Source of the DNA: Verrucomicrobiota bacterium
GTDB lineage: Bacteria; Verrucomicrobiota; Verrucomicrobiia; Opitutales; Cerasicoccaceae
DNA: 55,850 nucleotides
Direction of reading: 5' to 3'
Assembly (NCBI GenBank): GCA_039818205.1
Contig: JBCBUK010000020.1
Coordinates: forward strand, 1-55,850
The position numbers were made by a program, and so were the translations under genes. The notes under the pieces were generated by a model. That model was given only the letters and a program-made list of their open reading frames with translations, was not told where the DNA came from and ran no database searches. This document shows positions 1-55,850 of the stretch, piece after piece (position 1 is the stretch's first letter; every line of letters starts with the position of its first letter).

Positions 1-3
1 CTG

Positions 4-1155
4 ATGCATGACTTGGCCGCGCTCATGCAGATGATTGGACTGAACTACTCCGGAAGGCTTCACGACTTCCTGCTCCCGATGGGTATTTCCTTCTACACGT
101 TCCAAACCATGAGCTATACGATCGACGTGTACCATGGAAAATGCAAAGCAGAGAAACATCCCGGATACTTTGCGCTATACGTCACGTTCTTCCCACAGTT
201 AGTTGCGGGTCCAATTGAACGGGCTAGCCACTTACTTCATCAATTGCGTCAAAGCCATTGTTTGAAATCCACAAACTTGCGATACGGCTTTCTACGAATT
301 CTCTGGGGTTTGTTTAAGAAAACGGTCATCGCAGACAATCTGGCGGAATTGGTCGATTACGCTTACGCCGACCCATCAAACCAAAGTTCATTTGCCCTTG
401 CCCTAGCGACATTCTTTTTTGCCGTTCAAATTTACTGTGACTTCTCCGGCTACACCGACATTGCAATTGGATCGGCCCGCCTGTTCGGCATCAAACTCAT
501 GGAGAATTTCCGCCTTCCCTACCTCTCGAAAACGATTCATGAGTTCTGGGGCCGTTGGCATATTTCTTTGTCAACGTGGTTTCGAGATTACGTCTATATC
601 CCAATTGGCGGAAACCGTGTCATTCGCTGGCGTTGGTATTTCAACCTGATCATTACATTTGTGGCTAGTGGCTTGTGGCATGGGGCCTCTTGGAACTTCC
701 TCATATGGGGGCTGATTCATGGGTTATTGCTCATTGGTACTTATTCAATTTTCAATAAGCAGCAGATGAACCAACTCAGCGGTTGGAAGGCTTGGATTAC
801 CGGATCGGTAACGTTTGTTTTAGTATGTGCGGCTTGGATCTTTTTCCGGGCTGAAACCCTTCCGACCGCATGGGCCATACTTTCCAAAATCCTGACGCAG
901 CCAGACTTTACACTGATTGAGCAGGTCCGGACAAATACACTCTACCTCGGGCAACCCTTATGGCGTTTCATGGCGTTAGGAACCCTGGCACTAAGCTTCT
1001 TGCTAATGGAATGGGTATTCAACCGCTATTCAGCCTATCGGCGCATCGTTTGTGGCCGACGAATGATTCGCTGGGGAGTCTACTACCTGTTAATCCTTCT
1101 GATCATTTTACTAGGCAATTTTGGGCATAACGAATTCATCTACTTTCAGTTCTAA
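4..1155 (+). CDS. MBOAT family O-acyltransferase (AlgI/DltB-like), probably 5'-truncated by the window edge
   Basis: Motifs LPMGISFYTFQ, FFPQLVAGPIER, YCDFSGYTDIA, FWGRWHISLSTWFRDYVYIP, SGLWHGA (catalytic His); ends FIYFQF. Confidence 0.93.
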   Translation: MHDLAALMQMIGLNYSGRLHDFLLPMGISFYTFQTMSYTIDVYHGKCKAEKHPGYFALYVTFFPQLVAGPIERASHLLHQLRQSHCLKSTNLRYGFLRILWGLFKKTVIADNLAELVDYAYADPSNQSSFALALATFFFAVQIYCDFSGYTDIAIGSARLFGIKLMENFRLPYLSKTIHEFWGRWHISLSTWFRDYVYIPIGGNRVIRWRWYFNLIITFVASGLWHGASWNFLIWGLIHGLLLIGTYSIFNKQQMNQLSGWKAWITGSVTFVLVCAAWIFFRAETLPTAWAILSKILTQPDFTLIEQVRTNTLYLGQPLWRFMALGTLALSFLLMEWVFNRYSAYRRIVCGRRMIRWGVYYLLILLIILLGNFGHNEFIYFQF

Positions 1156-2150
1156 TGCGCATTCCACCTATCATAGTTCGTTTTTGCCTATTTGTTCTAG
1201 GATTGATCGTCGTTTTGCTCTTTTTAAACTGGTTCGTCACCTTTGGTGCAAAGCACAGCAGCAAAAACTGGACGGGAAAAATAAATTCGGTTTTTGGACA
1301 TGCGATCGATCCCGAGTTTATCCTATTTGGTTCGTCCGTCGCGGATGTGGGATTTGATGCACCCTTGTTCCAAGAGTTAACTCAGATGAGCGCTTTCAAT
1401 GCGGCAATCGATGGAACCGCACTCCGACAGAACCAAGCGTTGATTCACGAATTTATTGGCTACTCCGAAGACTGCGAATACCTGGCAATTGGAATCTCCT
1501 TTTTCAGTTTTACCAACAGTAAGGGACCACTAACCCAACCAACACGTTGGTATGCGCAGATCGGAAACGAAAATATCGATACAATGTTTCGCCAGAATGT
1601 TCCCGATTTATACTGGAAGGTACGCTGGCTTCCCGGCTACGCCTTCACCCAATATTCTGCGACTTTCTACAAAGACTCAGCATACGGTTGGTTGAACTAC
1701 CTCAAAGGCCAACGCTATACGAGCGCCACCCTAGGATCGATGTTGCAAGATCGCCCTTACGATGAAGCCGAAGCGATCTCTCCCAGCCAGTTCGACACGA
1801 AACTCATTCAGATCGATTCCGCCTTTGTTTCGCAGGTCGAGCAATTACTCCAAGAAATTCGGGCAAAGGGAATTCGAGTTATTCTAATTCGATTTCCAAT
1901 GTATATCGACGGTCAGAGAACCTTTAAAAACTATAGTGAAGTCAGCGATGTGATCCGCCAAGAATTGATCCAACCAGGCGACATCTTCATTGATTTTTCC
2001 GACCATCCACTCTGCAACGATAAGACGTATTTTTATAATAACGGCCACGTCAATCGAGACGGTGCCCAAAAGGTAACTGAAGAAATTGCCAAGCAGGTCC
2101 AATTGCTCTCAGATACCAGCCAGCAACGTGCGGGAGCAAACCAGCAATAA
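1155..2150 (+). CDS. Membrane-anchored SGNH-like/DltD-like partner of the MBOAT
   Basis: TAATG coupling to MBOAT; N-terminal TM; GSS block; C-terminal 'FYNNGHVNRDGA' resembling the SGNH DxxH block. Confidence 0.7.
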   Translation: MRIPPIIVRFCLFVLGLIVVLLFLNWFVTFGAKHSSKNWTGKINSVFGHAIDPEFILFGSSVADVGFDAPLFQELTQMSAFNAAIDGTALRQNQALIHEFIGYSEDCEYLAIGISFFSFTNSKGPLTQPTRWYAQIGNENIDTMFRQNVPDLYWKVRWLPGYAFTQYSATFYKDSAYGWLNYLKGQRYTSATLGSMLQDRPYDEAEAISPSQFDTKLIQIDSAFVSQVEQLLQEIRAKGIRVILIRFPMYIDGQRTFKNYSEVSDVIRQELIQPGDIFIDFSDHPLCNDKTYFYNNGHVNRDGAQKVTEEIAKQVQLLSDTSQQRAGANQQ

Positions 2151-2237
2151 ACGCCTTGATGCCGGCCTAAACTCGACGACTTGGGCACTAACCGGGACTT
2201 ACTGAAACCGGACCATCTGCTGAAGGATCGATCAGCC

Positions 2238-3602
2238 CTAGTGCAGTAGGCGCCCTTCAACGAAGTCAGCCGTTACTCGCTCAAGGCGCACGCGGGTCAA
2301 TTGATTGCGCAGTGAAGCCGCAGTGTGGCCCGACAAGCCATCACCGGACAATACCACGCGAACGTAGTTGTCGGTCAAGCCTGAGGCAACCTCGCCCCGC
2401 GGATCCTCAAACAGTACCGTCGTCTCTCGGCCAAGGTTCGCTTCGTAAAATGCAAAACGACGTTCAGCCGAAAGGCGACGCAGCCGCGCGCTTCGCCGGT
2501 GACGCTCTTCCATCGGCAGATGGTCGTTGCGGCGCGCCGCTGGTGTGTTGCCTCGTTCCGAGTAAGTAAAGACATGGCCATAAGCCAGCGGATTATCAGT
2601 CAACACCCGGCAGCTCTCGGCGAAATCTTCCTCAGACTCTCCGGGGAAGCCCACCATAATATCGGTACCAATACAGATGCCGGGAACACGCTTGGCGGCG
2701 TCCTGCACAAAGGTCTCCCACTCACTGATCGAGTATCGCCGCCGCATCTCTTGAAGCACTTTATCAGAACCACTTTGTAGCGGGATGTGAAGGTATGGCA
2801 TGAGCGCATGCTCGGGATCCATCATCCGATCGAACAACTCAACTGGAATCGTCGTCGGCTCGATACTGCTGATTCTTACGCGTTCCAATCCGTCAATAGC
2901 ATGCAATGCATCAACGATATCGAGAACCGACCGTTTGCCGTGATCGTAGGTGCCGATATTGACCCCCGTTAAAACGAGCTCGCGAACTCCGCGACCGACT
3001 TGGTGCCTCGCCTCCGCCATCATATCCGAAAACTCACGGCTCCGTGCTCGGCCCCGCGCAAACGGAATAATGCAGAAGCTGCACATGAAATCACATCCGT
3101 CCTGCACCTTAAGGTTAGCCCGCCACTCGAAGGGAGTTTCGCCGGCAAAATTCAACGTAAAATCATCCCGATCAATTCGCTCCCGAACAATGACGGGGCG
3201 CTCGTTCTTTTCGCCCTCACCAATGTAGTCCAAGACATTCATCTTGTCATGATTACCCAGGATCAAGTCAACGCCTTCAATCTCAGCGATTTCCTTGGCT
3301 CCCATCTGCGAATAGCAACCGACAACCGCTGTATAGGCTTCCGGATTGCGCCGTATAAATCCGCGAATCGCCTGACGGCATTTTGAATCTGCCAATCGGG
3401 TAACGGTACACGTGTTGATGATTGCCAGATCCGCTGGCTCGGCGAAATCGACGACATCATAGCCAGCCGATAGAAGCTTCTCCCGCAGGATCATCGTTTC
3501 GCTTTGGTTGAGCCGGCACCCAAGCGTATGCAACGCAGCGCGCCGAGAATGCGGCCGACTCGGTACAGATTCCGTTAGCGAACTGGTTGCTACTCCACTC
3601 AT
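2238..3602 (-). CDS. mtaB: tRNA t6A37 methylthiotransferase MtaB (radical SAM)
   Basis: TLGCRLNQSE, INTCTVT, radical-SAM GCDFMCSFC, HIPLQSGSD, GLTDNY; ATG at 3602 chosen over upstream TTG. Confidence 0.9.
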   Translation of the reverse strand: MSGVATSSLTESVPSRPHSRRAALHTLGCRLNQSETMILREKLLSAGYDVVDFAEPADLAIINTCTVTRLADSKCRQAIRGFIRRNPEAYTAVVGCYSQMGAKEIAEIEGVDLILGNHDKMNVLDYIGEGEKNERPVIVRERIDRDDFTLNFAGETPFEWRANLKVQDGCDFMCSFCIIPFARGRARSREFSDMMAEARHQVGRGVRELVLTGVNIGTYDHGKRSVLDIVDALHAIDGLERVRISSIEPTTIPVELFDRMMDPEHALMPYLHIPLQSGSDKVLQEMRRRYSISEWETFVQDAAKRVPGICIGTDIMVGFPGESEEDFAESCRVLTDNPLAYGHVFTYSERGNTPAARRNDHLPMEERHRRSARLRRLSAERRFAFYEANLGRETTVLFEDPRGEVASGLTDNYVRVVLSGDGLSGHTAASLRNQLTRVRLERVTADFVEGRLLH

Positions 3603-3666
3603 TGAAAACCCCGCACCCAATCACGTCGCAGCCGATTCATCAAGCGCGAAGCAAGCGAAACGACGC

Positions 3667-4059
3667 CTAGGAAATCGTTTCAAGTTCCTCAAGGCCTTCA
3701 GACACGTAAGCGTCCATCCGCGAAACCAACGAATCATATTCGGTAAAAGTTCCAGCCCTCAAACCAAGCTCAACTGAGCGGCAGTAAGCGGCCGCCCGGC
3801 CCAGGGCAACATTGCCAATACTGCCACAGATTCGGTGAACCAACGCCGACAAAACCTCGTCCTCGGGAGACTCAAGCGCCGCAATCAACTCCTCACGCCG
3901 CTCTTGATACTCGACCTTAAAAAGCGATTTCAATTCCTCCAAAAACGCCCCCAGATCCTCACCGGCCGCCTCCTTCCAGAAACTCAAAAACTGATGGTCC
4001 AGAACCGGAAAGCTCTGGGGATCGTTTTTCTCTGCTGGCTGAGAGCCTGGACTACTCAT
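3667..4059 (-). CDS. Hpt (histidine phosphotransfer) domain protein
   Basis: All-helical 130 aa with 'LVHRICGSIGNVAL' (HxLKGS-like); overlaps end of receiver gene. Confidence 0.75.
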   Translation of the reverse strand: MSSPGSQPAEKNDPQSFPVLDHQFLSFWKEAAGEDLGAFLEELKSLFKVEYQERREELIAALESPEDEVLSALVHRICGSIGNVALGRAAAYCRSVELGLRAGTFTEYDSLVSRMDAYVSEGLEELETIS

Positions 4060-4423
4060 TGGGCGGAACTAATTCTGAAATAGCCGACAACAACAAACTC
4101 GGTGCGAACGGCTTAGTGAAAATACGATTCGCCCCAGCCTGAGTCAACTGATTATGCAGTTGGTCCTCGCCACGCCCAGTCACGACGATGATCGGCAGTC
4201 CTGCCAAATCTTCATCCCCACGGATCGTTTCAATCAATTCCTCCCCCGACTTTCCGGGCAGCATTAAATCAATGATGGCAATATCCGGGCGTTCGACGCG
4301 AATCAGATGTTCAGCCCCAAGCCCTTCACGACATATGATCAATTGATGACCGTGCCGCTTCAAGTTGAACTCAAGCAGGCGGATCATCAATGGGTCGTCA
4401 TCTGCAATTAGAATCTTACTCAT
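4052..4423 (-). CDS. Stand-alone response regulator receiver protein
   Basis: KILIADDD, IIDLMLP (phospho-Asp), VVTG, TKPF; ATG 4423 overlaps upstream TGA (ATGA). Confidence 0.9.
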   Translation of the reverse strand: MSKILIADDDPLMIRLLEFNLKRHGHQLIICREGLGAEHLIRVERPDIAIIDLMLPGKSGEELIETIRGDEDLAGLPIIVVTGRGEDQLHNQLTQAGANRIFTKPFAPSLLLSAISELVPPNE

Positions 4424-6102
4424 ACTTTTTGCCAGTATAGGAAGGTTTGGTCGTCGTTGCACGGCGCTCCATTGGCATCAATCTCTTTGCGCAATGCCCG
4501 CCACACACTCTCGGGACCTTCATGGAGGCGATCTTGCAGAAATTCAACGAAATTTTCCCATCCCCAGAGCTCTTCGCCACGCTCCCACTCGTAGAGACCG
4601 TCCGTAACCATGAACACGCTGGCCGGCCCCTGCAGGCTGAATCGCTCCGCGGTATAAGCAGCATCTGGGAACAAGCCCAAGGGAGGCCCTGAGGGCTCAA
4701 TTCGGATCAGTTCATCACCATTCAACGCCGCAAGAATGGGACAATGCCCCGCGTTGATAAACTCTATCTTCTGCAAGTTCTTCGGAACACGGGCAATGGC
4801 ACAAGTGGCAAACATCGTCATGTCAGCCAACTCCCGGCACAAGGTGCGATTCAACGCCACGACCAGGCTGGATAGCGAGTATTGGAATGAAAGACTGATG
4901 TGTAGCGCGGTCCGAAACATGGCTGCCAAAAATGCCGCCGGCACCCCTTTGCCCATAACATCAATCATGCAAAAGAAAAGATCTCCACCCCGCGACTCAC
5001 AGATCTCCACGTGATCACCCGATACCTCATGGGCCGTGCGCCTGCGGACAAACGCACTCCACCCATCGCCCTGAGTCAATTGCGGGAGAGGCAACAATCG
5101 ATCCTGCATCTCCGACGCAATTTCCAATTCCCGGAGTGCCTGGCTCTCTCGATCTCTAATCTGAGCGTTACTCGCGTTCATCACCGCAATGCCTATCAAA
5201 TCCGCAAAAGTACGGATTGTATTGCGGGTGCCCGCATTGAGCGACATCTCTCCCGCCCGATTCGCGAGCATCAAAACACCACAGCCACGACCGCCGACTT
5301 GGACCCGACAAAGGATACCGCACTCGTGGCCTTTGAGGTTTGGGTCGCCCGCGACCTCGGCGTGTGAGGCCCAGCTAAACTCCTCTTTATCGAGTACGTT
5401 TTGCAACAGCTCCGACGACTCGGGCAAGGCGTAGGCCAACTCGGCCATAGCCAACTCCGCAACCAATGCCGATTGGATATGCTCGCTCAAATAAATGCGA
5501 AACGTTTGATGGGGAGCCACACCGCGCAAGTCAATCTTTGCCTGGCGCAGGAAGTCTAAAACCGTCTCGCTCTCCACCAAGGCATCTCCGAGCCGATAAA
5601 ACGCGGCAATGCTTTCGTAGGAAGCCGAAAGCTCACTCATTGCCTGGTCCAACAGCTCCTCCGCCGTTGACGACCGCAGCATATCCGGATGCCGGCACGC
5701 CACGCGACTACTGTAGCCATTGCGTCCCCGCCAGTGGCTCCATTCATCCACCAAACTCGCAATGAGAAAAAGGCCGCGCCCATGAGTCGAAAAATCGTCA
5801 GCCGGCAACTTGGGGTCACGAATCAATTCATTCGAAGGGCCCTCTCCTGGATCGGTCACCGACAAGGACACCCAATCGTCAAGCAACTCCCACCGAACCT
5901 CGATGATCAACTCAGCCCGTTCACCACACCCGTGGACAATGGCATTGGTTAGCAGCTCAGTGAGAACCAATTGCCAATCGCTAATGACTTTGGGCGGAAG
6001 CGCTAAATTGGCCAGGAATACCCCAAAGCGTTGACGCACTCCATCAACCAGATCTAGCGAGGCAGATAGCCGTTCTATTTTTCCGGTCAACGAACCGCTC
6101 AT
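4420..6102 (-). CDS. RsbW-like HATPase + GAF-like + SpoIIE/PP2C phosphatase fusion
   Basis: N-term ELLTNAIVHG, DPGEG, GRGLFLI; C-term VSGD, DVMGKG, NAGH, TDGL, DDQT. Confidence 0.88.
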   Translation of the reverse strand: MSGSLTGKIERLSASLDLVDGVRQRFGVFLANLALPPKVISDWQLVLTELLTNAIVHGCGERAELIIEVRWELLDDWVSLSVTDPGEGPSNELIRDPKLPADDFSTHGRGLFLIASLVDEWSHWRGRNGYSSRVACRHPDMLRSSTAEELLDQAMSELSASYESIAAFYRLGDALVESETVLDFLRQAKIDLRGVAPHQTFRIYLSEHIQSALVAELAMAELAYALPESSELLQNVLDKEEFSWASHAEVAGDPNLKGHECGILCRVQVGGRGCGVLMLANRAGEMSLNAGTRNTIRTFADLIGIAVMNASNAQIRDRESQALRELEIASEMQDRLLPLPQLTQGDGWSAFVRRRTAHEVSGDHVEICESRGGDLFFCMIDVMGKGVPAAFLAAMFRTALHISLSFQYSLSSLVVALNRTLCRELADMTMFATCAIARVPKNLQKIEFINAGHCPILAALNGDELIRIEPSGPPLGLFPDAAYTAERFSLQGPASVFMVTDGLYEWERGEELWGWENFVEFLQDRLHEGPESVWRALRKEIDANGAPCNDDQTFLYWQKV

Positions 6103-6191
6103 TGTCAAAAGGCTAATTTGAGTCGCCCCGATGTCGAAGCCGAATTTTTACCTTTTCGTTCGCCGCGAATTAGGTCATTTATTCATCACGA

Positions 6192-6515
6192 ATGGATCCT
6201 TTCTCACACCATCTCAAGGACCAGGGAAAGGCCCTGATTGTAAAAATCGATTTGACCAAGTTTGACGTTGGGGTGTCCAAAGAGTTTCAACAATACATGG
6301 ATATTGTTTGGGACGACTCCATGAAGAGCATAACGCTAGATGTCTCTTCCGTTACCTTTATCGACAGTAGCGGCGTCGGCGCACTTCTAAGCGTACACAA
6401 ACTGGCCGGAGATTCCTGCCAGATCATTCTGAGTGGCGTGAAACCTCCGGTCCGTGAAGTGATTGAGCTGCTGCGGCTCCAGCGGGTCTTTACCCTTCAG
6501 AGCCCCAACGCTTAA
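6192..6515 (+). CDS. STAS anti-anti-sigma factor
   Basis: LDVSSVTFIDSSGVGALL with the phosphorylatable Ser; divergent from the RsbW-SpoIIE gene. Confidence 0.9.
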   Translation: MDPFSHHLKDQGKALIVKIDLTKFDVGVSKEFQQYMDIVWDDSMKSITLDVSSVTFIDSSGVGALLSVHKLAGDSCQIILSGVKPPVREVIELLRLQRVFTLQSPNA

Positions 6516-6534
6516 GCATTTCCAGGCTTCGGGC

Positions 6535-6870
6535 CTAGAAGAAACGCATGGTTTTCGATGCCATCCGCTCATGCTCTTCGTCGGTGCAAGGAGCATTGGT
6601 GGCAACATCGACTTCAGCCGCATTGGGCTCAACAATCTGATTACTGAGCATATAGTTCTCGACCTCCTCACCGCTAACGTCGGCAAGCATCACTCCGTCA
6701 ATTTCGACACAGGGTGATAAGGTCTGTCCGGATTTTTCAACCATCTCGGCGTAGATTTCCGGATTGTTGATGATATCGCGGTCGTCAAATTCGATATTAT
6801 ATTTCTTAAAAATGGCACGGACTCCGTTACTCCAACCGCAATATGGCTTTAACCAGGCAATGACCTTCAT
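6535..6870 (-). CDS. Glutaredoxin family protein
   Basis: KPYCGWS active-site motif; SGQTLSP cis-Pro region. Confidence 0.8.
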   Translation of the reverse strand: MKVIAWLKPYCGWSNGVRAIFKKYNIEFDDRDIINNPEIYAEMVEKSGQTLSPCVEIDGVMLADVSGEEVENYMLSNQIVEPNAAEVDVATNAPCTDEEHERMASKTMRFF

Positions 6871-6987
6871 GTATCAATCTTGTTTTAAGTTATTCTTTGA
6901 GATTAGTCAGATTCACCGTAAATGTAAGCCGCTCAAACGCGAAAATCAAGAATCGGTCTAACAAATTTGTAATATTCGGGAACATTT

Positions 6988-7902
6988 TTGGTAATATTTG
7001 TCGAAGTCGCTTTACAAAAGCACTCGCACGCCATCACGTCCGACATTGTTGAGAAACCATATTTAATCTTCCCAAAAATTCGAGCAGACCCTTCTTTTCG
7101 CTATTTGCCCAACGCCACCGCGATCGACGCTGCCGCTGTCGGAATTTTTTGGTATCTCGCCTACTCTCAAGCACTTGGGCTAAATCCAGGCATCGTCGAA
7201 GCCCTGATTCTCGGCATGTCCATTTGGCTCGTCTATCTAGGTGACCGATGGTTAGATGTGCGCGTCCGTCACTGGGTTGACATGCCGACCTACCGGCACC
7301 GTTTTGTCGCCCGTTGGCGACGAACACTTTTCCTTTTTTGGATATGTATTCTTGGCTTGAACGTTGGCCTCGCGTTTTTCCAACTCACGAAACCGCAATT
7401 GCTTGCCGGCCTTGTGGTCCTTTCCGCGAGCATCCTCTACACAGTCGGAATCCAAAAGCAATTGGCCTGGCTTATCCCCAAGGAGGGCCAGATTGCGCTA
7501 ATCTTTTCCGCCGGCATTGGCCTCTTCTTTGTGGGCCGACCGATGCCGTTAGGAGATGTCATCGACCTCGGCCTCGGCCTGGCTTGTTTCAGCCTGGTTT
7601 GCTTCGCGAACTGTGGTCTGATCGCCCGCTGGGAGGTCTCAATTGACGAGCAACTGGAACGCCGATCCATCGCACGAAGTATCGGAGACCGCGCGAACCA
7701 ACTTCGCGTTTTGGCCTGGATCGCATTAATTGCCTGCACCATTTCCGGCATGTTCTTTCAACCAATCTGGTGGCTTGCCATCTACACCGCGCTCCTGCTG
7801 GCAGTCGACCGTTATCGATTTCCCGCTAACCTAGAAGATCGCCGAGCCTTGGCCGACGGCCTACTCGCCCTGCTCGGTCTGCTGGCCTGGATTTTCACCT
7901 AA
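6988..7902 (+). CDS. Multi-pass membrane protein, UbiA-prenyltransferase-like (start uncertain)
   Basis: Several hydrophobic segments; 'WLVYLGDRWLD', 'IPKE'; 3' end overlaps convergent lolD. Confidence 0.55.
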   Translation: MVIFVEVALQKHSHAITSDIVEKPYLIFPKIRADPSFRYLPNATAIDAAAVGIFWYLAYSQALGLNPGIVEALILGMSIWLVYLGDRWLDVRVRHWVDMPTYRHRFVARWRRTLFLFWICILGLNVGLAFFQLTKPQLLAGLVVLSASILYTVGIQKQLAWLIPKEGQIALIFSAGIGLFFVGRPMPLGDVIDLGLGLACFSLVCFANCGLIARWEVSIDEQLERRSIARSIGDRANQLRVLAWIALIACTISGMFFQPIWWLAIYTALLLAVDRYRFPANLEDRRALADGLLALLGLLAWIFT

Positions 7903-8589
7903 AGCAACCGCCTCGAAACGACCACTATGCATATAAAGCTGGCGGTCAGTGATCTCCGCAAATGCCGGGTTATGAGTCACCAAAACAAGGCTCGACTGCT
8001 CTTCAGCGCAAAGATCCATGAGCATTTGCATGATTTGCTCGCCAGTACGCTCATCAAGATTTCCCGTCGGCTCATCCGCAAGGATCAACGGCGGCCGGTT
8101 CATCAGAGCACGAGCAACCGCCACCCGCTGCTTCTCGCCCCCGGACAGCTTCGCGGGTACCTGATTTGCTCGATCCGACAAGCCCACCCGATCCAGGAGC
8201 TCCCGGGCACGATCACGGTCTGCGGACGAGGGCCGCCCCATCAATCGCCGTGCAAGTAGAACATTTTCAAAAGCGCTGAGTTCCGGCATCAAATAGTAGG
8301 CTTGAAAGACGAAGCCCATAAAACTTGCCCGACGGCGGGCCCGCCAATCATTCGACTTACCAAGAACGCTTTCCCCAGCCCAAAACAACTCGCCACTGTC
8401 GGGCTTCTCCAAAACGGATAGCAAATAGAGCAAGGTCGTTTTGCCCGCACCGGATTCACCGCGAATCGCCAAACTCTCCCCTTGCTGAAGCGCAACATCC
8501 GCCTCGTCCAAAACCTGGACCGGCTTGTCCGGAGTCGAAAAAGTCTTCGATAAACCGCGCGCTTCTAATATGGGACCAGAATCAGACAT
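7861..8589 (-). CDS. lolD: LolD-like ABC transporter ATP-binding protein
   Basis: [31 protein letters not shown]; downstream of LolC/E-like permease. Confidence 0.85.
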
Positions 8590-8593
8590 TGGA

Positions 8594-9829
8594 TTATTCA
8601 GTGCGGATGGCATCGGAGGGTTTCATGCGAGCGGCACGCCACGCCGGATAGAGCCCGGCCAGCGCCCCAACGACCAAACAGAAAATGTAGATCAAAATGA
8701 AATCACTGGTCTGATAGGAAATCGGCAAATCATTAATTGGCAGTGGATAGTGCTCAGTAAATGCATCCCCCTGCCCCGTAACGTATAGCATGCTTTGAAC
8801 GAGCACTGTGCGCAACTTGATGAGCACGACGGCCAGGATTGTCCCGATCACACAACCGGTCATACTCACCAAGATACCGTCCAAGCAAAAGATAGCCGCC
8901 AAATGTCTCGAACGGCCTCCCATCGCATGTAAGAGACCAATTTCGCGAGTTTTCTGAAGCGCCGTAACGATCAAGATCGCCCCGATACAGAAGCCGGCGA
9001 TGATCAGAATCACAAAGAGAAGAAACAGCATGATCGTCTTCTCGAACTGCAATAGGAACAGCAGATTCTCATTCGCCTCCATCCAGCTGAGTGTTTGAAA
9101 ATTCTCTCCCAGCGACTCCCTCAACTCCGCCGTGTAGCTGCCAATACTGTCGGGATCCTCAATGAGGATCATGATTCCGTGTATCCCGTCGCCGAGACCG
9201 TAGAGTTCCTGCATCGTCCGACGAGTCACAATGATGGTGTTATTGTCGACGTCATTAAACTCGGATTGAAAAATGGCGGCAACCTCGAGCTCTTTTGGCA
9301 GCGGGATTTCATCTCGATTCAACTGCTCGAGCATCAGCGGCGAGTAAAGGCTAACCGTTGATCCCACGCCAAGCTGCAACTGATGGGCAACGCCAATACT
9401 CACAATCACCCGTTTGTCGTCAAAGTCATCCAGATCCCCCTGAATGATGTAGTCTTCGAGCGGCACGACCTGGTCATCCTCCCAAGGGTTGAGTCCCGTG
9501 ATTCGAGGAAAAGCCGGCCGGTTCAAGTGCTGCATCATGAGCATGCCCGTCGTATACGGAGTGGCCGCCACCATACCGTCGCGGCTACGCAGATCGTCGA
9601 GCAACTCATCATAGTCGTAAATTATCCGACCATTGAAGATATGGGCATGCCCAAACGTCTCCGAGACCTTGGCTCGAATTTTGTCGCCGAGGCCATTCAT
9701 CACGCTGGCGAAAACGATCAAAATCGCAACTCCGAGCGCCACACCCGTGATTGATATCAACGCAAAAAAAGACACCCATTTCCCAGTCGGAAACAGCTGC
9801 TTAAAAGCGAGATAGAAATACCACGGCAT
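8594..9829 (-). CDS. LolC/E-like (FtsX/MacB) ABC permease
   Basis: ISITGVALGV..SVMNG, KTREIGLLHAMG, YPAWRAARMKP. Confidence 0.85.
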   Translation of the reverse strand: MPWYFYLAFKQLFPTGKWVSFFALISITGVALGVAILIVFASVMNGLGDKIRAKVSETFGHAHIFNGRIIYDYDELLDDLRSRDGMVAATPYTTGMLMMQHLNRPAFPRITGLNPWEDDQVVPLEDYIIQGDLDDFDDKRVIVSIGVAHQLQLGVGSTVSLYSPLMLEQLNRDEIPLPKELEVAAIFQSEFNDVDNNTIIVTRRTMQELYGLGDGIHGIMILIEDPDSIGSYTAELRESLGENFQTLSWMEANENLLFLLQFEKTIMLFLLFVILIIAGFCIGAILIVTALQKTREIGLLHAMGGRSRHLAAIFCLDGILVSMTGCVIGTILAVVLIKLRTVLVQSMLYVTGQGDAFTEHYPLPINDLPISYQTSDFILIYIFCLVVGALAGLYPAWRAARMKPSDAIRTE

Positions 9830-9943
9830 GAGTAAGCGCTACAGTCAGAACACACTTACTCGACAGCGCAAGCTAAAGGACGAGCAATAAAACTGCTCGC
9901 CCTCAAACGAAAGAGGCACCGAGGTGCCCACAAAGCAATCTGA

Positions 9944-11140
9944 CTACAGACCCTCGCCTGGCACTTCAGCCCACTTGCTGTCGCTCATATCCCCAGACAA
10001 ACTATAGGTCATATTCGGCATCGTGCTGAAGGGCTGAACCACGACTTCACGGACATTTTTTCCGTCCGTTATCTCTCCTACTAGGTTCAGATCTGTTGCC
10101 CGCATGGGCACGCGGAAAATCTTGAAGCTGCCTTTCTGGAGTGTCCCAGAAGTCACGATATGGCGTGAGCCATCGAGGCGAAATGTCAGCGTAAATCGAG
10201 CGGCAAATTGGCCTGCGTTACGAACCTTCATCCAGCCAATGCGGCGGTCAATGATTGCCGGCGCTGCATTACTGGCTGCTGCTTCCGATTCTTCGAAAAC
10301 GAAGCAGTTGAAGATGGCACCATTCTGAATGTTCTCGCGGCCGTGGTTAAATATCTTCCAAACATTACCGTCATGCCAAACACCGGGAACAGCGTTGTTG
10401 TAGGGTCCGGTATCCGCCCAATTATGGGTGACGAAAATCACATCCTCGGGATCATTCATATCCAAAGTGGTCATGTGGTTCTCGGTGGAAGCATAACCGG
10501 CACGGTGCCGCTTGGCCTCCACGTTAAAGGGCTTGCTACCCGGGACGGAATTTTCGCCGTCCTTGACGACCAATACATTGAAACGAACCCCCGCCTCGAG
10601 CGGGCCCTTGTCCTGCCGATAAACGGACCAACGCTCACCATCATACCAAACTCCCAATGGACCGGGAACATAGCTCTCACTCCAATTGGGTGTAATCAGA
10701 ACAGTCGCATCGGGATCGTAGTCACTCGCCGGGTGACTAATCATCGTGTAGTAATCGATGGTGTTCGCCGGAGAAGACGTATGGGTAAATGCGTTGGGCG
10801 AAGACGGATCGATTGCGACCACGTTGAAGGTTGCTTCCAGCGGAAGCGGCGTGCGGTCCTCATTGTAGATGGTCCATCGGCCGGTGTCCGCTTCATACCA
10901 AACGCCCACGGTGTGCGGATTATACACCCCGAAGTTTGGCGTTACAAAAAGCAATTGCTCCGGCTTGCCGTTGACGGATGGGTGGTCCAAGCGAGTCATG
11001 TGCCCACTGACATTGGCCGAGGAGACCTCATGAACAAACGGTTCAACCGCAAAAACGCTCGTTGCAGTGAGTGGCAGCAGCGCAAACAACAGGAGTAGGC
11101 GCGCGAATATATTCTTCGTCCGAGAATCGATCGCATTCAT
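9944..11140 (-). CDS. Secreted protein with three ~80-aa repeats and a C-terminal beta-sandwich resembling cytolysin domain 4
   Basis: Signal peptide; three repeats of H..T....(F/L)(V/I)TxN..GVW(Y/H)....W..(Y/F)N/R....FN; C-term GWMKVRNAGQFAARF...VPMRATDL. Confidence 0.7.
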   Translation of the reverse strand: MNAIDSRTKNIFARLLLLFALLPLTATSVFAVEPFVHEVSSANVSGHMTRLDHPSVNGKPEQLLFVTPNFGVYNPHTVGVWYEADTGRWTIYNEDRTPLPLEATFNVVAIDPSSPNAFTHTSSPANTIDYYTMISHPASDYDPDATVLITPNWSESYVPGPLGVWYDGERWSVYRQDKGPLEAGVRFNVLVVKDGENSVPGSKPFNVEAKRHRAGYASTENHMTTLDMNDPEDVIFVTHNWADTGPYNNAVPGVWHDGNVWKIFNHGRENIQNGAIFNCFVFEESEAAASNAAPAIIDRRIGWMKVRNAGQFAARFTLTFRLDGSRHIVTSGTLQKGSFKIFRVPMRATDLNLVGEITDGKNVREVVVQPFSTMPNMTYSLSGDMSDSKWAEVPGEGL

Positions 11141-11351
11141 AGTGTAGATACTTGTCGAATATCAGTTGAAATCCTTACCGGGCATTCAACCATTGGGATG
11201 AATTAGCAAAGTGTTTACAAAACGGGAGAATTAGTGAATGCCAGAATTTCGGACTGTTGGCCAGCAAATCTCGCTGTTAGACCACGACTTACACGTTTCA
11301 TCACTATTGCCAATTGTTCAAAAACTCGTTTGATAGTCCGAAATGCAATCC

Positions 11352-12242
11352 ATGAAATCTTTCGCTTTCTCATCTTTCTTAACGCTCGCGGCCGCTGGGT
11401 CGCTACTCGCGCAGGACGGAATTCCGGCCAGCGATGCTGCCTCTCAGGCACCTGACAACAAACCATTTGCGGTGAACACCGAGGCATGGGACAGCTTCGT
11501 TAGCTTCAATGGTGAACGCATTTTCGGTGACCCGAAAGAACACAACTTCATCCCAGCGGTTGCCTACTATTCATCTTACACGGTAAGTGGCAAGCGCGTT
11601 GCCAAGAGCACGATCGTGCCCTCTTTCTCGACCAACGGGCCAATGTTTGGCGGTGAAGGCTATGGAACGATTACCGGTGTTCTTCCACTCGAGGGCGACT
11701 TCGTCAATCAACTGAATTTCAATGGTGGGTGGAAATACAACCTCATGGAGTATCTCGGCCTCGATGTCGGTGGCGGCTTTTCCTTCTATAGCGAGAATAG
11801 CTTTGGCGACGGCCAGCCTAACCAGTTTGGCTCCTACTACCGCAACAAGATCTATTTTGGCTTGATCGGTCGCGTTCCACTTAGCCCAGCTGCCTACGCA
11901 GTCTATGACATGCAGCTTGAGCAGATCAAGTTCGTCGCTGGTGTTTCGGAAACCATCGACCTTGCGGAAGACTGGTCTATTTTCGGTGAAGGTCGCTTTG
12001 GCTATGCCAGTGCAAACTCTTACCTGGGCGACAGCCGTGCGCCGCTCGCTGGCAAATGGAGCAACGGTTATGCTTACTGGCTCCTCAGTGCAGACCTTCG
12101 TTGGAATGCCTATAAAGGTCTCGTGCTGACCGCAGGTGTTGGCTACACCGGCAACAACGACGGCACACGGGGAATCGCTAACATCGACCTTGGACCAGAA
12201 AATACCGTCTACGGAAAGTTCTCCGTTTCCTACAGCTTCTAG
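11352..12242 (+). CDS. Putative outer-membrane beta-barrel protein
   Basis: Signal peptide; alternating aromatic/Gly strands; C-terminal 'GKFSVSYSF' BAM-type signal. Confidence 0.7.
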   Translation: MKSFAFSSFLTLAAAGSLLAQDGIPASDAASQAPDNKPFAVNTEAWDSFVSFNGERIFGDPKEHNFIPAVAYYSSYTVSGKRVAKSTIVPSFSTNGPMFGGEGYGTITGVLPLEGDFVNQLNFNGGWKYNLMEYLGLDVGGGFSFYSENSFGDGQPNQFGSYYRNKIYFGLIGRVPLSPAAYAVYDMQLEQIKFVAGVSETIDLAEDWSIFGEGRFGYASANSYLGDSRAPLAGKWSNGYAYWLLSADLRWNAYKGLVLTAGVGYTGNNDGTRGIANIDLGPENTVYGKFSVSYSF

Positions 12243-12264
12243 ACAACGGAATACATTTTTACGA

Positions 12265-12297
12265 AAAAAAGCGGATGGGTTCACCATCCGCTTTTTT
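12265..12297. terminator. Bidirectional rho-independent terminator
   Basis: AAAAAAGCGGATGG-gttca-CCATCCGCTTTTTT between convergent OMP gene and lysS. Confidence 0.85.
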
Positions 12298-12317
12298 GTT
12301 GGAAATCTATCAGAGAC

Positions 12318-13976
12318 CTAATCGTCTGCCTTAGGTCGCAGTGTTGGAAAGAGAATCGTATCGCGAATGTTGGACGCCGAGGTCAACAGGATCACCAAGC
12401 GATCGATACCAACTCCCATCCCACCAGCCGGCGGCATACCATGCTCCAACGCTGTCAGGAAGTCTTCGTCCAAGTTCTGAACCTCGTCGCCGACCTGTGC
12501 CTCGAACATCTCACGCTGCACGAAGGGATCGTTTTGCTCAGAGTATGCTGGCGCAATCTCTTGGCCGTTGATGCAAAGTTCAAACACGTCAAGCGTGCCA
12601 TCGTCGGACTCATTCAGCTTTGCCAGCGGGCACAGTTCCTTGGGAATCCGAGTCACGAAAGTCGGTTGGATCAGCTTCGGCTCAATCAACTTCTCAAAGA
12701 CGTCTTGGGTGACTGCAAAGTCGTCCAGATCAGGGTCAACTTGGATACCCAGCTTTTCGCAGGCCGCTAGCTTCTCGTCTCGGGAACGCTCAAACCATTG
12801 CGGATCGGCTGTCGCCTCGAGCACCAATTCGTTGTAAGTCGCTTCACGCCACGGTGCGGCGAAATCGATGACTTCATCCTTGTCGTAAACGGGAATTTGG
12901 AATGTCCCCAGGACGTTTTCGCAAAGGTGGTGAATCAGCCCCTTGATCAAATCCATCATCCCCCGGTGGTCGGTATAGGCCTGATAGACCTCCAGCATGG
13001 TAAACTCTGGATTGTGGCGCCGGGAGAGTCCCTCGTTTCGGAACACCCGACCAAGCTCGAACACGCGATCCATTCCACCGACGAGCATACGCTTCAGGTG
13101 GAGCTCCAAGGCAATGCGCAGGTAGAAGTCGCAATCAAGCGCATTCATGTGCGTAATGAACGGGCGCGCTGCAGCACCACCAGCCACATTGTGGAGGCAA
13201 GGCGTTTCAACCTCTGAGAAATCACGATCCCACAGATATCGACGGATCTCCTGGATGATCTTGCTCCGCAAACGGAACCGCTTGCGGCTCTCCTCACTGC
13301 TGATCAAATCGAGATAGCGCTGACGATAAATCTGTTCGCTATCCGTCATACCGTGAAACTTCTCTGGCAGTGGGCGCATGGACTTAGATACGATCGCGTA
13401 GTCCTTAATATGCACGGTGATTTCGCCCGTTGAGGTCCGGAAGCTTGGCCCCGTCACTCCGACGATATCACCGATATCAATCATCTTCTTAAAGAAGTTA
13501 TTGTATTCACCTTCGGGCAAATCATCGCGAGTTACGTAAAGCTGAATCAAGCCATCACGGTCGAGAATTTTAAGGAAGCTTGCCTTACCCATGACACGGA
13601 AGGTCACAACACGGCCAGCCACCGAGACCTCGGGTCCCATCGGAACATCTGGCTTCTCGGGCACCTCCGGTAGCTCAAAGGGATCTTCGGGAGTGATTTC
13701 GCCCGCCTGGATTTTTGCCCGCCGCTCATGCTTGGCGGCGCTGAGTTTCTCGGCCGCTGCCTCGTAAACCGCCAACTCCTCTTTTACTTTTGGGTTGGCC
13801 GCGTAAAATGCGCTCTCATCCGCCTCAAACTGGGCGAAGGCCTGCGCAGACGTATGAGTCTGTTCCCAGTTCGCGCGGAAGGGATCGCGTCCCGCTTGGC
13901 GCAACTTATCGAGCTTCTCGCGACGAACGGCGAAGAGGTCGTGGGAATTATCTTTTTCGGGCTTATTCTGGCTCAT
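12318..13976 (-). CDS. lysS: Lysine--tRNA ligase (class II)
   Basis: VAGRV..MGKASF, YRQRYLDL, GGAAARPF, FRNEG..HNPEFTMLE, GMPPAGGMGVGIDRL; ATG 13976. Confidence 0.97.
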   Translation of the reverse strand: MSQNKPEKDNSHDLFAVRREKLDKLRQAGRDPFRANWEQTHTSAQAFAQFEADESAFYAANPKVKEELAVYEAAAEKLSAAKHERRAKIQAGEITPEDPFELPEVPEKPDVPMGPEVSVAGRVVTFRVMGKASFLKILDRDGLIQLYVTRDDLPEGEYNNFFKKMIDIGDIVGVTGPSFRTSTGEITVHIKDYAIVSKSMRPLPEKFHGMTDSEQIYRQRYLDLISSEESRKRFRLRSKIIQEIRRYLWDRDFSEVETPCLHNVAGGAAARPFITHMNALDCDFYLRIALELHLKRMLVGGMDRVFELGRVFRNEGLSRRHNPEFTMLEVYQAYTDHRGMMDLIKGLIHHLCENVLGTFQIPVYDKDEVIDFAAPWREATYNELVLEATADPQWFERSRDEKLAACEKLGIQVDPDLDDFAVTQDVFEKLIEPKLIQPTFVTRIPKELCPLAKLNESDDGTLDVFELCINGQEIAPAYSEQNDPFVQREMFEAQVGDEVQNLDEDFLTALEHGMPPAGGMGVGIDRLVILLTSASNIRDTILFPTLRPKADD

Positions 13977-14138
13977 GAGAAGCGAGCAAAACTGACGCCC
14001 CGCCCAACCAATGGCAACGGTAAAGCGCCCGCCATTGCCGACAAATATCTGACAAGAATTGACCGGATTTTGACCCGCGGATGACAACCGAACCAAAGCG
14101 TTTTGCTAGGATCAGCAGCGAACAAAATCTGATTAAAT

Positions 14139-14582
14139 ATGGATACATCAATGACCGCATCTTACCGCGCCGCCCGCGCGTTCACGCTTCTTGAAATCAT
14201 CATCGTTGTTGGGCTCATTGCCGCACTCGCTGGAGCCCTTATCGTCAACCTCAAAGACAGCGACCGCGCCGCCAAAATCAAGATTGAGGAGAACTACCTC
14301 ACCTCCGGAATCGACGTCCCACTGATGAACTACCGCCTAAGCACTGGAACATACCCGACCACCTCCCAAGGGCTGGCAGCTCTCCTGCAAAAGCCCGCAG
14401 ACTTTCGCGGCAAATGGCGTGGCCCATTCACCAAGCATCCGCTCGTCGATTCTTGGGGCTCCGCCTATAACTACCGCTTCCCTGGCGAACACTTCGAAAG
14501 CCAGCCAGACATCTGGTCAAGTGGCCCCAATCGGATCAACGAAGACGGCGCCGGTGACGACATCAACAACTGGGATCAATAG
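14139..14582 (+). CDS. gspG: Type II secretion major pseudopilin GspG-like
   Basis: A|FTLLE prepilin site; YPTTSQGLAALL, DSWGSAYNY, DIWSSGPN, DDINNW. Confidence 0.85.
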   Translation: MDTSMTASYRAARAFTLLEIIIVVGLIAALAGALIVNLKDSDRAAKIKIEENYLTSGIDVPLMNYRLSTGTYPTTSQGLAALLQKPADFRGKWRGPFTKHPLVDSWGSAYNYRFPGEHFESQPDIWSSGPNRINEDGAGDDINNWDQ

Positions 14583-14609
14583 CAGCCAACCGGCCAAAAG
14601 ACCGAGCAA

Positions 14610-15227
14610 TTATAGCTTATCGAGCAGTTTCTCGAACGGGTCTTTGTCCCGCAGTACGTAATAGAGAAATGCGCCAAAAATACCGTGAAAGATACCGAGT
14701 GGAATAATGTTCGGACGGAAGTAAAACAGCCCCGCAAACAACAGCCCGCCCAAGGCGGTGAACTTGATCATGAACATCGACGGGTAATGGACAATCGTGT
14801 AGGCGAAGGCGGCCAGCAGGATACTGAAATAACCGAGGCCAACTTTCTTGCAGGCATTGAGAAAGATCCCCTGGAAGACAAACTGCTGGATAAGCCCCCA
14901 AATCGGATAGAGCATCAGCGCGTAGAAGAAGTGTAGCGGATGATGGACTCCGTTGATCAATGCATAGATCGTCAACCCAAGCAAAATTGGCCCCAACACC
15001 ATACAGCTCAACCGGGTGGCGTCTTTCAGATTGTCCGTGCGAACACCAAAGTAGGCAAAGTCACGATCGCCAAATCGTGACTCCAAATACGCGTAGAGAA
15101 CCAGAACGAACAATAGCGGGACAATGAACCAAGCATTGAACGCGAGTCGCTGATGAAAAACCGCGTAGCCGATCCCGCCCGTCAGCGTTACAATAATCTC
15201 GAGAGGATATTTTATTCGATTCCACAT
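14610..15227 (-). CDS. CPBP (CAAX/Abi) intramembrane protease-like protein
   Basis: Hydrophobic; QQFVFQG (EE replaced by QQ), IVHYP, LGIFHG. Confidence 0.65.
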   Translation of the reverse strand: MWNRIKYPLEIIVTLTGGIGYAVFHQRLAFNAWFIVPLLFVLVLYAYLESRFGDRDFAYFGVRTDNLKDATRLSCMVLGPILLGLTIYALINGVHHPLHFFYALMLYPIWGLIQQFVFQGIFLNACKKVGLGYFSILLAAFAYTIVHYPSMFMIKFTALGGLLFAGLFYFRPNIIPLGIFHGIFGAFLYYVLRDKDPFEKLLDKL

Positions 15228-15322
15228 GGATTGTCGGTCGATCGTCTATCCTAACCGCAATCCGGACGAAATGTTCGCTGAACTATCGATCCAGAATGAT
15301 TTAGCGACAATCGCAAACCAGG

Positions 15323-15679
15323 CTAATGCTGGGTCTCCCAAGGCTTTGAGTTGCGGTGATATTTCCCCGCGTGGAACCCGCTAAAGTAGATATTCACCCA
15401 GGGATGCATCACGCAGCTCTGTTGATCATCAGCTTCCAAATTACTATGCGCGGCATAGGTGGTTTGGTCAGTTTCATCGACCAAAATAAAATACCAAGGC
15501 TGTTCACGAACCGGCTGTGTCTGATTCTTCAGATACCACTCGTCAGAGGCTTGGCAGGTCGGGTCCCGATGAACGACCACACCGCGATACCCATACCGAC
15601 GGTGCTTAACCAAGTCTCCCGGTTCAAATGCGGGTGATGCCTGGCCGCCTTCCTCAAATGCCTCACGTGGTGCAATCAT
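15323..15679 (-). CDS. hspQ: HspQ/YccV-like protein
   Basis: FEPGDLVKHRRYGYRGVV..DP, QPWY..LVD, TYAAHSNL, HP. Confidence 0.85.
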   Translation of the reverse strand: MIAPREAFEEGGQASPAFEPGDLVKHRRYGYRGVVVHRDPTCQASDEWYLKNQTQPVREQPWYFILVDETDQTTYAAHSNLEADDQQSCVMHPWVNIYFSGFHAGKYHRNSKPWETQH

Positions 15680-15735
15680 AACAAATTAACGGGCAGGAAA
15701 GCGGCGGCACGGACCCAGACTGTAGCGCCCAAGGC

Positions 15736-16296
15736 TTAATGCCCCATCGCTTTCCACAGCGCTTTGAGTCGGTTGCCCCAATTCGCTTTTTCAGTCTCCG
15801 ATGGTGCTGGTGCGTCCAAAGCGTCTTCGTCCCACCATTGGGGCGACTCGGTCTTGAGACCTGTTGCATTCCGAAATGTAAAGAGAATCACGGGAATGGT
15901 TTCCCGCGGATCGAGCTCAACACCGGTTTTAAAGATCAAGTCCATTTGATGGACGTAGTTCTCACTGCCTCGCATACTCGCTGGCACCGAAGTGATTGAC
16001 TGGATCGAGGGCAGCTGAGGCTTCAAAGAAGCCATGGTCAGCTTGTCGATGACCTGCTCAATCCGGTCCTCGGACCCCGCACCCATTGTATCGACAACGA
16101 AGGTCAAACACAGGTAGTTCACCCGCGCGCTCTGTGAGCCGACCTTGGGACGAGCGACCTTGCAGAGCCCTTCCATCGTTCGGGCATTGCCCGGTGCTGA
16201 TTGGTAAAAATTGAAGAAAGCCAGAAACTCCTCCTGCGAAAAGAAGTCCTGCAGTTCGTCTTGTGCGTCTGAATTGGGTAAGGGTAAGTCGCTCAT
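15736..16296 (-). CDS. Hypothetical protein
   Basis: ~186-aa ORF co-oriented with neighbours, fills the gap after the rpoC terminator. Confidence 0.7.
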   Translation of the reverse strand: MSDLPLPNSDAQDELQDFFSQEEFLAFFNFYQSAPGNARTMEGLCKVARPKVGSQSARVNYLCLTFVVDTMGAGSEDRIEQVIDKLTMASLKPQLPSIQSITSVPASMRGSENYVHQMDLIFKTGVELDPRETIPVILFTFRNATGLKTESPQWWDEDALDAPAPSETEKANWGNRLKALWKAMGH

Positions 16297-16445
16297 AATA
16301 GTCGAAATGGTTGGGTTTAGCCTACAGGCACGGTCCGTCATGACTAGGAAAAAATGCGAATGTTGGTTTTGCGACTCGCATTCTTGTCCAATTGAGAGCC
16401 CGTTGCCTGGTCATTTATTCTATCACGTAGATCGAATCTGAGTAC

Positions 16446-16475
16446 AAAAAAACGCCCCGATTCCTCGGGACGTTT
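16446..16475 (-). terminator. Rho-independent terminator of rpoBC
   Basis: Minus strand AAACGTCCCGA-ggaa-TCGGGGCGTT followed by a T-run, just after the rpoC stop. Confidence 0.8.
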
Positions 16476-16499
16476 GAAATTGTTCGTTTTAAGGCCGAA

Positions 16500-20663
<4,164 letters not shown>

Positions 20664-20688
20664 GTATTTCCTCCGGAAAAATTAGTAG

Positions 20689-24510
<3,822 letters not shown>

Positions 24511-24763
24511 GATGCTACTTGCGGGTGTTGGAATTCGGTGAACCGTGTGGTGTAGGCGGTGTAACGACCGCCGGCAAGGCGCTGGGGTGGGTCCAACGCG
24601 CTGCCGGCGAGCGTCTTAACGCATGAATGTAGGGCTGGTAGTGTTAAACGTCGAAGGCGGACCCCCCATTTGGCGGGCCCGCTCTCGAGCGGAAATAAAG
24701 GATGCGATGCTAGAAATGCTAATTGTTGCTTCCTTGAGTGGTGTTAAACAAGCGTAAAATAAC

Positions 24764-25147
24764 TTACTTGATTTCGACTTCGGCGCCAGCGTCCTTGAGC
24801 TTCTTTTCGAGCTCGGCAGCTTCTTCCTTGGAAACGGCTTCCTTAACTGGCTTTGGCGCGCTCTCAACCAATTCCTTAGCTTCCTTGAGGCCAAGACCGG
24901 TGATTTCGCGAACAGCCTTAATAGAAGCAATCTTGTTGCCACCTGGTGCCTTGAAGATGACGTCGAATTCGTCCTTCTCTTCTTCAGCAGCGGCTTCGCC
25001 ACCGCCACCGCCAGCAGCGGCAACAGCTACAGGAGCAGCAGCGCTTACGCCCCACTTCTCTTCGAGGTCCTTAACGAGACCGGCAACTTCAAGAACGGAT
25101 TGATTGCTCAACCATTCGATAACTTGATCTTTAGTGATGTCTGACAT
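24764..25147 (-). CDS. rplL: 50S ribosomal protein L7/L12
   Basis: Ala/Gly hinge; [20 protein letters not shown]. Confidence 0.98.
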
Positions 25148-25153
25148 GATAGT

Positions 25154-25213
25154 TCCTTGAATGACAGGTCGCTGGTGCGATTTAAGGGCAATCCCCCTGA
25201 TCGGTTCTTTGGA
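25154..25213 (-). promoter_or_regulatory. Candidate L10-leader-like structured RNA directly upstream of rplL
   Basis: Minus strand TCCAAAGAACCGATCAGG-GGGattgCCC-TTAAAT-CGCaccaGCG-A-CCTGTC-ATTCAAGGA; the closing pairing overlaps the SD. Confidence 0.4.
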
Positions 25214-25260
25214 TATTAGTTTAGTTTCTACCTATTTGGGTAAAAGTGAATAAAAATGTG

Positions 25261-25776
25261 CTACTCGCCGTCTTTGTCGACTTTGGCTTGGAGAACATTG
25301 AGCAGGCCTTGTGGGCCAGCGATAAGAACGCGGACGGTTTGCGAGGCAGGCGTATTGAGCAAGCTGAGGAACTTCGCGCGAAGTTCGTCGAGGCTTGGCA
25401 GCTTGGAAAGGGCTTCAACCTCGTCCTTGCTCAATGATGTGTCACCGAGAACGCCCTTCTTGACCTCAACCTTTTCCTTCTCCTTGAAGAACTTCATCAA
25501 GACCTTAGCCACCTCAGATGGATTGGGACCACCGACGACGATCGCCGTTGGGCCAGTCAACACATCTTCGAGATCCGGCAACTCACGTGCCTTGGCTGCG
25601 GTATTGAGAATGCTGTTCTTCACCACGTGGAACTCGGCGTCTTGAGCGGCCAATTGGCCACGCAGCTCGGCGGTTTCCGCTACGGTGAGGCGGTTAAAAT
25701 CGGTCAAGAATACGTATTCGCTCTTGGAAAGGTACTCGGAAACTTCGTCAACGAGGAATTGTTTTTCTGGTCTCAT
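25261..25776 (-). CDS. rplJ: 50S ribosomal protein L10
   Basis: VVKNSIL, GPTAI, LSKLPSLDELRAK; synteny. Confidence 0.97.
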   Translation of the reverse strand: MRPEKQFLVDEVSEYLSKSEYVFLTDFNRLTVAETAELRGQLAAQDAEFHVVKNSILNTAAKARELPDLEDVLTGPTAIVVGGPNPSEVAKVLMKFFKEKEKVEVKKGVLGDTSLSKDEVEALSKLPSLDELRAKFLSLLNTPASQTVRVLIAGPQGLLNVLQAKVDKDGE

Positions 25777-25790
25777 CTTAGGTATCCTCC

Positions 25791-26486
25791 TTAGTTCTGT
25801 TGAACGGCCTTAACGTCAATGCGGACGCCTGGGCTCATGGTGGAGCTAATCGTCAAGCTCTTGAGAAACTGCCCTCCCTTGAAAGTATCCGGGCGAGATT
25901 TAACGAGGCTATCGATAGCGGTCTTCGCGTTGTCCATGATCTGCTCCTTGGAGAAGGAACGCTTTCCGACGACGACGGAGACGTTAGCGGTCTTGTCCAT
26001 CTTGTATTCGACGCGACCGGCCTTAACCGCCTGAACGATCTTGGCAATGTCGTCACCAACGGTGCCAGATTTCGGATTCGGCATCAGGCCACGGGGACCC
26101 AAAACGCGGGCAACCTTGCGAACTTCCTTCATCGCACCCGGTGTCGCCACCGCTACGTCGAAGTCCATCCAGCCACCTTGAACCTTTTCGATCAGCTCTT
26201 CGAGGCCCACGTGCTCAGCACCGGCTTCCTTCGCTGCGTCGGGATTTTCAGTAAATACTGCAACAACAACGGTCTTACCCGAGCCGTGTGGCAGGGCAAC
26301 GGTTCCACGAACCATCTGAGTGGTCTGGCGTGGATCAACACCGAGGTGTGCGTAAACTTCAACGGTTTCGTCGAACTTGGCAGTGGGGAACTTATTCAGC
26401 GTATCCACCGCTTCGTCGAGCGAGTAATTCTTGGCGAGATCAAGGCTTTCAAGAGCCTTCGCCATACGTTTGCTTTGCTTTGGCAT
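25791..26486 (-). CDS. rplA: 50S ribosomal protein L1
   Basis: KFDETVE, VRGTVALPHG, LGPRGLMPNPKSGTV, STMSPG; ATG 26486 with GGAGG SD. Confidence 0.98.
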   Translation of the reverse strand: MPKQSKRMAKALESLDLAKNYSLDEAVDTLNKFPTAKFDETVEVYAHLGVDPRQTTQMVRGTVALPHGSGKTVVVAVFTENPDAAKEAGAEHVGLEELIEKVQGGWMDFDVAVATPGAMKEVRKVARVLGPRGLMPNPKSGTVGDDIAKIVQAVKAGRVEYKMDKTANVSVVVGKRSFSKEQIMDNAKTAIDSLVKSRPDTFKGGQFLKSLTISSTMSPGVRIDVKAVQQN

Positions 26487-26505
26487 GGTATCAGTCTCCT
26501 CCCAA

Positions 26506-26934
26506 TTAGTCCTCAACTTCGATACCCATTGAGCGGGCGGTGCCAGCAATCATGCGGGCTGCCATCTCTGGATCAGAAGCGTTAAGGTCGTTCTTCTTAA
26601 TTTCGACGATTTCAAGAATCTGCTTCTTGGTCACCTTTCCGACTTTGTCTTTATTCGGAGTTCCGGATCCCTTAGCGATTCCTGCGGCCTTTTTCAGGAG
26701 CACCGGTGCGGGCGGGCTCTTGAGGATGAAGGTGAAGGAGCGATCCGCGTAAACCGTGATCACAACCGGCAGAATCATTCCTGCCTGGTCCTTCGTCTTC
26801 GCATTGAATTCTTTACAGAAGCCCATGATGTTCACGCCATGTGCACCAAGCGCCGGACCAACTGGTGGCGCAGGGTTAGCGGATCCAGCGGGCAACTGGA
26901 GTCTGATTTCGCCTACTGCTTTTTTCTTAGCCAT
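26506..26934 (-). CDS. rplK: 50S ribosomal protein L11
   Basis: [26 protein letters not shown]. Confidence 0.98.
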
Positions 26935-26990
26935 TGTATATTATGCGGTGTTAGCGAGGTCCTTTTAGCATCAACCCGGGTGGTTTCTGC

Positions 26991-27569
26991 TTAGGACTCT
27001 TCCGCGCGTTCGATTTGCCAGTATTCCAGCTCGACCGGCGTAAAGCGGCCGAAAATGGATACCGAAACTTTGAGTTTCCCACGCTCGGGATCGATTTCGT
27101 CGATCCGGCCGGTGAGATTAAGAAAGGGACCGTCGGTAATTTTGACTTCTTCGCCGACTTCGTATTCGACCTTTGGCTTTTCCTGCCCTTCGGCTTGCTT
27201 CACCTGGTCGAGAATGCGGTTGATTTCGTCCTGCTTAAGAGGGACGGGATTATCACCGCCGATAAATCCAATAATGCCCTGCACACCACGGACAAAATAC
27301 CATGGCTTTTGGAGGACCTTGCTATTGTCGTCATACATCCGCATGTGGATGAAGACGTAGCCCGGGTAGAGCTTGCGCTGTTTGGTGTATTTCTTTCCGC
27401 TCTTAACTTCGGTGACCGTTTCAGTCGGCATCAAGACCTCCTTGATGTAGTCACCCATTTCTTCCACCTCGATGAACTTATCGAGATAGCGCTTCACCTT
27501 GGCTTCCTGGTTTGAAAGCGTTTGAACGGCATACCATTGAATTTCGCTCAACTGGATAGGATTCGGCAT
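26991..27569 (-). CDS. nusG: Transcription termination/antitermination factor NusG
   Basis: [37 protein letters not shown]. Confidence 0.97.
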
Positions 27570-27614
27570 GTGAGGAAGGAAATATTTAAAAAAAGCGGAA
27601 GTGCGGGGCCAGAA

Positions 27615-27827
27615 TTAGCCCTTGCCGCCAACGAGGACCGTGAACAGGTCAACTACGTTGAACAAAGCGAAGTCAGCCAAGCTGACGAAAGCTCCGATAA
27701 TAATGATACCCATGACCACGACCAAGGTTAGCTCGCGCAGCTCTTTGCCGTTGGGCCACTGGGACTTTTTGAGCTCCGTTGCGGTCTCGCCGTAGAAGAT
27801 ACGAAGTTTTGCGAATGGATTGGCCAT
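27615..27827 (-). CDS. secE: Preprotein translocase SecE
   Basis: ELKKSQWP motif plus one TM; upstream of nusG. Confidence 0.93.
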   Translation of the reverse strand: MANPFAKLRIFYGETATELKKSQWPNGKELRELTLVVVMGIIIIGAFVSLADFALFNVVDLFTVLVGGKG

Positions 27828-27940
27828 GGTCTCTGGAGAATTCGGAGGAGGAAATGAAGTCCGTAAATTGACAGAATGTCAGGGTGATTAAGAAATGCCT
27901 AGGTCGTTGGCACCTCGGACCGGAATTTACGAACTGAAAG

Positions 27941-28016
27941 TGGCAGGGCGGGAGGGATTCGAACCCCCAACTTGCGGTTTTGGAGACCGCTGCTCTACCA
28001 ATTGAACTACCGCCCT
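27941..28016 (-). tRNA. tRNA-Trp (CCA)
   Basis: Revcomp AGGGCGG...GCGGT-CTCCAAA-ACCGC...GGTTCGAATCC...CCGCCCT-G-CCA. Confidence 0.97.
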
Positions 28017-28051
28017 AAAAAATTTTACGAAAGGATATAAGAAACAACCAA

Positions 28052-28080
28052 GCCGGAAGCCCGATTATCGGACTTCCGGC
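28052..28080 (-). terminator. Hairpin after tuf (terminator or processing signal)
   Basis: GCCGGAAGTCCGA-taa-TCGGGCTTCCGGC followed by TTGGTTGTTT on the minus strand. Confidence 0.5.
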
Positions 28081-28100
28081 AGTAGTTGTGCAAACTGTTT

Positions 28101-29291
<1,191 letters not shown>

Positions 29292-29330
29292 TTGTTCGTG
29301 TTGATGTTGAGTGGAAGAAGCGTCGACTGG

Positions 29331-29406
<76 letters not shown>

Positions 29407-29455
29407 ATATTAAAACCGTCCCTCCCGGTCGCCGGGAAAAAACGGAAAGCTGGCG

Positions 29456-29503
29456 AGATTGCTTGGGCGCGGTCTCCCCGTCAACAAAAAATAAGAAAAA
29501 AAT
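29456..29503 (-). promoter_or_regulatory. Putative sigma70 promoter of tRNA-Thr-tuf
   Basis: -35 TTGACG (29484-29479), 17-bp spacer, -10 CAATCT, A/T-tract UP-like element upstream. Confidence 0.5.
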
Positions 29504-29881
29504 TTAAGGTAATTAAAGTAGCCGGAATCCCCATCGCAAAAGGGCTCCAAGGAATACACCCCCAAAGGACGCGACTAGATCTCATTAACAGCCACAATCA
29601 AGCCGATATCTCGCCTAAGATGCCCTATCCGACGAGCAGAAGGCGAGGATTTTCTGTCCGCAATTCCAGCCCCGTACCCGTATTAAACGCCTCTCGGTGC
29701 AGCGGTTGAGCGGCAATCCGGTGCCAGTAGGAAGCCTTTGGCATCTCATGGATAGATTCCACGAAGGATGCAGGTCGCAATTTGGACATTTTTTGTCCGC
29801 GCGGTGACATGGCCGAAAAGGCGTCCATTTGTTAGAATACCAAACTAATTCTGACTCACACCCAAAATCACCCAACCCCTC

Positions 29882-30661
29882 ATGAAAAAGACAATCATCA
29901 CTTCGCTTACTGCGATATCCTGCTTCACGTTCGTAACTGCGGCCCACGGCGTCGCGGTCACAGACTGGGTTGTTACCAATGGAACGGCGACCATTACTAA
30001 CGGCTCCACCAGCTCCCCATCCTTCGACGCAATAAACCTCTCGGTCGCCGCGAACCTCGCCGCTCCGATATCCCTAAATGATGGTGAAGCCATTTCGTTC
30101 ACCGGATCAATCGGACTCAACTCGGGCGATTTCGGCGACATCCAGATTCGGGTCGGCCTCTTCGACGGACCCGCCACAGTCTCAAGCGGTTCCGGTTCTG
30201 GCTTCCAGGGCTACTGGGCATCCCTGCCGGGCTCCTTTAGTCAGCGCAATCGCTACCAAGACGGAACCGCCACCAATCCATTCTCTAGCTTCACCGGAGC
30301 GACCGACATTGGAAACGCGTTTGGCTCCCTACCGGCTTCCGCCGCCCCATCGGGTATCGACCTGGACTACGTATTTACGCTAACCCGCTCCGGCAACCTG
30401 TTTGATTTGTTCATATCCTATGACAACACGGCAAACGGAGGCACCTTCAGTGAGACCGGTTCAATCGTTGGTCTATCCAATGTGGATGCCAGCAGCTTTA
30501 CGTTCAACAGCGCTGCCCTCCTTTTCGGCGGCACCTTGACTGCGACTCAAGCCAACATTAACAACGCCGATGTCGCGGTTGTCGTCCCTGAACCATCAAC
30601 TTATGCGCTCGCATTTGGTGGATTTGTTGCAGTCGTCGCGCTTTTGCGCCGTCGCCGCTAA
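29882..30661 (+). CDS. PEP-CTERM sorting domain protein
   Basis: Signal peptide; S/T/G/N-rich body; VPEPSTYALAFGG-TM-RRRR. Confidence 0.93.
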   Translation: MKKTIITSLTAISCFTFVTAAHGVAVTDWVVTNGTATITNGSTSSPSFDAINLSVAANLAAPISLNDGEAISFTGSIGLNSGDFGDIQIRVGLFDGPATVSSGSGSGFQGYWASLPGSFSQRNRYQDGTATNPFSSFTGATDIGNAFGSLPASAAPSGIDLDYVFTLTRSGNLFDLFISYDNTANGGTFSETGSIVGLSNVDASSFTFNSAALLFGGTLTATQANINNADVAVVVPEPSTYALAFGGFVAVVALLRRRR

Positions 30662-30710
30662 GCCACTGACTCAGCACGCATAGCGTCTATTTTAGCTCCC
30701 AGAAAACATT

Positions 30711-30755
30711 AGGTGCCAGTCCGATCCCTCGGGAACCGGTTGGCACCTTTTTTTT
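30711..30755 (+). terminator. Rho-independent terminator
   Basis: AGGTGCCA...TGGCACCT followed by a T-run after the PEP-CTERM gene. Confidence 0.75.
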
Positions 30756-30761
30756 GGACGG

Positions 30762-31580
30762 CTACGGACCAATGACTACGCGGTAATATCCTTCGGCCAA
30801 GCCCCAAGATGGCGCCGCATCAACGAGAAACTGCGAGGACGCCTCATCAACGGTCTCGACGCCACTTCCGGTGACCAAAAACGGATCGCCCACCAACCCA
30901 CTTGCACCAACCGTTAGGCGCCACTCAGAAATGCCTCCGAGGTTATCGATCGACTCCTGGATTAACCCTGCGGTCACCGCCTTATGCACGAGCAGTTGTG
31001 ACTCGCCATCGCGGTAAATCTCGACCGATCCCGAGCGTGGCTCCAGGATCGAAGGCTGAGCCGACAACTGGCCAAAAGCTCCGAAGTTCCCCCCGCCACT
31101 GACTTCGAGGAGGTTGACTGGCGAGTCAACCGGCGCGACGATCTCTTCCTTTAGTGGCGGGAACTGAGACTCGCCAATAAGCAATTCGGGTGGGAGAGCC
31201 GAAAACGGCTCCGTACGCTCAACCAAGTCTTCCCAGCCCAAGTAAGCTGACGCATTGCGGCTCGTCGGCAAAAAGAGCGGCTCAAAATCCATGAGCGCCG
31301 ATTGCTCTGCGAGAACCGCGTCCTCCGCGGTGTCCTGCGCCGTGTAATAGATCTCAGGTGGGAGGAAATCCGCGGGAGAATCATGCGGGATTGAAATACT
31401 AAAGGCAAAAAAGCCTGCGATGTGCACCAACACCCCAAGCACCAAGGCCCAAACTGCGACTGGGCTTTGCGTATACCGCACCCAGAAATTCAGCTGGTGA
31501 TGCGGGGCCGACTTTACCTCCATTCCCATTATCCCGAAAAGCTTGGCTAAAGAACGCGTGCAGAGCAACTGCGCAATCAA
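30762..31580 (-). CDS. Membrane-anchored hypothetical protein, possible TonB_C-like C-terminus (start uncertain)
   Basis: One TM 'LGVLVHIAGFF', Pro-rich linker, C-term 'LTVGASG...GSGVETVDEAS'. Confidence 0.55.
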   Translation of the reverse strand: MIAQLLCTRSLAKLFGIMGMEVKSAPHHQLNFWVRYTQSPVAVWALVLGVLVHIAGFFAFSISIPHDSPADFLPPEIYYTAQDTAEDAVLAEQSALMDFEPLFLPTSRNASAYLGWEDLVERTEPFSALPPELLIGESQFPPLKEEIVAPVDSPVNLLEVSGGGNFGAFGQLSAQPSILEPRSGSVEIYRDGESQLLVHKAVTAGLIQESIDNLGGISEWRLTVGASGLVGDPFLVTGSGVETVDEASSQFLVDAAPSWGLAEGYYRVVIGP

Positions 31581-33385
31581 CGCCCCATTTGTTCACTGGC
31601 TGTGTTCTGCTGGCGGGCGATATCGTGCAGCGTCAAGATGCCGATTAGCTTCATGTCGTCTTTTTCAGAAACAACTGGGGCCTGCAAGACGTCTTCTTTA
31701 ATTAAGACTGCCGCAGCGGCCCGGATCGAAGTATCCGGAGTCAGCGAGATGATTCGGCGTTTTTCAAGAATCTCGATCAGCGGCGTCTCATTGCTCTCGG
31801 CCCTAAACTCCTCCATCTCATGGTGGCAAATCACACCGACCAACCGACCCTCCTCATCGACGACTGGGTATCCATGATGCTTGCGAGTAACCTCGTCCAG
31901 GTTGTGCTCGGCAGTCCGATCCCCTCGGACCGTTACCGCATCGTAGGTCATGATCGTTGAAACGGGCAAATTACGGTAATCCTGCGCCCCCTGGTATGCT
32001 GGCATTTTCCGCAGGTTCATGCCGTCCTGCAGGAGCAGCGAGTTGTACAGCGGGACTCTCAGCAACCGACTCGCCAGGTAGTAAGAAATCATGTTCCCAG
32101 CCATGAGCGGCAGAATGAGCGCATAGTTTCTGGTCATCTCGAAAATGATGAGCAATGAGGTGAATGGGCACCGAACGATCGATGCAAAGAGCGCCCCCAT
32201 CCCCAACAATACACAGGCACCGATGACCTGATTGGTCTCCGGAAGGTTGAAGACACCGGTGTTCTCGTTGAGCGAGACCAAGCCAAATCCAATGATGCCG
32301 CCGAGCATCCCCCCCAGAAACAAAGTCGGCGAAAAGAGCCCTCCAGACCCCCCGGAAGCGTAACAGATGATCACCGCAAACATCTTCAGGAGGAACAGGA
32401 CCAACATAACCACGACCACAAGGTTTGCTTCAAAGGCCTCGGTAAGACTTTCGTATCCAATCGAGAAAGCACCACTTTGTGGTTCACCGTAGAGTCCAGT
32501 GTAGTACCAGGCGGCGAGACCAATGATCCCCATGGCAAATCCGCCAGCCGCGGGGCGTAGCCAAACTGGCATCCGACTCAGCTTCACCTGTCCACGGGTC
32601 CACAACAAGGACTTCACGAAGCCGTGGCCAATGATGCCACTGAACAATCCAATCGGAATCGCCACGAGCATCCACCAATCGGTATTGAAGTCCTGGTGAA
32701 TATTCACAGTCAAGACCGGGTCTTCACCAAGAATCACACGCGAGACCGCAGCCGCAATCACCACGGCAATCACAATACCGCCAAGGGCCTTGGTCGAGAA
32801 ATCGTCTAGCAGCTCCTCAAAAACGAAGGTAATCGCGGACAAAGGCGCGTTAAAGGCAGCCGCAATCCCCGCGGCCATCCCGACAGGAACCAGCGCTTGG
32901 ATGCGCACCTTGGCCAATCCAAATACCTGACCAATCCAGGAAGCAATGGCGGCACACATGTGCACGGTTGGCCCTTCTCGGCCCAGGCTGTTGCCCAACC
33001 CAACATAAATGGTCCCAAGAACGAAACGCCAAAGGCCGTCCTGAAGCCTAATAACTCCAAAATCGTTGTAGAAGGCCGACTTGGTTTGTGGAATACCGCT
33101 TCCCACTGCGTTCGGAGCGAAGCGGTGAAGGATGATACCAACCAACAGGCCACCGATCGCGGGTGCGAGTCCCAGGATCAACGGGAAGAACCACCATTTT
33201 CGTTCCTGCGCCGATTCGGCAAAATGAAACAGCCAATGAAATAGGCCATGGATAGAGAGGTGAAACAGCACAGCAGCCAGACCGCAAAGAACGCCAGCCA
33301 GCGTGCACAGAATCATGAAGCGCTGCCCATCAGTAAAACGGGCCCGCATCCAATCGGGCAAATTTGCTAGCCAGGATTTTGCCAT
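31577..33385 (-). CDS. ClC chloride channel/antiporter with CBS pair
   Basis: GSGIP, GREGPT, FEEL, GGLFSP, PLY; C-terminal CBS (YPVVD, IGILT). Confidence 0.93.
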   Translation of the reverse strand: MAKSWLANLPDWMRARFTDGQRFMILCTLAGVLCGLAAVLFHLSIHGLFHWLFHFAESAQERKWWFFPLILGLAPAIGGLLVGIILHRFAPNAVGSGIPQTKSAFYNDFGVIRLQDGLWRFVLGTIYVGLGNSLGREGPTVHMCAAIASWIGQVFGLAKVRIQALVPVGMAAGIAAAFNAPLSAITFVFEELLDDFSTKALGGIVIAVVIAAAVSRVILGEDPVLTVNIHQDFNTDWWMLVAIPIGLFSGIIGHGFVKSLLWTRGQVKLSRMPVWLRPAAGGFAMGIIGLAAWYYTGLYGEPQSGAFSIGYESLTEAFEANLVVVVMLVLFLLKMFAVIICYASGGSGGLFSPTLFLGGMLGGIIGFGLVSLNENTGVFNLPETNQVIGACVLLGMGALFASIVRCPFTSLLIIFEMTRNYALILPLMAGNMISYYLASRLLRVPLYNSLLLQDGMNLRKMPAYQGAQDYRNLPVSTIMTYDAVTVRGDRTAEHNLDEVTRKHHGYPVVDEEGRLVGVICHHEMEEFRAESNETPLIEILEKRRIISLTPDTSIRAAAAVLIKEDVLQAPVVSEKDDMKLIGILTLHDIARQQNTASEQMGR

Positions 33386-33388
33386 CGA

Positions 33389-34810
33389 CTACTTCGCCGG
33401 CTCCTCACAATCGTCCACGCACATGACGCGCAGGAAGTTTAACGCCAAGGCCTCATACAGAGCCGTCCGGCAAATTAATCGCGACACTTCATAGGCAAGC
33501 ATCGCCGTCAGGGCCAGAGGCAGCGCAAACATCACGCAGCCCGTCATCTCCAGCAAAATGATAAAGGACGTCATCGGGCTTTGAACCACCCCGGAAAAAT
33601 AGGCCACGATGAAAAGAAGAATGACCGCCTGCATCGTCGCGCCGCTCCATTCAAAACAGGGAAACAGCGTATGCCCCAATCCGGCGCCGATCGAAAAGGA
33701 AGGATCGAACAAACCACCGGGAATTGCGGTTAGCAATACGAGGAAACTCGCGATCGCACGCCACAAGAAATAGAAAGGCGTTACCCGTTCTCGTGCCAGC
33801 TCCAGACGATCCTGCTGATCGGCTGGCAACGTTTCAGCAAATCCGGGACTCCCTTCTAACAGCAGAGCGCGCGCCTCGCCATAGCCACTACCAAGAGTTG
33901 CGCCTTGGGTGGCGAAGGCCAGCGTCGCGCACAATAGCCCAATGATTCCGGCAGTGATCACAAAATTCTTCCGAATGGCCCGAGTCACGTACGGAATGCA
34001 GGCGAGCAAGGTGCGTGAAAAACCACCGCCAAGAAAACCACCAATTACCGCAATTATCGGTACAATGAGCCACTGATTGAAAGTGGTAAACTGAAGCGGT
34101 TCCCGACCATGATCCAAATCGCCATAGAAATAGTAATTCCCGACCACGGCCACACACACCACACAGGCGACAAGAACCGTGCGGACCAAGGTGCCCATGT
34201 TTTCCTTGTCGAAGCGGCGCCCGATTTCCTCCATTGCGAAAACAACCCCGGCAACCGGCGCATTGAAGGCAGCCGCAATACCAGCCGCGCCTCCCCCCAG
34301 AATCAAACCTCGCTGAACTAAATGCGCCGGGAACGTCGCAAAACGATTCGCGCAGCGCATGAAGCACGCACCCAGCTGAACCGATGGCCCTTCCCGCCCG
34401 ATCGACAAAAACGCCAACAAGCCGAGAGTCGTCAATATCAACTTCCCAACGGCGATCTTGAGGGAGAGCACTTGGTCGCGAACCTTGCTCTCGCGTAACT
34501 TCAGCGCAGCGATGGTTTGCGGAATGCCCGTACCGTCGGTGCCACAAAAATATTTATCCCGCAAGAATATGATGAGAATCAAAAAGCTAGGCATCACGAC
34601 AAACGAGAGCCACGGCTGGTCGTTGTGCCAGTCTCGCATGACGCGGCCGGCAAAAATTTCGACGCCAACAAAATACAACGCTCCTAGGCCCGCAAAAATG
34701 GACCCAATGAAAACAACCAAGTAACCACGCCAAGCATCCGCACTGAATAGCGCTCTGCGCCAATCAGTTTGCTCTTCCTCCGGCGTAGCATTGGATTCCG
34801 TGGCAGCCAT
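33389..34810 (-). CDS. ClC chloride channel/antiporter without CBS
   Basis: GTGIP, GREGPS, MEEI, GGLFDP, ALY. Confidence 0.92.
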   Translation of the reverse strand: MAATESNATPEEEQTDWRRALFSADAWRGYLVVFIGSIFAGLGALYFVGVEIFAGRVMRDWHNDQPWLSFVVMPSFLILIIFLRDKYFCGTDGTGIPQTIAALKLRESKVRDQVLSLKIAVGKLILTTLGLLAFLSIGREGPSVQLGACFMRCANRFATFPAHLVQRGLILGGGAAGIAAAFNAPVAGVVFAMEEIGRRFDKENMGTLVRTVLVACVVCVAVVGNYYFYGDLDHGREPLQFTTFNQWLIVPIIAVIGGFLGGGFSRTLLACIPYVTRAIRKNFVITAGIIGLLCATLAFATQGATLGSGYGEARALLLEGSPGFAETLPADQQDRLELARERVTPFYFLWRAIASFLVLLTAIPGGLFDPSFSIGAGLGHTLFPCFEWSGATMQAVILLFIVAYFSGVVQSPMTSFIILLEMTGCVMFALPLALTAMLAYEVSRLICRTALYEALALNFLRVMCVDDCEEPAK

Positions 34811-35074
34811 CTTGATCTCAGCGTGCCGACTGTTACCCGTCCCTCGCCCGCTGTCAAAATCAATTCCGCGTGCCTGTTCGGTACCGATTAAACACTTTGC
34901 GCATCAATCGGTTAACACACGGCACCGCCCGTTCTTGAATCCTTACCCCAGCAGCCATGATTTCACCGCGAGCCACCAGTCGCATTTTTCTCAAAAAAAC
35001 GCTTGGCTTTATTCCCAAGCGGTCTACAACTGTGCGTTTTTCCGATCGCGGCCTCCGGGTCAAGTCGAACCAAC

Positions 35075-35161
35075 GGTGGGATATGCAAGCGGCCAAAGCA
35101 CGCAGACTGTAAATCTGTTCCGGTAATCGGTTCGCGCGTTCGAATCGCGCTCCCACCACCA
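35075..35161 (+). tRNA. tRNA-Tyr (GTA)
   Basis: GGTGGGA...GCAGA-CTGTAAA-TCTGT, long variable arm, GCGCG-TTCGAAT-CGCGC, TCCCACC-A-CCA. Confidence 0.96.
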
Positions 35162-35185
35162 TTACAATGCGGCGCAAGCCGCATG

Positions 35186-35219
35186 AAAAAAGGGCCTCCT
35201 TACAGTCAGGCCCTTTTTT
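35186..35219 (+). terminator. Terminator after tRNA-Tyr
   Basis: AAAAAAGGGCCT-ccttacagtc-AGGCCCTTTTTT. Confidence 0.85.
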
Positions 35220-35775
35220 GTGTACTTTTGCGGAGAATCGATGAAGACTGACCGAGAACTTTCGCCTAGGGTCAGCAGGGGAAAGACTCATCGGACTTGT
35301 GTTGTCGAACAATTGACTCTGGGCAACCGACGCCAGCTACAAAGAGGTTCCCAAGAGGAACCCTGGAAGTTGAGGGTGTTGGACAATTAAGGCTCTGATT
35401 CTCGCCTACCCATACGAACCACCGAAGCGATTCGCTGTAAGCGTGAACGCCTCTCTCTTCGGCCCACTGCAGGGCAGATACACTTCGATCGTTAAAAGTA
35501 ATGGATTGGGAGTATGAACAACCTAAAGGATTTTACAGATAGCCCCTAAGTTCATTCAATTAGATAAGTAAAAAACTTCAGAAAAAAGCCCTCAAATCTT
35601 TGTGTTTTTACTTAACAAAGGCTATCTTCCAGCGATAAGAGATCAACCGCCGTTCCTCTCTACTGGGTCGAATTCCCAAACCGCACCCTCCAAGCAAACA
35701 TATCACTAAAGAACGACGCCCAATGTCTAGGACACGTCCTATGGCGGGGGTTACCGTATGCATCGATCCTCAATC

Positions 35776-37134
35776 ATGCCACCAAAATCGAAGCCGCGAT
35801 TTCAAAAGCCGAGCCCATCGATTTCCGAAACGAAAGTTCTGATTCTCGATGACGAGATTTCAAGCCTTCAGGTTTACTCGTTTCTATTGGAGAAGCTTGG
35901 CTACGAGCCGATATCTTGCACAAACCTCGAGGAAGCAATCGATCAATTCAACAAGCTTCGTCCAGATGCGGTTGTCACTGACTTCAAACTCAAGGAAGGA
36001 ACTTCGCTTCCCCTGATTCGCCACATACATAATGAAGCCCCTGAAACGCCAATCGTAGTTGTCTCCGGATTTGTGACCGAGATTGATGCTGATCAACTTT
36101 CAAATTCGGGCGCTAACGAGATCCTTTCAAAATCCCAGCCCATTGATCAGATCATTGACAAGCTGCAGGGGATCATTCCAGACAAGAACAACACTTCAGA
36201 ATCTACAAACGGCCACCAGCGAGCCGCTGAACAATCTAATGGCCGCCTACCTCGAGCCCTACTTTCGCATATTGATTGGAAAGGACGATCAGATCACTGG
36301 GGCCAAAGCCGTGATTCACTTCGCCGCCTTTCTGCTGAGCGTTGTCCGGTATTGTTCCAAGCGCCCAAGGGCTCCGAAGTCGATGTGCTGATCAATTCGC
36401 TCGAAAAAGATCAGCTAGCTGAAGGCGGGTCGATCCTAGAGTATCATGCAAAAGATGTAACTGCGTCCACTCTGTCCGAGATTGAAGACGTGGTTTTTCA
36501 ACCAACGGCCACAAAACTGGTAGTTCATTTCGCGGTCCTTGAGCAGCTCTCGCTGGATCTCCAAAGAAGCCTTTCGGACTTTCTTATCCTTCTGGGCCGG
36601 ACTCGATGGAGGCAAAACCTGCCCCGTTTCATCTTCAGTATTCAAGACGACATTGATGAACTGGTTTCGGAAGAACAACTAGACTCCCGGCTCACTCGTC
36701 TGATCGGGCGAGAACGCATTACCCTACCGTCGCTAGATGAACGACGCGAGGACGTTCCCTTCTTAGCAGACGCAATCTGTGTCGCGGAACTGGGAAAAGA
36801 TGTCGCCGACGGGAAGGAGCGCTTAACGCAGGAGGCTCAGCAGGCCCTCATGTCATACTCGTGGCCCGGAAACTTCGATGAGCTCGTCTCAACGGTTCAG
36901 CACGTATGCTCCACTCATGACGACCTACCAATCGGTGCGAGCACGATAAGGTCGTGCATGAAGACCTCCGACCGCAAGCCAATTGAGGTTGGGAGCATCT
37001 ACAATACAATCAGCGTCTCAGTAGTGACGAGCTGTCTCGATGAGATCCGGAGAAGACTCAACGAAAACTCGGTAAAATCACCCGGCGGCCAAGCGACGAC
37101 CTCCATCGACCTTTCGAAATACGTCTCTATCTGA
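35776..37134 (+). CDS. Response regulator with degenerate sigma54-activator (NtrC-like) AAA+ domain
   Basis: REC (ILDDE, VTDF, VSG, LSK); LPSLDERREDVP and YSWPGNFDEL retained; Walker A/B degenerate, no GAFTGA. Confidence 0.8.
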   Translation: MPPKSKPRFQKPSPSISETKVLILDDEISSLQVYSFLLEKLGYEPISCTNLEEAIDQFNKLRPDAVVTDFKLKEGTSLPLIRHIHNEAPETPIVVVSGFVTEIDADQLSNSGANEILSKSQPIDQIIDKLQGIIPDKNNTSESTNGHQRAAEQSNGRLPRALLSHIDWKGRSDHWGQSRDSLRRLSAERCPVLFQAPKGSEVDVLINSLEKDQLAEGGSILEYHAKDVTASTLSEIEDVVFQPTATKLVVHFAVLEQLSLDLQRSLSDFLILLGRTRWRQNLPRFIFSIQDDIDELVSEEQLDSRLTRLIGRERITLPSLDERREDVPFLADAICVAELGKDVADGKERLTQEAQQALMSYSWPGNFDELVSTVQHVCSTHDDLPIGASTIRSCMKTSDRKPIEVGSIYNTISVSVVTSCLDEIRRRLNENSVKSPGGQATTSIDLSKYVSI

Positions 37135-37154
37135 GCCAAAAACAATACAAGGTT

Positions 37155-37838
37155 ATGAAATTTGCAGCTCTCAATCGTAGGTTCCACTGGAGAAAAAAAC
37201 TGAGCCGCAAGAATTTCAGCTGGCCGTTGTTAACGGGCAACCGTGCCTTAGCGTGCAACCCAGAGGAGCTGCCAAATGAGCTCGAAGGAAACGTTCCAGA
37301 CTTTCGCCTAGAGGACTCGCTGGGCCGGCAAACACCCATTGGTCTGAATGAGCAAGATCTATTGATCGCGCTGAACCGTGGCAATCTGAGAGCGCTTCAA
37401 CGCTTTCCAGGAATCGGACCGAAGATCTCTGAGAACATACAGGCCTACCGCGGCGAAAACAAAATAATCAGTAGCCTCGATGAGCTGATTCAAGTTCCTC
37501 TCATTGGCCAATACCGATTCAAGAGCTTGGTTGGTCGCGATTCAACGTTTCATACCCATAGGCTCCATGCACTGCTGAGGATCAACCTAGAAAAGAGCAT
37601 CACTAGAAGCGTATTCCCAGTTCTCTGGCCAGCCCCAGGGTTAGCGCGGATCAGTCTAGTTTCACACGATGCCCTCAGGGCCGAGAAGGATCTCGCAGAG
37701 CGAAACAACCACGTCGCTATCGTCCGAAACGTTGGTGAAGAGAGGTTAGTTTTCCACCGAACCTCAAATGCCCCTCAAGCTTGGGCAAGCGTCCTAATTA
37801 AAGAACTGCCACGCGCACTTCGAAAGATCCAAAAATGA
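37155..37838 (+). CDS. Helix-hairpin-helix (ComEA-like) domain protein
   Basis: LNRGNLRALQRFPGIGPKISENI..YR....SSLDELIQVPLIG; stop overlaps ferredoxin ATG (ATGA). Confidence 0.75.
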   Translation: MKFAALNRRFHWRKKLSRKNFSWPLLTGNRALACNPEELPNELEGNVPDFRLEDSLGRQTPIGLNEQDLLIALNRGNLRALQRFPGIGPKISENIQAYRGENKIISSLDELIQVPLIGQYRFKSLVGRDSTFHTHRLHALLRINLEKSITRSVFPVLWPAPGLARISLVSHDALRAEKDLAERNNHVAIVRNVGEERLVFHRTSNAPQAWASVLIKELPRALRKIQK

Positions 37839-38311
37839 AAGATGTAGTCCTACAACCAATCAACGAGCGCGTTAGTATCGAAACCAACGCACGAATCCTT
37901 GATTCTCTTTTGGCTAAAGAGTGTCCGGTAATGATGGCCTGTGGCGGCCAAGGTGTATGCGCAACTTGCCATGTTTACGTAGGCAAAGGAAGCGAATCTC
38001 TCACGCCGATGACAGAGCGCGAAAAGAAAACACTCTCTAGACTATCGGGAGTGAAAGCCAGCAGTCGACTCTCCTGCCAATGCCGCATTGTCGGTGAAGG
38101 CGTGGAAGTCGTTCTTCCCGAGGGTATGTATGTTAAATCATTTGATGAGCTGGAGGCGCTTATCGGCCAGCGATCAAATGTTCCCATCCTTCACCCAATC
38201 GATGGACGCGTCCTTATAAAGGAGAAAAAAATTATTACCCGCTCCAAAATCATGGAGCTAAAAGATGTCGATTTCGACGTACAATCCGTTGACTCAGAAA
38301 AGGCCAAATAG
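37835..38311 (+). CDS. 2Fe-2S ferredoxin with C-terminal extension (Slr0148/Fd5-like)
   Basis: CGGQGVCATCH...RLSCQ; extension LPEGMYV..LIG..ILHPIDGRVL..KIITRS. Confidence 0.9.
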   Translation: MKDVVLQPINERVSIETNARILDSLLAKECPVMMACGGQGVCATCHVYVGKGSESLTPMTEREKKTLSRLSGVKASSRLSCQCRIVGEGVEVVLPEGMYVKSFDELEALIGQRSNVPILHPIDGRVLIKEKKIITRSKIMELKDVDFDVQSVDSEKAK

Positions 38312-38332
38312 AGCCGCAAATCCAAAACTATC

Positions 38333-39031
38333 ATGGATAACAATAAACCAGACCCCAAAAACGAAATTCCGATCTCCGTACAAGACGGCGACTACCACAA
38401 TGACGGCCGCATGCACAACTACTACATGCGTGACACATACGTGAACCATCAGCCCAACCGAGGAAGCGTTTACCTTCGAACCGGAAACCGTGCAATCTGC
38501 GCAAACGAAGATCTCGTCGTATCTCTCCACTCAGGCCTAGAAGAAGAGGTCGATGACGCAGCGAACTTAATCATGTATAAGTGCGGTCAACAATGGGCAT
38601 TGAGCGACATGAAGAAGTTCAATGATCGGATGCGACACGAATTCGGTGGTGGAAAGCTAGACATCTGGCAGATGAAAATGCGATTCGTATTCGAGAGCTG
38701 GTGGTGGCCACTAACCGCTGAGGGTTGGGGAGGCTGGACACTCGACATGAGTTTTCACGAGAAGGACATTATCTTTGTCGAGATTCGTAATAGTGCCGTT
38801 GCCCAGGCGATGGAAGCCGTTGGGAAACCAGTCTGCCACCTCTACGCGGGACTTTTCTCCGGGGCATTTAGTTACTTCAAACGAAACTCACAGGAGTCAA
38901 TCGAAGTCCAATGCTATGCGATGGGGAATGATTGCTGCAAGTTCATGGTTGGTCATGAAAAACAAGTGAATGCTGCTGAATTCTGGCGGCAGGAAGGTGC
39001 ATCGGCCAACGAAATTCGCGAACGTCTATAA
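38333..39031 (+). CDS. V4R domain protein
   Basis: MYKCGQQW, WWWPLTAEGWG, KPVCHLYAGLFSG, IEVQCYAMGNDCCKF. Confidence 0.88.
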   Translation: MDNNKPDPKNEIPISVQDGDYHNDGRMHNYYMRDTYVNHQPNRGSVYLRTGNRAICANEDLVVSLHSGLEEEVDDAANLIMYKCGQQWALSDMKKFNDRMRHEFGGGKLDIWQMKMRFVFESWWWPLTAEGWGGWTLDMSFHEKDIIFVEIRNSAVAQAMEAVGKPVCHLYAGLFSGAFSYFKRNSQESIEVQCYAMGNDCCKFMVGHEKQVNAAEFWRQEGASANEIRERL

Positions 39032-39050
39032 CGCTTACCCCTTTATTGTT

Positions 39051-40184
39051 ATGGCAACCTGGTACCCCCATCACCTCGCACGGCTGCAGCGCGTGTTGGA
39101 GCTGTTGCCTCCTCCATCGGATCTCCAGCATCCCGCTGAAGAAGAGCCAACACCTTCCCAAGAGATTAATTGCACCACAGATATTCAGGAAGCTGAGTTT
39201 ACTGTCCCAAGCGCGAAACCTCTGACGAACCAAACTGCTGAGGCGTTTTATGGCGAGTGCGCCTGGAGCAAGGACTCGATTGAATCTGAAGTTATTGAGG
39301 TCGAAGAACCGGATCGAGCAGATCCGTTTGAGAATCCAACTGCAACGAACCTCATCGATGAAGAGCTCGATTCCCAAATCGAAAACCAACAAACTGCTCG
39401 AACGTTCCTAGCAGAAGTGAACTGGAGCGGAACTGACAAAGTTCAATCGAATCCAGTAGAGCAACCCCAAGCGGAGACTATCTCCGCATCAAGCTTTCTA
39501 TCAGGAGCCGCGTGGCTAACATCAGAGAATCTGGAGACGGAAGAACCACTGGCCGAGGAACCACTAACATCAGTGGCCAATGAGGTTGCTGCGGAAATCG
39601 ATATTCCAGTCGAGGCAAAGGAATTCTTCCAAGGAGTTCCTTGGGGAGAGCCCATGAGCGAAACCGAATCTCTGATTGAGCCGACTAAGGAGCCACAGGA
39701 AACCAGTCCGATATCTGCTGAACCAATCGAGCTAGAGGAATCGCCGAACCCCGTTTCAGATTCCCCGTATTCTGAAGAAGAGCTCGTTCCCGCTGACAAC
39801 CCTTCCCGACTGTTCTTTGCGCAAGCGAACTGGGCACATCGTTCAGCTAGCCAGTCAAACTCGACCACCGACTTACCGGCAGATTCTCTGCCCGAAGCGC
39901 AGCCTGAATTTCAGGAAGAGACAAGTCACAATCCCCCTGAAGAACCCGCGCAACCGATCGCTAGGCCTCAACCTGTTATCTCATCGGAAAAGCGCTACCC
40001 ACAACCGGAAGACTTTGGTGAGCCCAAGCATAGGATTACCATTGAGATTCCACCAAGAGAAGCTGCCAAAAGCGAAATATTAGATAGGCCAAGCTCCGAT
40101 AAGAACATACTGCAAGCGGGATTGAGCAGTGCCCGTGCAACTAGTCGGAAATTTCTACGACTATTTCGAAAACCGAAACCCTAA
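39051..40184 (+). CDS. Acidic, likely disordered protein with five FxxxxxW motifs
   Basis: E/P/S-rich; AFYGECAW, TFLAEVNW, SFLSGAAW, EFFQGVPW, LFFAQANW; ATG 39051. Confidence 0.75.
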   Translation: MATWYPHHLARLQRVLELLPPPSDLQHPAEEEPTPSQEINCTTDIQEAEFTVPSAKPLTNQTAEAFYGECAWSKDSIESEVIEVEEPDRADPFENPTATNLIDEELDSQIENQQTARTFLAEVNWSGTDKVQSNPVEQPQAETISASSFLSGAAWLTSENLETEEPLAEEPLTSVANEVAAEIDIPVEAKEFFQGVPWGEPMSETESLIEPTKEPQETSPISAEPIELEESPNPVSDSPYSEEELVPADNPSRLFFAQANWAHRSASQSNSTTDLPADSLPEAQPEFQEETSHNPPEEPAQPIARPQPVISSEKRYPQPEDFGEPKHRITIEIPPREAAKSEILDRPSSDKNILQAGLSSARATSRKFLRLFRKPKP

Positions 40185-40201
40185 TTCCTAACAAAACGTT
40201 T

Positions 40202-40777
40202 ATGAGCAATACAACCAACCCGTCCCTCCGGACACACCCTGACCTTGCCAACCTACTTCGCGATGCGGAAGCACGCAATCTTACCGATGAAGAACTCGAC
40301 TACTACCGCTCTATAGTCCCCGAGTATGAAACTAGAGCGAATGCCGCTTCGGAAATCCAAGAAGTCGGAACCGCAATTAGCGGAAAGATCGCGAAGCAAG
40401 TAACGACTGCCTACCGCTATGACGAGTTCCATGACCTCTCGACCAAGAAGTGCTTTCGGGACATTAGCCTAACGGTCAAATATGCGACTCTAGCCATGTT
40501 GATGGGAGACCCAAATTGGCTGCGAGACAAAATGCTCGTATGGTTCAAAACAATCCTCCAATCGTTCCGGTTTCCCGATATAAAACCGGGCGACAGTGGC
40601 CTAAACAACGACCAAGCCCATATTCAGAAACTCGAAGATATCCAACCCTTTCAACGTTCTATTTTCGAAACCTATACCCTCTTGGATCAGAAGATGAAGG
40701 AAGCTCTAACACCTGAATCCTACCAAGAGATCGCCCCATACCTTAACCAGGCAATCGACATCCTATCAAACGATTAA
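40202..40777 (+). CDS. Phycobiliprotein-like globin (BBAG-like) with bilin-attachment Cys
   Basis: AEARNLTDEEL (cf. AD..GRYLS..EL) and KCFRDISLTVKYATLAMLMGD (cf. ACLRD..YYLRY.TYA.LAGD). Confidence 0.85.
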   Translation: MSNTTNPSLRTHPDLANLLRDAEARNLTDEELDYYRSIVPEYETRANAASEIQEVGTAISGKIAKQVTTAYRYDEFHDLSTKKCFRDISLTVKYATLAMLMGDPNWLRDKMLVWFKTILQSFRFPDIKPGDSGLNNDQAHIQKLEDIQPFQRSIFETYTLLDQKMKEALTPESYQEIAPYLNQAIDILSND

Positions 40778-40782
40778 ACCCA

Positions 40783-41448
40783 ATGGAAAACCAAACAATT
40801 ACGAGTTGCTACAATGAACTCGGCCTAAATCGCATCCTAGATTCTGAAACCTTCAGTCTGGACGTTGTTGAAGGAGTCGTTCGCAACCCCGCACAGACAC
40901 GCGTAGTCTACTTCTCCGAGGATATTATCAAAGGAGTACACGCTGGCCTGGTTGAAGAAACAGGACCGGCTTGGACAACGATTATGCAAAACTGCGGGCG
41001 ACTTTGGGGGGAACGCCTAAGCGAACGCCTAGACCGTGAGCTTTCGTCGATGTCGAACACAAGCCTCGGAGAACTGCCAATTGGTGACTTCAACAAGTAT
41101 CTACAGAACTACTTCTCTATCCACGGTTTTGGGAAACTACTTTTAGATGTTGGACTAACCCAAGAACATGGAATCGTCATCTGCCGGCTCGAGAACAGTT
41201 TCTTTGCCCAAGTCCTGAGAGATGAGAAAGGCATGGTGGACTTCCTCCTTGCAGGAACTCTGGAAGTCCTGATTTCGAAGTTGAGCAATCATGATCTTGG
41301 ATGCATCGAGGTGGCATCCGAAAGACGAGGAGACGAATGCGGCGTATTTCTGATCTCTTCAAGCAACCGGATCGCGAAGCTCGAACCCCTCGTCGAATCG
41401 GGTGAAGACGTCGATACCTGTATAAAGGCTTTGATTGATAACGAATGA
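40783..41448 (+). CDS. Second V4R domain protein
   Basis: MQNCGRLWG, HGFGKL, LENSFFA, LAGTL, LGCIEVASERRGDECGVF. Confidence 0.82.
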   Translation: MENQTITSCYNELGLNRILDSETFSLDVVEGVVRNPAQTRVVYFSEDIIKGVHAGLVEETGPAWTTIMQNCGRLWGERLSERLDRELSSMSNTSLGELPIGDFNKYLQNYFSIHGFGKLLLDVGLTQEHGIVICRLENSFFAQVLRDEKGMVDFLLAGTLEVLISKLSNHDLGCIEVASERRGDECGVFLISSSNRIAKLEPLVESGEDVDTCIKALIDNE

Positions 41449-43199
41449 GTTCGTTGGCCAAAGTCGATGACCGTTACCGCGTAATCCGACCTGTGGGATC
41501 AGGCGGCGGAGGGAGCATGTATCTGGCCGAGGATGTATCGACTGGAAAGAACGTAGCCCTAAAGCATCTAAGCAAGCGACAGGCTCACCAAAGCGCGCTT
41601 AACGAGTTTGCGACGGTCATCCGACTTAGGCATCCGAATATCATCAACTGTTTGGATTTCTACTACCGATCTCCGAGCGACTGCGTAATCGTTTACGAAT
41701 ACATCGAAGGTGGGTCGCTTCGCGACCTTATGGAACAGCGCCCAAAATGGTCATACCATGACCTAGTAGAGTTCATTTGCCAGGCACTCGACGGGTTGAG
41801 TTTTCTCCATCAGAACAAGTTCATCCATTGCGACATCAAGCCAGAGAACATCTTGGTTCGGCGAACTGCAGATGGAAGCAATCAATACATATTAACCGAT
41901 TTCGGTATCGCGCAACGGTCGAAACCGTTTTCCGGGAAGTCTAACTGCCCAGCAGGTTCACCCGCCTATATCGCGCCAGAGATGCTATATGACGAGTACA
42001 GCTACAATGCTGATCTGTATAGCCTAGGAGTCGTCATCTATGAGATCCTCTGCGGAAAACGGCCATTCGAAGGAAGTCCGGAAGAAATCATTCGGCAGCA
42101 TCTTGGTAGTGAACCTGACTTCAATCAGATTCCCGACAGTTACCTGCGAAACTATACAATTAGCCTCCTTGAAAAAGATCGCCACAACCGGATTTCGACT
42201 GCGAACGAGGCACGAGAGCTTATCAACCTCCTCGCCCACAATCGAAACAATACCCAGCAACCCAAGACCCAAGTATCGGCGCCCAATGAAAAGTCTTCAA
42301 AGCCCCGAAGCCTAAATCAGACTTGCTTGAACCTTGAACAAATAGGTGAGGCAACGATCCCAAATCAACAGAACCCCCTACTAGGACTCAATGTAGCCAA
42401 TCAACCGCTTCTTTGTATTGATCGTGCACGTTGCTTGGAAACCATCGACCCCCTGACCGCCGAACCGCTCAATGAGTCTATTCCCAAACACGCAGCACCA
42501 ACGTTTGTTTGCGAAGACAATTCAGTAGTGTTTGCGCAGCGCGATGGCCTCAAGCGGTGGAATCTTAAAACAAAAGCGGTATCGACCATTAGCTCGATCT
42601 GTCGCAATCCGCAACGAGTTGCCGTGAGCGCTAATGGAAACTATTTTGCTTCATCCAACTACGAGGTTCTTTTCGTATGCCGGCGTGGCGACACCGTCGA
42701 GTATCGACTTGATAAACGCCAGTTAGGTTTCGATCCAATTTTTCGAGTCAGCGATCAAGGGGATCTTTGGAGCATCAGCCGAGGCGTCGTTCCAACCTAT
42801 CGCAGGTGGGACAGCAAGGGCCGGCTTACTCGTGAGGTATCACTTCAGGGACTGGTTATGGCCTATTCTGACTCATTCGATTTACGCTTGGTTGTCTGCC
42901 TCAGCAAGTCGTCCGCGTGGCACTATACGTTTCACCTGGTCGACCATTTCGACGAGAAGACTGCGACGCTGGATGCCGATCGTGTTCAAAGCATTTCGAT
43001 CACCTCAGCTGGACCGATAGTTCTCCTGCGTAGCCGGCAAGTGATGCGATTCAACGAGTCACTAACTCCAGAGATGCTTGGGCCGATGAGCGCCAACACC
43101 GACCAACTCATCTTTACCAATGACAACACATTCATATTTGAAGTCTCCAACCAAAAAAGCTCCCAGCTAGTTCGAACTTACATCAATCATGGACACTAA
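41445..43199 (+). CDS. Hanks-type Ser/Thr protein kinase with beta-rich C-terminal region
   Basis: GSGGGG, VALK, HCDIKPEN, DFG, GSPAYIAPE, DLYSLG; no obvious TM; ATGA coupling to V4R. Confidence 0.93.
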   Translation: MSSLAKVDDRYRVIRPVGSGGGGSMYLAEDVSTGKNVALKHLSKRQAHQSALNEFATVIRLRHPNIINCLDFYYRSPSDCVIVYEYIEGGSLRDLMEQRPKWSYHDLVEFICQALDGLSFLHQNKFIHCDIKPENILVRRTADGSNQYILTDFGIAQRSKPFSGKSNCPAGSPAYIAPEMLYDEYSYNADLYSLGVVIYEILCGKRPFEGSPEEIIRQHLGSEPDFNQIPDSYLRNYTISLLEKDRHNRISTANEARELINLLAHNRNNTQQPKTQVSAPNEKSSKPRSLNQTCLNLEQIGEATIPNQQNPLLGLNVANQPLLCIDRARCLETIDPLTAEPLNESIPKHAAPTFVCEDNSVVFAQRDGLKRWNLKTKAVSTISSICRNPQRVAVSANGNYFASSNYEVLFVCRRGDTVEYRLDKRQLGFDPIFRVSDQGDLWSISRGVVPTYRRWDSKGRLTREVSLQGLVMAYSDSFDLRLVVCLSKSSAWHYTFHLVDHFDEKTATLDADRVQSISITSAGPIVLLRSRQVMRFNESLTPEMLGPMSANTDQLIFTNDNTFIFEVSNQKSSQLVRTYINHGH

Positions 43200-43755
43200 C
43201 CGACGAGTGAACGTAATCATATATGGAGGAATGGATGTCCTCCAAAACATCCCACCAGCCTGGTCTGGTGACCTGATCGTTGAGGTTTCGACGAAGCCCG
43301 CACTTGCTTTTGAACTGAACCGATTAACCCCATCTGACTATCCGGGAATTGCCGGAATCCTGGGTGGCATTCCGCTCGACGAACTTAGCTGTGAAGAGTG
43401 CGAGGATAAGAAACTCATCCTAGCGCCGGGAACTGATTGTAGTCGAAATGCGATCTGGCAGGCCTTGGCAGTACTTCCGAACGCGATGGCGGACAATACA
43501 GCGACAACAGTCCTCATCCCATATAACGAATACGAAACCTGGGAAGGATGCCTCGATTTCATCGATAGCCTTAGCGCCCTCTGGGATGCCCGCATACCTG
43601 TCCAACCTGAGTTCGAAGAGACGATTCAACGCCTCACAAAAAACCCAATTCTCGAACACCTCAATTGGCTCGGCATGAAGTTCTACGCCACGGAACAGTT
43701 CATCTCGAGCGACCAATCTGAGTTTTCGGACCTGGTTCCACAACAACACCTTTAA
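43189..43755 (+). CDS. Hypothetical protein within the bilin cluster
   Basis: 188-aa ORF overlapping the kinase stop, 19 bp before heme oxygenase. Confidence 0.7.
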   Translation: MDTNRRVNVIIYGGMDVLQNIPPAWSGDLIVEVSTKPALAFELNRLTPSDYPGIAGILGGIPLDELSCEECEDKKLILAPGTDCSRNAIWQALAVLPNAMADNTATTVLIPYNEYETWEGCLDFIDSLSALWDARIPVQPEFEETIQRLTKNPILEHLNWLGMKFYATEQFISSDQSEFSDLVPQQHL

Positions 43756-43774
43756 CATAATCCCCTACCCCATC

Positions 43775-44452
43775 ATGACCTTCGCCGAAAGACTCCGAAA
43801 CGAAACAAATCAAGCTCACTCACTTGCTGAAAACGCAGCATTCATCCGTGGCTTTCTTCGCGGTTACCTCAATGTTCAATCTTACCGTCTCATGCTTCTC
43901 GGACTCGCTGACGTCTATGAAGCAATGGAAATTGCGTTGGACCGACACAAGCAGCATCCGGTTATTCAGCAGGTCTACCACGATGGCTTACGGCGTAAGC
44001 CCGTCATGAAAATGGATATCGAATACTTGACCCAGAAAGTCGATAATCCTCAGAGCCCTCAGAGCAAGGCAATTGAACGATACGTTGCCCGAATAAGAGA
44101 GCTTGAAGAATCCTCGCCCGAACTCCTGGTTGCCCACTCCTATGTTCGCTATATGGGAGATGTTTCAGGAGGCCAGATTCTCCGCAAGATTGCCGCAAAA
44201 GCCCTAAAACTGGAAGGGAACCAAGGCTTGATGTTCTATGATTTTTCAGAGCTCGGCGATATTGCAGAGTTCAAGAATCAATATCGCTCAGGCTTGAATT
44301 CTTTGCCGGTAGACGATTCCATGCGCGACGCGATCGTCGCTGAATCGATTGAGGTTTTCCGATTGAACATCGACTTTTTCAACGAACTCGAAGGCAGTTG
44401 CCTCGTTGGACTCTGGAACATCATCCGACCAACACTAAAGAAAGCGTCTTGA
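43775..44452 (+). CDS. Heme oxygenase (biliverdin-producing, cyanobacterial HO1-like)
   Basis: LRNETNQAHSLAE (proximal His), LLVAHSYVRYMGDVSGGQIL, FY.F, IVAES..VF.LN..FFNELEG. Confidence 0.93.
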   Translation: MTFAERLRNETNQAHSLAENAAFIRGFLRGYLNVQSYRLMLLGLADVYEAMEIALDRHKQHPVIQQVYHDGLRRKPVMKMDIEYLTQKVDNPQSPQSKAIERYVARIRELEESSPELLVAHSYVRYMGDVSGGQILRKIAAKALKLEGNQGLMFYDFSELGDIAEFKNQYRSGLNSLPVDDSMRDAIVAESIEVFRLNIDFFNELEGSCLVGLWNIIRPTLKKAS

Positions 44453-45162
44453 TGGCTAGCCCCGCCACACTCCCACAACCAGCATTGGACATGACCAAGC
44501 TGAACTCATGGAGCCTAAGCCAGATCCATGGGATCGAAACCGAACCCATAACCTGGCCCGACGAATTCTCATCCAACAGTCGCGGAAGTATCTCACTAAC
44601 AGCGGAAGCAATCCACCTCACCCACCTTGGGGAACTGCGGCTAGTAAACATCATCAGCCCCAAGATTTGTATCATCAATCTATTCTTCTACCCGCAGGAT
44701 GCCTCCGAACTCCCAGTCTACGCGATGGAGTATGTTCGTTTCGGCCCGAAGGCAGTCGTTGGAGTCGTCGACATGAAGTGGCTTCCAGAGCATAGAACAC
44801 CGACCTGGATTGCTAATACTATGACCGCCGTTTCCCTGGAGGTGGGCGATCTTCCTCGTGGCCAGGAGATGCCAAAATGGTATGAGGAATGCAGATCTGG
44901 AAACGACTTCTTTCTCCGGCCAGAGAACGAAGATGATCTCGATCGATCCGTCATGTGCCATCAGCTCACCTGGCTCGCATTTTTGAAAAAGCTAAGCCAC
45001 GGAGCAACTAGAGTGACCAACAATGAACCTGAGATTTGCTCGAAGCTCGTTTCCCAGTATAAGGACCACCATCGAATTAATTCCCCAGGGCTCCCATTCC
45101 TGAATCGGACCTTTGGCAAACCATGGACGGACACTTTCCTTAGCGAATTCTACTTCAAGTAG
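44452..45162 (+). CDS. Ferredoxin-dependent bilin reductase family protein (pre-PcyA/PebA/PebB-like)
   Basis: FFYP...LPVYAMEYV...VVD, MPKWY...S..DFFLRP, QY...PG..FL..TFGKPW...FL..F.F; TGATG coupling to heme oxygenase. Confidence 0.8.
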   Translation: MASPATLPQPALDMTKLNSWSLSQIHGIETEPITWPDEFSSNSRGSISLTAEAIHLTHLGELRLVNIISPKICIINLFFYPQDASELPVYAMEYVRFGPKAVVGVVDMKWLPEHRTPTWIANTMTAVSLEVGDLPRGQEMPKWYEECRSGNDFFLRPENEDDLDRSVMCHQLTWLAFLKKLSHGATRVTNNEPEICSKLVSQYKDHHRINSPGLPFLNRTFGKPWTDTFLSEFYFK

Positions 45163-45307
45163 TTTTCATTGAACGAATCCTTTTGCCAGGAGTTTTGATC
45201 GCACCATCGATCAGTTCCTGAGCCCGGAATACCTATCAATTTTCGAGACTCAAGCAATCATCCAGGCGTTACTCATGGATAGATCATTGGTTATTGATCC
45301 ACTCAAT

Positions 45308-45390
45308 CAGACTGTAGGTCTGCTCCGGTAATCGGTTCGCGCGTTTAACTCGCGCTTCCTCGACCAATCCAATGCGGTGCAAACCGCATG
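45308..45390 (+). repeat. Degenerate copy of tRNA-Tyr 3' part plus trailer (att-like)
   Basis: CAGACTGTAggTCTGcTCCGGTAATCGGTTCGCGCGTTtaAcTCGCGC...; 70/83 identity to 35103-35185. Confidence 0.9.
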
Positions 45391-45808
45391 TAAAGCGGGT
45401 GCGTATCCCCGAAAATTAGACGGGGCCGTGTCGGTCGTTTGCCGTACATCGAGCAAATTAGGCGTTATCTTTTGATAACGGAGACTTGCGCAAATTGTCA
45501 ACCAGCTTGCGAGATGTGATATTTACCGCGCTTGTCCTAGCTGATATATTATTGTATAAATTGAACATGAATGGACCTCGATCCACTCCCCCCGACTAGC
45601 CCAAAAGCCCACACTATACATCAATCCAAACACCCTTAGGCAATAGTCCGACCAAAGAGCGGAACCTCCCTCGACCCAAGTCATTCTTTCGAAGATTCGA
45701 ATGAAGCAAGATCCTCAAACAGCGTGACTTGGTCGTATCCGCTAGCCTGTAGATCTCGGGCAATTTGCCAAAGAGGAACCACTTAAATCCCTGTATCTTG
45801 AATACTCC

Positions 45809-48583
45809 GTGAAACATCTATCCTATAAAACATTTCTCGCCATCGCTGCTTCATTACTGGGGTCAACCATGATCTGCGGCTTGAACGCGGCGCCGTCCCC
45901 TTATGTAAGCGGTCAACGAATCGCGATTAGTGCTGATGGCAATCCCGACGCCGACCGCGACGACATCGGCGCAACGCCGATGACCTTGGCGGTTCTTGCG
46001 AAGGCGGGCTTACAAGACAGCCTGGTCCACTACGACTTCAACAACTGGCTGGAATACAAAAAGATCAATCCGGGCAACAACAACATGTGGATTGGAGCGA
46101 TGGGTGGCCAAACCCGTTGGGGATTCGATCGGTCCAAGTTCTTTGATGCCCACATCGACCCCGAAGGTGCGATCAACAATTTGGCTGCGGAGATCAATAA
46201 GTCGACCGCGGCGAATCCACTATTCATCATCGAAGCAGGCCCCGCCGAACTCATCTATCAGGCGATGTCGCGGGCAAACAACGCTGCCCGTGCCCACGTT
46301 ACGATTGTTTCCCACAGCGGATACAACGACTACTTTAAGCCACGCCTTTGGCAAAACAACCTTGATGAAGTTCTCGCACTGAACCCAAACATCACTTACA
46401 TCAAGATCCCGGATCAAAACGGGGGGCTACGCACTCAGCCTAACTATGCGCCATGGCATTGGCTGCGCGACCACGCCGATCCAAACCTTCGCTGGGTTTA
46501 TCAACGTATGGACGTTGGTCTGGCTGACGTCTCAGACACTGGAATGATTACCTGGTTGCTCGGCGTCAGCGGAAACAACGATACAACGACAATCGCCGAG
46601 CTTCAGGCATTCTTTGGCACCGGGTTGATTCCAACGAATGGCGGAAGCACGAATGCACCTGCGCCTCCAGCCGGCGTTGATCCAGTTGTCAATCTGCCCG
46701 TCACCGAGAGCATCTTTCAAGAGGTTGACGGCCGGATCATTATCGAAGCCGAAAGTGTGCCGCTCGATGGCGATTGGATCTACGACACCACCGAACCTGG
46801 CTATACAGGAACAAGCTATATTCGCTACATGCCATCGTGGATCGGGGCAATTGATTCGCAATCGAAAGGCGTCCTGATCTACAAGCTGCGTATCACCAAT
46901 CCTGGCAAGTATCGCATGGCTCTCAAGCATTCGCACAAGGGAGCACCGGAACGTGACAAGTGGAATGACTGTTGGACGCTGATGGGTATCGACATCGCCC
47001 CATATGGCAGCATTCGAAAGACCTACCATTCCATCAATGACACCCAATTTCACAGCGGAGTCGGATTCACCTATACCACCACCCATGACAACTACGGCGT
47101 AATCGCGCAGCAGGATGGGCACTTCTCCCAACCACTCTACGACCTCGAAGCTGGGGATCACTATTTCTTCATCGTCGGTCGCTCCGGTGGGTACCGACTG
47201 GACAAAATCCACTTTGTCAGAGAAGGCGTGAGCGGATTCAAAAACGATTCGTTGGCACCGACGCCGATACTGCCCGGCGATGGCGTTCCGGCAGAAAATG
47301 CTGTCAGCTGCGGGCTACTTCCCACAAGCATTGAATCTGCAGCCAGCTTCGATGTTGAGGTCAGCTACGGGGCCGAAACCGAACGCGATATCGTTGTCGA
47401 GTTTTGGAACGGCGGAGTTTGGTTGGGTGCGACTCGGCAAACGGTTAGCGCCGGAAGCGGTACCGCGACAATCACGCTAACTCCAACTGGCAACGCTCCA
47501 GCCCCCGGAGACAACTATGAGTTCAAAGTGAGCAACCGCCCGGTCGGTGGAGCCTGGAATGCTGAAGGGGTCGTACGTTGTGGCCTGACGAATGTCACCG
47601 TCACTTCAACGATTGAAGCTGAAAGCAGTACGTCGTTTTCTCCAATTGACGATGCTTACCTGGACAATGGTACGAGATACAATGATACCTTACTCAAAGT
47701 CGAAGATGGACGCCGGGTGAGCTACCTGAAGTTCAATGTCACAGGGATTGTCGGAACGATCTCCAATGCCACCCTGCGGATGTCCGTAACGGGAGATGCT
47801 GGAAGCGGAACGATTCGAGTCCTCAATGGCTCAAGCAATGACTGGACCGAAGGCAACCTCAGCACGACCAATGCCCCAACTACCGGCACACAGTTTAGCG
47901 CTCAAACGGGAACCATGGCCCTGGGTAGCGTGGTTGACTTTGATCTCGGCACCTCGATCACAGCAAACGGCACTTACACGTTTGTGCTCGAGATGAATGC
48001 GAATGGAAACGATGTCTGGTTCTCATCGAGCGAAGGAGATGAGGCTCCCGAGCTTATTGTAACATCGCTGATCGAGAACGACGCCCCAACAATCGACATT
48101 ACAGCTCCCGGAGACAACGCGCTTTTCCGCCTCGGCTCAACGGTTACCATCAACTGCGACGCAAACGATGACGGAGTGGTTTCATTCACGAAGGTCCACG
48201 TAGATGGCGATTGGCGAGAAACCCAGGAAACCGACCCCTATAGCTTCTCCTTGGAAAACCTCGAAGTGGGCACCTACCAAATCGAATGCTTCGCGCGGGA
48301 TGATCAGGCAAAGTGGTCGAGTGACACAATCAGCATTGAGATTGCCGATATGCCAGAACCCAATGCTTATAGTCCTTTGATTATTGAACCTCAAGGCGGC
48401 TTGGAATTTTCGGTGATGTATCCTCATACACCAGCCGGAAGAAGTCAGTTCGAATCGAGCACGGACCTCAAAAGCTGGACCCCAATCGGCACGCCATTCA
48501 ATGGACTAGATGGTATTCAATCCAGAATGGTTTCCATGCCGGAAGACGGTTCAGTCTTCGTGCGCGTTCGCGAGCTAGACTAA
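45809..48583 (+). CDS. Secreted multidomain protein (nucleoside-hydrolase-like N-terminus, CBM-like, DNRLRE-like and Ig-like modules)
   Basis: Signal peptide; ISADGNPDADRDDIGA; IIIEAE CBM-like; FSPIDDAYL..SYLKF DNRLRE-like; APTIDITAP Ig-like; ESSTDLKSW..FVRV tail. Confidence 0.7.
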   Translation: MKHLSYKTFLAIAASLLGSTMICGLNAAPSPYVSGQRIAISADGNPDADRDDIGATPMTLAVLAKAGLQDSLVHYDFNNWLEYKKINPGNNNMWIGAMGGQTRWGFDRSKFFDAHIDPEGAINNLAAEINKSTAANPLFIIEAGPAELIYQAMSRANNAARAHVTIVSHSGYNDYFKPRLWQNNLDEVLALNPNITYIKIPDQNGGLRTQPNYAPWHWLRDHADPNLRWVYQRMDVGLADVSDTGMITWLLGVSGNNDTTTIAELQAFFGTGLIPTNGGSTNAPAPPAGVDPVVNLPVTESIFQEVDGRIIIEAESVPLDGDWIYDTTEPGYTGTSYIRYMPSWIGAIDSQSKGVLIYKLRITNPGKYRMALKHSHKGAPERDKWNDCWTLMGIDIAPYGSIRKTYHSINDTQFHSGVGFTYTTTHDNYGVIAQQDGHFSQPLYDLEAGDHYFFIVGRSGGYRLDKIHFVREGVSGFKNDSLAPTPILPGDGVPAENAVSCGLLPTSIESAASFDVEVSYGAETERDIVVEFWNGGVWLGATRQTVSAGSGTATITLTPTGNAPAPGDNYEFKVSNRPVGGAWNAEGVVRCGLTNVTVTSTIEAESSTSFSPIDDAYLDNGTRYNDTLLKVEDGRRVSYLKFNVTGIVGTISNATLRMSVTGDAGSGTIRVLNGSSNDWTEGNLSTTNAPTTGTQFSAQTGTMALGSVVDFDLGTSITANGTYTFVLEMNANGNDVWFSSSEGDEAPELIVTSLIENDAPTIDITAPGDNALFRLGSTVTINCDANDDGVVSFTKVHVDGDWRETQETDPYSFSLENLEVGTYQIECFARDDQAKWSSDTISIEIADMPEPNAYSPLIIEPQGGLEFSVMYPHTPAGRSQFESSTDLKSWTPIGTPFNGLDGIQSRMVSMPEDGSVFVRVRELD

Positions 48584-48590
48584 CTCCTTC

Positions 48591-48659
48591 CTCCCAACAC
48601 CGTCACGACGCAGTGTAAGCTGCGGCAAAAAGGGGCCCCGGATAGTCGGGCCCTTTTTG
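48591..48659 (+). repeat. Second, more decayed copy of tRNA-Tyr 3' end, trailer hairpin and terminator
   Basis: CTCCCAaCACC...GCAGT-GTAA-GCTGC..AAAAAGGGGCCC...GGGCCCTTTTT; ~70% identity (one gap) to 35150-35218; also acts as terminator of the upstream gene. Confidence 0.65.
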
Positions 48660-48855
48660 TTTCATCAAAGATTGCATCGTAAACGTCCGGAATCGTGTCC
48701 GCTTTTATCGGACACCGGGGAGGTTAGTATAGATTTTCCAGAGGTTGATTAATTTGGCCTAAGGGCGCACTTACAGGTTGCTGCGCAACCTCGGCCAGGG
48801 CCGTGCGCTAAGAGGGCCGGGCCCCCTTATCATCCCCCGTGACTATGTTGATTCA

Positions 48856-49965
48856 CTATGCTGCTTCTTGGACCTCCTTCCTGTTTTTGGTGGCGGGCTC
48901 ATGATAATAGTAATTCAGCAGACCACCAAGCCGTTCACTTTTGGCGATAATCCCGCTCGATGCCTTTGCTGAATCAGCATTTGGGAAGGGAATCAAATTT
49001 TCCAAACCTTGATGATTTCGTTCCTGAAGATAGTGCTCGACGTATTCATGGATCGCCTTGCGGAGTGAGGCTTCTCCTAGGAAAATCAGGTTGTCGAGGC
49101 ACTCACGTTTGATGCTGCCGACGAAGCGTTCGGCATAACCGTTTTGCTCGGGGCAGGCAGGTTGAGACTGGATGACCTTCAGGCCAGCATTGGAAAGAAT
49201 GCTTCGGAACTCCTTCGTGAAGAGAGGATCTCGATCACAGATAAAGTATTCTTGTCCCTGAAGGAAGCCACCATCAGCAGTCAAGTTCCGGGCAACCTGC
49301 GCCATGACTGGTCCATTGATTTCACAACTGATATGCGCAATCTCCACTTTACGGGTGGCCAGGTTCATAACAAAGAGCGTGTGAAAACGAACCAGCCCGC
49401 GCATAGTCCAGACTTCGGTGGTGAAGAAGTCTGCGGCACTCATGACGGACAGATGCGAACGAACGAACTCCTTCCAGTTGCTCCGCGCAAGGCGATCGGG
49501 TGACGGCCGGATGCCATGAGCAAGCAAGATGTTGCGAACGCCAGACATGCTGATTTTAAATCCAAGATTTTGGACCGCGCCTTGGATTCGACCATAGCCC
49601 CAGCCGGGATTCTCTTCGGCGAACTTCACACAAAGCTCGCGAATGATCTCAATCCGTTTTTGACGGTCCGTTTTGATCCGTCGTTTACCGGTATACTTCA
49701 GTGCGACCAGCTTGCGATGCCAGGCATAGATCGTTTGCGGGCTAACGATGCGCGCGTATCGTTGCAACTGATCCCAGCCAAGGATTCGTCCCTTTTTCGC
49801 CAGCTGGCGACGTTGATGATCGTTCAGACGCAGTTTCTTACCGGTCTGGTCGAATTGCTCTTTAAGGATGCGGTTTTCTTCGAGCAAGTAATCAATGACC
49901 TCCTGCTGCTTGCGGTTCATCCAGCCCGCTAAACTCGCCAGTAAAAATGCTGTTGATGTCTTCAA
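48856..49965 (-). mobile_element. DDE (integrase-core/rve) transposase
   Basis: NPGWGYGRIQG HTH region; ADFF (D), ICDRD (D), NGYAERFVGSIKREC (E), ERNHQGL, RLGGLLNYY; element ends not resolved. Confidence 0.85.
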
Positions 49966-50253
49966 GAAAGCGATGTTTCAGCCGAAGCACAATCAATGTC
50001 AAGCGGCAGATTCTCAGGTTCTCTTTGTCTACCCGTTCCCATGGTAAACAATCAATACTCATCGTATCGATCAGTCGAAGATTGATCGATACGGTTATAC
50101 TCGATCATGAGCTATACCGCAAAACAGCCCGCTGATCCAAGCTTGCCTATGCTCGATAATAGCATTTATGATTGAACGCGTAAAATGCTGCCAAACAGCA
50201 TGATCGGGCGAGAAATCATAAAATTGAACCCCACACGTTACACGCCACCCACT

Positions 50254-53200
50254 CTAGGGCTCTGTCGTTTGTAAGCTAGCGGCAGACAGCCCATGCCGAA
50301 GCTGGAATTGCCGAGTAGCCGTCTCAAGGGCCTGATCCAGCGCATCGTAAAATGCGTAGTATTCGACAACCGGCAGATTCACGGCCTGCCAACCGATGAG
50401 TGAACGACTTTCACGCCATCCCACTTTGGAGTCATCATCCGACCGCCCTTCGGCAGCCGCATGCCCAAATCGTAGTGCGCTCGAATTCGTCGCTTGCTCT
50501 TCACTTGATTCCTCAAGTGCAATCTGCTCAGGGTCAAACTCAACAACTGACTCAATCGAAAATGGATAAGCAAACCGATACGGCTGCTTTCGACCAACGC
50601 TAGGGCGCATATCAAGGTAATATCCTTTCCAAGCTGGCAAGAATTCCAATGCCCCTTCATCCGCTAACGCAGTATACCTAACATCAATGGTAAAAGGTTT
50701 GTTCAGATCGTTTAGGTTGCTAATCTCTACCGACTCCACCGCCGAGTCGGCAGGAAGGTAATCGCGGAGGGTATTTTCAACTTCTAAACGGTAATCCTTT
50801 GGCTCCAGATCAAGGTAAGATTGTCGAAGCCAACTACCATAATACCCCACAACTGCCAGAGATTCTCTAATCTCAATCTTACCTGGCTCTTCACCTAGAT
50901 TTATCTCGCACTCCACTTTCACGCTTGGTCGTTTCCATGGAGAAGGATATTCAGCAATCTGTATTAGATGCGGATTGTCATCCTTGCAGAGTAACCCCAT
51001 GCGACCACCCAGCCCATGAGGAGGCCCGAAAGCAGGGTCGAACTCCGTATCAACCAAATCAATCACTGGCTGGTCGGAAAGACTCGGCACATAAATTACC
51101 ATGTGATCAAATTGATCCAAAGAAGGCAATTCCGGTGTCAATTTCGAACCGGTATTGATGAGCAAAGGATGCGACCTAATACCCGCTGCTTTCAGCAACT
51201 GATAGATGACAATGGTTTGATCTTTGCAGTCTCCGTAACGGTTACTCCAGGTCTCAGACGCAGTATCGGGGATATAGGAAGTGGCACCAAATTCCAACGC
51301 CTTGTATACGACGCGGTCTTGAACAAGCCGTACCAGCAGCATAACCTTCTCGCGCTGACCGAGTCCCTCAAGATCCAGGTCGCGCACAACCGCTTCCATC
51401 GTCTGATCAGTTGTTAATTGGGGCTCTATATCTTTCAAATATTCCAACGCAACCTCGCCCCAGCTGCGCTTATTTGACCCGAGATCAACTACGGGCAAAA
51501 GCTCTCGGAAATCTGGCATACTGGATTCAAATTCAGTACCTGGCGAATTGGCCAGCCGCCAAGCGATCTCACCTTCGCCGAGATTCTCCATTTGGGTTAC
51601 CTTTTCAGATACGACCTCAACCTCATCAATGGACCCAATGACATATTGCGCAAATTCAAACACGGGATAACTGCTGGAGAAGTAACGGCGGCTATATGGA
51701 AACTCATCGGAATCATATGTATCTTCCCAAGTGGTTTCCCACTCCAACGCATAACCCTGTGCCAAACCATTGACCGGCGCATAGAGCGTAACCTCATCGG
51801 ATGCCATTTCGGTATCGGACTGTTCGGACAAATAAAAGGCATCACGTTTAGCCGAGGCGACAGACACACCATGCTCATCAAAAACCTCAATCCGATTGAC
51901 GAAGAATCGCTCGCCATCTCGATCAAAACTGAACGTCAACGTACTGAAGTATTCGACTGCACGACGGGTATTTATGCGTGCCCGCCTTCGGACCGTTTTG
52001 CGTACTGGCTCTCCTGGCTCAAAATAATAGCCAGTTACGATATAATCATATATAACTTCGCGCTCCTGCCAAGCTTCTGGCGTTTCCGCTTCCTTGACTT
52101 GAAACATAATCTCCGCCAAGGGCTCGGGCAAGCCAACGGACTTCAACTCCGAACTGACTAAGCTGAGGTCATCAATACCAACTTGTGAATCCAACCACTC
52201 TTGATAATTGATCAACGACTCACGTTCAGGGAATTGCTCCAACGCTAATTGGACCGTCTTATGCGCCTCAGCCAACCAACCTAATTCCACCAAGGCATCC
52301 AGCTTTAGCTCGATCGCATCTGGCGAATCCGGATGTACTTCTAGAGCTCGATTAGCAACCTCCAGCGCTTCCGACACCAATCCCCGAGCAGTCTTGATCT
52401 CGACCAATTCCTCCGCAACCCTTATACTTATATGCCCTTCATTTACGTAGGGTTCGAGCGCAGCTTCGGCCTCGTCGAACGTTTCGCCCAGACGCAAAAC
52501 GGCTGCCAACCAAACGGAATACCTCTCGGATTCGCCTTGAGCGATAACGGTTCGCATGACAGCCGCGGCAACTTCGTGCCGCTCACCGTCGATGATCAAA
52601 TTCACAATCGCCAGCAAATCGTCGGAATCATCATACCCATTCTCAATCGCCGATCTCATCTCAATCGCCGCTAACTCAAATTTTCCATCCTGCGCTAGAA
52701 TGATTGCGTACAAGGTCTGGCTTTGTGGGTCGGATTGAACAGATTCCCAATTTTTTTCTACCAATTGCAAACCCTCCCGAGTAAACTCTCCTTCGTATGC
52801 GGCCCGCAAAACGTTCTGTTGATATACCAAGTAATCCGGATTTAGTTCAAACGAACGGCGAAAATATTCTAGCGCAGCGCCATAGCGCGAACGCGCAAAG
52901 TGATAGAGGCCAAGGTTATTAAGAATTTCTGCCTGAGATTCTTTTTGTTTCTCAGTATATACGGCCGGTTCTTTAGCAGCATCCGGATCAAAACTCGCAC
53001 GCTCAATTGCGTTTTCCAAGGTGGATTTTATCGAGGAATTCTCCGTTTGCTGCGCCCACCAAACAGCGACAGCGACCGCCAAATTCTGGACCTTCGCTAT
53101 TCGAATGCGAAACCAATAATTACCGCCTTCACGCTCGTCGAGGATTAGGTATTCAGTGCCAATACGCCCATCGATTTCAGCGGTTTTCTTAATGACTTTA

Positions 53201-54417
53201 TCCACGTGCTCCAGATCGATGTCCATCACTTTAAGGAACATATCGTCAATCGCCGACTGGCTTTCATTTGGATCAACTTCATTCGTAGCGACCAACTCGA
53301 TACCTGCGCTCACACCATATAGAGCACCGTCATCAGCATAGCTGGCCTCCTTCTCAATTAGCTCCCATTTCTGCCATCCGTTTTCCCTTAGATCAATCGC
53401 CAGACCTCCCAAATCGCTAGAGACCGATTCCACACGACTAGCGCTGGACACCTTGTAGCCGAACTCTGGGTCAATTGTTTCAAAACTACGCAAGATACTC
53501 TCAGTTACTTTTTTATTTTGGTCCCGCCTGCCATTGCCAGTGTGACTTGTGACCACCTGATAAAACATTCCGTTCTCTTGAAACAGCGTAAACTGAAATT
53601 CAATCACGTTGATACCCCGTTGCGATTCTGCTTCCATCCTCCGAACCTTACGGCCACCTATCTCGCCATCATAAAATTCTGTTGCCTTGCTACCGGGATA
53701 TGCAGCCAACGCCCGCTGCCGAATAACCTGCGCAATGGGTTCCAACTCATACTCTACAATACCAGATACTTCAGCGATGACCATCACGTTCGCACATAGG
53801 CGCTTATTGGACGCCATAAAATCTATGTCTGGGTTTATCTTCTGGGTATCGAGTTCAATCCAATCCTTACCTGATAATTCGAAGCGGAAATTCGATTCCT
53901 CATCCTCGATAGCCATCACACCCTTGTCACTATCCAGCCGCAACTTCTTCTCACTTTCGGCGACCATCAATTCTCGGTCCGCACTGACCTGCCCTTTTAT
54001 TGCCTTGAAAAAGCCAACGCCAGCGAAGGCCATTACTAGACCACTCAAACATAGGGTCCAGATTGCCGCCCCTCGTCCGGTAAGGCGTTGAGAATGAGAA
54101 CCAAAGGTTTTCGTTAAACCTATGATTGCCAACACAATGGAACTGATGATCAGCGCAAAGCAAATAAGCGCAAAAAGGCCAACTAAAACCGGCGAAGTCA
54201 GGGATGAGCTATTCTTAAATACACTGATTAGCGTCATCATTCCCGCACCAAGCCAGAACACCATCAGCGCAAGCGTCGCCATCCTACTACGCCCCTTCTC
54301 TTTCAGCTTGGGAAACTGAATAGCGATCACGATGAGCCCTATTATCAACCAGGTGAATTGGCCAATGAGATAGGGTGCACTAGATGGATCGGCACTGGAT
54401 GTGGCTAACAAACTCAT
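50254..54417 (-). CDS. Large membrane protein with TPRs, DUF3857-like and transglutaminase-like domains
   Basis: Four N-terminal TMs; TPR 'LNNLGLYH..YGAALEYFRRSFELNP'; catalytic-like YGDCKD, FDHM. Confidence 0.8.
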   Translation of the reverse strand: MSLLATSSADPSSAPYLIGQFTWLIIGLIVIAIQFPKLKEKGRSRMATLALMVFWLGAGMMTLISVFKNSSSLTSPVLVGLFALICFALIISSIVLAIIGLTKTFGSHSQRLTGRGAAIWTLCLSGLVMAFAGVGFFKAIKGQVSADRELMVAESEKKLRLDSDKGVMAIEDEESNFRFELSGKDWIELDTQKINPDIDFMASNKRLCANVMVIAEVSGIVEYELEPIAQVIRQRALAAYPGSKATEFYDGEIGGRKVRRMEAESQRGINVIEFQFTLFQENGMFYQVVTSHTGNGRRDQNKKVTESILRSFETIDPEFGYKVSSASRVESVSSDLGGLAIDLRENGWQKWELIEKEASYADDGALYGVSAGIELVATNEVDPNESQSAIDDMFLKVMDIDLEHVDKVIKKTAEIDGRIGTEYLILDEREGGNYWFRIRIAKVQNLAVAVAVWWAQQTENSSIKSTLENAIERASFDPDAAKEPAVYTEKQKESQAEILNNLGLYHFARSRYGAALEYFRRSFELNPDYLVYQQNVLRAAYEGEFTREGLQLVEKNWESVQSDPQSQTLYAIILAQDGKFELAAIEMRSAIENGYDDSDDLLAIVNLIIDGERHEVAAAVMRTVIAQGESERYSVWLAAVLRLGETFDEAEAALEPYVNEGHISIRVAEELVEIKTARGLVSEALEVANRALEVHPDSPDAIELKLDALVELGWLAEAHKTVQLALEQFPERESLINYQEWLDSQVGIDDLSLVSSELKSVGLPEPLAEIMFQVKEAETPEAWQEREVIYDYIVTGYYFEPGEPVRKTVRRRARINTRRAVEYFSTLTFSFDRDGERFFVNRIEVFDEHGVSVASAKRDAFYLSEQSDTEMASDEVTLYAPVNGLAQGYALEWETTWEDTYDSDEFPYSRRYFSSSYPVFEFAQYVIGSIDEVEVVSEKVTQMENLGEGEIAWRLANSPGTEFESSMPDFRELLPVVDLGSNKRSWGEVALEYLKDIEPQLTTDQTMEAVVRDLDLEGLGQREKVMLLVRLVQDRVVYKALEFGATSYIPDTASETWSNRYGDCKDQTIVIYQLLKAAGIRSHPLLINTGSKLTPELPSLDQFDHMVIYVPSLSDQPVIDLVDTEFDPAFGPPHGLGGRMGLLCKDDNPHLIQIAEYPSPWKRPSVKVECEINLGEEPGKIEIRESLAVVGYYGSWLRQSYLDLEPKDYRLEVENTLRDYLPADSAVESVEISNLNDLNKPFTIDVRYTALADEGALEFLPAWKGYYLDMRPSVGRKQPYRFAYPFSIESVVEFDPEQIALEESSEEQATNSSALRFGHAAAEGRSDDDSKVGWRESRSLIGWQAVNLPVVEYYAFYDALDQALETATRQFQLRHGLSAASLQTTEP

Positions 54418-54905
54418 AGGGATATTCCACCAATACCCCACCTATGTGCGAGAAAAAACTCTTATTGTATGGAGATTCATTTCATCGCATACACAAAAAC
54501 TGATCGACTAGACTAGAGTACTCAGTGAATCCGCTCGCACGTAGACGAAGGTAGACCTCGAGATTGGCCTAGCACTATGCAGCTGTGTCGAACACCTAAT
54601 CGCCCTAGATGTGTTTCCCTAACGCGCCAGGAGTGTTAGAGCAGATCTAACGAACAGCCGTCATAGGTGGAAAAGAGATACTGCTTCTCTAGAAAAGCTA
54701 AACAGCCACCATGCAATAGTCCCAACTAAATCAACATTCTTAAAGCCGGGGTGCTCAGCCAGTCCCACACGGAAACTAATGTTCCAAGGTGGACCAGCGC
54801 AAATTCGAATAGGCCTCCAATCCCCGTAGATTGCTAGAGGAAAGCAGTACGCTTGTGATGATAGATGGTTTGCATAGCATCTTCAGCCACACAGAAGCCA
54901 AGCTT

Positions 54906-55460
54906 TCACCGCTTATCACCCACTGGACAAAAACCGATTTTCATTTCATCCATCTTGGTCAGAAAGTGGTGCAACTGGCGAGAATACACAGACTGGACTT
55001 TAATTTGGAGCGAATTGGCCGTTCTATCAAAATCAACCGAAAGTATCAGGCCATCTTGTTCCAGCTTATCGAGCAAGACTGCAACATCTTCGAAACGAAG
55101 ACTATTGAAGAAGATTCTCTCTTCGGTGTATGTGTCTTGGATCTCACTTTCTGGCCTGACATGAATCTCATTTCCTTCTCTATACCAAAAGTAACCAGAA
55201 TCATTAAGTAGAATATCAAAAAGCTGAGGCAATGTAACATTCTTTAGCCTAAGCGAACGCTCTGAAGACAGCTCCTCAGGAATAAAAACATTAACGTCGT
55301 AGGCAATCGATGCCTCTCTTAAAATCTGCCTAATGCTTGCATTTGAATAGTCCAAAGACAAGGTCTCATCATCAGCCAACGTTGCGAGTTCTCTGTTCGA
55401 ATCAGCAACTAAACCTACCGAGGCGAGCAGGACCGCAAAAAAGAAAAGAATATGTTTCAT
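54906..55460 (-). CDS. Secreted protein with secretin N0/STN-like and N1-like domains only
   Basis: Signal peptide; LSLDYSNASIRQIL..SLRLKNVT..LFDILL; VDFDRTANSLQI..L..FL.KMD. Confidence 0.65.
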   Translation of the reverse strand: MKHILFFFAVLLASVGLVADSNRELATLADDETLSLDYSNASIRQILREASIAYDVNVFIPEELSSERSLRLKNVTLPQLFDILLNDSGYFWYREGNEIHVRPESEIQDTYTEERIFFNSLRFEDVAVLLDKLEQDGLILSVDFDRTANSLQIKVQSVYSRQLHHFLTKMDEMKIGFCPVGDKR

Positions 55461-55487
55461 ATGATCGGCAAAAAGCTGTACGATTTT

Positions 55488-55850
55488 TTAAGAAGCAGCT
55501 TCAGATAAATCATCCTGCAGTTGCTGCTCGATCCGGATAAAGCCACTAACAATCATGGTCCTGATCCTCTTTAGATCATCGGAGGTCGCTTGACGTACAA
55601 CAGAATCACCAAGCCATACATCCTGGTCAACGACTCGAATGCTGTATTCTTCTTCTTCATTAGTTATAGAAGATTTTCCGACAATTTCCCATCCCCTTTT
55701 CGCAAAACCCTTTCTCGAAGTATATACTAACCGTCTTGGATTACCATCTAACGCAAACAATTCAGCGAGCCAGGAAAGCTCAACAATGATGAAGTCTCGA
55801 AAATCTGCAATTAAGGGTGATGTCCTCAGTATTCCTGTTGGAGATGCTTG
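55488..55850 (-). CDS. Hypothetical protein, 5'-truncated by the window edge
   Basis: Frame of ORF 55488-55760 stays open to 55850. Confidence 0.5.
   Translation of the reverse strand, partial: QASPTGILRTSPLIADFRDFIIVELSWLAELFALDGNPRRLVYTSRKGFAKRGWEIVGKSSITNEEEEYSIRVVDQDVWLGDSVVRQATSDDLKRIRTMIVSGFIRIEQQLQDDLSEAAS

Follow-up and report, generated by a model that had tools for sequence, protein, structure and literature searches.

Gene content of the cassette

The analyzed window, a stretch of 55,850 nt from a Verrucomicrobiota bacterium, contains a cassette of 11 intact, co-oriented open reading frames on the forward strand (35776..45162), with distances between adjacent genes of -11 to +21 nt, as the sequence-only reading had described. 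In gene order, Pfam matches are Response_reg with an AAA lid, HHH_3, Fer2, V4R (1.7e-15), none for the FxxxxxW protein, Phycobilisome (8.6e-14), a weak V4R in the second V4R protein (E 0.06), Pkinase (6e-50), none for the next protein, Heme_oxygenase (1e-60) and Fe_bilin_red (6e-13); the profile searches proposed in that reading (Phycobilisome, V4R, Fe_bilin_red, Heme_oxygenase) all gave matches within the cassette. For comparison, 48 loci were retrieved with peptide patterns from close BBAGs; their genomes are related and non-independent, and all gene counts given below refer to the stretch fetched around each locus.

The heme oxygenase (43775..44452, +) retains the proximal His and the GDxSGG motif. 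The adjacent ferredoxin-dependent bilin reductase (44452..45162, +; the most likely start, 44452, slightly corrects the earlier one) has the residues of the pre-1 group, which is defined by the absence of Glu76, Asn or Thr at His88, Glu at Asp105, and Ser at HY2 Asp256 (PMC13446030, Table 2). Its corresponding residues V65, N76, E93 and S211 align opposite A63, N74, E91 and S202 of MCC5789364, an Opitutales pre-1 reductase yielding 3E-phytochromobilin in vitro (PMC13446030, 2026). The PcyA triad Glu76/His88/Asp105 is replaced by V65, N76 and E93, with PcyA H88 and D105 aligned with N and E of the reductase family profile, and the NCBIfam PcyA model scores 30 bits against a cut-off of 206.

The 2Fe-2S ferredoxin (37835..38311, +) is of the cluster type, with a C-terminal extension and 44-46% identity to ferredoxins of Acaryochloris clusters. 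Cysteines C36, C42, C45 and C81 are present in all 30 sequences. The protein is a candidate both for the electron donor of the reductase and for the kinase substrate. Ser or Thr occupies position 17 in 25 of 30 sequences and position 71 in all of them; we take the phosphosites of Synechocystis Fd5 to be T18 and T72. With heme oxygenase plus reductase the cassette would have its own pigment supply, as had been claimed, but this pairing is the published norm for such clusters rather than a special feature of this one.

The globin (40202..40777, +) has the phycobiliprotein fold and the bilin attachment motif C84-F-R-D87. R86 and D87 are invariant in 48 globins, while C84 is retained in 40 and replaced by Ala in eight. 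It is 38% identical to the Methylovulum BBAG and 45% identical to the one encoded on the scaffold of MCC5789364, and it nests among 48 heterotroph-type rows that include both, apart from two cyanobacterial globins, which places this CxRD globin in the BBAG-1 lineage. A giant protein of 1,300-2,000 residues, containing as many as five CxRD globin repeats, was observed in 23 of the 48 relatives; this genome has none.

V4R protein A (38333..39031, +) carries an invariant Cys-Glu-Cys-Cys set (C168, E191, C194 and C202 in 39/39 rows of the alignment), a putative Zn/thiol site with the same ligand order as the zinc site of DmpR. It matches NCBIfam MsvR at 1e-10, below the cut-off, and its profile has no matches among PDB sequences. 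V4R protein B (40783..41448, +), identified by hhalign to protein A (99.7%), shares 23% identity with it and lacks the full Cys set. Each of the two is nearest to a different Acaryochloris V4R, so that assignment of one protein to each of clades A and B is by similarity and not by a tree. In MsvR, conserved V4R cysteines reportedly mediate redox sensing; the V4R domains of DmpR and MsvR are fused to transcription-factor domains, unlike the stand-alone pair of the cassette.

The Hanks Ser/Thr kinase (41445..43199, +) has intact catalytic motifs and a WD40-like C-terminal propeller. Kinases are found in 43 of 48 loci; two of the remaining five end at most 200 nt from V4R-B, while in L027, L034 and L036 sequence is available and the fetched stretch holds no kinase. 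Forty cluster kinases form a single clade (SH-like support 0.92), and its sister clade holds 10 named cyanobacterial matches, Crocosphaera, Aphanothece and Cyanothece kinases among them, in a tree with three outgroup rows, without Slr0152 itself and after a length filter that dropped 11 of 50 database matches. Among the cyanobacterial kinases, even the best match to the propeller profile is weak (E 4e-4). These counts and the single clade support the earlier suggestion that the kinase is part of the system. Phosphatases occur in 24 loci, DSP-like in 15 and PP2C in nine, never both, and there is none in this cassette.

The protein without Pfam matches downstream of the kinase (43189..43755, +) is predicted to adopt the ParA/MinD/BY-kinase fold (AlphaFold pLDDT 89; Foldseek E 7e-6). 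The model superimposes on VpsO (Z 11.9, rmsd 3.8, 160 residues aligned) and ParA (Z 11.0, rmsd 4.0, 180 aligned), consistent with the SIMIBI P-loop fold of ParA/MinD ATPases. Walker A (KGGxGKT) is absent both here and from a 38-row alignment, and a similar string was found in one of 126 family representatives, suggesting a pseudo-ATPase. This pseudo-ParA protein is encoded in 38 of 48 loci. Weak leads from the ESM Atlas to NTP-transferases have been superseded by the fold searches.

The FxxxxxW protein (39051..40184, +; 39051 being the most likely start, again a small correction) is acidic and disorder-biased, with a conserved C-terminal helix, and is a putative scaffold. Five F-F/L/Y-x4-W repeats are located at 39246, 39405, 39495, 39624 and 39813. 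The motif AxxFFxxLPW is found in 38 of 39 ORFs at the same gene position, in 1-7 copies per protein, against a genome background of 0.14 per 1000 amino acids, and a motif-bearing homolog is also present in a cyanobacterial cluster.

The first two genes are accessory. The product of the first (35776..37134, +; alternative ATG at 35758) combines a receiver, with the acidic pocket, Asp and Lys present, and a degenerate AAA+ domain. It lacks Walker A, GAFTGA and any Pfam DNA-binding domain (the hallmarks of NtrC-type sigma-54 enhancer-binding proteins being Walker A, GAFTGA and HTH), and forms a long unsupported branch, with no supported grouping with regulator-like neighbors of other loci; the notion that the cluster has its own regulator is thus doubtful. 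The ComEA-type helix-hairpin-helix protein (37155..37838, +), with a C-terminal alpha/beta domain, occurs in 12 of 48 loci, each of which is Verrucomicrobiota-labelled or belongs to the same order. A roadblock domain was considered for it but gained no support: Foldseek gave no match at E 0.001 and the ESM Atlas no usable one. Scans for sigma-70 promoters and terminators yielded fewer candidates than expected by chance (5 vs 9.0 and 8 vs 13.5, respectively), and Rfam had no matches at the gathering score, missing even the tRNA.

The tRNA-Tyr island and its host

The cassette sits on a genomic island, as had been proposed, and the island is anchored at a tRNA. On its left lies tRNA-Tyr(GTA) (35075..35161, +; ARAGORN), the integration site, and on its right an attachment scar (45308..45390, +), a degenerate copy of the 3' part of this tRNA plus flank at 35103-35185 (84% over 83 bp, E 1.4e-10). 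Synteny of clc and tRNA-Tyr is retained in four of four congeners examined, with other genes behind, and the globin is absent from five of five congeners. None of the 11 genes that the repeats enclose encodes an integrase. Only 5% of 490 genome windows have a GC content as low as 0.499, and by tetranucleotide distance the stretch ranks in the top 4%. Composition is nevertheless weak support for the island, since native stretches (rpoBC and clc, which are shorter) score as high. The sole sequencing run containing this DNA (X1) is a marine metagenome that may be its source, so that it gives no independent proof for or against chimerism; no RNA run is listed as containing the DNA. One contig of the run covers 38216-50000 with no differences. 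At 35189-35218, the tRNA/island junction, contigs overlap without bridging it; read depth falls from 33 on the left to 21-24 on the right, and at 35240 one contig diverges.

The genome, 99.97% complete, is that of an Opitutales-like marine heterotroph. Profile searches of it for seven families, among them reaction-centre, linker, CpeS/CpeT-lyase and phytochrome families (PF00124, PF00223, PF02514, PF00427, PF09367, PF06206 and PF00360), gave no matches; in the positive control, Synechococcus, all matched except PF00360, which matched only in Deinococcus. The genome scan thus bears out the claim of a non-photosynthetic host. With a single globin, and without an alpha/beta pair, linkers, lyases and a photosystem, this is no light-harvesting phycobiliprotein system. 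Since no phytochrome was found and none of the six GAF matches contains the DxCF string, no bilin acceptor other than the globin is evident in the genome.

Relation to known clusters

Rockwell, Martin and Lagarias (2023; PMC10151467) defined pre-1 pre-PcyA/BBAG-1 clusters by the clustering of FDBR, heme oxygenase, an Fe-S protein, two V4R proteins and a globin. The cassette contains all of these and is almost certainly such a cluster; the gene set and the pre-1 residues agree with the family assignment of the sequence-only reading (BBAG, two V4R, Fe-S and a pre-PcyA-type reductase). As in the published clusters, there are V4R-A and -B, a CxRD globin, a reductase without PcyA Glu76/His88/Asp105 and a non-photosynthetic host. 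The kinase, the pseudo-ParA protein and the motif protein are also encoded in the Methylovulum psychrotolerans cluster (POZ53545/52/57, locus L047), from which the cassette differs by the added HhH and pseudo-NtrC genes, the heme oxygenase beside the reductase, the lack of a phosphatase and the defined tRNA island. The scaffold JAFIGF010000120 (L019), encoding MCC5789364, is apparently from the same order, with a reductase 34-36% identical and the same signature residues, but its cluster has a giant poly-globin, PP2C, a nearby phytochrome and another gene order. The cluster type is therefore already published, with a characterized member from the same order (PMC13446030).

Kinase, pseudo-ParA and FFxxLPW-repeat proteins are conserved, but published main texts do not discuss them. 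That of PMC10151467 has no discussion of them or of phosphatases ("kinase" appearing once, in the references), though its figures or supplement may show accessory genes and the giant protein; PMC13446030 covers the enzyme only, with no occurrence of "kinase".

The cyanobacterial slr0144-slr0152 ("Pap") operon and the Acaryochloris plasmid copies (L064 and L065) share with the cassette the V4R pair (38% and 26%), ferredoxin (45%), BBAG-like globins and a small F-x-W motif protein, while they reside in phototrophs and have two globins, a TPR protein and neither heme oxygenase nor reductase. The pseudo-ParA protein has no match among the Acaryochloris proteins tested. According to a review, the Synechocystis kinase SpkG acts on Fd5, which is encoded in the homologous operon and loses phosphorylation in the spkG mutant.

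Possible function of the cassette

BBAG clusters are relatives of phycobiliprotein ancestors, and the defining paper states their function as unknown (PMC10151467). We suggest that this putatively horizontally acquired, complete cassette acts as a bilin-dependent Ser/Thr phospho-switch, with a probability of about 0.45 for the whole mechanism. Heme oxygenase would open heme to biliverdin using O2 and electrons, by established chemistry for which the residues are present, and the ferredoxin-fed reductase would convert it to 3E-phytochromobilin, as the relative MCC5789364 does in vitro. The bilin would attach to Cys84 of the globin without a lyase, as shown in relatives, and the FFxxLPW-repeat protein, judging from its conservation and gene position, may gather the globin and the V4R pair. 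Bilin loading and/or the V4R-A Cys/Zn site would set the kinase activity, with the pseudo-ParA protein as a possible adaptor. By analogy with SpkG and Fd5, the kinase would phosphorylate the cluster's own ferredoxin, feeding back on electron flow, and a phosphatase, encoded in cis in half of the relatives and probably in trans here, would reset the switch. The most likely input is heme, O2 or reductant supply rather than light. Several observations speak against this mechanism: in E. coli, POZ53552 and POZ53557 as a pair showed poor chromophorylation and poor activity, Cys84 is replaced by Ala in eight globins, the cassette has no phosphatase of its own, and the kinase is missing from the stretch fetched for L027, L034 and L036. 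Pairwise identities correlate with those of the globin for the kinase (rho 0.58), V4R-B (0.57), pseudo-ParA (0.56) and the reductase (0.47), but we read this as shared descent and not as co-evolution.

The sequence-only reading had proposed a sensor of light, redox/O2 or heme, of which the latter inputs are plausible. All BBAGs tested, including BBAG-1 POZ53552, are photoinactive (PMC10151467), and since no photoswitch feature was found here, light sensing is weakened and the phospho-switch is not taken to be a photoswitch. A globin that is photoinert alone could still photoconvert, or pass on excitation or an electron, in complex with V4R, scaffold and ferredoxin, thereby controlling the kinase. 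A bilin that absorbs red light and is covalently bound makes an expensive cofactor (a relative's BBAG-PhiB adduct absorbs at 648 nm), two of the 48 loci also carry a phytochrome, and the marine metagenome is a possible source. Still, we regard a light sensor as unlikely, given also the cave- and subsurface-labelled genomes among the carriers (by record titles) and up-regulation of the Synechocystis operon in carbon-rich and light-activated heterotrophic growth.

It is likewise doubtful that the cassette builds a pigment body, a proto-antenna or sunscreen with globins strung on the aromatic-motif protein, which would be analogous to a linker. The ParA-fold protein would then set the position or size of the body, and the kinase would regulate its assembly rather than relay a signal. 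The multivalent motif between V4R-A and the globin, in heterotrophs and in the cyanobacterial cluster, the poly-globin giants of relatives and the ParA fold itself would suit this arrangement, but here there is one globin and no giant, the ParA-fold protein has no P-loop, and BBAG fluorescence yield is low, 3-7% (PMC10151467). A broader and quite unlikely view is that these clusters build a pigment-signalling body older than photosynthesis, from which the phycobilisome would have arisen, with bilin-globins and V4R dimers on the multivalent, linker-like FFxxLPW protein and light or redox signals leading to phosphorylation of a dedicated ferredoxin via kinase and pseudo-ParA adaptor. If true, a single-chain giant offering as many as five bilin sites would join them in relatives, and the 9.4-kb cassette would be the minimal, self-sufficient, mobile form.

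Heme oxygenase chemistry releases iron, and the only heme oxygenase of the genome sits in the cassette, which could indicate a metabolic module that disposes of heme, recovers iron or supplies antioxidants; the globin would then serve as a sink for bilin, and the kinase would regulate from the side. Such a module is improbable, as heme oxygenase occurs in the fetched stretch of only 23 of 48 loci, cyanobacterial clusters have neither it nor the reductase, the cassette encodes no heme transporter, and biliverdin reduction contributes nothing to iron release. That the cassette is silent or decaying cargo left by an old insertion, as the missing integrase, the drifted att copy, the patchy occurrence within the order (8 of 301 genomes) and the long-branched regulator might suggest, is very improbable, with all 11 frames intact, catalytic residues kept and gene order identical in the closest relative (G008) at 23-78% protein identity.

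Returning to the phospho-switch, the cassette is compact, complete and att-bounded, missing in five congeners and placed in a genome where no second bilin acceptor is evident. The widened core of kinase, pseudo-ParA, motif scaffold and interchangeable phosphatases points beyond the published enzyme work, and since the cassette can be transferred to a laboratory host in one piece, light versus redox input and control of the kinase by the globin are directly testable.

Composition of the cassette and its host

The region 35776-45162 is filled by 11 intact plus-strand genes with intergenic gaps of -11 to +21 nt. The gene labels proposed by the sequence-only reading were recovered by Pfam and NCBIfam searches of the 11 proteins; the Pfam match of the second V4R protein (V4R-B) is weak, but its profile comparison with the first one (V4R-A) yields 99.7%.

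As defined by Rockwell et al. 2023 (PMC10151467), clusters of the pre-1 lineage of pre-PcyA reductases combine a globin and a pair of V4R proteins with a reductase, a heme oxygenase (HO) and an Fe-S protein. According to that paper, the bilin-binding globins (BBAGs) bind bilins lyase-free, are photoinactive and weakly fluorescent, and have an unknown function; V4R function is likewise called unresolved in PMC13326532. The Opitutales pre-1 enzyme MCC5789364 yields 3E-phytochromobilin (PMC13446030), and the genome scan picked up both its scaffold (L019) and the Methylovulum cluster (L047). The L019 reductase has, in our numbering, A63/N74/E91/S202, agreeing with PMC13446030, and the corresponding columns of the cassette reductase are V65/N76/E93/S211. 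The bilin-attachment motif of the globin is C84-F-R-D87. Given the gene set, these reductase residues and the globin motif, assignment of the cassette to the pre-1/BBAG-1 clusters is solid at the sequence level, a phylogeny against pre-2 and pre-3 aside. This kind of cluster is already published, and a member from the same order has been characterised; the cassette is a convenient test system for a known but unsolved cluster kind.

The window makes up all of contig C20 of the host genome (4.85 Mb, 99.97% complete, 0.37% contamination), which contains one copy each of the globin, HO and reductase genes. The suggestion that the host is non-photosynthetic held in a genome scan for seven families with zero matches, as profile searches of this genome found no type II or type I reaction centre, Mg-chelatase H, phycobilisome linker, CpeS or CpeT lyase, and no phytochrome PHY match. 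A weak rhodopsin-like membrane protein is encoded on contig C11 (L011:1285-2307; 24-25 bits vs the cut-off of 24.6), its last helix, by eye, missing the retinal-binding lysine. Among named homologs of the globin the best is that of Rubellicoccus peritrichatus (60%), with Opitutales MAGs next, which makes the host probably an Opitutales verrucomicrobium.

A genomic island bounded by tRNA-Tyr

The cassette had been read as part of an island, and its exact borders, new here, bear this out: tRNA-Tyr (35075-35161) forms the left end, and an 84%-identical copy of the tRNA 3' part with its flank lies at 45308-45390, 146 nt past the reductase gene. The clc-tRNA-Tyr arrangement is kept in all four congeners examined (the fifth, fragmented, was left out), with other, unrelated genes beyond it. 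The globin is present in none of five congeners, two of 15 other family members, and 8/301 genomes of the order (the host counted). The closest copy of the cassette, in genome G008, has an identical gene order at a different site, without a tRNA in 50 kb. Since there is no integrase among the genes between the two repeats, and the repeat has drifted, the insertion is either old or was mobilised in trans.

Beyond the right repeat (45809-55460) there is more low-GC cargo, including a secreted CBM96/Ig protein; an ORF at 48856-49965 appears, judged by eye, to resemble an integrase-core protein or transposase. In the marine metagenome run X1, depth falls just past the tRNA and one contig diverges, which hints weakly that strains differ here. 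Upstream of the tRNA (31577-34810), two genes for CLC-family channels stand in tandem, and one of them also encodes CBS domains; the tRNA-proximal gene is conserved in 5/5 congeners.

Conserved and accessory neighbours in related clusters

Fifty loci were fetched (45 + 5), and after a duplicate and a globin-less locus had been removed, neighbours were counted up to 10 kb either side of the remaining 48. The kinase is found in 43 loci, the conserved protein of the cassette previously left as unknown (pseudo-ParA) in 38, ferredoxin in 35, reductase in 33, HO in 23 and HhH in 12, these counts being descriptive only, as many loci end at contig ends and share kinship. The HhH and pseudo-NtrC genes are accessories of the cluster.

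Pseudo-ParA has a confident predicted structure, which structure comparison places in the ParA/MinD/BY-kinase fold, while its sequence has no Walker A motif; this predicted P-loop-less ParA fold is new. The family is small and discrete (126 representatives). In P0191, P0193 and P0196 it is joined to a HisKA-like helical domain, sub-cut-off in Pfam in two of the three.

The protein encoded between V4R-A and the globin has barely any alignable sequence. Still, AxxFFxxLPW is present in this ORF in 38 of 39 loci, with at least two copies in 32, and a C-terminal helix motif is frequent. An Acaryochloris cluster has a 120-residue protein in the same position with the same F-x-W repeats; in an Acaryochloris plasmid cluster an unannotated F-x-W ORF occupies the V4R/globin interval (L064:8373-8720).

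Also new is a giant poly-globin, a helical protein of 1,300-2,000 residues found in 23/48 loci, mostly directly upstream of the HhH/ferredoxin genes, in BBAG clusters of non-cyanobacteria. Of 24 such sequences gathered, some of them incomplete, 12 carry CxRD-type motifs, up to five; single chains with 4-5 phycobiliprotein-like CxRD repeats are encoded at L035:15174-19502, L023:1171-7014, L029:1572-7382, L030:1491-7253, L021:2545-8019 and L033:5816-10045. In a profile alignment the repeat matches BBAGs (92.5%, E 5e-7), and Pfam Phycobilisome matches are below threshold. Our literature searches turned up no description of it; MCH8539434, apparently such a protein, is cited in the available text of PMC13446030 merely as a scaffold-break marker. 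A search of the host genome found none, so the protein is not needed for the cassette version there.

Phytochrome histidine kinases, a second possible bilin acceptor, adjoin two of the 48 clusters (L019:10256-14890, L029:17925-20555). A small-GTPase (ATP_bind_1/Roc-like) fusion protein lies downstream of the cluster at L047:16874-18454 and in three other Methylococcaceae loci, and in Verrucomicrobiota clusters a Cys-rich protein without known family sits next to HO or the kinase (L030:26-679 and seven other loci).

Kinase, phosphatases and the proposed signalling

The kinase retains every catalytic motif, and its C-terminal region matches profiles of WD40 propellers (best E 1.5e-12). In a tree with three outgroups only, and with 11/50 database matches left out for length, 40 cluster kinases and 17 propeller-sharing database proteins form one clade, whose sister clade of 22 proteins includes all 10 named cyanobacterial matches. 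For Synechocystis SpkG the available text of PMC2176072 lists no recognised extra domain, which speaks neither for nor against a propeller.

The alternation of phosphatases among relatives is new. A DSP-like phosphatase gene lies 3' of the pseudo-ParA gene in 15/48 loci, in proteobacterial clusters (L039:13553-14143 and 14 others; CX5R intact in the representative), and a PP2C gene downstream in 9/48, in Verrucomicrobiota clusters (L023:15504-16220 and eight others); they never occur together. The cassette has neither of them, but its host encodes a PP2C on contig C4. Retention of the kinase with the cluster and the interchangeable phosphatases point to a phospho-switch. For the cassette itself the analysis establishes gene content, residues, folds and conservation. 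The two enzymatic steps and bilin binding have been demonstrated for relatives, and all signalling roles proposed for the cassette are inferred.

As the input we favour the supply of heme, O2 and reductant, since pigment synthesis requires all three. Moreover, V4R-A retains C168/E191/C194/C202 in 39/39 sequences, in the same ligand order as the DmpR zinc site (PMC7264223), and MsvR senses redox via V4R cysteines (PMC3729527). The cyanobacterial operon rises in carbon-rich growth (PMC9175036), and isolated BBAGs lack photoswitching (PMC10151467), both of which favour this input. Light sensing by the entire complex is a less likely alternative.

In a phospho-switch responding to heme, O2 and reductant, the kinase would phosphorylate the cluster ferredoxin. 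Position 17 of the ferredoxin is Ser or Thr in 25/30 sequences and position 71 in 30/30, and these align with T18 and T72 of an Acaryochloris cluster ferredoxin, presumably equivalent to the Fd5 phosphosites. This conservation, together with the loss of Fd5 phosphorylation in the Synechocystis spkG mutant (PMC11863333, PMC7860145), makes the ferredoxin, by analogy, the likely substrate. In L023 and L025 the gene for this ferredoxin occurs twice, the additional copy (L023:14972-15499, L025:14900-15373) lying immediately 3' of the reductase gene; the L023 copy has Lys at position 17.
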